Translations under genes and position numbers: made by a program | Shown: positions 1 through 26,183 of the stretch, piece after piece | Numbering within the stretch: position 1 is the stretch's first letter | Layout of the letters: the number at the start of each line of letters is the position of its first letter | Assembly: GCA_048938005.1 (NCBI GenBank) | Contig: JBHLMQ010000043.1 | Location: 1 to 26,183, forward strand | Origin: Promethearchaeota archaeon | GTDB taxonomy: Archaea > Asgardarchaeota > Lokiarchaeia > Sigyniarchaeales > SOKP01 | DNA: 26,183 nt | Direction: 5' to 3' | The notes under the pieces: generated by a model | Database searches by the model: none | Told to the model about the DNA's origin: nothing | Seen by the model: the letters and a program-made list of their open reading frames with translations, nothing else

Positions 1-600
1 GAAACCGCTGTTAATGGAATATATGCAATTGGTGATGTGACCGGAGGGATTATGCTTGCTCATGTGGCAAGTTATGAGGGCGATATAGCTGTTGCAAATG
101 CTTTATCCAGTCTTAGAAAATTTCAAGTAAAACCAAAAAGAATAAATTATAGAGTTATTCCTTCAACAATATTTACTAGTCCTAATATTGGTTCTGTTGG
201 ACTTAAAAGAAAGCAGGCAAAAGAATTAGGAATAGATGTATTAGTTGGACAATTTCCTTATGGTAGTTTAGGAAAGGCAAAATGTATGGGAGAAGAGGGA
301 CTCCTAATGATTTTAGCAGATAAACACACACTTCAGATTGTAGGTGCGTCTTGTATTGGTGAGGGCGCATCAGAATTGATTGCTGAGATAACACTTGCAA
401 TGCAGCATGGGTTATCAATCGAAGACATTACAGATACAGTCCATAGTCATCCAACTCTATCAGAAATGGTTCTAGAAGCAGCAGAAGCAGTTGTAGGAAG
501 AGCTATTCATAAGAAAGGTCGCCCAGTTGGGCCTAGCTTAAAGGATATATTGTTAGAACTAAAACTCTTAGAATTAAAAAAATCTAAGTCTTTATTATAA
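1..600 (+). CDS. lpdA: Dihydrolipoamide dehydrogenase (class I pyridine nucleotide-disulfide oxidoreductase), 3' part; begins upstream of the window
   Basis: Frame is open from base 1 (ETAVNGIYAIGDVTGGIMLAHVASYEG, the FAD-binding motif II). The dimerisation domain contains HSHPTLSE (HPTxxE). The GTG at 37 is internal. Confidence 0.9.
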   Translation, partial: ETAVNGIYAIGDVTGGIMLAHVASYEGDIAVANALSSLRKFQVKPKRINYRVIPSTIFTSPNIGSVGLKRKQAKELGIDVLVGQFPYGSLGKAKCMGEEGLLMILADKHTLQIVGASCIGEGASELIAEITLAMQHGLSIEDITDTVHSHPTLSEMVLEAAEAVVGRAIHKKGRPVGPSLKDILLELKLLELKKSKSLL

Positions 601-795
601 ATAATAAATCTATTTTATTTCTTTTTTTATGATTAATTTTCTACTAAGTATTAATTAATACTATGATTACTTTTGTCTAATTTGTTTTTAAATCTATACT
701 TATTATTATTGTTAAAAAACATTTCTTGAATAGAAAAAATTATTACTTATTTTTTCAATAATATAGATCAATCCTTTATAATAATAGCATTAAAA

Positions 796-2109
796 TTAAT
801 GAGTAGCACACGAAATACAGGGATCAAAAGCTCTGATTATTCTCTGCACCTCTTTTTTCACTAAATTAATATCACCTGTTTTTTCAAATAATTCTTGAGC
901 ATGTTTCGTAATCATCTCATTAATAAGTGGAATATTAAACTCAGTAGCAATAAATAATTTTATTCGATCAATAGAATTACTTTCATTAAGGTGATAATGA
1001 TGAATTAATATCCCTCTAGGTGCTTCAATAATACCTATCCCATCCAGATTTGTTATTGAATTCAGAGGAGAAAATTTTTCTCTTATATTTAAAGAAGGAT
1101 CGTTTAAAATTTGTAATCCATGATAAGCTTCAATATACATTTCTAATAATCTAATAAAATTAGCAAATAATATATTGTTTTTCCATGATTTATTAAAATA
1201 ATCAAGATAGGTATGAACTTCATCAATTCCATAATCCTCGATAATATTATAACGGGAAAGGGGACCAACAATCACATTTTTTTTATTTTCAAAATAAAAA
1301 TCAATTCCACGTAAATCATTTTCTTTACCAAAATAGGCAGAATAGTTATTTTTTTCAAATTCTATCAAATTTTTATTGTTTTCTTTTATTCTTAAATTGC
1401 CTGAATAACGATCATAATTTTCATTGTTAGAAAGGCCAAGAAAAATAAAATGTGGAAAATAATATTCTTTTGGTGGTATTTGATTAGAAAACATTTCAAT
1501 AAATTTTTCTATAATCCATTCTAAATTGTTTAAAGCCTTTTGAAATTTCTTTTTAGCAAGTGAAATATTTTTTCTAAAAGGGGAATATATAACCCCTCCA
1601 GGGATAACTGAAATCAAATGAACAGACCTACCACCAAATAAATTATTTATTTCATTTCCAATTTTAATTAATTCATATAAATTTGATGCTAATTGAGGGT
1701 CATAATTAATTAATTCATAAGGAGTAAACGTTTTTTGACTAAAATCAAAAATTGCTAAGAGATCTGGTAAAGTTTGGAAGAAAAAATTCATAGAATGAGA
1801 TTTAATTAATTCTCCACTCATTAAAAGGTGTCTTAAAAGAATAGTTTGTTCTGAAACTTCGATGTTATATATATTTTCTATTGCTTTACAACTTGCGATC
1901 GCTTGAGAAGCATAACATAACCCACAAATTCGAGACACTATTTTTGGAATATCCAATAATTTTTTTCCGATTAAGAAATTTTCAAATCCTCGATATATTT
2001 CGAATTCAAAATTTACTAATGAAATATCATCATTCTGGAGTAAAATTTTTACATCTCCATGACCTTCAACTCGTTTGCAAACATCAATGACTTTTAACAA
2101 TCTTATCAC
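796..2109 (-). CDS. mvhA: [NiFe]-hydrogenase large subunit, group 3 (MvhA-like), with no C-terminal extension and a Gln in L1
   Basis: Motifs RVEGHG, L1 RICGLCYASQ, EAPRG and L2 RAFDPCISCATH followed directly by TAA. The start is GTG 2109 (overlapping the mvhG stop) or TTG 2100 after a GGTGA SD. Confidence 0.92.
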   Translation of the reverse strand: MIRLLKVIDVCKRVEGHGDVKILLQNDDISLVNFEFEIYRGFENFLIGKKLLDIPKIVSRICGLCYASQAIASCKAIENIYNIEVSEQTILLRHLLMSGELIKSHSMNFFFQTLPDLLAIFDFSQKTFTPYELINYDPQLASNLYELIKIGNEINNLFGGRSVHLISVIPGGVIYSPFRKNISLAKKKFQKALNNLEWIIEKFIEMFSNQIPPKEYYFPHFIFLGLSNNENYDRYSGNLRIKENNKNLIEFEKNNYSAYFGKENDLRGIDFYFENKKNVIVGPLSRYNIIEDYGIDEVHTYLDYFNKSWKNNILFANFIRLLEMYIEAYHGLQILNDPSLNIREKFSPLNSITNLDGIGIIEAPRGILIHHYHLNESNSIDRIKLFIATEFNIPLINEMITKHAQELFEKTGDINLVKKEVQRIIRAFDPCISCATH

Positions 2110-2864
2110 CTTCTAAATTTTGGTTTTGAATAGCGATAAAAAATACCAGTATAATCTTTTAATTCTTGAGATAAATTTATCAAGCTCAAATAATTAATAA
2201 GATTGGATGTAAAGTCTTTTGATACCGGGCCCATACATCCTTCGCATGGAAGCCCCATTTTTATGCATTTATATTCACAGCCATCACGAGTTATAGGACC
2301 TAAACATAAAATACCCTTTTCTAAAAAACATTCAGAATTTTCTTCATCTAGACTAATTTCTTCTGGATTTGGATTAATTTTCGAGATATTTATATGAGAA
2401 TTTATTTTCATATTCCCCTTTAATGAGCAATTAGCACACATGTTTTTCTCTGATAATATTATATCTTTATTCTCAACTAACCTGATTAGACTGTTTCCAA
2501 AAAGTTTAGAAGGAGGAGGACAACCAGGAATAATACCATCAATTTCAATATAATTAGAGATTGGATCTGCTACTTTTGAACTTGAAAGGCTTAAAATTCC
2601 TCCAAAACATGCACAGGTTCCCAAAGCATAAACTTTTTTTGCATGTTTTCGAACATCTTGAAGCACCGTTATTTGCGTTTCCTCAGAAACACAGCCTTCT
2701 ACTAAAGCAATATCTGAATCTTCAATATTTTTAGCATCTAAAATAAATTGAAAAAATATTATCCTTGTTCTCTCAAGGAATTGCGGAAAAATATCTAAAG
2801 AAATAAGAGTTGAGATGCACCCACTACAAGAAGTTAGAGAAATTATTATAACTCTAGGCTTCAA
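2106..2864 (-). CDS. mvhG: [NiFe]-hydrogenase small subunit (MvhG-like), about 252 aa
   Basis: Proximal-cluster motifs CSGC, VEG, GTCA and PGCPP. Distal Cys-rich region CANC...CFLEKGILCLGPITRDGC..KC...PCEGCMGP. Start moved from 2915 to TTG 2864, which follows an AGGAGG SD and gives MKPRVIIISLTSCSGC. Confidence 0.9.
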   Translation of the reverse strand: MKPRVIIISLTSCSGCISTLISLDIFPQFLERTRIIFFQFILDAKNIEDSDIALVEGCVSEETQITVLQDVRKHAKKVYALGTCACFGGILSLSSSKVADPISNYIEIDGIIPGCPPPSKLFGNSLIRLVENKDIILSEKNMCANCSLKGNMKINSHINISKINPNPEEISLDEENSECFLEKGILCLGPITRDGCEYKCIKMGLPCEGCMGPVSKDFTSNLINYLSLINLSQELKDYTGIFYRYSKPKFRR

Positions 2865-5403
2865 ACTTAATCTCCTCCTGTAATTTTTTATAAAATTTAT
2901 TTGAGATTTCAGCAAATCTATTACCCTCTACCGCATTCATATGTTCAATTACTATTCGATCTTTGTATTTCGGCGGTATAATATTTTTTAATAACTTAAT
3001 TTTGTTTTCTACTTTTTCGATTCCATCAATATATCGACAAGCATTTTGTCTACATCCAAATATCATTACTCCATCGAAACCGAGTTCAAATGATTTAATA
3101 ATAAAATTAGTATCAATACGTCCTGTACAAGGAACACGTACAATAAAAGTATTTGGATTATATGAAATTTTCTTAAGACCAGCATCATCAGCAGCGGCAT
3201 AACCACAAGAAGCACAACAAAATGCAATAATTTTTGGTTGCACTCTGAATTTTGAAAAAACTTTAATTGTTGCAAAAATCTTTTCAGAAGTGTCGATATT
3301 TAAATCTATTGCATTGGTAGGACAGACACTAACACAAGTACCACATCCCTTACATTTGAATTTATCTATACTTATTTTATCTGATTCTAATGTAATAGCA
3401 TTATAAGGACAAATTTTAACACAAAATCCACATAAACCACATTTATTTTCATCAATTTTAATTCCACTAAACTCTGCTATCAAATAATCTTTAGAAAGCA
3501 AAGAGATAATCTTTAAAGCACATTTATTAGCTGATGAAATTGTAGAATTATAATCTAATGGACCAAAGATAGTCCCAACTCCATAAATACCAGATGCTAA
3601 TGTATCTTCACTCATAAATCCATTATCATCTAGTGTAAAATCCATATATTTTCGAAAATTTGTTAAATCTTCATTAGGGATATATTTTAGATTTAATACT
3701 ATTAAATCGCTTGGAAATTCAATATTATCAGCAATAACATGATTTATATCTTTATTAGTTTCAATAGTAATTTGATTAGCATATAAAAATCTTGGATTTG
3801 TTGATCTTAACAAAATCTCTTCCTTATCTTTTAATTTACTTAAATCATAAAAAATATTGATTTCGCAATCAGGATTTCTTATCTTAATATCCTCAATATA
3901 TTTTTGCGCCAAAATTTCTGAGTAATTTGAAAGATATTTTGATGGACCAACCTCTTGGATAATAGAAATTGAGTTTATAGGTTTTTTATCTGATAATCTT
4001 ATAAGTTTTCCTTCAGTAATACCATCGTAAGATAATATACGTTCAAATTCTGGCGATGTTATTATATTATTTTGTGGATTATAGTGGTAATCCTCTAAAT
4101 CCCTATAAAAATCAGATCCAATAGCAATTACTTTACTGCCAACCTTGATTTCGAGTTTTTCTTCTTTTTGAGTTAAATCTATTGCTTTATTCACACACGC
4201 GCGTTCACAAATTCTACAATTAAGACAATTTTTTAGATCTTCTTCATCAATTAAAGGAATATATGGATATGAATGAATAAATGGGATATATATTATTTTT
4301 CGATTAGTTAAGCCAAATTCATATTGATTTGGTTTTTCTATACTACAAATTTCTATACAATGTTTACATCCAGTACATTTTTTTAAATCAATATAACGAG
4401 GTTTTTTAACCAAATTTAATGTGAAATTTCCTACTTCACCTGATACATTTTCAATATCAGTATTAGTAAAAATTTTTATATTTTTTTCATTCACTAATTC
4501 ACTTATTAATTCTGAAATAAAACATATTGAACAATCACCCATATTATGGATTCGATGCCATCTGGCTACCTTACCACCTAAAGTTGGTGATTTTTCAATT
4601 AGAAAAACTTTAATACCGGATCTTGCTAAATTTAAAGCAAGAGTTATACCTGCAATTCCGCCCCCTAAAATTGCACAGCTCTTTTCTATTTCAACTCTTT
4701 TAACTTCTATTTTTTTTTGAAGGTTTACACGTTCAATAGCAGCTTCAATTAATAACTTAGCTTTTTCTAATAAAAGTGAAGGATCTATTTGATTTATTTC
4801 AAACTGATGTGCCCAACAACATTGCTCTCTAATATTGGCTACTTCTATATTTGCACTGTCAATAACATTATCAAAAATTCGTTCAAAAAGATGTTGATGT
4901 GTTCTTGGAGAACATGCGGCTATTACAATTTTATTTAAAAAATTATCTTTAATCCATTGAGCAATTTTATTAAAATTCTTTTGTTGACATAAGTTCTCAA
5001 AAACTTTTACGGAAACTACTTTTTTTAACTTATTCACATAATTTTCAATTGCATTAATATTAATTATATTTGAAATTTCTGTATTACAAGTGCAAATTAT
5101 TACTCCAATTCGGCTTATTTCGCTTCCCTTTGAATCCAAATATTCGTCAATATTTTCGCCCGATAAAATTCTTTTATTAATATTAAGTATTTTAAGCACA
5201 CGTTTACCATCTTCAGTAAGAAAATATGATTTCCTATTTTTGCCTATTAATGAACTAATTTTTTTAAGATGAAAATTTAGTTGTCCCGTTGTTTCTAAAC
5301 CAAGTTTTTCCATTAAATCTGTATAGGGAATATAACCCTCCTTTTCTAATAATAATAAAATTTTTCTCCTAAATGGATGAGATAATATTGAATATATATC
5401 CAT
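2854..5403 (-). CDS. Winged helix-turn-helix :: degenerate HdrA :: MvhD fusion protein (849 aa)
   Basis: Residues 1-75 look like an ArsR-like wHTH (ILSHPFRRKILLLL...YTDLMEKLGL..TGQLNFHLKKI...YFLTEDG). HdrA motifs follow: IGVIICTC, AACSPRTH, NIREQCCWAH, GGGIAG, two 2x[4Fe-4S] domains and EFER. The C-terminal MvhD domain reads AFCCASCGYAAAD...RVPCTGRID...GCRQNACRY. Confidence 0.9.
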   Translation of the reverse strand: MDIYSILSHPFRRKILLLLEKEGYIPYTDLMEKLGLETTGQLNFHLKKISSLIGKNRKSYFLTEDGKRVLKILNINKRILSGENIDEYLDSKGSEISRIGVIICTCNTEISNIININAIENYVNKLKKVVSVKVFENLCQQKNFNKIAQWIKDNFLNKIVIAACSPRTHQHLFERIFDNVIDSANIEVANIREQCCWAHQFEINQIDPSLLLEKAKLLIEAAIERVNLQKKIEVKRVEIEKSCAILGGGIAGITLALNLARSGIKVFLIEKSPTLGGKVARWHRIHNMGDCSICFISELISELVNEKNIKIFTNTDIENVSGEVGNFTLNLVKKPRYIDLKKCTGCKHCIEICSIEKPNQYEFGLTNRKIIYIPFIHSYPYIPLIDEEDLKNCLNCRICERACVNKAIDLTQKEEKLEIKVGSKVIAIGSDFYRDLEDYHYNPQNNIITSPEFERILSYDGITEGKLIRLSDKKPINSISIIQEVGPSKYLSNYSEILAQKYIEDIKIRNPDCEINIFYDLSKLKDKEEILLRSTNPRFLYANQITIETNKDINHVIADNIEFPSDLIVLNLKYIPNEDLTNFRKYMDFTLDDNGFMSEDTLASGIYGVGTIFGPLDYNSTISSANKCALKIISLLSKDYLIAEFSGIKIDENKCGLCGFCVKICPYNAITLESDKISIDKFKCKGCGTCVSVCPTNAIDLNIDTSEKIFATIKVFSKFRVQPKIIAFCCASCGYAAADDAGLKKISYNPNTFIVRVPCTGRIDTNFIIKSFELGFDGVMIFGCRQNACRYIDGIEKVENKIKLLKNIIPPKYKDRIVIEHMNAVEGNRFAEISNKFYKKLQEEIKFEA

Positions 5404-5505
5404 TATATAAATCCCTCTTTTTTTTCCCTCAATTTCAATAAAAGTATTTTAATTCTACTCTAATTAAAACAAAAATTATTATTATTCATCTCTTGAATTT
5501 ACTGA

Positions 5506-6633
5506 TTAATATTTCCATGTTATCAATTTTTTTCTCATGTTTTTTTCCATTCTTACTATTTTTGATTGGGAGAATTGCGCAATTTTTTCTTTCATTTCCT
5601 TATGAGTAGAAGCATCCAAATTTAAAATTTTAATTACACCTGCCTTTATTACTTTATTCATTATTTCTTTTCCTTTTTTAGTGCGTATAATTACAGTTGT
5701 AAATTTATCTTGAGAGCCCAAACCTCCAAAAGAAATATCTGAGTAAATATTAGTGAAATCACCGCAAACACTACAAGCTGAGCGCATGTATTTTGTTAGT
5801 TTTTCAAAGGGTATATGGATAGTATTTTGAGAAGTTCCCTGATTCTTAAGGTTGATAATTAAATTTTCTTTAATGTTTAATCTTTCAATGTTTTTGAGTT
5901 TAAATTTAAATTCTTTTTCGAATTTCTCAACCCTTACTTTATCAAAAAAAAAATTCTCGTAGCAGAATAAGCCCAAACAAATTTCTATGTTTTCTGATGG
6001 AATAATCCCTAGATTTTGCATACACCTGATTGTATAGATCTGGCATGGTGTTCCAACTAATGCTAATTTCTTTAATTTATAATATCTTAATTTAGGTAAT
6101 GAGCGAGTATACGTGTGAAATTTTTGTACAGTATCTAACTGTGGAGATACGTCTAACGTAACACCTGAAGCTTTAATTAAATCTTCTTTACTTTTAGCGA
6201 GTATAGCTTCTCTAGAAAAAGGGGCTTTTGTTTTCGCAACAATTGCTCCATCAATCATTTTATTTTCTATTAAATAATTAATTATTGAGTTTACAACACC
6301 ACCATCTGTTCCATATTTCAAAAATTCTTTATCTGTGGCTTGGCAAGAATAAATTCTTTCTACAAATCCTAAAGGCATTGACGAAAAATCTGAAAAATTA
6401 AAAGTTTTATTGAGATCCGCGTCTAAAACGTGGGTCTGTGGACAAATAAGATAACAAATCCCACATTTAAGACACTTTTCTTTATTTATATATTCTGGAG
6501 GCAAATTTGGTTCCTTAAATCCAATTACCTCATTTTCAATTGAATTACAAAAACTTACGCACCCTCCACATTGCTGACAAATACCAGGCTTATGGACTTC
6601 TTCAATTAAATTATTAAAAGTTTTTATATTCAT
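5506..6633 (-). CDS. Coenzyme F420 hydrogenase/dehydrogenase beta-subunit family (FrhB-like) with an N-terminal ferredoxin domain
   Basis: CQQCGGCVSFC and CLKCGICYLICP, DGGVV, LVGTPCQI, GLFCYENF, CSVCGDFT..YSDISFGG. An AAGGGTGA SD lies upstream. Confidence 0.88.
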   Translation of the reverse strand: MNIKTFNNLIEEVHKPGICQQCGGCVSFCNSIENEVIGFKEPNLPPEYINKEKCLKCGICYLICPQTHVLDADLNKTFNFSDFSSMPLGFVERIYSCQATDKEFLKYGTDGGVVNSIINYLIENKMIDGAIVAKTKAPFSREAILAKSKEDLIKASGVTLDVSPQLDTVQKFHTYTRSLPKLRYYKLKKLALVGTPCQIYTIRCMQNLGIIPSENIEICLGLFCYENFFFDKVRVEKFEKEFKFKLKNIERLNIKENLIINLKNQGTSQNTIHIPFEKLTKYMRSACSVCGDFTNIYSDISFGGLGSQDKFTTVIIRTKKGKEIMNKVIKAGVIKILNLDASTHKEMKEKIAQFSQSKIVRMEKNMRKKLITWKY

Positions 6634-6707
6634 TATTAAAAATCACCCTTTTTTATTCATAATCTTAAAAATTATCATGATTATTTTAATAATTTTTATG
6701 ATTACCA

Positions 6708-6725
6708 TGATAAATATTATTGTCA
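6708..6725. promoter_or_regulatory. Candidate operator TGATA-N8-TGTCA, next to a minus-strand TATA-like box (TTTATATA, about 6729-6736) for the frhB-like operon
   Basis: An 18-bp variant of the perfect palindrome at 6875-6892. Confidence 0.5.
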
Positions 6726-6874
6726 AGATATATAAATATGATCTTTTTGAATCATGATATGACCATAGATCATAATAAATCACGATCAATACCTATATTG
6801 TAAATCAGAGAAATGATCATATAAATACTAAGAAAGACTAAAGAAAGATCAAAATTGTGCTTTTAATGAAAAAA

Positions 6875-6956
6875 TGACAAATTAATTTGTCAAAATAAGA
6901 TTAATTTTTCTTATCAGATTTTTTAAATCTCTTTTAACTCATCATATAATCGGAAT
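6875..6956 (+). promoter_or_regulatory. Promoter block of seleno-hdrA: perfect palindrome TGACAAATTAATTTGTCA (6875-6892), AATTTTTCTTATCA box and TTTAAA TATA-like box
   Basis: The palindrome is read directly. The block aligns ungapped with 16003-16084 at 63/82 positions. Confidence 0.7.
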
Positions 6957-7074
6957 ATAACGGAAAAGAAGTAGGCTTAATTACATTTTTGTAAATTTTG
7001 CATTATTTCTCAAAACAAAATTTTGAAATTTTATCATAAAGAATATTTGGTGATGTTTGAAAAAGGTGGATTAA

Positions 7075-9111
7075 ATGTCTGAAAAACAGACCATTGTTAG
7101 AATAGGAGTATATATTTGTAGATGAGGAGTCAATATTGGTGCTAAAATTGATTGTGATATTATTAGAGATTATGTTGAGGCACTCCCTAATATAATTGTT
7201 GCTAGAGTAAATGATTTTACTTGTAGCGATCCAGGACAAAATATTATTAAAAATGATATTTTAGATTTAGACTTAAATCGAGTAGTTGTTGCAGCTTGTA
7301 CACCAAAAATTCATGAATCCACTTACCGAAAAGTGTTAACTGAAGCTGGTTTAAATCCATATTATTTTCAAATGGTTAATCTCCGCGAACATTGCTCTTT
7401 TGTATCCTCAGGTAATAAAAGAAATAACACAGAAAAAGCTATAAGATTAATACAAGCAGGAATAAACAGGGCACGAGAATTAGAAATTATTCCTCATAAA
7501 AAAATTTCAGTGAAAAAAGAAGTATTAATAATAGGAGCAGGAATTGCTGGGATGAATGCTGCATTAGATTTAGCAAATCAAGGGATAAAAGTCTATTTAG
7601 TCGAAATAGAAGCTACAATTGGTGGAAAAATGGCACAATTAGATCGAATTTATCCAACTGATGATTGTGCTATATGAGTTCTCGCTCCTATTATGGTCAG
7701 TACTTCAAAACATCCAAATATAACATTATTTACTTATAGTGAAGTCGTTGAATTCAGTGGCATCCCTGGGAATTATGATATTAAAATACGGAAAAAGCCC
7801 CGTTATATTGATGAAAAAAAATGTACTGGTTGTGGATTATGTACAACAAAATGTCCAATAAAAGTACCAAACGAATTTAACAGAGGTATTGGTGAGCGAA
7901 ATGCGATTTACATACCTTTCCCACAAGCAGTCCCAAAAGTTGCTCTAATTGATAAGAGTATATGTATAGGATGTAAAAATTGTCAAACAATTTGCCCCGC
8001 AGAAGCCATTGACTTAGACCAATCTTCAGAATATTTTGATTTCAAAGTTGGTGCAATAATTATAGCCACAGGATGGGATGAATATCCAATTATGAAAAAT
8101 AACGAATATAAATATGGTATTTATCCCGATGTAATTACTCAAATAGAGTTAGAACGTATGTTAAGTCCAGTTGGACCAACAGGAGGCCATGTATATAAAA
8201 TTTCTGACGGAAAAATCCCAAAAACAGTGGCTATGATTCAATGTGTGGGTTCAAGATCCTTAAAAGGGAATCCCTATTGCTCAGGAGTATGTTGTAATGT
8301 TGCTCTTAAAAATGCTCAATTATTAAAACAAGAATATCCTGATATAGATATTGCCATTTTTTATATAGATATGCGAACATGGGATAAAGGAAATGAAGAA
8401 TATTATAGAAAAGCGAGAGAAGCGGGGATAATGATGATTCGGGGAAAAGTAGGAGACATACGAGAAGAGCCAAATACAAAAAAACTAAAAATACGAGCTT
8501 CATCAACCTTAACAAATGATATTATTACAATGAATACAGATTTAGTTGTATTATCAACGGGTATGGTTCCTTCTAAAAATACTGCACAAATAGTTGAGAC
8601 TTTAAGTTTAGGCAAAGACATAAATGGGTTTTTAACTGAAGTTCATGGATGTTTAAAACCTCAAGAGACAAATAATATGGGCATTTATATATGTGGCTGT
8701 GCTGCTGGCCCTAAAAATATCCCTTATTCAGTATCTACAGCCCTAGCCGCAGCAAGTAAGGCATCTACATTACTTTCTAAAGAGACAATAAGTAAAGAAT
8801 TAATTATTGCTGAAATAAATGAATCTAAGTGTATGGGATGTCATAGATGCGAAAAACTCTGTAATTATAATGCTATAAAGATTAATGAAGAAAATATTGC
8901 TGAAGTAGATGATCTAAATTGTAAAGGTTGCGGGGTTTGTGTATCCTCATGTCCCGCTCATGCAATCGATCTCAAATATTATAGAGACAAACAAATTATT
9001 AAAGAAATAAAGGGGATCTTTAGTACTGACCTTGAATATAAGGAAGAATTTATTGAATCTATTGAACTAATTTGGAAAAAGATTGAAGCACTAGCTCCTC
9101 ATAATATATAA
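7075..9111 (+). CDS. hdrA: Heterodisulfide reductase subunit A, selenoprotein with two Sec (U17, U201), 678 aa
   Basis: ATG 7075 follows AAGGTGG. A single frame is interrupted only by TGA 7123-7125 (GVYICRUGVNIG) and TGA 7675-7677 (YPTDDCAIUVLAP). The paralogue at 10821..13934 has Cys at both sites (VCRCGTNIG, FPTLDCSLCILAP). This call merges track ORFs 7333..7677 and 7693..9111. Confidence 0.93.
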
Positions 9112-9117
9112 TGTAAA

Positions 9118-9161
9118 TTAGAATGATCCTTTCAAAAAAATGGTAGTTGAAGGGTAACTAA
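9118..9161 (+). promoter_or_regulatory. Candidate 3'-UTR SECIS element (eukaryote/Loki-like)
   Basis: TTAG-A-ATGA-T-CCTTTCAA-AAAAATGGTAG-TTGAAGGG-T-AA-CTAA. It has a lower stem TTAG/CTAA, an AUGA core, an 8-bp upper stem and an A-run at the 5' side of the loop. It starts 7 nt after the stop codon. The 3' core reads AA instead of the canonical GA. Confidence 0.65.
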
Positions 9162-9180
9162 CTCATAGTGTGGGTTTTTT
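9161..9180 (+). terminator. Possible terminator: short hairpin plus U-tract between convergent genes
   Basis: ACTCA-TAGTG-TGGGT followed by TTTTT. Confidence 0.35.
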
Positions 9181-9186
9181 AAAATA

Positions 9187-10317
9187 TTATAATTGAGTAT
9201 TTGTTTTTAATGAAATTAATTTTTTATACCAATTAAGTTTCTTATTTATCCAATCTCGACTTTCGCTAGCTGCTACAATAAATTGTTCAATTAATCCATA
9301 AGAAAGAAGAGATTTGATTATTTTATGACCTATTTCTGTTCGAATAAGTATCATTGAATAATCTTTTGGTGCTCCAGATGATCCAATACTTATATCTGAA
9401 AATCGACCAGTAAATTCATTACATTCGTGGCAATGTTTTCTGATTGCAGGGTCTAGTTTTTTGATGTCTACTTCAATTTCTTCATTTTTTTTAGTAGATA
9501 TAAAAAAATTCTTCTTTATCCATGTTTTTTCAATATTAATTGGATTTACATTTACTTCTTTTCTTAAGATATCGAATAATTTGCTATAATCAAAATTTTC
9601 GAAACAAAAGAGACTTATAATATATTTAATAACATGAGCGGGTTTAATACGTAAAAAACGCATTTTGCTTATTGCTCTGCATTGACAAGGTGTGCCAACA
9701 AATGCCAAGCGTAATTGGTCTATGTCAAAAATCCTTCTTTTCCTGAAAATTTCTTGTGAAATATGATATAAATCCTTTAAAGGGATTATCTGAGAAGATA
9801 TGGAAAAGCGTGTCCCTGCTGATTTTAACAAATCATCTTTGTCAAATATAATTTTTGGAATTGGTTTAAAGTTTTTATCAAATTCCGAAACTATAGCGGC
9901 ATCAATCTTGTATTTATCAAATAGATAAGCTAGAATTGTTGAAACTACACCTCCATTTTGTCCAAGTTTCGCTATCGCAGCGTTTGTTGTTTTTGCTGCG
10001 AGAATTTTAATAATATGTCCAATTTTATCTTCAATTTTGTAAGCATTATTTAATTCTTTTAATAATGGGGAAGTTTGAGGACATATATAATAACATACAC
10101 CACATTCAGTACAATTATAGCCATTTTTTTCTGATTTAAACCTTGGTATATATTCATCCATTTCAATAACATCAAAATTTTGACTTTCACAATATGCTAC
10201 ACATGCAGCACAACTACAGCATTTATCAGTTTGTATAATTTCATTATCAAGGTCTTTAAAAGTTTTTAAATTAAAATCAATAAATTTTTTAGAATTTGAT
10301 TCAGTCATAATAACCAT
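9187..10317 (-). CDS. FrhB-like F420-dependent oxidoreductase beta subunit with an N-terminal ferredoxin domain (second copy)
   Basis: CCSCAACVAYC, CTECGVCYYICP, GQNGGVVS, FVGTPCQ, LFCFENF, CHECNEF..RFSDISIG. The start may be ATG 10308. Confidence 0.88.
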   Translation of the reverse strand: MVIMTESNSKKFIDFNLKTFKDLDNEIIQTDKCCSCAACVAYCESQNFDVIEMDEYIPRFKSEKNGYNCTECGVCYYICPQTSPLLKELNNAYKIEDKIGHIIKILAAKTTNAAIAKLGQNGGVVSTILAYLFDKYKIDAAIVSEFDKNFKPIPKIIFDKDDLLKSAGTRFSISSQIIPLKDLYHISQEIFRKRRIFDIDQLRLAFVGTPCQCRAISKMRFLRIKPAHVIKYIISLFCFENFDYSKLFDILRKEVNVNPINIEKTWIKKNFFISTKKNEEIEVDIKKLDPAIRKHCHECNEFTGRFSDISIGSSGAPKDYSMILIRTEIGHKIIKSLLSYGLIEQFIVAASESRDWINKKLNWYKKLISLKTNTQL

Positions 10318-10338
10318 CCTTTTATTTCTAATTTTTAA

Positions 10339-10818
10339 TTAATTACGTTTAAATTCCATTATTCCAAATTTTTTGGGGATTTTTGATTCCCCTAACTCTT
10401 TAATTGTTTTTGTAAATTCTATGATAAGCTCTGAAAATTGTTTCCCTTCGCTTGCTGAAATTGAGTATACCCGAAATCTCCCTTCCTCAATTCCGATCAT
10501 TTTTAATAAATTCTTTAAATGTTCCATTCTGATTAGCATATATTCAAAACCGTGTATATAATGACAATCACCCTTATGGCATCCAATAATTAATACACCA
10601 TCTATTCCATTATTAAAAGATCTTAAAATATATATAGGCTCAATTCTGCTTGAACACATTACTCTAACAATTCTAATGTTTGGAGGGTATTGGAATCTTG
10701 ATACTCCTGCTAAATCCGCTCCAGCATAACTACACCAATTACAGCAAAATACTAAAATAGTTGGTTCAAAATCTTTGATTAATCTTTTCTTAATTTTTAA
10801 CAAGTTATACTCACCCAT
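10339..10818 (-). CDS. mvhD: Hydrogenase [2Fe-2S] subunit MvhD (Cys form)
   Basis: FCCNWCSYAGADLAG, RVMCSSRI, GCHKGDCHY, ISASEG. Confidence 0.95.
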   Translation of the reverse strand: MGEYNLLKIKKRLIKDFEPTILVFCCNWCSYAGADLAGVSRFQYPPNIRIVRVMCSSRIEPIYILRSFNNGIDGVLIIGCHKGDCHYIHGFEYMLIRMEHLKNLLKMIGIEEGRFRVYSISASEGKQFSELIIEFTKTIKELGESKIPKKFGIMEFKRN

Positions 10819-10820
10819 CT

Positions 10821-13800
10821 TTAAGCAATATCATATATAGGTGATTCTATTCCTGGTAATAAATCAATCATCTGGTTAATTTGAAACTTGCTAAAATGAT
10901 TTTGATCTATAGCACCAACTGAGCATTCTGCAACACATCCTCCGCAACCTTTACAAACAGCTTTAATTACACGAGCTTTATGTATATTAATAGTATATAA
11001 ACCCATTTGTTTTGTAGTTTCATATAATTCGATGGCGTTATAAGGGCAAATTTCAGCACATCTACCGCATCCAATGCATTTATCTTCATTAATTTCAGAT
11101 GTTATACACTCAGCTTCTATTTCTCCTTTTATCATTAATATCGCTGCTCTACCAGCTGCCCCATATGCTTGAGTTATACTTTCACCAATCCATTTTGGCC
11201 AATGAGCCCCACCACATAAAAAAATACCTTCTGTTGCAAAATCTATTGGTCTAAGCTTTGCATCAGCTTCTAAAAAAAAACCATCTTTATTTGTTGGAAC
11301 TTTCAACAATTTCGCTAATTGTTCAGTTCCTTCGGCAGGGACTTTAGGGGTGGCTAATATTAATAAATCAACATTATATTCTAAGTCTGTTCCAGCACCA
11401 ATGTTTTTATATCTTATATGAAATTTGCCATTTTCGTCGCTGATTTTAATATCATCAATTGAATTGTATTTCTCATACGTAACTTTTTGTCGAAGATTTC
11501 GCCATAGATTTTCAGCATTTAAATCTGAAAATTGAAACTCTCTATATAAAACATGAATATGTGCTTTTGGGTTGATATTTAACAATTTCTCGATATTTTT
11601 TAATGCTACTCCACAACAAATATTAGAACAATAGGTTTTTATATTATCTCCATTATTATATTGGTTCCTCCTTTGATCTACGCATAGTATTATTAAAGCA
11701 TCATTAAATCTAGGAATATCTTCATCCTTAGTAGATGTTAATTCTGTTTGGGTTAAGACCTGTTTGGGATATCTTTCTGATAAATAGGACCATCGATTTG
11801 TCTTTATTTGCTTGGTTCCCGTAGCTACAATTATAGTACCTACTTTGAATAATTGATCTTCTGAATTTTTTTGGAGATTTCTAACTTTAACTTGATAATT
11901 TCCAACATAACCTTGAATATCAACAACTAGAGAGTTTAATAAAATATGAACATTAGAATTATTCTTCAAATCATTAATTTTCTGTAAAATTTGAGTTTTC
12001 GTAATAGGTATATAATATAAATCAATAAATTCGATTGCCACTCCTCCAAGTAAAGATTTCTTATCTACAAGATAAACTTCAAATCCTTGGTTCGCTAAAT
12101 TATGTGCAGCAGTTATTCCTGCTATTCCGCCACCAATTATTAAAGATGATTTTATAACTTTAACTTTAATAATATCTAACGGTTTTAAATTAATTACTTT
12201 TCCCAAATACATTCTAATTAAATCGCATGCTTTTTTCGTTGCCATTTCAGGCTCTTTTTGATGAACCCAAGAATCTTGGTTTCTTATATTTACTAGCTCA
12301 AATAAAAATGGATTCAAACCAACTTCTTTTAAAGTACTCCTAAATAATTGTTCATGTGTTCTAGGAGTACAAGAAGCGACTATAAATCTATTAAGATTAT
12401 ATTTTATGATTAAGTCTTTAATACGTTCTTGGGAATCAGAGCTACAAGAATACATATTTTCCTCAACATGAACAACATAAGGCAATTTAGAAACATAATT
12501 TACTACTTCAGAAACATTAACAATGCCTCCGATATTAGTACCACATCGACAAACTAAAATACCTACTCGAGGTGTATCCTCAGGTGTTATTGTTATTTCT
12601 GGAGGATATTTAATTTTTTTTATTTTTTGAAATCTAACAGAGTATAATTTTTCACTAATTTTAGCCGCACATGCAGAACCTTCAGCAACGGCCATTTGAA
12701 TATCATTTGGTTTTCTAGAATAACCAGTTACAAATATATTCTTTCTTTCAAGTAAGATTATATCTTTTTCACGAATATAGCCTAAATCATTAGAATTCAC
12801 ATTCAGTTGTTTTAAAAGTTTATAATAAGAAGGAGTTGGAGATAATGCACTAGCTAATACAGCCATATCCACTTCAAAAGTTCCAACTTTCCCTCTGTCA
12901 ACGTCCTCGAAATATAGTTTTAATTTCCCGTTAGCTAAATTCCCTTTGATATATGAAACGCGACCATTAATATATTTAACCTTATATTCATATTTACTTT
13001 TTTCAATAAACTCATAAAAGCTCTTCCCTTTAGCTCTGATTTCTGTATTAAAAATATAACATTCAATATTTGGATCATGTTCTTTAACAACAATAGCTTC
13101 TTTAGCTGAATTCATACAGCATATAGCAGAACAATATTTTTTACATCCAGAATGATGAACGTTCCGAGAACCTACACATTGTATAAAAGCAATTGATTGA
13201 GGACGTTTTTTATCATCTAATTTTATAATTTGCCCACCGGTAGGTCCATTTGCAGATAATAAGCGTTCAAATTGCATACTAGACAAGACATTTGGGGAAT
13301 CACCCGCGAAATTAGTATATATTTCTGGCATTTCTTGGCTCTCTCCTGTAGCAATAACAATAGCACCTACATTTAATGTTATTTCTTCTGGTTTTTGGAA
13401 AAAATCTATAGCGTCAGCATTACAAGCATTAGCACAAATTCCACATATTCGAAAATTCAAATATAAACAATTTGTATCATCAATAAGATATACTGGAGGT
13501 ACTGATGATGGAAAAGGAATATATATACTTTCTCGAGTTTTTAAATGGGTATCAAATTCGCTAGGAATTCCTTTAACTGGACAAATTTTTGCGCAATCTC
13601 CACATCCTTTACAAACATCTTCTTTTATATATCTTGGCTTTCTTATAACTAATATTGTGTAATTCCCTGCACATCCTCTAATTTTTTTAACATAAGAATA
13701 AGTAAATAACTCAATATTTGGATTTCTATACACATCAACCATTTTAGGAGCTAAAATACACAAACTGCAATCAAGTGTAGGAAATATTTTATCTAATTGA

Positions 13801-13934
13801 GCCATAGTTCCTCCAATTGTAGGTTTAATTTCAACTAGATATACTTTAAACCCTAACTTAGTGAGGTCTAATGATGCCTGTATACCAGCTATTCCACCCC
13901 CGATAACTAAAACATTACTCTGCAGTTTTTGCAT
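10821..13934 (-). CDS. hdrA: Large HdrA-like protein with two FAD-binding modules (1037 aa)
   Basis: Two GGGIAG Rossmann motifs and two cluster motifs (QCVGSR..YCSAICC; LCVDQR..YCSNICC). The HdrA N-terminal domain (GILVCRCGTNI, ASCTPRTH) sits in the middle, and there is a C-terminal 2x[4Fe-4S] domain. Confidence 0.9.
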   Translation of the reverse strand: MQKLQSNVLVIGGGIAGIQASLDLTKLGFKVYLVEIKPTIGGTMAQLDKIFPTLDCSLCILAPKMVDVYRNPNIELFTYSYVKKIRGCAGNYTILVIRKPRYIKEDVCKGCGDCAKICPVKGIPSEFDTHLKTRESIYIPFPSSVPPVYLIDDTNCLYLNFRICGICANACNADAIDFFQKPEEITLNVGAIVIATGESQEMPEIYTNFAGDSPNVLSSMQFERLLSANGPTGGQIIKLDDKKRPQSIAFIQCVGSRNVHHSGCKKYCSAICCMNSAKEAIVVKEHDPNIECYIFNTEIRAKGKSFYEFIEKSKYEYKVKYINGRVSYIKGNLANGKLKLYFEDVDRGKVGTFEVDMAVLASALSPTPSYYKLLKQLNVNSNDLGYIREKDIILLERKNIFVTGYSRKPNDIQMAVAEGSACAAKISEKLYSVRFQKIKKIKYPPEITITPEDTPRVGILVCRCGTNIGGIVNVSEVVNYVSKLPYVVHVEENMYSCSSDSQERIKDLIIKYNLNRFIVASCTPRTHEQLFRSTLKEVGLNPFLFELVNIRNQDSWVHQKEPEMATKKACDLIRMYLGKVINLKPLDIIKVKVIKSSLIIGGGIAGITAAHNLANQGFEVYLVDKKSLLGGVAIEFIDLYYIPITKTQILQKINDLKNNSNVHILLNSLVVDIQGYVGNYQVKVRNLQKNSEDQLFKVGTIIVATGTKQIKTNRWSYLSERYPKQVLTQTELTSTKDEDIPRFNDALIILCVDQRRNQYNNGDNIKTYCSNICCGVALKNIEKLLNINPKAHIHVLYREFQFSDLNAENLWRNLRQKVTYEKYNSIDDIKISDENGKFHIRYKNIGAGTDLEYNVDLLILATPKVPAEGTEQLAKLLKVPTNKDGFFLEADAKLRPIDFATEGIFLCGGAHWPKWIGESITQAYGAAGRAAILMIKGEIEAECITSEINEDKCIGCGRCAEICPYNAIELYETTKQMGLYTINIHKARVIKAVCKGCGGCVAECSVGAIDQNHFSKFQINQMIDLLPGIESPIYDIA

Positions 13935-13989
13935 TTTTTAATCATCATAAAATATTATTTATTTAACAAATCGAGTTTTCACAATGTAT

Positions 13990-15246
13990 TTAAACAAGAA
14001 AAAGCAATTTTCCTATAAAGCTTGCTAAATCCATCACCTTTATATTGTTTCTTAGATCTTTTTTCTCTTCATTTGAAGAAGGTTCGTTTAGATAACAATT
14101 GAAATGTGTCAAACATTTTGGACAACAAACAATTAAGTATTCCGCGCTAGTATTAATTGCTTCATTTATACGATTTTGCCTTAAAAAGCGTGAATATTCA
14201 TTACAATTTAGAAATGTTGCGACGCCACAACAATTAGCATCATCTTTAATATTATCCATTTCTATCAATTCAACTCCTGGAATTTGTCGTATCAATTCTC
14301 TTGGAGCGTCATATAATTTTCCACCTAAACGTCCCATTCGACAAGAGTCATGATATGTTACCTTAATCTCAGAACTTTGAGGAAATTTAACATATTCAAG
14401 AATTTTTTCTTTTAAAAAAAATTCAGAATAATGAAAAACTTTGAAATCAAAACCATCTACTATTTTTGGATAATCATATTTCCATATTCTATATCCTTCA
14501 GCACATCCAACTATAACAATTTTTACTCCAGCATCCTTATAAAGCTGGGTATTATATTCAGCAAATTTTATAAAAGTTTCAATATCGCCCTCACCCCATA
14601 AAATATCATGGCCACAGCATTTTTCATTTAAAACTACCGGTACAATATTGGCCTCATTAAGTAAGCTTATTATCGTTATGGGTATTTCGGTATAATTACA
14701 TTTAAAATTATAAAAAATTTCTTCCATTAAAGGCAAACATCCAATAAAATAAGCAATTTCGCCTGAATCTGCTGTTTTTAGCTCTTTTTCTTCCAAAAAA
14801 TCTAATTTATTTGGATTTATTGGATTATTTGCTGTCATTTTCGAAATTAAGGGTACAATTTCATTATGAGTTTCACACTGAGTAATTCTATCAATTTGAA
14901 TTTTACTATTTCTTGATGCCTTTCTCAATTCTAAGATTAAATCAGGTATTCTTACTCCTAAATTCTCTTGAGTCATTGGACAATATATTGAACATTGACC
15001 ACATGTAAGGCAATTCCATATATTATGATTAGTTAAGACTTCTTCTATTGGATATAAGATTAAATCTCCTACCAATTTTCGTGGAAAAAATACGTCTAAA
15101 TGCGAAAGTGGACACACATTTACACATCGATTGCAGGCAAAACAATAATTTGCCATTGAAATTACATTTTTAATAGTTACCCCTAAGTTTTGAAAGTTAG
15201 AATTACTACACTTAATTTCATTGTTAATATAAGAAGACATAGACAA
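13990..15246 (-). CDS. HdrD-like Fe-S oxidoreductase (4Fe-4S dicluster plus two CCG domains)
   Basis: CFACNRCVNVCP, CLTCGQCSIYCP, KCCGH, GCAEG, YHDSCRMGR, NCCG, CCPKC. The start is TTG 15246 or ATG 15240. Confidence 0.88.
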   Translation of the reverse strand: MSMSSYINNEIKCSNSNFQNLGVTIKNVISMANYCFACNRCVNVCPLSHLDVFFPRKLVGDLILYPIEEVLTNHNIWNCLTCGQCSIYCPMTQENLGVRIPDLILELRKASRNSKIQIDRITQCETHNEIVPLISKMTANNPINPNKLDFLEEKELKTADSGEIAYFIGCLPLMEEIFYNFKCNYTEIPITIISLLNEANIVPVVLNEKCCGHDILWGEGDIETFIKFAEYNTQLYKDAGVKIVIVGCAEGYRIWKYDYPKIVDGFDFKVFHYSEFFLKEKILEYVKFPQSSEIKVTYHDSCRMGRLGGKLYDAPRELIRQIPGVELIEMDNIKDDANCCGVATFLNCNEYSRFLRQNRINEAINTSAEYLIVCCPKCLTHFNCYLNEPSSNEEKKDLRNNIKVMDLASFIGKLLFLV

Positions 15247-15480
15247 TTATTCCTCGATGTAAATTTCAAAATATCCGCATTTAGAACAAACATAAGTTCT
15301 AACATTAGGAGCCCTGCGTCTGAAAATGTAGTCTTTATTTTCTAGAAGTGCCCCACATTTAATGCAAATTTCTTTTTCTTCCTTCTTTTCTATTAACGTG
15401 TATTTACCACCCCCAATTTTAATATAAAATTTAATATTTTTAGGAATTAAATATATTATTTTGAAAAGATCAATCTCCAT
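15247..15480 (-). CDS. Small zinc-ribbon protein
   Basis: CIKCG...CSKCGYFEIY; abuts the hdrD-like start. The true start is uncertain, because an internal GGGGGTGG SD-like run at about 15406-15413 suggests a shorter product. Confidence 0.7.
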   Translation of the reverse strand: MEIDLFKIIYLIPKNIKFYIKIGGGKYTLIEKKEEKEICIKCGALLENKDYIFRRRAPNVRTYVCSKCGYFEIYIEE

Positions 15481-15895
15481 TATAAAAGAAGTAATTTATA
15501 TTTAAAAATTCTTACATTGAATAGAGTTTTTTCTCCATTATTAAATCTAAAAATAGAATTAATACTATGTATAATTAATAATATTAATCTTTTTGGTAAT
15601 AACATATGATGATTTTGAGAACATTTTTGATCGAGATGGATAATCCTATATCTAATTTATACATATTATTTAACGATATTTTTAAAATGAAAAAGACATT
15701 TTAAAGATTTTAACAGATTTGTGAATTAATACTTAGCAATCTTGTCTATATTCATATATTAGTAATTCTAAGTCTATTAAGGTTATTAACCTCTTTCATC
15801 AAAGAATAATTCTAAAATAAGACTAATTTTAATTTTCTACTGATTGAATAAAAAAATAATTAAAATCTATCATTTAATTTTTTTATCAAAATATT

Positions 15896-15913
15896 TGACA
15901 AAAATAATTTTCA
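15896..15913. promoter_or_regulatory. Candidate operator TGACA-N8-TTTCA
   Basis: An inverted near-copy of the site at 16003-16020. Confidence 0.5.
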
Positions 15914-15973
15914 AAACATAATTTTTAAAATTATGAAATCGTTAAAGTGAGGTTAAATCTTCAATTTTCTTAA

Positions 15974-16084
15974 TGATAAGAAAAATTATTTAAATAATAT
16001 TTTGAAAATTTTATTTGTCAAAATGACTAAAATTTTTCTTATCAAATTATTTAAATTTTAATCAAATTATTATATAATTGGAAT
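15974..16084 (+). promoter_or_regulatory. Promoter block homologous to 6875-6956. TGAAA-N8-TGTCA (16003-16020) is flanked by a perfect 14-bp inverted repeat, TGATAAGAAAAATT (15974-15987) / AATTTTTCTTATCA (16031-16044).
   Basis: Direct sequence comparison. Confidence 0.7.
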
Positions 16085-16184
16085 TAATCTCATAGCTCAA
16101 AAAGATGGATTGGGTTCATCTTATGAAGTTATGATAGTTTCATGAAGTTATATTAAAAATAACATAAAAAGGTATATATTTAAG

Positions 16185-16814
16185 ATGGAAGTATTAGAAT
16201 TAAAACCAATAAAAAACAAAAGTATATGTATATATTTAATAGAAAAATCGAGATTTAATTTTCTACTCAATGATATTGAAAATTTAAATGAATTAATACA
16301 TAAGAATGATATTAACTTTATTACAATTGATATAGATGGCGAAGATTTCAAAAAGTTCAAAAATTCAAGTTTTTCAAAGGTTCTCAATGCTTTAAATATA
16401 GAATATTATCTATTAGATATGCCTGAGTATGCATATGGATATATATATGAAGAAATAGTGAGAAAAGAAGAACAAGTTAGTGAATTATTACATGAATATC
16501 AAAATATGATTGATAAAGACTCTTTTAAATGCCTAAACTTAAAATCCTGGATTGATGTTCTTAAGAACGAAATAATACAGGACAAAAATATTTTAGAATT
16601 AAAAATAAGACCACAATGGATTGTTAAAAAAATTTTAAATTTAGTTAAAAAACAAAAAAATGAGAATATTTCTCTAATTCATTTTGCTCATGAAAAAATT
16701 ATTTCAGAAACAATTAAGCAATTAAATGAGCTTCATATAGAAGTAATTTTTTATGACTTTAATTGTATTTACAATATCCCATATTTAATTATAAAACAAG
16801 GGGAGAGTAATTAA
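16185..16814 (+). CDS. Hypothetical protein, paralogous to the N-terminal domain of the downstream gene
   Basis: Starts MEVLELKPIKNKS versus MEVLELKPLKKKS, with colinear similarity throughout. TAATG stop/start overlap with the next gene. Confidence 0.8.
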   Translation: MEVLELKPIKNKSICIYLIEKSRFNFLLNDIENLNELIHKNDINFITIDIDGEDFKKFKNSSFSKVLNALNIEYYLLDMPEYAYGYIYEEIVRKEEQVSELLHEYQNMIDKDSFKCLNLKSWIDVLKNEIIQDKNILELKIRPQWIVKKILNLVKKQKNENISLIHFAHEKIISETIKQLNELHIEVIFYDFNCIYNIPYLIIKQGESN

Positions 16815-18499
16815 TGGAAGTTTTAGAATTAAAACCTTTGAAGAAAAAAAGTTTGAAATTGGTATTGATAGAAAGTGAATTTCCAATAGAGTGGTGGTTT
16901 GAGACATCAGCACAGAAAAAGCATGATTTAGTATGGAATTTACATCTAATTTCGAAGGAATACCTTAATCTAATTAAAGATCTCATAGCAAAATATAATC
17001 CTGATTTTGCTGTCGAGGAGAAAGGAAGTCGATGGGAAGATACAATATCTCACGATGATCCTTTAGAAACATTATTCAGGGAATATAAAATCCCATATAA
17101 AATGGTAGATATTTCAGAAAATGCAGAAAATTATCTTTCCTCGAATTTGGAAGATCACAGACAACTTATAAAGCAATTAATAATATCAATTAAAGATATT
17201 AAAAAGAGTAATGATAAAAACTTTCCAAAAGATGATTTTGAGTTTCAGAGAATGGTTTTATGGAAGGAATATTTGCAGCAAGAATACAACCTTCAAGAAA
17301 ATGAAATAAGATATAATGTTCGTGAAGCTTGGATGATGATGGGAATTATAAAATTTGCAAAGAAAATGATTGAAAAAAAATTGAAAGCATTCTTTATCTG
17401 TGATCATAGGCATTTCAAAGGTATCACTAAATTAGCAGAAGATTTAGGCATTCAAACCGAAGAAATAAGAATCAAACGGTTAGCAAAAGTTATAAATAAT
17501 CCTGGTTCTAATTCCATTAATACTATAATTGGCAAATCTATACTTGAATTATCTCCAATTAAAGTGAAAAAGAATGAATCACTAGAAAAAATTTGTTACT
17601 TTTTTGATACTGATGATAATGCTTCTCCTTTCGATATAAATATGGCTTATGATGCTGGTTTTGATGTTGTTATCCCTATTAGTAAGATGACTGCTGAGCA
17701 AGTCCCAAAGCTAGTACAGGATGCCATTTTTTCACGTAAGCCAAAAGCACCCACAACATTTTTTATTGGCGGTTCTAATGTTAAAGAAGGAGAGGAAATA
17801 GCTAAAAGAGTTATAAAATCGTTAATAAGCCCATTTGAATGTCCAGTGATTATTGATCCTCGTGGTTCTCACACCACAGCCTCTTCAATCGTTGCTAAAA
17901 CTATTCAAGTCGCAAGGGAACTTGATCTATATGATTTAAAAGGTAAAAAAGTAGTTATTTTTGGAGCAGGACCAGTTGGAAGAATAGCAGCTATACTAGC
18001 AGCAAAATTAAAATGTACAACTTATCTAGTAGAAACATGGGAAAAATCCAGTGAACAATCTATTAAAAAATTGGCAAAAGAATTAATGGAAGAAGCTGGA
18101 GAAAATGCTACAGAAATTGTGGGTATTTTTGCACCAAACGATGAAAAAAAATTAGAAATAATAAAAGATGCAGATATTATTTGGTCACTTGCTGCTGCTG
18201 GAGTACAAATATTATCAAAAAGTTTAATGCTTAAACTTAAAAATAAAATTCTAATTGATATAAATTTAGTTCCTCCTTATGGAATTGAAGGATTAAAGCC
18301 AAAAGATGATAACAAAGAGATCTATCCAACTATATACGGAATTGGCGCTTTAGCTTTAGGGCGTTTGAAATCTAATATTGAGGCAAATATACTTAAAGAA
18401 GCATCAAATAGTAAGGGAAAAAAAATTTTTGATTATAATTATGCTTTTGAACAAGCAAAGAAGATCTTGTTAGGAAATGAAATAAAAATCTCTGCTTAA
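16814..18499 (+). CDS. Unknown N-terminal domain (about 245 aa) fused to NAD(P)-dependent methylene-tetrahydromethanopterin dehydrogenase (MtdA/MtdB family)
   Basis: SPFDINMAYDAGFD, QDAIFSR, FIGG, DPRGSHTTA, GAGPVG, AAAGVQI, DINLVPPYGIEG and GIGALALG are MtdA/B family motifs. Confidence 0.88.
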   Translation: MEVLELKPLKKKSLKLVLIESEFPIEWWFETSAQKKHDLVWNLHLISKEYLNLIKDLIAKYNPDFAVEEKGSRWEDTISHDDPLETLFREYKIPYKMVDISENAENYLSSNLEDHRQLIKQLIISIKDIKKSNDKNFPKDDFEFQRMVLWKEYLQQEYNLQENEIRYNVREAWMMMGIIKFAKKMIEKKLKAFFICDHRHFKGITKLAEDLGIQTEEIRIKRLAKVINNPGSNSINTIIGKSILELSPIKVKKNESLEKICYFFDTDDNASPFDINMAYDAGFDVVIPISKMTAEQVPKLVQDAIFSRKPKAPTTFFIGGSNVKEGEEIAKRVIKSLISPFECPVIIDPRGSHTTASSIVAKTIQVARELDLYDLKGKKVVIFGAGPVGRIAAILAAKLKCTTYLVETWEKSSEQSIKKLAKELMEEAGENATEIVGIFAPNDEKKLEIIKDADIIWSLAAAGVQILSKSLMLKLKNKILIDINLVPPYGIEGLKPKDDNKEIYPTIYGIGALALGRLKSNIEANILKEASNSKGKKIFDYNYAFEQAKKILLGNEIKISA

Positions 18500-18555
18500 T
18501 TTTTTTTTAATTTTTAAAATTTACTTAAATAAAGAATAAAAAAATTGGAGTGAAT

Positions 18556-18723
18556 ATGATGTGTAAAAATATTTTAGACGATAATGAAATATATAAATCC
18601 AAAAATGAAACATTAACTAATAGTGAATCCGTTATTAAGAAAGATTTTAAAGCATCTATTATGAGTTGGCAATATAGAAAGAAACGGGATAAATTAATTG
18701 AAAGATTCCAAAGCAGATTGTAA
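18556..18723 (+). CDS. Small hypothetical protein (55 aa), not in the ORF track
   Basis: GGAGTGA SD, then MMCKNILDDNEIYKS...SIMSWQYRKKRDKLIERFQSRL*. Confidence 0.55.
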   Translation: MMCKNILDDNEIYKSKNETLTNSESVIKKDFKASIMSWQYRKKRDKLIERFQSRL

Positions 18724-18933
18724 AATTTCAGAGTATAAGATAAAGATGTTATTAATGATATAATACAAATTTTTCAATATGTTTCTGTATTTTTTTTTAT
18801 GAGTTTTGATTAACTTATTCTGTTATTATATTAAAAATCCAATAGGGAATGATATAGAAAAAAATGCTATAAAGGGAGATCTATTGCCAGCTGTATGGAT
18901 TAAATTTAAAAAATAAAGAGACAATAAATCATT

Positions 18934-19387
18934 TCAAATTTTTTTTTTGTATTCTTTTTTAAATCCTGTTCGCCCAATTACTTTATTCAATTTTTCTAGA
19001 GCTCTATAGTTAAGATTAATTCTTATTGATTCACATCCCCATGATTTTAATATTTGAATTGCTTTATCTGCTAAGACTCTACCTATTTATCTTCCAATGA
19101 ATTCTTTCTCAATTGCCCAATTATCCAATGTATTGACCTAGGGGATTCTTTGAAGCTTCAATCATTCCCATACCTACAATTTCATTAATAGATTTTAGTT
19201 CAGCAATTAAAGTAATTTTTTTTAAATTTGGTTTAAATTGCCTAAGACTAGATGATTGTCTCCATTGATCTTCTCTTAACCTGATATCATATAAAGTATA
19301 AAGTTGTTTTAATATTTTTAAAGTAGCTCGATAATCAGAAGTTTTATAATTTCATATTATAATTTGATTTTCTTCAAATTCTTTCAT
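18934..19387 (-). pseudogene. GNAT-family N-acetyltransferase pseudogene
   Basis: MKEFEENQIII*NYKTSDY...IAELKSINEIVGMGMI...GQYIG / frameshift near 19125 / LDNWAIEKEFIGR*IGRVLADKAIQILKSWGCESIRINL...RTGFKK. Internal stops at 19352-19354 and 19087-19089. Confidence 0.75.
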
Positions 19388-19393
19388 AAATAT

Positions 19394-20185
19394 TTAAAAT
19401 ATAAATAATTTTAATAAAGAAAATATTCCAATTCCAACAGCATAAAAAGGGATAAAATATTTCCAGATTTTATTAGGAATGACTCGTACTAAATAAGGGG
19501 CACAAAGAGCTGCAAAAAAACCCCCGGTAAATAATGAGGGGAGAAGAACAAGATCTACTTCCACACCTACAAAACTGATAAAAAAGAATGTTAAAATACC
19601 CACAATTGAGACAATTGATTCTGCAAAGGATACAATTGCAGTTGCACTTTTTTCATAGATACCTGAAAATATTTGTCCCATAGTAATAACGGGTCCGTAT
19701 CCTCCTCCTCCAATTCCTTTATTAAAACCGGCTAATATAGAAAATCCTATTAACATTTTAGGGCGTGTATTAGAAAACTCTATTTTTCTTAATTTTATCC
19801 TTAATAACCCTGAAAAACCCATAAAAATTACTAGAATTGCAACATATGTCTTAATCACTATAGCAGGAAATTTTATCGCAAGATATCCTAAAAGAACTGA
19901 TGCTAATATAGCTAAACTACCAAAATATGCCATTATAAGAGCAATTTTAGTAGCATCATTTAAAGGACGGAAAGAATAACGAACATTTCTAAATTCATGA
20001 TCAAAAAAAGTATCAATTATGCCAGTTATTGCTTCAGAAATTAAGATGGCTGGAACAACTTGAAGTGGAGAATAACCTAACAAGAATAGTAATGGTGATA
20101 ATGCTGTACCAAACCCCATTCCTGCCATAGAATCCATAGATTCAAATAAAAATGCTAACAAAATTATGAATAAGATTAATTCCAT
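19394..20185 (-). CDS. TSUP (TauE/SafE sulfite exporter family) membrane transporter
   Basis: Hydrophobic protein with repeated Gly motifs MAGMGFGTALSPLL and GIGGGGYGPV. Confidence 0.85.
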   Translation of the reverse strand: MELILFIILLAFLFESMDSMAGMGFGTALSPLLFLLGYSPLQVVPAILISEAITGIIDTFFDHEFRNVRYSFRPLNDATKIALIMAYFGSLAILASVLLGYLAIKFPAIVIKTYVAILVIFMGFSGLLRIKLRKIEFSNTRPKMLIGFSILAGFNKGIGGGGYGPVITMGQIFSGIYEKSATAIVSFAESIVSIVGILTFFFISFVGVEVDLVLLPSLFTGGFFAALCAPYLVRVIPNKIWKYFIPFYAVGIGIFSLLKLFIF

Positions 20186-20197
20186 AATAATATAGCC

Positions 20198-20353
20198 CTA
20201 CAGGAAGAAATAAAAAAATATCATTACTAAAAAATAACAAAGTAATGCAATGCCTATTTTTTTTTTAGAACTTTTTTCCACTTTCAATCTTTCTAAAATT
20301 GGTTTTTCATCTAATTCACGTGCTTCTTTTCCAATTTCCCATCTTACTGGCAT
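20198..20353 (-). CDS. Small single-TM hypothetical protein (51 aa), not in the ORF track
   Basis: MPVRWEIGKEARELDEKPILERLKVEKSSKKKIGIALLCYFLVMIFFYFFL*; ends 12 nt before the TSUP start. Confidence 0.6.
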   Translation of the reverse strand: MPVRWEIGKEARELDEKPILERLKVEKSSKKKIGIALLCYFLVMIFFYFFL

Positions 20354-20536
20354 TTTAATTTAATTAATTTTTTAATTATAATTTATTAAATATCATTAGA
20401 TATAATTAAATATAATAATAATCTATTATATAAAGCTTATGTTTTTTTATATATCTAACGATTCAGCTTTTATTTAAATAAAATTTGATAAAGCTATTTT
20501 TTATTCACTTTTTAAAATATAGTCAAAAATCTTAAT

Positions 20537-22666
20537 TTAAAAACCTGTAAAAAGAAAAAATACCCAATTTATTATTCCGCCTATGAATAAGGCAATTCCA
20601 ATTTCAAGACCAGCTATTTGTAAAGCATATTTCCAATTAGTTTCTTTAGCAATTAAGACTATTGTTGCAAAGCACGGAATATAAAGCATTGTTACTAAAC
20701 TGAAAACTATCATCTGGATTGGAGTAAGTAATCCTAGGAGGGTTGTGCCCATAGAATTAGCTAATACAGCTAAAAGGACTAAAGTTAATTCTTTTCTAAG
20801 GATCCCATATATTAAAAAGATACCAGTAATAGCTGGTAATCCTAGCCAGTAAACTGTAATTGGCGATAAAAGAAAATTGATAGGATCTAATAATCGAAAC
20901 ATGAATAATATTTCTAATAAAATTCCTGTTATTATAATGATAGGCATTGCTTTATAGATGAATTCTTTTGTTCTTATCCAGGTTTGTTTTAATATTACAT
21001 TATGATTTGGAACCCGATATTCATGCATTTCCATAATTAATTCTGTACATTGACCAGGCAAGATCTTATTCAATATTTTACCCGTAATTATTATTACAAT
21101 GAAATTTATTACAAATAATATTAAAACCCAAATTATGCCTAGATATCGCCCAACCAAACCCATAACTACGGTCATTACTGCTGCACATGGAATTAAAGAA
21201 GTTAATACTATTGAAATTTTCTTTTCTCGTTCTGTTTCCATTATTCTGCATCCAGTGCACGCAGGAACGTTACATCCAAATCCTAATATCATAGGAATGA
21301 TAGTTTTTCCATGAACACCTAAGAAATGCATGAATCTATCCATGAGGTATGCTGCTCGGGGTAAATAACCAGAATCTTGCAAGAATTCAATAATTAAAAA
21401 GAAAGGAATGACATATACTAGAACACCACTCATCGCTCCAAAAATACTTCCTAAACCACCTTCCCAAAATATTTTAACCCCTAAATCATTCTCATTGAAG
21501 ATACTATAAATAAAACTGCTTAAAAACTCATAGGATTCCTGAATTAATCCCCCTAAGAAATTTCCAATAAAGAATGTAAACGTATAGATTCCAACAAGAA
21601 TTAAGATTAATATGATATAACCCCAAAAAGAATGTGTAGTTAAATGGTCTAGTTTCTCAGCCCATGCGAATTTTTTTTCACCATGGCCTTTAAGAATAAC
21701 AACTTCTTCAATAATTCTATGAATATTTGTATAGATTTCAGAAGAAATAATTGTACTGATATCTTCTCCATGTAATTCTTCTAATTCTTTTCGAAAATTT
21801 TCTGCTAAGTCAATTATATAAGTGGTTTTCTGGTTAGCTTCAAATATTTTTTCAATTTCTTCATCGTTTTCTAAAATCTTAATAGCTAAAAATCGTGAAG
21901 GGTAATTAAATGTTGAAAAATATTCTAAATGGATATCAATATTTCTAATTAATTGATTTATTCTAATTTCAACTTCTTTACCATAACTCAATATTGAGGA
22001 TAAATCTGGAAAATGAAAAGCTTCTTTGATAGAGAAATCATTATTAATCTTTTTATCATTATGAGATAGTTGTTCATGAACTTTTTTACCTTCCTGAATA
22101 TAATGTGAAGTAGGTTGATGATAAACTACTAATTCTATTGTTTCTTCAAGTAATTGATGAACTCCTGTTCCATGAACAGCTACAACAGGAATAACGGGTA
22201 ATTTAAAGATTTCTTCTAATCTTTCAAAATTTAATTTTAGATTTCTTTTTCTTAAGATATCCATTTGATTAATAGCTAAGATCATTGGGACATTAAGTTC
22301 TAATAGCTGAAATGTAAAGAACAAATTGCGTTCAAGATTAGTGGCATCAATTACATTAATGATAACATCTACTTCTTCTGAGATGATATACTCTCTGCTA
22401 ATAATTTCTTCTAATGAATAAGTTGATAGAGAATAAATTCCTGGTAAATCTACAATATTAAAACGGTAACCTAAGAAATTTAAATGTCCTTCCATTTTTT
22501 CTACGGTTTTTCCAGGCCAATTTCCAATAGTCTGAGAAAGTCCAGTAAGTTGATTAAAGATTACTGATTTGCCCACATTGGCATTACCAGCTAAAGCAAT
22601 ATTAATAATATCTTTAGCTTTCTTATATTTCTTATCCTGCTTTTTCTTAGATTTATGGATCTGCAT
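20537..22666 (-). CDS. feoB: Ferrous iron transport protein B
   Basis: GNANVGKS, GNWPGKTVE, DLPGIYSL, NQMD, QDSGYLPRAAYLMD, GFGCNVPA, LYIPCFATI. Confidence 0.97.
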   Translation of the reverse strand: MQIHKSKKKQDKKYKKAKDIINIALAGNANVGKSVIFNQLTGLSQTIGNWPGKTVEKMEGHLNFLGYRFNIVDLPGIYSLSTYSLEEIISREYIISEEVDVIINVIDATNLERNLFFTFQLLELNVPMILAINQMDILRKRNLKLNFERLEEIFKLPVIPVVAVHGTGVHQLLEETIELVVYHQPTSHYIQEGKKVHEQLSHNDKKINNDFSIKEAFHFPDLSSILSYGKEVEIRINQLIRNIDIHLEYFSTFNYPSRFLAIKILENDEEIEKIFEANQKTTYIIDLAENFRKELEELHGEDISTIISSEIYTNIHRIIEEVVILKGHGEKKFAWAEKLDHLTTHSFWGYIILILILVGIYTFTFFIGNFLGGLIQESYEFLSSFIYSIFNENDLGVKIFWEGGLGSIFGAMSGVLVYVIPFFLIIEFLQDSGYLPRAAYLMDRFMHFLGVHGKTIIPMILGFGCNVPACTGCRIMETEREKKISIVLTSLIPCAAVMTVVMGLVGRYLGIIWVLILFVINFIVIIITGKILNKILPGQCTELIMEMHEYRVPNHNVILKQTWIRTKEFIYKAMPIIIITGILLEILFMFRLLDPINFLLSPITVYWLGLPAITGIFLIYGILRKELTLVLLAVLANSMGTTLLGLLTPIQMIVFSLVTMLYIPCFATIVLIAKETNWKYALQIAGLEIGIALFIGGIINWVFFLFTGF

Positions 22667-22723
22667 TTCTGTTTCTAAAAAGATAGAATTTTAGGGTTGA
22701 ATTATCAAATTGTTTTAAAATAA

Positions 22724-23014
22724 TTATTTAGAATTGTCACTCATTACAATTATTCTAGCTGCTAATCCTCTGCCAATAATTAATGAAGATCCTTTTACAA
22801 TTATTTCAACAGGACCTCGAAAAGGAGCAGCTTTTTTTTTAATTATTTGAACCCCTGGTATAATTCCTAAATTAGCAAGTCTTCTTTTAGCATGATGCCC
22901 TGCATTTACTCTTAATATTTTAAGTTTTTTTCCCATTGGACAGTTAATCAAGCGATATATTAATGGTTCCACTTTTTTTTTCTCTTGAAAGGAACTTTTA
23001 AATTCTAATTCCAT
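22724..23014 (-). CDS. feoA: Ferrous iron transport protein A
   Basis: RRLANLGIIPG...APFRGPVEIIVKGSSLIIGRGLA; lies directly upstream of feoB. Confidence 0.95.
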   Translation of the reverse strand: MELEFKSSFQEKKKVEPLIYRLINCPMGKKLKILRVNAGHHAKRRLANLGIIPGVQIIKKKAAPFRGPVEIIVKGSSLIIGRGLAARIIVMSDNSK

Positions 23015-23081
23015 GATATTTTTTTGTGGAAAATAACTTTTTTTCTCTAATAAAATATATATTTAATTATATTTAAAGGTA

Positions 23082-23095
23082 TTAGTTATGCCTAA
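23082..23095. promoter_or_regulatory. Candidate DtxR/MntR-type operator TTAGTTATGCCTAA upstream of feoAB
   Basis: TTAG-N6-CTAA imperfect palindrome resembling DtxR/IdeR boxes. It sits next to a minus-strand TTTAAATA TATA-like box, and a DtxR-family gene is nearby. Confidence 0.55.
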
Positions 23096-23386
23096 AAAGT
23101 GATTGTTTTTCTTTTATTCATTTTACCTCTTTCTTAAATTTGATAACTTTTTAAACCCATGAATTTAATAATTATTATTAAATTCAATATTGATTAAATT
23201 ACGATAAAGATTTATTCAAATATTATAAAATAGAGTCAGAATTTTATTATAGAACATTATGATTGAGGATAAAATTTTTAAGTTATTTTGAATATTTATT
23301 CATAACACTTAAGTAAGTAGGTTAATATTAATATAATAGGAAATTATAATGAATAATCATTCATAAGAAAAGGAGGTAATAAAAAT

Positions 23387-23767
23387 ATGCCAGGTGGAGA
23401 TAGAACTGGACCTAGAGGGCTAGGTTCAATGACTGGAAGAGGTTTAGGATATTGTGCAGGTTATGATACACCAGGATATACTAAGGGTCCCGGAATGGGA
23501 CTTGGAAGAGGTTGGGGACGAAGTTGGGGAATAGGATATGGTAGAGGATCTTGGTACGGTAGAGGGCGTGGTTGGGGTTATAGAGGCCCAATTTTTGCAC
23601 CTGTTTATACTCCATATCCATCAGGTATTACCCCAAAAATCACGCCAGAGAATCAATTAACGATGCTTAAACAAGAGAAAGAATATCTGGAATCAGAAAT
23701 GAATGGAATTAATAGCGCAATAGAAGATATCTCTAAAAGGATTGCAGAATTAGAAAAAAAGGAGTAA
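23387..23767 (+). CDS. DUF5320-family Gly/Arg-rich protein
   Basis: N-terminus MPGGDRTGPRGLGSMTGRGLGYCAG, GRG repeats and a C-terminal coiled coil; AGGAGG SD. Confidence 0.85.
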   Translation: MPGGDRTGPRGLGSMTGRGLGYCAGYDTPGYTKGPGMGLGRGWGRSWGIGYGRGSWYGRGRGWGYRGPIFAPVYTPYPSGITPKITPENQLTMLKQEKEYLESEMNGINSAIEDISKRIAELEKKE

Positions 23768-23809
23768 TTTTTTTTTATTTTTTTTATTGTTGATAGGTTA
23801 AATAATAAA

Positions 23810-24190
23810 ATGCCAGAAATTCATGAAAGCTATGAGAATTATTTAAAAGCAATATGTTTAATTTCAAAAGGTAATAAAGGTGGTTGGACATCCAATTCCG
23901 AAATCTCAAATTTCTTAAATGTTAAACCATCTTCAGTGACTAACATGTTATATAATTTAAAAGAAAAGGGATTAATAACATGGAAGCCAAGGAAATCTCT
24001 AAGATTAACTAAAAAAGGAAAAGAAATTAGTATGAACATCATTAAAAACTATAATTGTTTATTTTCATTTTTTATAAAGGTTCTAAAGGTAAAAAATAAA
24101 TCCATTGTGCATAAATTATCTTGTGAAATTGAGCATCATCTAAATCCTGAAGTATCTAAAGCATTAGAAAATCTAGTCCTTGAATATTAA
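23810..24190 (+). CDS. DtxR/MntR-family metal-dependent transcriptional regulator
   Basis: ENYLKAI, LNVKPSSVTNML, LTKKG, CEIEHHL. Confidence 0.9.
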   Translation: MPEIHESYENYLKAICLISKGNKGGWTSNSEISNFLNVKPSSVTNMLYNLKEKGLITWKPRKSLRLTKKGKEISMNIIKNYNCLFSFFIKVLKVKNKSIVHKLSCEIEHHLNPEVSKALENLVLEY

Positions 24191-24214
24191 TGATTCTTGC
24201 TTTTTATAACGTCT

Positions 24215-24958
24215 TTAAGGTTGTATTGAAATGATTATAATAATAGTACAAACTCCCGCAATGATTAATAGAATTTGTCTAATACTATGACTCAAGTCTA
24301 CCTTACGATGTAAATTTGGAGCTAAATCAGTTAAAGCAATATAGATAAAACTTGCTGCTGAGATTGCTAAGAAAATAGGAATTAGAGATCTAATAACATC
24401 TAAAATGTAATAGCTAATGAGTGCGGCAGGAATAGTACTCGAACTGGATAAAGTATTTAAAATAAATGCTTTCTTCTTTGAGTATCCACTATCAAGGAGT
24501 ATAGCAAAATCCCCGATTTCTTGGGGGATTTCGTGAGTTATAATTGAAAGGCTAACAAGTATACCCATATTAGTAGAAATTAAAAAACCAGCTGCAATAA
24601 CTATACCATCCATAAAATTGTGAATTGTATCACCAATAAGAAGAATAGGTCCTGCAGCGCTTTGTATTCCACATTCTTCATCATGACAATGATGCCAAAT
24701 CACAGTTTTTTCTAAAAGGAAAAACATAATAATTCCCCCTAAAACAAATATCATTACTAAAGTTGGATTACTATTAGATACAGCATTCGGGATCATTCCT
24801 AGTAATGCAGCAGTTAGTAAAGTACCAGTTGCATAAGAAATTAAACTAGGTATGAGTACTTTCTGTATTTTAGTTTTAAAGGTAAGAAAAATTCCTGCGG
24901 TAATTATTGCTCCAATGCTGCCAATCATGCTGAATAATAAAACTAAAAAGATTATCAT
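24215..24958 (-). CDS. ZIP-family divalent metal transporter
   Basis: WHHCH, GDTIHNFMDG, HEIPQEIGDFAIL, FIYIALTDLAP. Confidence 0.93.
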   Translation of the reverse strand: MIIFLVLLFSMIGSIGAIITAGIFLTFKTKIQKVLIPSLISYATGTLLTAALLGMIPNAVSNSNPTLVMIFVLGGIIMFFLLEKTVIWHHCHDEECGIQSAAGPILLIGDTIHNFMDGIVIAAGFLISTNMGILVSLSIITHEIPQEIGDFAILLDSGYSKKKAFILNTLSSSSTIPAALISYYILDVIRSLIPIFLAISAASFIYIALTDLAPNLHRKVDLSHSIRQILLIIAGVCTIIIIISIQP

Positions 24959-24973
24959 ATTCTCTTCTCTATT

Positions 24974-25933
24974 TTATTCGATTTTAAATTTAAAATTTTT
25001 CTCTATATTTAATTTCCAAAATATTTGGTTATTATAATTGAGTTTTTTTATTTTCTTTTGAGAATTAAGGTGTGAAAGATGTGAAATAATTTGATCAGTG
25101 TTAAATCCAGTTGAAGAAAATGTTTCAATAATTTGATCTTGCCTCATTGGGTGTCTTTCAAGTATTGAAAGAAGTTCTTTTTCGAAATTTGACGAATAAA
25201 TATTAAATTTTCCTTCCTCTGGAAAATCAATATTAGTATAATCACAAAAGATTTCATTTAAAACTAAATTTATGTTCTTATCAGGAATTTTTACCCATTT
25301 TTCTACTGGAGGTCTTATTGGAACATTAATATCAATTCTATCTGGTTTTATTAAATCTAGTTTTTCTCTAATTTTTAATAATTCTTCTTTTGTATCATTA
25401 ATCCCTTTCATTAACATCACTTCTATCCAAAATCTACCAGAAAATTTTTTCCTAAAATCTATAAAACCTTGAATTAATTTGTCAAACTTTATAGAAGGAT
25501 GAGGACGATTTATTTTAATGAATGAATTTTCATCACCAGCATCTAAACTAGGTAAAACTACGTCTGAACACATTAACGTGTTCTGAACTTCTTTTTTATA
25601 AAGTAAACTTCCATTAGTAATCACACAAACAGGTTTTTCAGACAATTTCTTAGCTTTTAAAATTAAATCTTTTAAATCTTTATATAATGTAGGTTCCCCG
25701 CTTCCTACAAATGTTATGTAATCAAATTTATTCTCGTTTAATTTAATCGCCTTTTCCATTTCATTAGTGATTTCTTTCTTTGGGAGGTAATTTTTCCGGA
25801 TATTAGTGAAGTTAGTTGTTTTTCCTAATTGACAATAGATACATTGATAATTGCAAGTCTTTGAGGGGATTGGGTCAATTCCTAATGAACTTCCTAATCT
25901 CCTGCTAGGTACCGGGCCATATATATATTTCAT
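24974..25933 (-). CDS. Radical SAM protein (COG0731-like family)
   Basis: YGPVPSRRLGSSLGID, CNYQCIYC, GSGEPTL, ITNGSLL, SLDAG. Confidence 0.92.
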   Translation of the reverse strand: MKYIYGPVPSRRLGSSLGIDPIPSKTCNYQCIYCQLGKTTNFTNIRKNYLPKKEITNEMEKAIKLNENKFDYITFVGSGEPTLYKDLKDLILKAKKLSEKPVCVITNGSLLYKKEVQNTLMCSDVVLPSLDAGDENSFIKINRPHPSIKFDKLIQGFIDFRKKFSGRFWIEVMLMKGINDTKEELLKIREKLDLIKPDRIDINVPIRPPVEKWVKIPDKNINLVLNEIFCDYTNIDFPEEGKFNIYSSNFEKELLSILERHPMRQDQIIETFSSTGFNTDQIISHLSHLNSQKKIKKLNYNNQIFWKLNIEKNFKFKIE

Positions 25934-25951
25934 TTTTTTTAAGAATATTTA

Positions 25952-26183
25952 TCAAGAATTTTGTATCTTGTATTTCTCAATCGCATGTGTCATTGTGGTG
26001 ATTGCTAATTCAGCACAATGTTTATGATCGTCTGGTAAACCACCCAAAGCATTTTCAACATCAATTGGTTTTAATTTTTCAGCGAAATCTAATGTTTTGC
26101 CCTCTATCATCATAGTAGTTTGACTTCCTGCTGCTACTGTAGCACCACAACCATCTGTAATGAAATTTGCTTTTTCAATTATA
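25952..26183 (-). CDS. iscU: Fe-S cluster scaffold IscU/NifU-like, 3' part; begins beyond the window and is not in the ORF track
   Basis: IIEKANFITDGCGATVAAGS...LGGLPDDHKHCAELAITT...QNS*. Confidence 0.9.
   Translation of the reverse strand, partial: IIEKANFITDGCGATVAAGSQTTMMIEGKTLDFAEKLKPIDVENALGGLPDDHKHCAELAITTMTHAIEKYKIQNS

What the first reader, a model, noticed from the sequence alone, without database searches (positions are those of the whole stretch)
796..6633. Candidate archaeal H2/redox-sensing system: a sensor-type [NiFe] hydrogenase wired to a wHTH-HdrA-MvhD transcription factor
Seen: four co-oriented genes (frhB-like, wHTH::HdrA::MvhD, mvhG, mvhA); the last three overlap at their stop/start codons. 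No HdrB/C/D output subunit is in the operon. Established: in methanogens MvhAG passes electrons through MvhD to HdrA, and known H2 sensors (HoxBC/HupUV, group 2b) signal through a histidine kinase. Inference: the MvhAGD-HdrA wire has been repurposed, so that H2 (and perhaps F420H2 via the FrhB-like subunit) sets the redox state of a non-catalytic HdrA dimer whose N-terminal wHTH domains bind DNA. Three independent oddities point the same way: the DNA-binding fusion, loss of the cluster ligands, and sensor-type features in the large subunit. I know of no described system like this, but I could not search.
Basis: partly seen in the sequence, partly recalled or inferred. Interest (0 to 1): 0.95.

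Follow-up and report, generated by a model that had tools for sequence, protein, structure and literature searches.

The report
Hydrogenase-wired DNA-binding HdrA in Asgard archaea
An Asgard archaeon carries a hydrogen-splitting enzyme whose electron-accepting partner protein has a DNA-binding domain fused to it, and a matching DNA palindrome sits in front of its own genes and of a carbon-fixation gene, so it probably works as a built-in hydrogen or redox switch for gene expression.

Summary
Four co-oriented minus-strand genes encode an FrhB-like protein, an 849-aa ArsR-type wHTH::HdrA::MvhD fusion, MvhG and MvhA. The fusion is not an assembly artefact: it occurs in about 120 of 399 Asgard species genomes, always followed by mvhG and mvhA.

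New evidence supports a regulator. The wHTH is as conserved as the FAD domain, folds like ArsR/SmtB DNA-binding regulators, and is modelled as a symmetric dimer. A conserved palindrome (GACAA-N6-TTGTC) sits beside TATA-like boxes upstream of the operon in distant lineages. The same palindrome lies upstream of a syntenic gene for an MtdA-like methylene-H4MPT dehydrogenase, at 15.9-16.0 kb in this window. Five related genomes keep that gene but lack the fusion, and they lack the palindrome.

Loss of one HdrA cluster (by inference HA4, the wire to HdrBC), Gln in the L1 motif and the tail-less MvhA are late, lineage-specific changes. Deeper fusion-bearing lineages keep canonical features, and frhB is also a lineage-specific addition.

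Best reading: a hydrogenase-wired, redox- or H2-responsive transcription factor that has specialised towards sensing in this lineage. Nothing is shown biochemically.

The parts
5506..6633 (-). frhB-like gene (375 aa): N-terminal 2x[4Fe-4S] ferredoxin domain plus the FrhB/FdhB N and C domains. It is the first gene of the operon in this sub-lineage only.
   Evidence: Pfam PF04422 (E 3e-15) and PF04432 (E 2e-37). NCBIfam frhB matches are below their cut-offs. An orthologue lies directly upstream of the fusion in 15 of 32 close loci and in 0 of 16 distant loci.
2854..5403 (-). wHTH::HdrA::MvhD fusion gene (849 aa).
   Evidence: Among the 120 best relatives listed, 107 carry PF24038. The fusion is found in about 120 of 399 Asgard genomes.
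5188..5403 (-). ArsR-type winged helix-turn-helix domain (residues 1-72), followed by a variable linker (residues 73-95, nt 5119-5187).
   Evidence: DUF7347 match above the Pfam cut-off. Weak ArsR/SmtB match. AF2 model with pLDDT 87. Foldseek hits are all wHTH regulators. Dimer model scores 0.57 against a best control of 0.08. Identity to distant orthologues equals that of the FAD domain.
3907..3960 (-). Site of the lost [4Fe-4S] ligands in the TrxR-like domain of HdrA (residues 482-499). By inference this is cluster HA4, the wire to HdrC/HdrB.
   Evidence: Alignment to 8rvu_a. The four Cys are kept in orthologues from f28, f31 and f19 and lost in f1, f4 and f21.
2857..3258 (-). MvhD ([2Fe-2S]) domain fused to the C-terminus of HdrA (residues about 716-849).
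   Evidence: Pfam FlpD, E 9e-34. PDB MvhD chains, E 1e-23 to 1e-24.
2106..2915 (-). mvhG, the [NiFe]-hydrogenase small subunit. The likely true start is the TTG at 2864. Cys counts suffice for three clusters.
   Evidence: Pfam PF01058, NCBIfam VhuG-like and the sequence. It follows the fusion in every locus that extends far enough.
796..2109 (-). mvhA, a group-3-type [NiFe]-hydrogenase large subunit (437 aa). It has Gln69 in the L1 motif (nt 1903-1932) and no C-terminal extension (nt 799-825 encode the final DPCISCATH).
   Evidence: 7t2r_D 1e-54, 5odc_F 1e-49. The L1 Gln is present in 25 of 25 close orthologues, and 23 of 23 complete ones end at the His.
6706..6727 (.). Operator-like palindrome 1, about 75-95 nt upstream of the frhB start and directly downstream of a TATA-like box.
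   Evidence: Equivalent sites occur upstream of frhB in 15 of 15 loci that have upstream sequence.
6873..6894 (.). Operator-like palindrome 2, 167 bp from palindrome 1, in the divergent region shared with the selenoprotein hdrA gene.
   Evidence: The spacing is 167-169 bp in the 11 other two-site frhB-type f1 loci: L001, L003-L006, L009, L012, L017, L019, L020 and L029.
15894..15915 (.). Operator-like palindrome 3, upstream of the U209/MtdA-like operon. It was not used to build the matrix.
   Evidence: PWM score 17.0 bits. One mismatch to the IUPAC pattern.
16001..16022 (.). Operator-like palindrome 4, about 165 nt upstream of the U209 start. It was not used to build the matrix.
   Evidence: PWM score 17.9 bits. 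One mismatch to the IUPAC pattern.
16185..16814 (+). U209, a 209-aa protein with no Pfam family. It is a paralogue of the N-terminal half of the next protein and a probable regulon member.
   Evidence: It is divergent from the fusion in f4 and in six f1 loci.
16814..18499 (+). 561-aa protein: an unknown N-terminal domain plus a complete MtdA-like NADP-dependent methylene-H4MPT dehydrogenase (residues 258-552). It is a probable regulon target or functional partner.
   Evidence: Pfam Mpt_N. PDB 6tlk, 6tge and 1lu9, E about 1e-27. Syntenic with the triad in 19 of 48 loci. It has its own palindrome in 8 of 9 f31/f19 loci.
7075..9111 (+). Canonical hdrA with two in-frame TGA (Sec) codons at 7123-7125 and 7675-7677. 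It is divergent from the operon and shares the palindrome-bearing intergenic region.
   Evidence: This synteny is kept in most close loci.

Best explanation
**What it is.** The 849-aa protein is a transcription factor built onto an electron-transfer enzyme. Two copies pair through the HdrA body (as in solved HdrA dimers) and through helices 1 and 5 of the ArsR-type wHTH. This presents two recognition helices to a GACAA-N6-TTGTC palindrome.

**Where it binds.** The palindrome sits next to, or just downstream of, TATA-like boxes:
- in front of its own operon (frhB-fusion-mvhG-mvhA), in the divergent region shared with the selenoprotein hdrA gene;
- in front of the U209/MtdA-like operon.

Binding there would most simply repress transcription.

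**How the signal would arrive.** MvhA/MvhG, translationally coupled to the fusion, oxidise H2. Electrons pass through the three clusters of MvhG to the [2Fe-2S] of the fused MvhD domain, then by the C291/C294 pair to the HdrA FAD. The ferredoxin-side clusters remain.

In solved Mvh-Hdr complexes the N-terminal domain of HdrA, MvhD and MvhAG form a mobile arm that swings between two states. The wHTH hangs on that N-terminal domain by a variable linker. The redox state set by H2 is therefore proposed to change wHTH geometry or availability, and thereby DNA binding.

**Specialisation in this lineage.** The exit to HdrBC has been lost (inferred HA4). MvhA has acquired the Gln and the tail-less end typical of regulatory hydrogenases. 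This suggests a low-turnover sensor that tunes a Wood-Ljungdahl (H4MPT) step and its own synthesis to H2 or redox supply.

**Shown:** the architecture, its conservation, the fold, the palindromes and their co-occurrence with the fusion.

**Inferred:** that the wHTH binds these palindromes, the sign of regulation, the H2 or redox dependence, and the arm-movement mechanism.
For: **Architecture and recurrence.**
- Domains.
- 107 of the 120 best relatives listed carry the wHTH family.
- About 120 of 399 Asgard genomes in 9 family groups have a full-length match to residues 1-240 (my count of rows with best E <= 1e-47).
- Fusion-mvhG-mvhA is adjacent in 25 of 25 close loci where the contig allows, and in 16 of 16 distant loci.

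**The wHTH is under selection.** Identity to the window protein is 82/60/57/43 % in four lineage groups. The FAD domain gives 81/65/57/42 % and the linker 79/36/26/12 %.

**Fold and dimer.**
- AF2 model pLDDT is 87.
- All 37 Foldseek rows listed are wHTH transcription regulators (ArsR/SmtB, HxlR/DUF24, MarR and PadR types), led by NolR bound to DNA. Their E-values are only 2e-3 to 3e-2.
- The wHTH profile finds 2581 proteins. Of the 10 scanned, 9 carry DUF7347; the five that are not HdrA fusions or TPR proteins combine it with HTH_20 or HTH_5, or carry it alone.
- The homodimer model scores 0.57 against a best control of 0.08.
  - That mark was reached by 20 of 30 proteins solved as pairs and by 1 of 23 solved as single chains.
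  - The runs agree in at least 85 % of contacts and the partner pLDDT is at least 86.
  - The interface is helix 1 plus helix 5, and the pass may reflect likeness to solved ArsR dimers.

**Operator.**
- The regex GA[CT]AA-N5-9-TT[GA]TC hits 25 of 48 upstream regions of 450 nt. The genome background is 0.047 per kb.
- Held-out checks of the matrix built from those sites:
  - 15 of 15 frhB-type loci have 1-2 sites upstream of frhB;
  - 8 of 9 f31/f19 loci have a site between mvhA and the MtdA-like gene.
- In the own 3.72-Mb genome:
  - The two training sites upstream of frhB are intergenic.
  - Among the six non-training hits of at least 17 bits, the only intergenic ones are the two upstream of U209.
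  - The other four lie inside ORFs, matching the 1-4 hits seen in shuffles.
- All 4 window matches to the IUPAC pattern fall in the two promoter regions, against 1.13 expected in the whole window.
- In G188, G189 and G149, 2 of the 3, 4 and 7 exact genome-wide matches lie just upstream of the operon.

**Co-occurrence.** Five same-genus genomes keep the MtdA-like gene but lack the fusion. None has a site upstream of that gene: four have no score above 7.1 anywhere within 1.5 kb of it, and the fifth reaches only 11.4, at a position inside the gene's reading frame.

**Sensor-like traits.**
- Gln at the L1 His position and no tail.
- Both traits are described for regulatory hydrogenases in passages of PMC5665086 and PMC8229454.
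- The mobile-arm and HA3/HA4 roles come from passages of PMC13580544.
Against: **No experimental support.**
- There are no binding, expression or activity data.
- No RNA run could be listed.

**The binder is not identified.** The palindrome could be bound by another factor. The co-occurrence test rests on five closely related genomes, which are not independent.

**Lineages without a clear site.**
- f28 loci have no site of at least 14 bits, and an f28 genome has no exact pattern match.
- f4 loci also have no site of at least 14 bits and show only regex-level matches.

**The sensor-like traits are not tied to the fusion.**
- They are absent from the deeper fusion-bearing lineages.
- PMC5665086 states that the Gln 'seems not to be involved in H2 sensing'.
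- Tail-less large subunits also occur in energy-converting enzymes (recalled).

**The complex still looks capable of catalysis.**
- All four Ni-Fe Cys ligands and the R.EGH Glu are kept.
- All MvhG, MvhD and ferredoxin-domain clusters are kept.
- frhB in the operon looks like a catalytic add-on.

**Weaknesses in individual lines of evidence.**
- Foldseek E-values are weak (best 2e-3).
- The assignment of the lost motif to HA4 is by elimination, not read from a structure.
Confidence: 0.5

Rival explanations
1. Trigger enzyme. The FrhB-HdrA-MvhD-MvhG-MvhA complex is first of all a working hydrogenase. For example it could couple H2 with ferredoxin and a second carrier such as F420 or NADP(H), feeding or draining the MtdA-like step. 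The wHTH lets the idle or oxidised enzyme feed back on its own operon and on the MtdA-like gene, as PutA does with its flavin.
For: - All catalytic ligands of MvhA, all clusters of MvhG and MvhD, the FAD motif and the ferredoxin-side clusters are kept.
- Deeper lineages keep HA4, the L1 His and short tails alongside the wHTH.
- frhB was recruited into the operon.
- The closest solved large subunit is from an electron-bifurcating NiFe hydrogenase, 7t2r_D.
- In f31/f19 the MtdA-like gene follows mvhA on the same strand in 9 of 9 loci.
- The same palindrome evidence applies here as for the best explanation.
Against: - In this lineage there is no evident high-potential exit: HA4 is lost, no HdrBC is present, and there is no NAD(P)-type GxGxxG in that region of the sequence.
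- The genome already has a canonical Vhu-type and a 3b-type hydrogenase.
- Second-sphere changes in MvhA recur: Gln in f1 and f4, and loss of the R.EGH Glu in 5 of 5 f31 loci.
Confidence: 0.3
2. Enzyme only. The wHTH is a structural or protein-docking domain that does not bind DNA, and the palindrome belongs to an unrelated regulator. The locus is simply a variant Mvh-HdrA hydrogenase.
For: - Winged helices are reused for protein contacts in many enzymes (recalled).
- Public annotations call the protein a hydrogenase iron-sulfur subunit or HdrA.
- f28 loci carry the fusion but have no site of at least 14 bits.
Against: - The palindrome tracks the fusion across lineages with 36-93 % identity and is absent from five fusion-less relatives.
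- No other DNA-binding gene is conserved in the neighbourhood. The only other regulator in the window is a DtxR-type protein beside iron-uptake genes.
- The recognition-helix region (G40, N43, H45, L46) is invariant or nearly invariant.
- The modelled dimer has the canonical ArsR interface.
Confidence: 0.12
3. A redox or oxidant sensor rather than an H2 sensor. The Fe-S and flavin state reports the ferredoxin pool or oxygen and oxidative stress. The hydrogenase only resets (re-reduces) the sensor.
For: - HdrA keeps its ferredoxin-facing clusters.
- Many ArsR, HxlR and MarR structural neighbours are thiol or quinone redox sensors, such as YodB, OhrR and SarZ.
- Neighbouring operons that share the palindrome regions encode further Hdr-type redox proteins.
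Against: - A dedicated, always-adjacent and translationally coupled hydrogenase is an expensive reset device.
- The wHTH itself has no conserved Cys (alignment of residues 1-100).
Confidence: 0.08

Closest known systems
Regulatory (H2-sensing) [NiFe] hydrogenase HoxBC/HupUV with the HoxJ kinase and HoxA regulator (group 2b)
   Same: A [NiFe] hydrogenase used to control transcription. The large subunit has Gln at the L1 His position and no C-terminal extension (passages of PMC5665086 and PMC8229454).
   Different: - The large and small subunits are group-3 Mvh/Vhu-like, not group 2b.
- There is no PAS-histidine kinase or response regulator in the window.
- Output would run directly through a DNA-binding domain on the electron acceptor (HdrA-MvhD).
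- The host is archaeal, and the Gln and tail-less traits are lineage-specific.
MvhAGD-HdrABC electron-bifurcating complex of methanogens (PDB 5odc, 8rvu, 9sw2-6)
   Same: Same MvhA, MvhG, MvhD and HdrA building blocks and the same cofactor motifs. These include the Cys pair between MvhD and FAD, the N-terminal-domain cluster and the two ferredoxin domains.
   Different: - An N-terminal wHTH is added.
- MvhD is fused to HdrA.
- The four Cys of the TrxR-domain cluster are lost.
- No HdrB or HdrC lies in the operon.
- The L1 residue is Gln and there is no tail.
HdrA2 (HdrA::MvhD fusion) of Methanosarcina acetivorans, NCBIfam NF040770
   Same: It is the best-scoring NCBIfam model (E 1e-172) and has the same HdrA-MvhD fusion order.
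   Different: The score of 575.9 bits is far below the 1100-bit cut-off. HdrA2 has no wHTH, works with HdrB2C2 (recalled) and has no adjacent hydrogenase.
PutA, a flavoenzyme that is also a transcriptional repressor (trigger enzyme)
   Same: Functional analogy only (recalled): an N-terminal DNA-binding domain on a flavoprotein, where the flavin redox state decides between DNA binding and enzyme work.
   Different: There is no sequence relationship. PutA uses a ribbon-helix-helix domain, proline is its signal, and no hydrogenase or Fe-S wire is involved.
ArsR/SmtB-family repressors (for example NolR, CadC, archaeal ArsR-like proteins)
   Same: Fold, dimer interface and a palindromic operator overlapping the promoter.
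   Different: No metal-site motifs were noted. The sensor module is an ~750-aa flavo-Fe-S protein plus a bound hydrogenase instead of a metal site. The NCBIfam ArsR/SmtB score of 23.5 is below the cut-off of 55.

Membership tests
Group 2b regulatory [NiFe] hydrogenase (HoxC/HupV type) | Gln instead of the conserved His four residues after the second L1 cysteine | tested here: met
   The window protein has RICGLCYASQ against ...H in 7t2r_D and 5odc_F. The Gln is present in 25 of 25 close orthologues. The trait is described in a passage of PMC5665086.
Group 2b regulatory [NiFe] hydrogenase (HoxC/HupV type) | Large subunit ends at the His of DPCxxCxxH, with no protease-cleaved extension | tested here: met
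   The window protein ends ...DPCISCATH followed by a stop. This holds in 23 of 23 complete close orthologues. The trait is described in PMC8229454.
Group 2b regulatory [NiFe] hydrogenase (HoxC/HupV type) | Sequence kinship with group 2 large and small subunits | tested here: not met
   The best solved and curated relatives are group 3: 7t2r_D, MvhA 5odc_F, NAD-reducing 5xf9_D, and the ShyA, VhuA and VhuG models.
Group 2b regulatory [NiFe] hydrogenase (HoxC/HupV type) | Signals through a PAS histidine kinase (HoxJ/HupT) and a response regulator | tested here: not met
   No kinase or receiver domain was found in any ORF that was scanned. These were the nine larger ORFs of 1-22666 and eight ORFs of 15247-26182, plus the four operon genes. 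Two ORFs were not submitted to Pfam: the selenoprotein hdrA (7075-9111), identified by alignment, and the 78-aa ORF at 7003-7239.
Group 3c Mvh/Vhu hydrogenase with HdrABC | MvhA, MvhG and MvhD encoded together | tested here: met
   The adjacency is conserved.
Group 3c Mvh/Vhu hydrogenase with HdrABC | HdrA with the full set of cluster ligands, including CxGxRD...CSxxCC | tested here: not met
   The four Cys are absent in the window protein and in f1, f4 and f21. They are present in f28, f31 and f19.
Group 3c Mvh/Vhu hydrogenase with HdrABC | HdrB and HdrC (CCG-domain disulfide reductase) partners | tested here: inconclusive
   None lies in the operon or in the flanks of the distant loci. An HdrD-like CCG protein lies 8.6 kb away in the window. 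Partners encoded elsewhere were not excluded.
ArsR/SmtB-type wHTH DNA-binding domain (Pfam DUF7347, HTH_20, HTH_5) | Family model above its cut-off, with the fold helix1-helix2-helix3-recognition helix-hairpin-helix5 | tested here: met
   PF24038 scores 36.6 bits against a cut-off of 27.6. Secondary structure is given. Foldseek neighbours are ArsR, HxlR and MarR regulators with TM 0.6-0.7. The NCBIfam ArsR/SmtB model scores only 23.5 against 55.
ArsR/SmtB-type wHTH DNA-binding domain (Pfam DUF7347, HTH_20, HTH_5) | Symmetric dimer through helices 1 and 5 | tested here: met
   This is a model only. The score is 0.57 against a best control of 0.08. That mark was reached by 20 of 30 proteins solved as pairs and by 1 of 23 solved as single chains. 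The pass may reflect likeness to solved ArsR dimers.
ArsR/SmtB-type wHTH DNA-binding domain (Pfam DUF7347, HTH_20, HTH_5) | Sequence-specific binding to a palindromic operator | not testable with these tools
   A candidate operator was found by comparative genomics. Binding itself needs EMSA or footprinting.
HdrA2 (NCBIfam NF040770) | Score above the curated cut-off | tested here: not met
   575.9 bits against a cut-off of 1100.

The most novel reading that the evidence does not exclude
This is the first archaeal H2 sensor and a new class of signal transducer. A [NiFe] hydrogenase is hard-wired through MvhD and the HdrA flavin to a DNA-binding domain. The redox-driven swing of the Hdr 'mobile arm', which normally gates electron bifurcation, is reused to open and close a wHTH dimer on a GACAA-N6-TTGTC operator. 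In Asgard archaea this would set the expression, and so perhaps the direction, of the H4MPT Wood-Ljungdahl branch according to ambient H2. The family also records, lineage by lineage, the decay of a bifurcating enzyme into a pure sensor.
Probability: 0.3. Interest if true: 0.95.

Novelty: new variant of a known kind. Interest (0 to 1): 0.85.

Why it matters
- **H2 sensing in archaea.** Hydrogen exchange is central to how Asgard archaea are thought to live in syntrophy, and to hydrogen-based models of eukaryote origins. From recall, no archaeal H2 sensor is known, and none turned up in my searches.
- **A new signalling logic.** A hydrogenase coupled directly to a DNA-binding flavoprotein would be new. 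It would extend the roles of HdrA modules beyond catalysis.
- **A testable regulon.** It gives a concrete operator and target genes, including a Wood-Ljungdahl step, in organisms that are hard to culture.
- **Immediate experiments.** The predicted operator makes the idea testable with recombinant protein and short DNA.
- **Enzyme-to-sensor evolution.** The graded loss of catalytic features across lineages offers a natural series for studying how an enzyme becomes a sensor.

Tried and rejected
**Rejected readings.**
- *Assembly or gene-calling artefact.* Rejected because the same 849-aa frame recurs in many assemblies. The 793-821-aa relatives without the wHTH family (13 of the 120 listed) fit start codons called at an internal Met; I did not check each one.
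- *Membership of group 2b.* Rejected on sequence kinship.
- *frhB as part of the core system.* Rejected.
- *The DtxR-type regulator at 23810..24190 as binder of the palindrome.* Considered and set aside. It sits with Feo and ZIP metal-uptake genes. Its conservation near the operon in other lineages was not checked.

**Searches that gave nothing usable.**
- No RNA holder was listed for 2854-7150.
- The ESM Atlas gave only Asgard hypothetical clusters for the N-domain of the 561-aa protein, with a TraB/GumN lead at 0.80 that is too weak to use.
- Four literature searches found no description of a wHTH-HdrA fusion. They were, with these terms:
  - Asgard, hydrogenase, HdrA, MvhD, helix-turn-helix;
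  - Asgard, group 3c, hydrogenase, heterodisulfide reductase, transcriptional regulator;
  - HdrA, winged helix, DNA-binding, hydrogenase;
  - DUF7347.
- PMC11237513 (passages read) lists HdrA-HdrA and HdrA-MvhD fusions in Asgard but no DNA-binding fusion.
- A search for MtdA in Lokiarchaeota found nothing, and the CSx2CC search gave no cluster assignment.

**Limits of what I did.**
- The assignment of the lost motif to HA4 is by elimination from passages of PMC13580544, not from coordinates.
- Counts were made by eye from the table.
- I did not build a hydrogenase tree or a HydDB classification.
- I did not search bacteria or other archaeal phyla for the fusion.
- I did not test the whole-phylum co-occurrence of the MtdA-like gene.

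Full report
**1. What is in the window.**

The window is AT-rich (about 28 % GC). It is contig C78 of a 3.72-Mb, 101-contig genome.

On the minus strand lie four genes:
- frhB-like, 6633..5506;
- an 849-aa gene, 5403..2854;
- mvhG, 2915..2106;
- mvhA, 2109..796.

Pfam places three parts in the 849-aa protein:
- a DUF7347 winged-helix domain at residues 2-71, above the family cut-off;
- FAD/Rossmann and 4Fe-4S motifs in the middle;
- FlpD/MvhD at residues 725-843.

Residues 95-714 align end to end with solved HdrA chains (8rvu_a, 5odc_A, E about 1e-107). Residues 721-842 align with solved MvhD.

The gene junctions are as follows.
- mvhG and mvhA overlap by 4 nt.
- mvhG overlaps the end of the fusion gene. 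The more likely start is a TTG at 2864 behind a GGAGG, giving an 11-nt overlap.

**2. The three oddities.**

*(a) The wHTH is real.*
- An AlphaFold2 model of residues 1-95 has mean pLDDT 87. Its helix and hairpin order is that of the ArsR family.
- Every listed Foldseek neighbour is a wHTH transcription regulator. They include NolR on DNA, YodB, CadC, ArsR and MarR-type proteins.
  - Probabilities are about 1.0 and TM-scores 0.5-0.7.
  - E-values are weak for so small a domain, the best being 2e-3.
- NCBIfam gives a sub-threshold ArsR/SmtB match.

*(b) One HdrA cluster has lost its ligands.*
- In the alignment to solved HdrA, the four cysteines of the CxGxRD...CSxxCC motif are replaced (residues 482-499).
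- The N-terminal-domain cysteines, the Cys pair (C291/C294), both ferredoxin domains and the MvhD cysteines remain.
- Passages of PMC13580544 describe the roles of the HdrA clusters:
  - the MvhD [2Fe-2S] feeds the FAD by way of the Cys pair;
  - HA4 carries the high-potential electron to HdrBC;
  - HA5 and HA6 lead to ferredoxin.
- By elimination, the lost TrxR-domain cluster is HA4. This is my inference.
- What is missing is thus the wire to HdrBC, which fits the absence of hdrBC. It does not by itself make HdrA inert.

*(c) MvhA looks sensor-like.*
- It has Gln69 where solved MvhA and NiFe-HydL have His.
- It stops at the His of DPCxxCxxH, whereas solved MvhA continues for 25 residues.
[quoted passage not shown] It adds that the Gln seems not to be involved in sensing.
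- PMC8229454 (passage) says regulatory hydrogenases lack the extension.
- By kinship, however, the enzyme belongs to group 3: 7t2r_D at 1e-54, 5odc_F at 1e-49, and the ShyA and VhuA models.
- The genome also holds a Vhu-type large subunit without the L2 part, and a 3b-like one with His and a tail.

**3. Distribution.**

- Of the 120 best relatives listed in the 5.8-billion-protein search, 107 carry the wHTH family. Most are exactly 849 aa and come from MAGs labelled as various Asgard groups.
- Thirty-two loci were recovered from species-representative genomes.
  - The fusion is followed by mvhG and mvhA wherever the contig continues. mvhA was found in 25 loci.
  - The other 7 loci end before mvhA.
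- A search of 400 Asgard genomes with residues 1-240 gave full-length matches, in frames of about 840-900 aa, in about 120 of 399 genomes (my count).

| Family group | Genomes with the fusion |
|---|---|
| f1 | 91/134 |
| f2 | 1/1 |
| f4 | 3/4 |
| f5 | 3/3 |
| f6 | 2/2 |
| f19 | 6/19 |
| f21 | 3/6 |
| f28 | 4/5 |
| f31 | 7 |

- None of the 14 f3 genomes has the fusion. These include several single-contig genomes.
- Sixteen distant loci, with the fusion at 36-57 % identity, all keep the order fusion-mvhG-mvhA.
- The wHTH is as conserved as the FAD domain, while the linker is free to vary.
- Within the own genome, more than 15 HdrA paralogues exist, and only this one has the wHTH.

**4. The oddities are not linked to the fusion.**

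| Lineage | HA4 cysteines | L1 residue | C-terminal tail |
|---|---|---|---|
| f28, f31, f19 | kept | His | 7-12 residues |
| f21 | lost | His | present |
| f4 | lost | Gln | 6 residues |
| f1 (this lineage) | lost | Gln (25/25) | none (23/23) |

- The f31 orthologues have separately lost the Glu of the R.EGH motif in 5 of 5 loci. The f19 orthologues keep it.
- frhB sits upstream in 15 of 32 close loci and in none of the 16 distant loci.
- The ancestral unit is therefore wHTH-HdrA-MvhD plus a canonical-looking Mvh hydrogenase. This lineage has since stripped catalytic features.

**5. A conserved partner gene.**

A 561-aa protein is encoded at 16814..18499 in the window.
- Its residues 258-552 form a complete MtdA-type NADP-dependent methylene-H4MPT dehydrogenase (PDB 6tlk, 6tge and 1lu9, E about 1e-27).
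- Its N-terminal half is a paralogue of the preceding 209-aa protein.

Its position relative to the triad is conserved:
- it lies directly after mvhA in 9 of 9 f31/f19 loci;
- it lies divergently upstream of the fusion in f21 (2 loci), f4 (2 loci) and six f1 loci.

In the window it lies 10.8 kb away.

**6. A conserved palindrome.**

*Discovery.*
- Upstream regions of the fusion showed a recurring GACAA-N6-TTGTC palindrome, often directly after a TATA-like box.
- A loose regular expression hits 25 of 48 upstream regions of 450 nt. The genome background is 0.047 hits per kb.

*Held-out checks with a matrix built from 26 distinct sites.*
- It finds 1-2 sites about 94 and 262 nt upstream of frhB in 15 of 15 frhB-type loci. 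Only one of those sites had been used for training.
- The two sites are 167-169 bp apart in the window and in 11 other two-site loci.
- It finds a separate site between mvhA and the MtdA-like gene in 8 of 9 f31/f19 loci.

*In the own genome.*
- Hits of at least 17 bits number 8, against 1-4 in five locally shuffled genomes.
- The four intergenic hits are the two training sites upstream of frhB and two untrained sites upstream of U209 (15894 and 16001).
- The other four lie inside ORFs.

*Independent pattern searches.*
- The DNA search finds 4 matches with at most 1 mismatch in the window, all in these two intergenic regions. The expectation for the whole window is 1.13, and 3 of 100 shuffles reach 4.
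- In three other f1 genomes, 2 of the 3, 4 and 7 exact matches lie just upstream of the operon. An f28 genome has none.

*Co-occurrence with the fusion.*
- I searched 15 fusion-less genomes for the MtdA-like gene. Ten lack it, and five keep it at 64-68 % identity.
- None of those five has a site upstream of the gene within 1.5 kb. The best scores are 2.6-7.1, plus one of 11.4 inside the gene's reading frame.
- These five genomes are close kin, so they amount to one or a few independent events.

**7. Dimer.**

- The wHTH alone is modelled as a symmetric dimer through helix 1 (residues 2-13) and helix 5 (residues 68-89).
- The score is 0.57 against a best control of 0.08. That mark was reached by 20 of 30 proteins solved as pairs and by 1 of 23 solved as single chains.
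- The runs agree in at least 85 % of contacts, and the partner pLDDT is at least 86.
- The pass may reflect likeness to solved ArsR dimers.
- A dimer fits a 5-6-5 palindrome whose half-site centres are 11 bp apart.

**8. Reading.**

- The most economical account is that the fusion is the factor that binds these palindromes. It would control its own operon and the MtdA-like operon.
- Through the shared divergent regions, it may also control the selenoprotein hdrA gene and the HdrD-like/HdrA/MvhD/FrhB operon.
- The signal would be electrons from H2 delivered by the bound hydrogenase to the HdrA flavin.
- The wHTH is tethered to the part of HdrA that moves between two states in solved complexes. 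That offers a mechanism, which is wholly inferred.
- In this lineage three features argue for specialisation as a low-turnover sensor: loss of the inferred HA4, the regulatory-hydrogenase-type Gln, and the missing tail.
- In deeper lineages a bifunctional 'trigger enzyme' is equally plausible, and it remains the main rival here as well.
- My odds are:
  - about 0.75 that the protein is a DNA-binding regulator of these operons;
  - about 0.5 for the full H2/redox-sensor statement;
  - about 0.3 for the trigger-enzyme version;
  - about 0.12 for no DNA binding.

**9. Comparison with what is known, and novelty.**

- It works like a regulatory hydrogenase (H2 controlling transcription) and like PutA (flavin state controlling DNA binding). 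It is a member of neither family.
- Its parts belong to the Mvh/Hdr and ArsR families, but it fails defining features of the canonical Mvh-HdrABC complex.
- I found no paper describing the architecture.
- I rate it a new variant of a known kind with high interest. The bolder reading is a new class of hydrogenase-to-DNA transducer and the first archaeal H2 sensor. That reading is not excluded.

Noticed in passing
window 7075-9111 (+): The canonical hdrA next door has two in-frame TGA codons, at 7123-7125 and 7675-7677. Each sits where other HdrA proteins have a cysteine: the CxC of the N-terminal domain and the second Cys of the DCxxC pair. The gene therefore looks like a double selenoprotein. 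ORF lists split it into pieces.
   Followed up: partly
window 9187-15480 (-): A second redox operon encodes five proteins. They are a 77-aa zinc-ribbon-like protein, an HdrD-like CCG protein (418 aa), a 1037-aa double-HdrA protein, a stand-alone MvhD (159 aa) and a second FrhB-like protein (376 aa). It is divergent from the U209/MtdA-like operon, so it shares the palindrome-bearing region 15481-16184. The synteny is conserved in most close loci.
   Followed up: partly
G000 contig C9:11516-12760 and C23:1835-3082: The genome has two more [NiFe] large subunits. One is Vhu-like and ends before the L2 motif, as where a separate small VhuU peptide supplies it. The other is 3b-like, with the L1 His and a 7-residue tail before a TGA stop.
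   Followed up: no
L054 (G191:C30) 1238-1456: A same-genus genome without the fusion has a 73-residue fragment 64 % identical to MvhA residues 135-207, right next to its MtdA-like gene. It looks like a relic of a deleted triad.
   Followed up: no
window 6706-6894, and L001, L003-L006, L009, L012, L017, L019, L020, L029: The two palindromes upstream of frhB keep a spacing of 167-169 bp, about 16 helical turns. In f21 loci the spacing is 157-158 bp. This hints at cooperative binding or DNA looping.
   Followed up: no
L038, L041, L047, L048, L051 (mvhA): In lineage f31 the hydrogenase large subunit next to the fusion lacks the Glu and His of the N-terminal R.EGH motif in 5 of 5 loci. It keeps the L1 His. 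This is a different second-sphere change from the Gln seen in this window.
   Followed up: no
window 19394-26182: A metal-homeostasis cluster lies here. It encodes a TauE-like exporter, FeoB and FeoA, DUF5320, a DtxR-type iron-dependent repressor, a ZIP transporter, a radical-SAM protein and a NifU-like fragment at the window end.
   Followed up: no
window 16185-16814 and 16814-17580: U209 and the N-terminal ~250 residues of the MtdA-like protein begin with nearly the same peptide and are paralogues. They have no Pfam family. The nearest named Atlas cluster is TraB/GumN at 0.80, which is only a lead.
   Followed up: partly

Follow-up and report, generated by a model that had tools for sequence, protein, structure and literature searches.

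A lineage of Lokiarchaeia-type Asgard archaea appears to have independently gained, in the large subunit of a [NiFe] hydrogenase, two marks of bacterial H2 sensors, namely a glutamine in place of the usual histidine of the L1 motif and the absence of a C-terminal extension, and the protein most likely remains a functional enzyme. The gene was found in a stretch of 26,183 nucleotides, analyzed as a whole and referred to here as the window, in which it shares an operon with an HdrA flavoprotein that carries a fused DNA-binding domain of the winged-helix type (wHTH), a fusion that makes direct gene regulation by a hydrogenase complex a testable question. H2 exchange is central to ideas on Asgard syntrophy and on the eukaryotic cell's origin, and in some near-complete genomes of the Lokiarchaeia type no hydrogenase other than this enzyme was found. 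In a search of the literature outside subscription journals, no publication was found to report, for Asgard or group 3 enzymes, an L1 motif with Gln or the lack of a tail, or to report a wHTH on HdrA. The large-subunit gene and the positions that matter most in it are the following:

796..2109, minus strand: [NiFe]-hydrogenase large subunit, MvhA-like (group 3), 437 aa, GTG start, PF00374
1903..1932, minus strand: L1 motif RICGLCYASQ, residues 60-69
1774..1776, minus strand: Gln112, specific to the clade; Leu in 78% of the other group 3 rows, Phe in HoxC
844..846, minus strand: Gln422, specific to the clade; Glu in 80% of the other group 3 rows, Gln in HoxC
796..825, minus strand: L2 motif DPCISCATH (799-825, the last nine residues) and TAA stop (796-798)

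The product is recognized by PF00374 in a profile search (E=1.1e-26, 94.3 bits, with the cut-off at 25.8) and contains both the N-terminal and the C-terminal CxxC expected of the family (RICGLC in L1 and DPCISC in L2), while a search of PDB sequences returned 7t2r_D (1.1e-54) and 5odc_F (MvhA; 1.1e-49) as top matches, with a further match at 2.3e-44. Within L1, Cys62 and Cys65 are metal ligands and Gln69 (codon 1903-1905) takes the place of the usual His; the L0 motif is RVEGH. Residues conserved in at least 97% of the clade and in at least 90% of the group 3 enzymes outside it include, as examples, E15, G16, R60, C62, C65 and R365 (of EAPRG), and toward the C-terminus D429, P430, C431, C434 and H437. 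Reading the open reading frame confirmed what a preliminary description of this DNA had reported, i.e., RICGLCYASQ at 1903-1932 and a stop right after DPCISCATH. The frame beyond the TAA is crowded with stops. Because the stop codon after the L2 His, in the window and 20 related loci, is TAA in 18/21, TAG in 2/21 and TGA in 1/21, and because no conserved reading frame lies downstream of it in any of them, selenocysteine read-through and an annotation artifact could both be ruled out as explanations of the missing tail. With the TAA directly behind the L2 His an endopeptidase has no extension to cleave, and the protease-independent design proposed earlier thus holds.

The operon runs from the gene of an FrhB-like protein through that of the wHTH-HdrA-MvhD fusion and the small subunit to the large subunit, and the partners of the large subunit are encoded as follows:

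5506..6633, minus strand: FrhB/FdhB-family FeS flavoprotein, 375 aa, first gene of the operon; PF04432 (2.2e-37) and PF04422 (3e-15)
2854..5403, minus strand: wHTH-HdrA-MvhD fusion protein, 849 aa
5122-5403, minus strand: winged-helix domain of the fusion, about residues 1-94
2106..2915, minus strand: MvhG/VhuG-like small subunit of at most 269 aa, PF01058

The small subunit matches VhuG (E=2.4e-35) and 5odc_E (MvhG; E=4.4e-32), the latter with the cluster cysteines aligned, and its TTG start lies 62 nt within the upstream gene, which makes the real start uncertain. In the fusion protein, a winged helix at the N-terminus is followed by the HdrA flavoprotein/FeS body and, at the C-terminus, by the MvhD domain; it is matched by the profiles DUF7347 (5.4e-9), HTH_24 (4.6e-4) and FlpD (9.3e-34). 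HdrA chains of methanogens begin to align to it at residue 95-98, and the ArsR protein 1y0u_A matches residues 7-72 weakly (E=0.13). The full 849-aa fusion is found together with the small and the large subunit in 15/15 loci long enough to show them, in 11/15 related loci the gene immediately upstream of the fusion encodes an ortholog of the FrhB-like protein (72-90% identity), and the operon is also preserved in families at a greater distance (f20, f17 and f3). Across 17 related loci, identity amounts to 70-92% for the large subunit, 77-93% for the HdrA fusion and 85-99% for the wHTH. A catalytic subunit that trails its partners in conservation, as the large subunit slightly does behind the HdrA fusion and its wHTH, is unusual.

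Judged from the homologs, both marks are far beyond chance in this lineage. Among the 120 best homologs (55-96% identity to the large subunit), Gln occupies the L1 position in 116 of the 117 with a readable L1, the exception being P0115 with His, and tail length is 0 in 118/118 with a readable L2, all of which end at the L2 His; the conservation of the Gln and of the terminal His in orthologs, which the preliminary description had put forward as a check, was thereby established. It had also been considered that Gln or tail-less forms might be common among catalytic group 3c enzymes with no regulator link. Tail-less forms that bear His are not rare in group 3, amounting to 15/107 other full-length representatives with a readable L2, and of Gln there are 0 cases in 113 other group 3 representatives, 95% of them having His in the L1 column. 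On a group 3 tree of 152 rows the tail state changes at least 10 times, and some relatives lack even the L2 His (DPCISCSSV, DPCIPCAAL and DPCISCLGA). The two marks also occur apart from each other: Gln is combined with an 11-aa tail in P0123 (named Helarchaeota; G240), and with tails of 5-7 aa in P0127, P0132 and P0133, while His without a tail is present in P0122, at the base of the clade, and in P0115, nested inside the Gln clade. As P0115 and P0122 bear His and are tail-less, they show that His and Gln are interchangeable on this large-subunit scaffold. Along the tree, His with a 7-aa tail is followed by Gln with tails of 5-11 aa and then by Gln without a tail, and we propose that the Gln and the loss of the tail arose within the Asgard branch. 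Such natural intermediates, in which His or Gln occurs either with or without a tail so that all four combinations are represented, could be used to dissect the roles of the second-sphere His and of the C-terminal extension. A strict coupling, in which His69/Glu422 would have changed to Gln69/Gln422, was considered and dropped: P0127 combines Gln69 with Glu422, P0122 and P0115 combine His69 with Gln422, and deeper Asgard relatives combine His69 with Lys422. In one publication, naturally tail-less hydrogenases are placed only in groups 2b, 2d, 4c, 4e and 4g (PMC7294309), a list that this tail-less group 3 lineage contradicts.

The closest known systems are the MvhAGD-HdrABC complex of methanogens (group 3c; PDB 5ODC and 9SW2) and the HdrA-coupled hydrogenase 7T2R, which provide the best sequence matches of both subunits, and, as in Mvh-type systems, the genes beside the hydrogenase include those of an MvhD module and of an HdrA flavoprotein. 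These profile and PDB matches agree with the earlier assignment of a group-3-like enzyme with an Mvh-type small subunit in an MvhD/HdrA context. In contrast to MvhAGD-HdrABC, HdrA and MvhD are fused in the Asgard operon and preceded by the wHTH, and an FrhB-like gene stands where HdrB/HdrC would be. Moreover, MvhA (5odc_F) and 7t2r_D have the L1 His (RICGICQVAH and RICGICPVSH, respectively) and about 25 residues past the L2 His, in line with the previously stated norm for group 3, whereas the Asgard subunit has Gln and no tail. It therefore resembles group 3c in having MvhA and MvhG as closest relatives and MvhD and HdrA alongside, but lacks the L1 His and the cleavable C-terminal extension of that group. 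The HdrA-MvhD fusion HdrA2 of Methanosarcina (NCBIfam NF040770) matches the Asgard fusion from residue 98 to the end (E=1.2e-172) with a score of 576 bits, far under the model cut-off of 1100, and the first approximately 94 residues, which form the wHTH, are without counterpart both in this model and in the solved HdrA chains. HdrA-HdrA-MvhD fusions have been described in Asgard archaea, with no HTH mentioned in the portion of the article available (PMC11237513).

The second point of comparison is HoxC of Cupriavidus necator H16, an H2 sensor of group 2b, for which translation bore out the Gln and the missing extension attributed to it earlier (RVCGICSVSQ, and DPCMVCTVH followed directly by the stop). 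HoxC also matches the Asgard large subunit in the columns of Gln422 and Phe428. It is however longer (485 aa compared to 437 aa), and its L0 motif is RVEGD, with the Asp that is typical of regulatory hydrogenases (RHs), where the Asgard protein has His. Next to hoxBC in C. necator lie genes for a sigma-54 regulator and for an ATP-binding (kinase) protein, whereas the Asgard subunit adjoins HdrA-MvhD, and a domain search of the window ORFs scanned found no histidine kinase, response regulator or other signaling protein. The Asgard enzyme thus has the Gln and the missing extension of group 2b, but neither its RVEGD motif, nor a nearby kinase or response regulator, nor a place in the HoxC/HupV clade. 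In fact, HoxC and HoxG were separated from all 150 (or, in a smaller set, 52) group 3 rows with a support of 100 in the large-subunit trees. Since HoxC shares both marks but falls outside all group 3 rows, these trees support the view, already expressed in the preliminary description, that the Gln and the loss of the tail are convergent with the group 2b sensors. In a tree without named MvhA, the Asgard branch formed a clade of its own (support 98-99) beside HoxH (3d) rows and long-tailed Mvh-like rows; as far as these rows tell, it lies beside the 3c/3d rows and not within them. The best reading of its sequence is that the large subunit belongs to an Asgard-specific group 3 branch that is Mvh/3c-like by its partners.

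The region upstream of the operon contains two sites that could serve the winged helix:

6875..6892, no strand: TGACAAATTAATTTGTCA, a perfect palindrome of 18 nt that lies 259 nt upstream of the frhB-like start; putative operator of the wHTH
6708..6725, no strand: second operator-like site TGATAAATATTATTGTCA, 92 nt upstream of the frhB-like start

The site TGACAAATTAATTTGTCA is the sole one with two or fewer mismatches in the 3.72-Mb genome, and TGATAAATATTATTGTCA differs at 1 of the 12 fixed letters. Exact copies of the 18-nt palindrome gave 0 matches in 37 loci, and the conserved sites emerged only with a half-site pattern (TGACAA-N6-TTGTCA) and up to 2 mismatches. With this pattern, related loci have sites at the same distance as TGACAAATTAATTTGTCA and, like TGATAAATATTATTGTCA, at -91 to -93, and in 21/26 loci both operator-like sites are present at fixed distances, compared with a background rate of 0.05 per kb. 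The wHTH fusion and the palindromes equally accompany His-bearing large subunits with a tail of 7-8 aa (loci L026-L028), and the wHTH link therefore goes back further than the Gln and the loss of the tail and is independent of both. Trigger enzymes with a fused DNA-binding domain are known, e.g., PutA and BirA. Like them, the Asgard complex has an enzyme subunit with a DNA-binding domain of the repressor type, and its own promoter contains matching palindromes, but it differs in being a multi-subunit hydrogenase/flavoprotein complex for which DNA binding is a prediction.

The hydrogenase complement of related genomes bears on what this enzyme does. In G049 (99% complete), G077 (92%) and G125 (85%), matches to PF00374 are confined to this large-subunit gene and searches for PF00346 returned none; PF02906 was not found in these three or in G000. 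Any H2 metabolism in the three genomes must therefore use this enzyme, as no other hydrogenase was found in them. The present genome encodes two further group 3 large subunits with His, one with a 7-aa tail (C23) and one with a frame that stops before L2 (C9). HypD and HypA are present. A protease of the HycI family is encoded in 54/61 family genomes, including G049 and G125, and was not found in G077. Its use as a marker of tail-bearing subunits had to be given up, since it occurs in G049 and G125, in which only the tail-less subunit was found. According to one report, a [NiFe] hydrogenase of unspecified clade is highly expressed in Asgard cultures, including cultured Lokiarchaeia (PMC11216029). 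Of 20 sequencing runs listed for the present locus, none is recorded as RNA, a result that bears on its expression in neither direction.

On balance, the sequence evidence points to a catalytic Mvh-like hydrogenase, matured by Hyp proteins independently of a protease and feeding an HdrA flavoprotein that itself probably autoregulates the operon, a reading we hold to be probable as a whole. In this model, H2 would be split or formed at the Ni-Fe site of the large subunit, and electrons would travel via the three FeS clusters in the MvhG-like small subunit and the MvhD domain to the flavin of HdrA, and from there to ferredoxin and the FrhB-like flavoprotein, either by bifurcation or, if the organism is a fermenter, by confurcation towards H2. 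The large subunit would be made already in its processed form and, as it ends at the L2 His, Hyp loading of the cofactor would have to do without the endopeptidase cleavage at the end, as it does in HoxC, Ech and CooH. Gln69 stands in for the second-sphere His beside a cysteine ligand and, along with Gln112 and Gln422, would probably retune the redox and proton properties of the site without abolishing turnover. The wHTH on HdrA and the two palindromes suggest that the complex most likely regulates its own operon in the fashion of a trigger enzyme. Counting against a purely enzymatic reading are the three coincidences with HoxC (Gln69, Gln422 and Phe428), which exceed what drift alone would lead one to expect, the slightly lower conservation of the large subunit, the HycI-family protease in two of the three genomes with only the tail-less subunit, and the wHTH with its operators, which constitutes a plausible signaling output.

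In a rival explanation, possible but on the whole unlikely, the complex would primarily be a sensor of H2 or of an H2-linked redox state. A slow, RH-like hydrogenase would reduce MvhD/HdrA in proportion to H2, and the redox state of the flavoprotein would set the binding of the wHTH at TGACAA-N6-TTGTCA, hydrogenase and transcription factor being a single complex. In its favor, Gln69, the missing tail, Gln422 and Phe428 all match HoxC, the wHTH is fused in 15/15 loci and is the most conserved part (85-99% identity), the operator-like sites keep fixed distances in 21/26 loci with a perfect palindrome that is unique in the genome, and the subunits C23 and C9 could be served by a sensor. However, the wHTH and the operators also go with the His-plus-tail subunits of L026-L028, so that sensor-like marks are not needed for the regulator link, and in G049, G077 and G125 the supposed sensor is the sole hydrogenase found. 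In addition, the full HdrA flavoprotein/FeS body and the FrhB-like partner far exceed the redox needs of a sensor, L0 retains the His where HoxC has Asp, and the scanned window ORFs encode no histidine kinase or other signaling protein. The Gln of RHs, moreover, is reported to have no apparent part in the sensing of H2 (PMC5665086). The preliminary description took the two marks as pointing to a sensory enzyme; for these reasons, and with the marks separable and 15/107 group 3 enzymes elsewhere tail-less, that view is not supported in the form given. Unlikely, too, is the bolder proposition that the Lokiarchaeia-type hydrogenase-flavoprotein complex as such is a one-complex H2-responsive transcription factor, with a convergent sensor-like site (Gln69, Gln112, Gln422 and no tail) and a wHTH that would turn the redox signal into operator binding.

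It is quite improbable that the marks are functionally near-neutral lineage traits, the tail having been lost from a short form of 5-11 aa and the Gln being tolerated, with no meaning beyond protease independence. The stepwise states on the tree, the reversion to His in P0115, the at least 10 changes of tail state across group 3 and the loss of the L2 His itself in other relatives would all fit such a history. Nevertheless, fixation of the Gln in the clade (116/117 homologs at 55-96% identity) and its absence elsewhere in group 3 (0/113 representatives) indicate selection and not drift, and Gln112 and Gln422 are fixed together with Gln69. Finally, a cofactor-less or inactive hydrogenase-like scaffold, as might be imagined because engineered tail-less forms of some other hydrogenases receive no nickel according to PMC7294309, is most improbable given that the protein retains its four cysteines along with the other near-invariant residues, that purifying selection acts across the whole family, that Hyp genes are present and that, according to the same source, naturally tail-less enzymes mature normally with the canonical Hyp machinery.

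The hydrogenase genes of the window form an operon in the order FrhB-like protein, fusion protein, small subunit and large subunit, the first three lying upstream of the large-subunit gene (the query) on its strand, and two palindromes occupy the divergent promoter region in front of it:

796..2109, minus strand: large-subunit ORF, 437 aa
2106-2915, minus strand: small subunit, MvhG/VhuG-like (5odc_E, 4.4e-32; FeS cysteines aligned)
2854-5403, minus strand: fusion protein, 849 aa (HdrA2 from residue 98 to the end, 1.2e-172; C-terminal MvhD/FlpD domain)
5506-6633, minus strand: FrhB-family flavoprotein, upstream of the large subunit
6708-6725: second palindromic site, one mismatch, 92 nt upstream of the frhB-like start
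6875-6892: perfect 18-nt palindrome TGACAAATTAATTTGTCA, 259 nt upstream of the frhB-like start

The query is a [NiFe]-hydrogenase large subunit (94 bits against PF00374, cut-off 25.8), a clear family assignment, but its scores against the NCBIfam equivalogs, of which ShyA and VhuA are the best, all fall far short of the cut-offs. Its best solved relatives by sequence belong to group 3c (7t2r_D, 1.1e-54; MvhA 5odc_F, 1.1e-49; 9sw2_F, 2.3e-44). At the N-terminal metal-ligand motif (L1) these enzymes read RICGICPVSH, RICGICQVAH and RICGICDVQH, and they run about 25 residues past the His of the C-terminal motif (L2), whereas the query reads RICGLCYASQ and finishes without a tail in RAFDPCISCATH. 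Arithmetic on the ORF places L1 at residues 60-69 (codons 1932-1903), in agreement with the preliminary description, which had also rightly taken the context for Mvh-type and not group 2b, given the MvhG-like small subunit and the HdrA2/MvhD fusion. Since the source genome uses selenocysteine, read-through past L2 is a relevant question here. The missing tail is nevertheless real and involves no selenocysteine read-through, because the stop after the His is mainly TAA (18 of 21 loci, the window plus 20 related ones, with TAG in two and TGA in one) and no conserved frame was found downstream of it in these loci; in the query itself the codon is TAA, with many stops in frame behind.

Both marks, Gln at L1 and the missing tail, hold in close homologues and are beyond chance. 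Among the best 120 of 1000 matches (55-96% identity), all Asgard where a name is given (Promethearchaeota and others), Gln is present in 116 of the 117 proteins with a readable L1 (two N-terminally partial proteins and P0092 being unreadable), the exception being His in P0115, and all 118 with a readable L2 finish on its His, P0092 (end ...CATY) and one truncated protein being unreadable there.

HoxC, the H2-sensor large subunit of Cupriavidus necator H16, was credited in the preliminary description with Gln at L1 and no extension, and translation of hoxC from pHG1 confirms it (RVCGICSVSQ; DPCMVCTVH-stop); its L0 motif is RVEGD, in contrast to the usual RVEGH of the query. Two trees were built by fast methods, with metagenome proteins as representatives and without named MvhA or HydDB reference rows. 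The first (FastTree, 152 rows) holds the query, two paralogues of the same genome, HoxC/HoxG/HoxH, every sixth of the 120 homologues (20) and those 126 of 150 representatives that are 395-520 aa long; the second (IQ-TREE, 54 rows) is a quick search under LG+G4 with SH-aLRT only and no bootstraps. In both, HoxC and HoxG are separated with support 100 from every group 3 row, the query included, and the likeness of the query to HoxC is thus, as judged from the trees, convergent. The convergence on a sensory, protease-independent design that had been proposed therefore stands as convergence, while the sensory role is rated below that of a working enzyme.

When 116 members of the clade are set against 113 further representatives of group 3, five clade-specific positions emerge (one residue at 90% or more in the clade, a different one at 60% or more outside):

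Position 69: clade Gln; others His (95%); HoxC Gln
Position 112: clade Gln; others Leu (78%); HoxC Phe
Position 262: clade Lys; others Glu (91%); HoxC Asp
Position 422: clade Gln; others Glu (80%); HoxC Gln
Position 428: clade Phe; others Tyr (76%); HoxC Phe

A hydrogen bond links the L1 His to a cysteine ligand, and the Leu112 column, where HoxC has Phe110, lines the gas channel. The catalytic framework is common to the clade and the others (E15, G16, R60, C62, C65, R365 of EAPRG, D429, P430, C431, C434 and H437). The three to four columns shared with HoxC would suit a dedicated H2 or redox sensor, as would the pairing of a winged-helix (wHTH) domain with candidate operators, but we regard such a function of the complex as unlikely.

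One argument against it is the history of the marks. The query lies in a starred, Asgard-only branch (support 98-99 in both trees; Jordarchaeum/Freyarchaeota, Helarchaeota and Sigynarchaeota where named), in which the states are separable. Moving inwards, one meets His with tails of 3-7 aa (P0142, P0178, P0200, P0125); absence of the L2 His (P0131, ...DPCIPCAAL; P0146 and P0174, ...DPCISCLGA; family f17, ...DPCISCSSV plus 8 residues); His without a tail (P0122); Gln with tails of 5-7 aa (P0127, P0132, P0133); Gln followed by a longer tail of 11 aa (P0123, also genome G240); and innermost the Gln/no-tail clade (support 99-100), inside which P0115 has reverted to His. The 152-row tree requires at least three changes of the Gln state and at least ten of the tail/no-tail state. 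Among 117 full-length representatives beyond this branch, the last residue of L1 is His in 103, Tyr in seven and Gln in none, L1 being unreadable in seven; L2 is readable in 107, of which 15 are tail-less, 51 carry 1-15 residues after it and 41 carry more, and one cluster with His and no tail bears the name F420-non-reducing hydrogenase (Desulfobacterales). Absence of the tail is thus recurrent in group 3, which also tells against a dedicated sensor, and the Gln is private, among the rows seen, to the Asgard branch and HoxC. No description of either mark in group 3 or Asgard enzymes was found in full-text literature outside subscription journals.

Another group 3 lineage, recovered as a starred clade, has Tyr for the L1 His (RICGICPVAY and similar: P0167, P0182, P0224, P0234, P0236, P0244, P0268) together with tails of 7-12 aa, 179 residues in P0244. 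Beyond the Asgard branch, too, group 3 thus does not keep the L1 His throughout. The deeper Asgard members (P0131, P0146, P0174 and f17 loci L029-L031) begin L1 with Lys in place of Arg (KICGFCSAAH); P0131 and P0146/P0174 stop directly after DPCIPCAAL and DPCISCLGA, and the f17 loci still adjoin the wHTH-HdrA-MvhD fusion despite the absent L2 His.

Residues 1 to about 94 of the fusion make up an additional winged-helix domain (DUF7347, 5.4e-9; HTH_24, 4.6e-4; a weak match to the ArsR repressor 1y0u_A, E=0.13), and solved methanogen HdrA chains align only from residue 95-98. Of 17 related loci taken from Asgard MAGs that bear names, two are cut by contig ends; the 15 that are long enough all have the full-length fusion together with both hydrogenase subunits, and 11 of these have an FrhB orthologue directly upstream; the wHTH domain is the best-conserved part (85-99% identity, against 77-93% for the whole fusion, 75-92% for the small and 70-92% for the large subunit). 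Palindrome matches with up to three mismatches are expected 0.07 times in the window, and 6875-6892 is the only site with up to two mismatches in the 3.72-Mb genome. In the 450 nt that precede the first operon gene of 26 related loci (L016 and L036 being one contig counted twice), the pattern TGACAA-N6-TTGTCA with up to two mismatches occurs two or more times in 21, once in two and not in three, usually at -91 to -93 and -259 to -262, distances kept across families f1 and f20 (L007-L037), over a genomic background of 0.05 sites per kb. The palindromes may serve the wHTH domain as operators; the regulator link is real as a sequence pattern, from which we infer DNA binding. The f20 loci share this fusion and both sites but have a large subunit that reads RICGLCSSAH, with a 7-8-aa tail, which argues that the regulator link predates both marks and is independent of them, and hence against a dedicated sensor. 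The canonical paralogue of genome G225 (RICGICPVSH, 24-aa tail) adjoins an HdrA aligned only from residue 99, i.e., without the wHTH domain.

Among the matches listed from 251 sampled genomes of the phylum, full-length ones with at least 47% identity occur in 41 genomes, 40 from f1 (55 sampled, source genome included) and one from f3; the next-best (34-37%) come from f20 and f17. In genomes G049 (99% complete), G077 (92%) and G125 (85%), all PF00374 matches lie inside the query orthologue and neither PF00346 nor PF02906 was found, counts that rest on MAGs, in which absence is never proven. A 99%-complete genome with this orthologue as the sole hydrogenase found speaks for a working enzyme and, together with the other two, against a dedicated sensor. 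It is rather probable that the query is a catalytically active Mvh-like hydrogenase, matured by Hyp proteins without an endopeptidase, that would pass electrons to or from the HdrA-type flavoprotein and the FrhB-like partner, the HdrA subunit probably autoregulating the operon. The passages of PMC7294309 on naturally tail-less hydrogenases place them in groups 2b, 2d, 4c, 4e and 4g and have them use the canonical maturation machinery; in excerpts of PMC11216029, [NiFe] hydrogenases are highly expressed in two cultured Lokiarchaeia and all characterised 3c enzymes oxidise H2. HycI-family endopeptidase genes are present at G049:C9:106700-107014 and G125:C221:3279-3596, although the sole large subunit found is tail-less; the explanation is either a tailed hydrogenase missing from the assembly or a different role of the protease.

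The source genome encodes one HycI-family protease, HypD and HypA, and no [FeFe] hydrogenase was found in it. Its three group 3 large subunits are the query, a 437-aa form on contig C23 (RICAICNLSH, 7-aa tail) and a 435-aa form (RICGICPIPH) from a paralogous hydrogenase at 58-2691 of contig C9 (locus L002), which stops at ...LKLPDPWIK before L2 and looks, from its sequence, like the split VhuA/VhuU selenoenzymes; the 440-aa small subunit of the latter resembles two MvhG-like halves.

Beyond the promoter region, a second, divergent hdrA contains in-frame TGA codons at 7123-7125 (...GVYICR-U-GVNIG...) and 7675-7677 (...DDCAI-U-VLAP...); it is one continuous HdrA if TGA is read as selenocysteine, and ORF calling splits it into 7333-7677 and 7693-9111. 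HdrA is listed among known Asgard selenoproteins. It is followed by a second Hdr-type cluster (9187-15246, minus strand) and further genes:

7075-9111, plus strand: second hdrA, two in-frame TGA codons
9187-10317, minus strand: FrhB-like gene of the second cluster
10339-10818, minus strand: stand-alone MvhD of the second cluster
10821-13934, minus strand: 1037-aa protein of the second cluster, two pyridine-nucleotide-disulfide/FAD modules and ferredoxin domains
13990-15246, minus strand: HdrB/C-like CCG-domain protein of the second cluster
16814-18499, plus strand: 561-aa protein with a methylene-tetrahydromethanopterin dehydrogenase N-terminal domain (Mpt_N, 2.3e-25)

Genes for FeoB, a ZIP transporter and TauE lie beyond the last of these in the window.

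Follow-up and report, generated by a model that had tools for sequence, protein, structure and literature searches.

HdrA-type electron-bifurcating modules are central to hydrogen and syntrophy models of Asgard metabolism, and we know of no account of how such modules are regulated in these archaea. A 26,183-nt stretch of DNA from a Promethearchaeota archaeon (hereafter the window) raises the question of whether a subunit of such a module may itself be the regulator; it encodes an HdrA protein with a predicted winged helix-turn-helix (wHTH) domain at its N terminus. Domain profiles, predicted structures and promoter comparisons suggest that this 849-amino-acid (aa) protein is, on balance probably, a bifunctional "trigger enzyme" comparable to PutA, which would regulate its own hdr/mvh module through putative DNA binding.

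Reading frame and domains of the fusion protein

The protein is encoded by one open reading frame (ORF) without an internal stop (window 2854..5403, minus strand), and the four peptides quoted in the initial annotation (HPFRRKIL, GQLNFHLKKI, YFLTEDG and RIGVIICTC) all lie within it. That annotation had proposed an in-frame fusion of a wHTH to the N terminus of HdrA, which is borne out by the single ORF, by its HdrA(-MvhD) body and by the conservation of the fusion. The protein comprises, in this order, a winged helix (residues 1–75), a helical linker (76–97) and an HdrA2-type HdrA plus MvhD (98–849), encoded as follows:

5179..5403, minus strand: ArsR/DUF7347-type winged helix-turn-helix, residues 1–75 (Pfam PF24038, AF2 model, Foldseek and profile matches)
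5113..5178, minus strand: C-terminal helix and linker, residues 76–97, part of the predicted dimer interface, with L80 and G82 invariant
3244..5112, minus strand: HdrA-type body, residues 98–720 (NCBIfam HdrA2 NF040770; Pfam FAD and Fer4 families)
2857..3243, minus strand: MvhD/FlpD domain at the C terminus, residues 721–849 (Pfam PF02662, E 9.3e-34, residues 725–843)

The junction (5113..5181), at which the initial annotation had advised a check of read support, is crossed without indels by contigs from other sequencing runs, X2 record 11 covering 4888–5230 with 0 differences and X1 record 1 covering the whole stretch compared. The wHTH-HdrA fusion is not an assembly artifact.

The N-terminal domain had been described as about 75 aa of ArsR-like wHTH at 5180–5403, which coincides with residues 1–75 (5179..5403), and a domain search of the kind recommended for the N terminus agrees with this: Pfam DUF7347 (PF24038) matches residues 2–71 with E 5.4e-9 (36.6 bits, above the cut-off of 27.6). 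HTH_24 matches the domain weakly, and relatives also match HTH_20 and HTH_5. Modeled by AF2 in isolation, with pLDDT 87.6, the domain has helices at residues 10–22, 27–34, 39–48 and 64–81 and strands at 24–26, 53–55 and 59–62, giving a helix-strand-helix-helix-hairpin topology with a C-terminal helix. Nearly all of the Foldseek matches shown are wHTH DNA-binding regulators, mostly of the ArsR/SmtB and MarR types (including CadC, NolR, YodB, PagR, BigR, SmtB and OhrR), with TM scores of 0.6–0.7 and E values of only about 1e-3. A profile built from 32 relatives matched the solved structures of ArsR (1y0u, 4e-7; 6j0e, 5e-6) and SmtB (7e-4); these matches came with the profile search, a plain phmmer search of the PDB with residues 1–97 yielding only E 0.037. 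By sequence profile and predicted fold, residues 1–75 are an ArsR-type winged helix.

The presumptive recognition helix (residues 38–49) contains the motif TGQLNFH, and T39–H45 are invariant in 55 sequences. Mean pairwise identity among 55 homologues is 77% in the wHTH core, 89% in the recognition helix and 65–71% in the enzyme domains. Repressors of the ArsR/SmtB family sense metals or thiols through a cysteine-based site in helix 3 or through His/Asp/Glu residues in helix 5. There are no cysteines in residues 1–97, so the wHTH has no ArsR-type metal site of its own; since no sensing site is evident in these residues, any signal would need to originate in the enzyme part. The domain thus resembles known ArsR/SmtB repressors (Archaeoglobus fulgidus 1y0u, ArsR 6j0e, SmtB 1r22, CadC 1u2w/3f72 and NolR 4omz) in fold and profile, in a predicted dimer formed through N- and C-terminal helices, and in candidate palindrome half-sites 12 bp apart from center to center. 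These repressors, however, are free-standing proteins of about 100 aa with metal or thiol sites of their own, whereas the cysteine-free domain described here is followed by a redox enzyme of 750 aa.

Residues 1–95 were predicted to form a homodimer with a score of 0.56 (best of three controls, 0.01), which passes the calibration mark (attained by 20 of 30 proteins with structures of one-chain pairs and 1 of 23 with single-chain structures); the interface (residues 1–8, 13 and 68–89) is as in ArsR dimers, so this pass may reflect likeness to solved ArsR dimers. The dimer runs share at least 80% of contacts, with a partner pLDDT of at least 80. In the AF2 model of the full-length monomer, linker residues 76–97 have pLDDT below 50, and the placement of the wHTH relative to the HdrA body is of low confidence.

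NCBIfam HdrA2 (NF040770) aligns residues 98–843 with model positions 1–770 of 777 (E 1.2e-172). This end-to-end alignment, which starts at residue 98, agrees with the earlier remark that HdrA normally begins at RIGVIICTC and implies that the first 97 residues are an added module. The score of 575.9 bits lies below the curated cut-off of 1100, so the protein is classed as an HdrA2-like paralogue rather than an equivalog. Its HdrA part consists of an N-terminal Fe-S domain, an FAD/TrxR-like domain with an inserted ferredoxin and a C-terminal 2x[4Fe-4S] ferredoxin. The FAD motif, the cluster cysteines and the MvhD domain are all present. Across 55 sequences there is no variation in GGGIAG, in C104/C106/C139/C164/C195 and C291/C294, or in the cysteines of the ferredoxins and of MvhD. 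The initial annotation had overlooked the MvhD domain at the C terminus. HdrA2 of Methanosarcina (NF040770) has the same domain order, with MvhD at the C terminus; its model, however, lacks an N-terminal wHTH, and the fusion gene is found with FrhB-like and [NiFe]-hydrogenase genes, not with hdrB2C2.

Conservation of the fusion and its gene neighborhood

The fusion was found in 118 of 400 genomes of the phylum (119 matches, spanning residues 1–2 to 145–150), as well as in further clusters of less than 50% identity and in Bathyarchaeia. Among the matches listed, 120 of 120 homologues have the fusion architecture with PF24038, and 116 are 839–855 aa long; an enzyme and a predicted DNA-binding domain are thus joined in one conserved polypeptide. 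Public annotations name these proteins only as "hydrogenase iron-sulfur subunit", "FAD-dependent oxidoreductase" or "DUF7347 domain-containing protein". In this genome the fusion gene lies among the following genes:

5506..6633, minus strand: FrhB-like gene, first of the operon in this genome (Pfam FrhB_FdhB_N and FrhB_FdhB_C; NCBIfam frhB subfamily)
2106..2915, minus strand: [NiFe]-hydrogenase small subunit, VhuG/MvhG-like (Pfam Oxidored_q6; NCBIfam VhuG, E 2.4e-35)
796..2109, minus strand: [NiFe]-hydrogenase large subunit, VhuA/MvhA-like (Pfam NiFeSe_Hases; NCBIfam VhuA, E 2.3e-48)
7075..9111, plus strand: second HdrA (Sec-hdrA), transcribed divergently from an intergenic region shared with the fusion operon; its two in-frame TGA codons are probable selenocysteines
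16185..18499, plus strand: two accessory-module genes, one for a 209-aa protein that matches no Pfam family, the other (16814–18499) for a 561-aa Mpt_N-domain protein

The listed start of the small-subunit gene overlaps the end of hdrA, so the true start is probably further downstream. Genes for the small and large hydrogenase subunits follow the fusion gene in Asgard and Bathyarchaeia alike. The fusion operon contains FrhB-like, MvhG-like and MvhA-like genes, and neither HdrB nor HdrC was found in it; the sole CCG-domain (HdrD-like) gene in the window (13990–15246) belongs to a separate operon. The module has no further HTH gene, and the window as a whole contains just one more regulator, a DtxR-like gene beside feoAB/ZIP, 17 kb away. 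An Rfam scan of the window at gathering thresholds gave 0 matches.

The same wHTH also occurs apart from HdrA. In one genome (G357) it is fused to the N terminus of the orthologue of window gene 16814–18499 (33% identity, E 8e-94), in another (G342) a free gene of 90 aa encodes it, 4 nt upstream of the orthologue of the Mpt_N protein, and a free 93-aa form is present on 5 contigs of up to 30 kb. The initial annotation had held that a separate, unlinked wHTH gene in homologues would speak against the fusion; the free gene is linked, with 4 nt separating it from the module gene downstream.

Within the genus, the fusion and the 209-aa gene are both found in 36 genomes and both missing from 13, and the five discordant genomes are all less than 90% complete. 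Five nearly complete genus genomes lack an orthologue of the fusion (the best match, at 36% identity, begins at residue 69–98); they also lack the 209-aa gene, so that the module is missing as a whole. If the fusion protein does regulate its own module, a compact accessory regulon would comprise wHTH-HdrA-MvhD, the FrhB-like gene, the Sec-HdrA gene, the [NiFe] hydrogenase and the Mpt_N-type dehydrogenase pair, a set that is kept or missing as a block in the genus.

A palindrome in the promoter regions of the module

The sequence TGACAA-N6-TTGTCA, a motif found post hoc, occurs exactly once in the 3,720,495 bases of this genome, at window position 6875. With at most one mismatch there are 12 sites genome-wide, five of them intergenic, and four of these five are located in two promoter regions of the window:

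6875..6892, no strand: candidate operator A, a perfect 18-bp TGACAA-N6-TTGTCA, between the frhB/wHTH-hdrA operon and the divergent Sec-hdrA
6708..6725, no strand: candidate operator B with a single mismatch, 75 nt before the ATG of the frhB-like gene
15896..15913, no strand: candidate operator with a single mismatch, 272 nt before gene 16185
16003..16020, no strand: candidate operator matching at all but one of the 12 specified positions, 165 nt before gene 16185

A promoter-like module of about 90 nt that follows the site at 16003..16020 is the same as that following site A. In relatives, the half-sites of candidate operator A are kept and its spacer is variable, while candidate operator B is positioned 107–142 nt upstream of wHTH-hdrA in six loci without an intervening frhB. 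No site of this type was found near the DtxR-like gene, and the looser consensus TGAYAA-N6-TTRTCA is not enriched genome-wide (seven sites versus 0–9 for controls).

Among 41 close loci, which as related sequences are not independent, 31 contain a total of 53 sites with at most one mismatch, compared with 0–1 sites for each of five control palindromes; such a site is absent from the other 10 (L039, L040, L044, L045, L046, L048, L049, L050, L053 and L068). Across the genus there are 33 exact sites, in 27 of 54 genomes, versus five for a control pattern, and of these 33, nine precede the fusion operon and 14 the 209-aa gene, 23 in all. In distant families, for which the 300 nt upstream of the fusion gene were counted, a site with at most one mismatch is present in 9 of 32 loci versus 0–1 loci for controls. 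Family f21 has an exact site at 78–79 nt and a second site at 235–237 nt in all three loci; f19 has a site with one to two mismatches at 26–44 nt in all six loci, the spacer varying and the half-sites being kept; and f31 has a site at 125 nt in three of seven loci, the other four having none with at most one mismatch. No such site was found within this range in f28 (0/5 loci), f5 or f6, and in Bathyarchaeia none was found even at two mismatches (3/3 loci).

The 14 genus genomes without the fusion contain five exact palindromes, a comparison that is confounded, the five nearly complete genomes without the fusion having lost or never had the module altogether. Of the five palindromes, one (G190) is on a contig of 5.9 kb whose end falls within the module, one is upstream of an HdrD-like gene in a genome that is 94% complete (G204), and three look like chance.

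Proposed regulation and competing explanations

In the proposed mechanism, residues 98–849 would form an HdrA2-type flavin/iron-sulfur subunit with fused MvhD, partnered by the co-transcribed FrhB-like protein and by a group-3-type [NiFe] hydrogenase (MvhG/A-like). The first 97 residues would supply an ArsR-type winged helix and a dimerization helix, such that two copies pair and bind TGACAA-N6-TTGTCA at the promoters bearing the motif, which belong to the operon that encodes the protein, to the divergent Sec-hdrA and to the neighboring Mpt_N gene pair. In this way the protein would regulate the accessory hdr/mvh module to which it belongs, most likely by repressing transcription. The predicted homodimer, together with the recurring 18-bp palindrome, suggests that the dimer may present two wHTH domains to the palindrome. 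The fusion, its fold class, its conservation and the distribution of the motif are observed; binding of the motif by this wHTH, the sign of regulation, and a signal given by the HdrA body through its redox, cofactor or assembly state are inferred. A broader version, in which a bifurcating-hydrogenase subunit is the transcription factor of its own regulon in both Asgard and Bathyarchaeia, the redox, cofactor or assembly state of HdrA-MvhD decides whether the ArsR-type dimer occupies TGACAA-N6-TTGTCA operators, and the wHTH is an exchangeable part that stands alone or is joined to HdrA or to an Mpt_N-type dehydrogenase of that regulon, is possible but falls somewhat short of probable.

The textbook flavoenzyme among trigger enzymes is PutA (proline utilization A) of Escherichia coli and Salmonella, a dimer that represses its own divergent operon and whose enzyme state is thought to set DNA binding, the switch being membrane association on FAD reduction. 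Both PutA and the fusion protein unite an N-terminal (here predicted) DNA-binding domain and a flavin-dependent redox enzyme in one polypeptide. They differ in that PutA is bacterial and combines a ribbon-helix-helix with proline/P5C dehydrogenase, whereas the fusion protein has a winged helix and an unrelated enzyme, and its regulation is only proposed. If the proposal is true, the protein would be an archaeal counterpart of PutA and the first known electron-bifurcating flavoprotein that is also a transcription factor, no earlier case of which is known to us; it would link electron bifurcation and gene control directly in one protein. Among the listings and passages that it covered, a literature search found no description of a wHTH-HdrA fusion and nothing on DUF7347 or on archaeal DNA-binding flavoprotein trigger enzymes. 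The accessible text of a survey of archaeal fusions (PMC11237513) gives HdrA-HdrA and HdrA-MvhD fusions, and no HTH fusion was found in that text.

Three other readings of the wHTH were weighed against regulation of the module by the fusion protein. The domain could be a structural adaptor that binds no DNA and docks HdrA-MvhD to FrhB, the hydrogenase or another partner, with the palindromes bound by an unlinked transcription factor. A precedent is BamF, the MvhD-like adaptor of class II benzoyl-CoA reductase, whose wHTH motif is reported to be the interface with BamI (bioRxiv 10.64898/2026.04.10.717634). There, too, a winged helix-turn-helix resides inside an HdrA/MvhD-type electron-bifurcating machine, but it belongs to the MvhD-like subunit, whereas that of the fusion is N-terminal, separable and also found as a free small protein. 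The strong conservation of the "recognition" helix would suit a protein interface equally well, Bathyarchaeia and f28 have the fusion without the motif, and G204 has the palindrome without the fusion. We nevertheless consider an adaptor unlikely: the same wHTH, with this helix, occurs free (90–93 aa) and on the unrelated Mpt_N protein, and is therefore not tailored to HdrA; its nearest solved relatives by profile and fold are DNA-binding repressors; the palindrome tracks the 5' region of the fusion gene across families that are 35–56% identical (residues 1–150 as query); and the module offers no other HTH gene, the distant DtxR-like regulator having no such site nearby.

It is quite improbable that the protein is solely a one-component transcription factor, its HdrA-MvhD part serving as a redox-sensing input and no longer as a catalytic subunit. 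Such a change of function would fit a paralogue as diverged as its HdrA2 score indicates and an operon without HdrB or HdrC, and it would be permitted by redundancy, related genomes having 37–54 HdrA-like matches each; yet the FAD motif shows no variation, nor do the cysteines that ligate the clusters or those of MvhD, and the hydrogenase genes that follow in Asgard and Bathyarchaeia encode an enzyme for which MvhD/HdrA is the expected electron acceptor. The least probable reading, and a very improbable one, is that the wHTH binds DNA at another target, or nonspecifically so as to tether the complex to the nucleoid, and that the palindrome is unrelated. Lineages without the motif do keep the TG-x-L/F-N-F/Y-H-L helix, but the motif occurs just once in the genome, with conserved half-sites and, in f1, f19, f21 and f31, a conserved location in front of the gene.

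Architecture and identity of the fused domain

The frame at 2854..5403 (-) is a single 849-aa ORF without an internal stop, in which Pfam recognizes the following regions, along with a weak additional match to HTH_24:

Residues 2-71: DUF7347 (PF24038), E 5.4e-9, 36.6 bits against a cut-off of 27.6
Middle of the protein: FAD/Rossmann and several 4Fe-4S families
Residues 725-843: FlpD/MvhD (PF02662), E 9.3e-34

The C-terminal MvhD fusion is a feature absent from the initial annotation. Residues 98-843 align end-to-end with the NCBIfam HdrA2 model (model positions 1-770 of 777, E 1.2e-172). The alignment therefore bears out the proposal that HdrA begins at RIGVIICTC, with residues 1-97 forming an extra module. 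With 575.9 bits against a model cut-off of 1100, the body counts as an HdrA2-like paralogue and not as an equivalog.

The extra module had been described as an ArsR-like wHTH, in agreement with the Pfam match over cut-off and with structural and profile comparisons. Folded alone, with an alignment of 32 relatives (pLDDT 87.6), it is predicted to be a winged helix plus an extra C-terminal helix (H10-22, E24-26, H27-34, H39-48, E53-55, E59-62, H64-81). Foldseek matches in the PDB were nearly all wHTH DNA-binding proteins, chiefly ArsR/SmtB- and MarR-type regulators (OhrR, CadC, NolR, YodB, PagR, BigR, AntR, SmtB, HlyU), with TM-scores of 0.6-0.7 and E-values no better than about 1e-3. A single-sequence search of the PDB reached a best E of 0.037, and a profile of the relatives matched the solved ArsR proteins 1y0u (4e-7), 6j0e (5e-6), 2p4w and SmtB (7e-4). 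Residues 1-97 contain no cysteine and thus lack the classical ArsR/SmtB sensing sites. A second enzyme-like protein of this genome carries an N-terminal DUF7347 wHTH: a 660-aa protein on contig C87 (locus L001, 3405-5387) with an ATP-cone and an NrdD-like (anaerobic ribonucleotide reductase) region.

A symmetric homodimer is predicted for residues 1-95, with an interface made up of residues 1-8, 13 and 68-89, a score of 0.56 versus 0.01 for the best of three controls, contact agreement between runs of at least 80% and partner pLDDT of at least 80. When the tool was calibrated, 20 of 30 proteins whose solved structures are pairs of one chain reached the score mark, compared with 1 of 23 single-chain structures. 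The predicted interface is of the ArsR type, and the pass may therefore be owed to resemblance to solved dimers. Conservation of the "linker" (residues 76-89) would follow from its being part of this predicted interface. The full-length model has a mean pLDDT of 74.6, with residues 74-96 below 50.

Reality, spread and conservation of the fusion

Window positions 4800-7100 were checked against contigs assembled from four DNA runs, which came from four studies; one contig (X1 record 1) covers the whole interval, another (X2 record 11) covers 4888-5230 with 0 differences, and no insertions or deletions were reported. Contigs of other runs thus bridge the wHTH-HdrA junction. Of 324 candidates from a word-indexed search with residues 1-100, 160 proteins reached E <= 1e-3. 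Among the matches listed, PF24038 was present in 120 of 120; 116 of these were 839-855 aa long, and the remaining four (474, 654, 679 and 751 aa) came from short contigs, three being labelled partial. The matches listed were named "hydrogenase iron-sulfur subunit" or "FAD-dependent oxidoreductase" and originated from Promethearchaeota/Lokiarchaeota and other Asgard MAGs.

An exhaustive HMMER search with residues 1-90 gave 780 relatives at E <= 1e-3, many of 80-450 aa, as well as long clusters below 50% identity (838, 845, 825, 781 and 530 aa). The three clusters of 825-845 aa combine DUF7347, FAD, Fer4 and FlpD (Pfam); the 781- and 530-aa entries are partial, with DUF7347, FAD and Fer4 families and without FlpD. 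Proteins of the 825-aa cluster carry the source name Bathyarchaeia, and the order wHTH-hdrA-mvhD, mvhG, mvhA is found in three Bathyarchaeia or uncultured-archaeon loci. Within the phylum of the window, residues 1-150 were matched in 144 of 400 genomes (E <= 1e-10), and 119 matches in 118 genomes, as counted from the table, cover the stretch from residue 1-2 to 145-150 uninterrupted by a stop codon. The open frames that contain them are mostly ~840-900 aa long, and the matches span families f1, f2, f4, f5, f6, f19, f21, f28 and f31, at identities as low as 35%. The fusion gene is broken by TAA in one genome (G156) and cut at a contig end in another (G163).

In an alignment of 55 homologues, the wHTH is more conserved in sequence than its fused enzyme: mean pairwise identity is 77% in the wHTH core versus 65-71% in the enzyme domains, and reaches 89% in the presumptive recognition helix, where T39-G40-Q41-L42-N43-F44-H45 is invariant across the alignment.

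A candidate operator in the promoters of an accessory module

The fusion gene lies in a hydrogenase operon (gene assignments from Pfam and NCBIfam), and four intergenic copies of a candidate operator, TGACAA-N6-TTGTCA, fall within the window:

796..2109 (-): [NiFe] hydrogenase large subunit, VhuA-like, after wHTH-hdrA-mvhD
2106..2915 (-): [NiFe] hydrogenase small subunit, VhuG-like, after wHTH-hdrA-mvhD
5506..6633 (-): FrhB-like gene, preceding wHTH-hdrA-mvhD
6708-6725: candidate site, <=1 mismatch, 75 nt upstream of the frhB-like ATG
6875-6892: perfect 18-bp palindrome, in the divergent region upstream of the operon
15896-15913: candidate site, <=1 mismatch, 272 nt upstream of gene 16185
16003-16020: candidate site, <=1 mismatch, 165 nt upstream of gene 16185

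The exact palindrome, a motif picked after the window had been inspected, occurs once in the 3,720,495-base genome (6875-6892). With at most one mismatch in the 12 specified positions there are 12 genomic sites, seven inside ORFs and five intergenic, and four of these five lie within the window; a looser consensus showed no genome-wide enrichment. A promoter-like module of ~90 nt is common to the sequences that follow 6875 and 16003 (6875-6965 and 16003-16095). It is composed of the palindrome, TTTTTCTTATCA, TTTAAAT and TATATAATNGGAAT in this order, and this common architecture suggests that the two promoters are co-regulated.

Across 41 related loci (192 kb), which are not independent of one another, 53 sites with <=1 mismatch were found in 31 loci, against 0-1 sites for each of five control palindromes; ten loci lacked such a site (L039, L040, L044, L045, L046, L048, L049, L050, L053 and L068). 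Site position is constant relative to the first operon gene: ~75 nt upstream of the frhB-like gene where this is present (locus L054 and the window), and 107-142 nt upstream of wHTH-hdrA in six loci where the latter comes first. The genus, whose genomes are likewise not independent, holds 33 exact sites in 27 of 54 genomes versus 5 for a control pattern; nine are in the operon promoter region, 1.2-1.5 kb ahead of the fusion gene, 14 precede a gene for a 209-aa protein by 98-169 nt, and 10 are elsewhere. Of 32 distant loci, nine carried a <=1-mismatch site in the 300 nt upstream, versus 0-1 loci for controls. Before the start codon, family f21 has an exact site at 78-79 nt in 3/3 loci and a second one at 235-237 nt, f19 a site with 1-2 mismatches at 26-44 nt in 6/6 loci (half-sites kept, spacer variable), f31 a site at 125 nt in 3/7 and f4 a 2-mismatch variant at 227 nt in 2/3. 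In f28, none of five loci, one without an identified start codon, had a <=1-mismatch site and one had a 2-mismatch site; the f5 and f6 loci examined showed nothing convincing, and the palindrome was found in 0/3 Bathyarchaeia loci.

The 209-aa protein (16185-16814, +) has no Pfam or NCBIfam family; in the ESM Atlas, the clusters closest to it consist of hypothetical Promethearchaeota proteins. Its gene is often divergently transcribed from the wHTH-HdrA gene, and their co-occurrence in the genus is almost perfect: 36 genomes have both and 13 neither, while the discordant genomes (four with the fusion only, one with the 209-aa gene only) are all <90% complete. Five nearly complete fusion-less genomes have no orthologue of the fusion, the best match being 36% identical and starting at residue 69-98. 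Four of them also lack a 209-aa gene match at E <= 1e-10, and the fifth has a 27% identical match with internal stops. Since the two genes are present or absent together, the window holds an accessory module with the palindrome in its promoters.

Within this gene set the wHTH is a separable module. In genome G357, a 658-aa protein carries the same wHTH and linker on a body orthologous to the Mpt_N-domain gene at 16814-18499 of the window (33% identity, E 8e-94), and G342 has a free-standing 90-aa wHTH gene separated by 4 nt from the downstream orthologue of 16814-18499. A free 93-aa form occurs on five contigs of up to 30 kb, and on a metagenome contig a wHTH 83% identical to the free 93-aa form P0127 forms part of a fusion with HdrA, with mvhG and mvhA as the next genes.

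Proposed function and other Hdr genes

The balance tips slightly towards a trigger enzyme, in which the HdrA-MvhD body would work together with FrhB and [NiFe] hydrogenase, while the paired N-terminal ArsR-type domains would recognize TGACAA-N6-TTGTCA in the promoters of the module to which the protein belongs. The main rival, a purely structural wHTH with the palindrome bound by some other factor, appears unlikely. Its precedent is BamF of class II benzoyl-CoA reductase, whose wHTH is reported as structural in a preprint (bioRxiv 10.64898/2026.04.10.717634). Among the ORFs scanned, the sole helix-turn-helix domain in the module is that on HdrA; the other regulator of the window, DtxR-like (23810-24190), lies beside feoAB and a ZIP transporter, and no genomic site with <=1 mismatch is near it.

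For the trigger enzyme, we lean towards DNA-bound wHTH-HdrA repressing its own module, because ArsR-type proteins are usually repressors and because in f19, at 26-44 nt before the start codon, an overlap of the site with the core promoter is to be expected. With no sensing site in the wHTH itself, the signal would have to come from the enzyme body, through its redox, cofactor or assembly state, as in PutA. On this reading, wHTH-HdrA would be a variant among trigger enzymes and one-component regulators. Full-text literature searches found no description of the fusion, and main-text passages of an archaeal fusion survey (PMC11237513) do not mention one. DUF7347 is already flagged on wHTH-HdrA proteins by automated annotation and is therefore visible in databases, so far without interpretation.

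The listed TTG start of the hydrogenase small subunit creates a 62-nt overlap with the end of hdrA-mvhD (2854-2915); the small subunit probably starts at a codon further along, and translation of the two genes may be coupled. A second HdrA (7075-9111, +; 678 aa) requires two in-frame TGA codons to be read as selenocysteine, U17 and U201, matching by motif C106 and C294 of wHTH-HdrA (CTC to CRU, DCSIC to DCAIU). Rfam gave no SECIS match for it at the gathering score; Sec-containing HdrA is already known from Asgard archaea, according to passages of PMC11227280. Two further clusters and a small ORF are found in the window:

9187-15246 (-): Hdr-type cluster with FrhB-like gene, free MvhD, 1037-aa protein with two FAD/HdrA-like halves, and HdrD-like CCG protein
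15247-15480 (-): 77-aa ORF immediately upstream of the HdrD-like gene, carrying a zinc-ribbon-like motif (CxxC...CxxC) at its C-terminus; may encode a small nucleic-acid-binding protein
19394-25933: metal-homeostasis cluster with TauE-like exporter, FeoB, FeoA, DUF5320, DtxR/MntR-like repressor, ZIP transporter and radical SAM protein

Five related genomes (G182, G186, G191, G204 and G227) yielded 37-54 matches each to the HdrA-MvhD query, many of them with 1-6 in-frame TGA codons; this suggests that the HdrA paralogues form a very large family, in part of selenoproteins.

Follow-up and report, generated by a model that had tools for sequence, protein, structure and literature searches.

How Asgard archaea metabolize hydrogen lies at the heart of current models for syntrophy and eukaryogenesis. 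The Mvh-type hydrogenases of these organisms are routinely read as components of bifurcating or confurcating 'MvhADG-HdrABC' complexes, as in the available portions of two papers (PMC7015854, PMC11291895). Within HdrA, the [4Fe-4S] cluster of the thioredoxin-reductase (TrxR) domain is described, in extracts from four sources, as accepting the high-potential electron of the FAD and handing it on to HdrC/B (PMC9012536, PMC13518236, 10.64898/2026.04.10.717634, PMC12350162), and one of these words the route to HdrBC as 'via HA4' (PMC12350162). The flavin Lys/Glu pair of the M. thermolithotrophicus protein, K409 and E356, is regarded as a hallmark of the bifurcating HdrA flavin in the accessible sections of PMC12054007. 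Methanosarcina HdrA2 works with HdrB2C2 and, as far as the available text of the source goes, has no hydrogenase genes attached (PMC5296606).

Here we describe a large lineage of Lokiarchaeia in which an HdrA fused to its hydrogenase adaptor lacks the only cluster by which the flavin is known to be connected with HdrBC. The gene that represents this lineage lies in a stretch of 26,183 nucleotides, contig JBHLMQ010000043.1 of a Promethearchaeota archaeon, which we refer to in its entirety as the window. No earlier description of either the fusion or the cluster loss was found in the full-text collection searched. If our reading is true, the energetics assumed for the hydrogenase in this lineage need revision, as regards bifurcation, the partner in heterodisulfide reduction and the way in which H2 flows.

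A fused HdrA encoded with a [NiFe] hydrogenase

The protein under study, P0001, and the genes next to it have the following features.

2854–5403, minus strand: gene for P0001, a fusion of winged helix-turn-helix (wHTH), HdrA and MvhD of 849 amino acids (open reading frame and translation)
5179–5403, minus strand: ArsR-like winged helix-turn-helix of P0001, residues 1–75 (PF24038 DUF7347, 36.6 bits)
3259–5118, minus strand: HdrA core of P0001, residues 96–715 (phmmer against 8rvu_a and 5odc_A)
3901–3960, minus strand: former C...CxxxCC ligand motif of the TrxR-domain [4Fe-4S] cluster, residues 482–501 (alignment with PDB HdrA)
2857–3258, minus strand: fused MvhD (FlpD) domain with a [2Fe-2S]-type Cys set, residues 716–849 (PF02662, 116.5 bits)
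2106–2863, minus strand: [NiFe]-hydrogenase small subunit, MvhG-like (PF01058, Oxidored_q6)
796–2109, minus strand: [NiFe]-hydrogenase large subunit, MvhA-like, containing RICGLC and, at the C terminus, DPCISCATH (PF00374)
5506–6633, minus strand: FrhB/FdhB-like flavo-FeS protein directly upstream of the fusion gene (PF04432, PF04422)

The Pfam matches of P0001 are DUF7347 at residues 2–71, a FAD/Rossmann domain from residue 242, Fer4 at 648–700 and FlpD at 725–843. In phmmer comparisons with PDB chains, residues 95–714 align with HdrA (8rvu_a, E 2.4e-107; 5odc_A, E 2.9e-106), whose core comprises an N-terminal cluster domain, a FAD-binding thioredoxin-reductase fold, an inserted ferredoxin and a C-terminal ferredoxin. 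The MvhD domain matches PDB MvhD chains with E values from 1e-23 to 1e-24, and its PF02662 score is to be compared with a cut-off of 22.3. The best NCBIfam match is HdrA2 (NF040770, residues 98–843), with a score of 575.9 bits that lies below the cut-off of 1100; NF041891 (421 versus 1300) and NF041778 (373 versus 1400) are likewise below cut-off. An AF2 model of the protein has a mean pLDDT of 87.4 and aligns with 5odi_A over 606 residues (VIA-align, Z 45.1, rmsd 3.5), and comparison with solved HdrA structures gives Z 45 at 30–33% identity. Over the whole window, no Rfam family reaches its gathering score.

The probable start of mvhG is a TTG at 2863 that is preceded by GGAGG, giving a 10-nucleotide overlap with the fusion gene. 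Among the 32 orthologous loci (L001–L032), 27 have enough downstream DNA, and in all 27 either mvhG (itself listed in 8) or, at an mvhG-sized gap, mvhA comes after the fusion gene. The order fusion–mvhG–mvhA also occurs in 11 of 11 loci from other Asgard families, such that the three-gene module is conserved across several of them. Among related loci, 31 have a complete open reading frame in which both NiFe ligand motifs, RxCGxC and DPCxxCxxH, are intact. No CCG-domain or HdrC-like gene that might encode HdrB or HdrC was seen in the fusion operon in the 32 plus 11 loci. In the window, an HdrC/B fusion gene (13990–15246) belongs to a separate operon 8.6 kb from the P0001 gene, and the genome has approximately 25 genes with CCG domains, any of which might supply a partner. 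The FrhB-like gene occurs in many of L001–L032 but is missing from others, and hence is not in the conserved core. Among the sequencing runs listed, the gene appears in 20 DNA rows from 7 studies and in no RNA run.

Selective loss of one iron-sulfur cluster

The sequence IQEVGPSKYLSNYSEILAQK, which forms residues 482–501 of P0001, occupies the position of the C...CxxxCC motif in HdrA. Alignment with PDB HdrA shows that all four ligand cysteines are replaced (C to E at 484, C to L at 491, and CC to SE at 495 and 496). The phmmer row of P0001 opposite the HdrA motif reads 'siiqevgp......skylsnyseilaqk', and the loop is six residues shorter than in the PDB HdrA chains. The model gives this region as strand-loop-helix with a pLDDT of approximately 85. 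An earlier note on this DNA, made from the sequence alone, had proposed this loss; it placed the motif correctly, although its coordinates (3902–3960) fall one base short, and the sequence that it quoted for comparison, IQCVGSRSLKGNPYCSGVCCNVALK, is indeed the motif of the seleno-HdrA of the window (7075–9111, TGA read as U). That protein and the double HdrA of the window (10821–13934) both keep C...CxxxCC.

The altered motif is not peculiar to one genome. We compiled P0001 orthologues from several public sources, which yielded 120 protein clusters of 67–91% identity. The TrxR-domain cluster has none of its cysteines in 89 of these, a single one in 31 and more than one in 0/120. The cysteine that survives in the 31 is at position 484, and this position consequently failed our filter for clade specificity. 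Twelve positions are clade-specific in the Cys-less lineage, and five of them fall within residues 462–496, namely P462, G473 and three of the four cysteines.

Several candidates for compensating changes were considered and rejected. C195 is common to cluster-retaining relatives and the seleno-HdrA, C513 occurs in the cluster-retaining family f18 as well, and C243 is present in only 109 of the 120 orthologues. Residues 482–493 form a freely variable loop, and no NAD(P)-binding glycine motif has been regained there.

Conservation of the other cofactor sites is nearly complete. Of the 28 remaining ligand cysteines, 26 are found in 120/120 orthologues, with C687 at 119/120 and C729 at 116/120. 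The fully conserved set includes C104, C106, C139 and C164 of the N-terminal cluster, the CxxC pair C291/C294 that contains the C197-type ligand, and C730, C733, C759, C784 and C789 of the MvhD domain. The inserted and C-terminal ferredoxin domains hold 16 cysteines in four CxxCxxCxxxC motifs, each present in 119–120 of the 120. One of seven FeS clusters is gone and six are retained. By our own arithmetic, four random losses among 32 cysteines would empty one cluster with a chance of about 2 in 10,000, a value to be read with the fact that ligand losses are not independent after the first.

The flavin site is similarly preserved. K501 and E454, equivalent to K409 and E356, are both present in 120/120 orthologues, and the offsets in numbering are consistent with the PDB alignment when the six-residue gap is counted. 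P0001 has the GGGIAG motif and keeps every column that is invariant across 40 HdrA-type sequences (among them G247, G249, G252, G276, G277, G605, G610, E454 and K501). Because these columns are kept and the AF2 model matches HdrA structures with a Z of 45, FAD binding by P0001 is plausible, as the earlier note had supposed.

To these data we can add measures of selection from 23 coding sequences, each of 849 codons and without indels. The closest pairs have whole-gene dN/dS values of 0.06–0.24. Over the entire gene, pooled pN/pS is 0.19. The motif has the highest value of all regions, 0.45 (0.447), and the lowest values are those of a 22-residue linker (0.097) and then the winged helix (0.106). 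The loss of the cluster is selective and the gene is under purifying selection, with only the motif itself being relaxed. The retention of the Lys, the Glu, GGGIAG, the N-terminal cluster cysteines and the ferredoxin domains is thus confirmed, and selection is not relaxed throughout the gene. That P0001 is a decaying pseudogene, or an artefact of assembly or annotation, is scarcely credible, since nothing apart from the missing cysteines speaks for it and the data on selection and conservation already refute it. The 849-codon frame is intact and free of indels at 23/23 full-length loci, dN/dS is well under 1, the same state recurs in all 120 of the publicly sourced protein clusters, and the DNA is found in 7 studies.

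The fusion predates the cluster loss

Homologues in three other Asgard families (f14, f18 and f9) and the representatives P0124–P0126 and P0129, at 36–51% identity to P0001, have the same fusion and the same operon and keep all four cysteines. Because these deeper homologues retain the ligands, the winged helix must have been fused before the cluster was lost. The earlier note had named retention of the cysteine motif in orthologous fusions as evidence against its view; the close orthologues do not retain it, and these distant ones do. All wHTH-HdrA-MvhD fusions form one well-supported clade that contains both cluster-less and cluster-retaining members. Within it, the Cys-less proteins, which are those of family f1 (that of this genome) together with f21 and f3, group with an SH-aLRT of 91 in a tree from a quick search that includes one long-branched fragment. 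The loss was probably a single event.

HdrA2-type representatives that have no winged helix keep the motif. When 57 proteins were screened, a loose pattern left two, and alignment then revealed that in P0258 an insertion precedes the motif, such that P0240 is the sole other representative without it. Adjacent hdrBC is likewise missing from the cluster-retaining deeper homologues, and HdrC is therefore only a presumed partner of the cluster in this family. Orthologues with and without the cluster, in one and the same operon setting, offer a natural comparison.

Possible partners of the flavin after the loss

All remaining cofactor sites are under purifying selection, and P0001 is for this reason predicted to be still a working redox protein. 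Judging from its conserved residues, it is likely to be a live redox subunit that is no longer wired to HdrBC via the TrxR-domain cluster. This agrees with the earlier proposal that the electron exit toward HdrBC has been removed, given the role ascribed to the cluster in the excerpts available of PMC9012536, PMC13518236, 10.64898/2026.04.10.717634 and PMC12350162. Heterodisulfide-coupled bifurcation via P0001 is probably ruled out. The [NiFe]-hydrogenase module would consist of three gene products, wHTH-HdrA-MvhD, MvhG and MvhA, with P0001 as its flavin/FeS subunit. After the loss, the FAD of P0001 would be left with two FeS-wired partners only, one of which, connected via the N-terminal cluster, would be the inserted ferredoxin domain. 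The most likely task of the module would then be to link H2/H+ and ferredoxin independently of HdrBC, in either direction. We infer both the direction and the function, and consider the chances that P0001 serves such a linear H2-ferredoxin module to be evenly balanced. A flavin with a bifurcation-type Lys/Glu pair is not obviously needed for a linear wire from H2 to ferredoxin, yet both residues are invariant, and this hints that flavin chemistry beyond that of a stepping stone may still be in use.

A related possibility, which we regard as rather unlikely, is that P0001 still bifurcates or confurcates and that NAD(P)H, F420H2 or a docking flavoprotein now acts at the FAD, for example in a confurcating hydrogenase that joins H2, ferredoxin and NAD(P) or F420. 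The invariance of K501 and E454 (120/120) would fit, these being hallmarks of bifurcation in the accessible part of PMC12054007, and that source also reports that Methanosarcina HdrA2 uses F420H2 without a recognisable binding site. Candidates for the new partner are the FrhB-like neighbor, whose gene lies 100 nucleotides upstream in many orthologous loci, and an MtdA-like protein of 561 amino acids with an Mpt_N domain. However, the FrhB1 gene is absent from many other orthologous loci. In families f14, f9 and f21 the operon adjoins a gene for an Mpt_N-domain protein of approximately 560 amino acids, which in this window is 11 kb away, but this gene is linked to cluster-retaining relatives too, and so does not track the loss. 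Moreover, residues 482–493 vary freely and have no conserved dinucleotide-binding glycine motif.

It is also improbable, and more so than a new partner at the flavin, that P0001 is one half of a hetero-oligomer. P0001 would then be the hydrogenase-docking protomer, paired with the seleno-HdrA or the double HdrA, and the partner HdrA would keep the cluster and bind the HdrC/B fusion (13990–15246). Both of the other HdrA proteins in the window retain the motif, their genes and that of HdrC/B are found within 10 kb in the majority of close orthologous loci, and for ANME archaea it has been proposed that HdrA paralogues, tandem or fused, have undergone complementary losses, as stated in the part of PMC9012536 that is available. 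Nonetheless, P0001 keeps the N-terminal domain and C294 (C197-type), which would make it a self-complementary homodimer and departs from the ANME pattern, and distant Cys-less orthologues (L019–L024) and family f21 are without these neighbors.

The winged helix

The linear H2-ferredoxin reading leaves the strong conservation of the winged helix unexplained. The domain (residues 2–71) scores 36.6 bits with DUF7347, above the Pfam cut-off of 27.6, and its model has the ArsR-like topology H-H-E-H-H-E-E-H. The NCBIfam model HTH_metalloreg (ArsR) gives 23.5, below its cut-off of 55, and the best PDB match is weak (1y0u, a putative ArsR-type repressor, E 0.036) and spans the helix 'gqlnfhlkk'. The nearest Atlas clusters are stand-alone archaeal ArsR/DUF7347 proteins of 80–110 amino acids, whose scores of 0.83–0.86 serve as a lead only.

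These likenesses bear on whether P0001 is a regulator that reports redox state or H2, in which the hydrogenase would load the FAD/FeS chain, the redox state of this chain would control DNA binding by the winged helix, and turnover would be vestigial as in a pseudoenzyme. Such a role would be in keeping with the ArsR-type matches, with a pN/pS of 0.106 that places the domain among the two lowest regions, and with a low-confidence tether (residues 85–94, pLDDT below 50). We nevertheless judge it unlikely. The wHTH fusion is monophyletic and older than the loss, and cluster-complete members share the operon. The remaining electron-transfer ligands are invariant, including those of the output ferredoxin domain, and the fusion gene is translationally coupled to structural hydrogenase genes. 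The winged helix of BamF, an MvhD-like protein, is a protein interface and no DNA binder according to the portion available of 10.64898/2026.04.10.717634. Finally, when 31 upstream regions were read by eye, we saw SD-like GGAGG and AT-rich promoter-like stretches but no shared palindrome or operator.

The pure redox-reporting pseudoenzyme that the earlier note inferred is not supported, given the age of the fusion, the invariant electron-transfer ligands and the coupling to intact mvhG-mvhA. The flavin-site residues remain in place, as do the ligands of six of the seven clusters, and purifying selection acts on them, which is not the state of a pseudoenzyme. The winged helix may still have a regulatory side-role. 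A more specific form, to which we assign a still smaller chance than to a regulator in general, is a DNA-binding H2/redox sensor in one polypeptide, where MvhAG would set the state of the FAD/FeS chain and the winged helix would transduce it to transcription. On this reading, loss of the high-potential exit would have made a moonlighting enzyme mainly a signaling device; if true, it would be an archaeal counterpart to bacterial regulatory hydrogenases, made of Hdr parts. An HdrA with a fused winged helix offers a second comparison, between DNA binding and a scaffold role.

Comparison with known systems

The HdrA of methanogens, known from MvhADG-HdrABC, Elp-Hdr and Fdh-Hdr complexes (5ODC, 8RVU, 7BKB), has the same four-domain fold as P0001. 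The two also share the FAD Lys/Glu pair, the N-terminal cluster with its C197-type Cys, two ferredoxin domains and, at the level of the complex, an MvhD adaptor to a [NiFe] hydrogenase. In contrast to methanogen HdrA, P0001 has no TrxR-domain cluster, carries MvhD fused at its C terminus and begins with a winged helix, and its operon lacks the hdrBC genes of methanogen Hdr systems. Methanosarcina HdrA2 (NF040770), termed 'type Ia' HdrA in the sections available of PMC12054007, is closer in architecture in that it likewise joins HdrA to a C-terminal MvhD, but the score of P0001 with this model (575.9) is far under the cut-off of 1100.

BamE/BamF of class II benzoyl-CoA reductase have HdrA-type wiring, in which the TrxR-domain cluster E4 is the high-potential exit and one of the FADs is considered to be mainly structural and not to bifurcate. 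Their winged helix resides within the MvhD homolog, whereas that of P0001 is at the N terminus of HdrA. The Bam proteins further differ from P0001 in being bacterial, in having no hydrogenase and in having a cluster beside both TrxR domains, all of this as given in the accessible text of 10.64898/2026.04.10.717634. Compared with ArsR/SmtB-type regulators, residues 1–75 of P0001 match DUF7347 and have an ArsR-like topology in the model, but they are fused to a redox protein of 770 amino acids, and any DNA binding by them is putative.

Precedent for a reduced cofactor set comes from the HdrA-like subunit of sHdr in a sulfur oxidizer (6TJR), whose chain 6tjr_A matches P0001 residues 241–638 with a Z of 33.6. 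The HdrA classes named 'A0' and 'A9-TRX-C' (PMC12054007) are further precedents of this kind. In these forms, whole domains are said to have been lost. Unlike such domain-loss forms of HdrA, P0001 has had one cluster removed from a protein that is otherwise complete.

Loss of a cluster motif in a hydrogenase-linked HdrA

The window is AT-rich, and its nearest relatives are MAGs labeled Promethearchaeota or Lokiarchaeota in public records. The HdrA genes discussed first are as follows.

Features of the fusion protein P0001 and the seleno-HdrA
2854-5403, minus strand: P0001, ORF of 849 aa
P0001 residues 2-71: winged helix DUF7347 (Pfam, 36.6 bits; cut-off 27.6)
P0001 residue 242: start of the FAD/Rossmann domain (Pfam)
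P0001, additional: ferredoxin motifs (Pfam)
P0001 residues 725-843: C-terminal FlpD/MvhD domain (Pfam, 116.5 bits)
7075-9111, plus strand: seleno-HdrA, readable only with two in-frame TGA codons as selenocysteine

In phmmer comparisons with PDB chains, P0001 residues 95-714 match HdrA of solved Hdr complexes (E ~1e-107) and residues 721-842 match MvhD. An AF2 model based on a 40-sequence alignment has a mean pLDDT of 87.4. The winged helix is modeled in the classical order H-H-E-H-H-E-E-H, residues 85-94 fall below a pLDDT of 50, and residues 478-509 form a strand-loop-helix at ∼85. The model resembles HdrA chains with a Z of 45 (5odi_A, rmsd 3.5 over 606 residues) and a sulfur-oxidizer HdrA-like protein with a Z of 33.6.

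HdrA binds a [4Fe-4S] cluster in its TrxR domain through the motif C...CxxxCC. Alignment to PDB HdrA places E484, L491, S495 and E496 of P0001 at the four Cys positions, within the segment IQEVGPSKYLSNYSEILAQK (residues 482-501; window 3901-3960), in a loop that is six residues shorter. This confirms the replacement of all four Cys proposed in the earlier note, whose coordinates were correct within one base. The motif is intact in the seleno-HdrA and in both halves of a 1037-aa double HdrA. By offset, K501 and E454 correspond to K409 and E356, described in the text of PMC12054007 as the flavin-stabilizing pair of HdrA.

The best 120 of 781 matches among 5.8 billion proteins are 67-91% identical to P0001 and mostly exactly 849 aa long. 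Within these 120, 26 of the 28 non-motif ligand Cys (N-terminal domain, C291/C294 pair, eight per ferredoxin domain, MvhD set) are invariant, and the remaining two, C687 and C729, are kept in 119 and 116 sequences; K501 and E454 occur in every one. At the four motif positions, 89 sequences have no Cys, 31 have the first only, and none has two or more. An acidic residue (Asp or Glu) occupies position 496, where the former CC pair had its second Cys, in 111 of the 120. The pattern recurs at the 22 full-length genome loci.

Twelve positions are clade-specific, and five of them fall in residues 462-496: P462, G473 and three former Cys positions. In the Cys-less clade, both inserted-ferredoxin motifs have also lost the Pro behind their last Cys, at residues 354 and 404 (P to S; P to V or I). 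Together with Asp/Glu at 496, these substitutions may reflect co-adaptation along the electron path that is left.

Window positions of selected P0001 residues
4342-4344: residue 354
4192-4194: residue 404
3916-3918: residue 496

The invariance of the bifurcation-type Lys/Glu pair and the gathering of clade-specific changes near the vacated site leave room for rival readings, in which a new partner could act directly at the flavin.

Constraint on the fusion gene

Twenty-three coding sequences of the fusion gene align over 849 codons with zero indels.

Pooled pN/pS (205 pairs with dS < 1.5)
Whole gene: 0.19
Winged helix: 0.106
Linker: 0.097
Other domains of P0001: 0.13-0.28
Residues 482-501: 0.447

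Closest-pair dN/dS values (Nei-Gojobori) are 0.06-0.24. Purifying selection acts along the whole gene, and constraint is relaxed only at the former cluster site. Thus, gene decay is ruled out, as the earlier note had anticipated.

Operon context

Genes for the small and then the large subunit of a [NiFe]-hydrogenase lie directly downstream (Pfam). From its likely TTG start at 2863, with GGAGG 8 nt upstream, the small-subunit gene shares 10 nt (2854-2863) with the 3′ end of the fusion gene, which suggests translational coupling. The start in the ORF list, TTG 2915, is probably too far upstream.

Among 32 genome loci, all 27 with enough downstream DNA carry either mvhG itself, listed in only 8 of them owing to an overlap filter, or mvhA at an mvhG-sized gap. 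The order fusion/mvhG/mvhA also holds in 11 of 11 loci of other Asgard families, whether or not they keep the cluster, and NiFe ligand motifs were found in 31 loci. No HdrB- or HdrC-like gene was found in the operon at the 32 genome loci or the 11 loci of other families. Many, though not all, loci of the source genome's family (f1) have an FrhB-like gene immediately upstream.

The genome holds ∼25 CCG-domain genes and three [NiFe] large subunits. A second Mvh-type cluster (locus L056, 6176-10511, contig C9) has no adjoining hdrA and encodes an extended 440-aa small subunit, a large subunit, HdrC (168 aa) and HdrB (292 aa); it mirrors the window operon, with hdrBC but no hdrA versus hdrA but no hdrBC. 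The third [NiFe] enzyme, on contig C23, has NAD-binding and Fer4_22 partners.

Consequences for electron flow

As described in the text of PMC9012536, electrons enter HdrA from MvhD via the C-terminal ferredoxin domain, and low-potential electrons leave by way of the N-terminal cluster (with the partner's Cys197) and the inserted ferredoxin domain. The high-potential path towards HdrBC passes through the TrxR-domain cluster in that account and in PMC13518236; PMC12350162 has this electron travel “via HA4”, and the BCRII preprint (10.64898/2026.04.10.717634) assigns a like role to cluster E4 of BamE. Because the lost cluster is the published high-potential path, the proposed removal of the exit towards HdrBC agrees with these four accounts, as far as their relevant passages go.

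In P0001 the flavin site is complete and no ligand is missing along the electron chain. Electrons would pass between hydrogenase, MvhD, C-terminal ferredoxin, FAD, N-terminal cluster and inserted ferredoxin, the third branch being gone. On the best-supported reading, P0001 would be an active flavoprotein of the hydrogenase that has stopped supplying HdrBC; in the simplest version, it would connect H2/H+ with ferredoxin.

Order of fusion and loss

An exhaustive profile-free search of 1.84 billion representatives placed all close orthologs in one 50% cluster. The next matches, of 781-845 aa and 37-40% identity, align from residue 1, and therefore also carry the winged helix. The winged-helix relatives P0124, P0125, P0126 and P0129 keep C...CSxxCC; P0128, a 530-aa fragment, does not. 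In 301 genomes of the phylum, several families have full-length matches: all four motif Cys are kept in f14, f18 and f9, one in f21 and f3, and none or one in f1. Hence the shared Cys loss holds for close orthologs but not for the distant fusions of f14, f18 and f9.

In a quick ML tree, the winged-helix family is monophyletic relative to HdrA-MvhD fusions without it (SH-aLRT 100), and f21, P0128 and f1 form one clade (SH-aLRT 91) nested among cluster-retaining lineages. The tree is provisionally compatible with a single motif loss, given its quick construction and the long branch of P0128.

The earlier note's redox-reporting pseudoenzyme, with a mainly regulatory role, leans mainly on the winged helix, which is among the most conserved regions. 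However, this domain is older than the motif loss and also occurs in relatives that share the operon and retain every cluster, and BamF, as presented in the BCRII preprint, offers a structural precedent for it. We therefore consider that role improbable, although the winged helix might bind DNA as a moonlighting activity.

Motif loss is rare, though not unique: of the 57 HdrA-type representatives of single length within the top 150, P0240 is the only other one without the motif. This unrelated 630-aa HdrA-like protein has neither winged helix nor MvhD, and its loss appears independent. Separately, one f18 genome (G050) has two paralogous wHTH-HdrA-MvhD/mvhG/mvhA operons (contigs C257 and C88), both with the full motif.

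Other genes and known systems

16185-18499, plus strand: 561-aa MtdA-like protein and a preceding 209-aa ORF

The 561-aa protein has a 270-aa N-terminal part without assignment, then an MtdA-like part (Mpt_N domain and NAD-binding); the 209-aa ORF has no family match. Homologs of the 561-aa protein (L045:4028-5722, L054:4173-5870, L051:3948-5630) are encoded immediately 3′ of mvhA in f14 and f9, whereas in f21 the gene lies upstream of, and divergent from, the fusion gene; it is thus linked to the hydrogenase operon across Asgard families.

The seleno-HdrA has U17 in a CxU motif and U201 at the C197-type position. An AUGA 12 nt past its stop precedes an 8-bp stem with an 11-nt loop (9123-9154), a shape like that given for “lokiSECIS” in PMC4989117; its fold z-score is no stronger than -0.5, and Rfam gives no match. 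Unlike all pairs described in that paper's text, this gene has no downstream VhuD.

A full-text literature search of main articles found no description of an N-terminal winged helix on HdrA or of TrxR-domain cluster loss in Asgard hydrogenase operons. HdrA-MvhD fusions (type Ia/HdrA2) and reduced HdrA classes are known in methane-metabolizing archaea (text of PMC12054007), as are multiple and fused HdrAs in Lokiarchaeota and Thorarchaeota (text of PMC11237513) and Loki seleno-HdrAs (PMC4989117). A second operon (9187-15246, minus strand) encodes an HdrC/B fusion with CCG domains, the 1037-aa double HdrA, MvhD and an FrhB-like protein. Its composition recalls the F420H2-dependent Elp-Hdr/Fdh-Hdr input arm, with FdhB-like and MvhD-like proteins, as outlined in PMC12350162.
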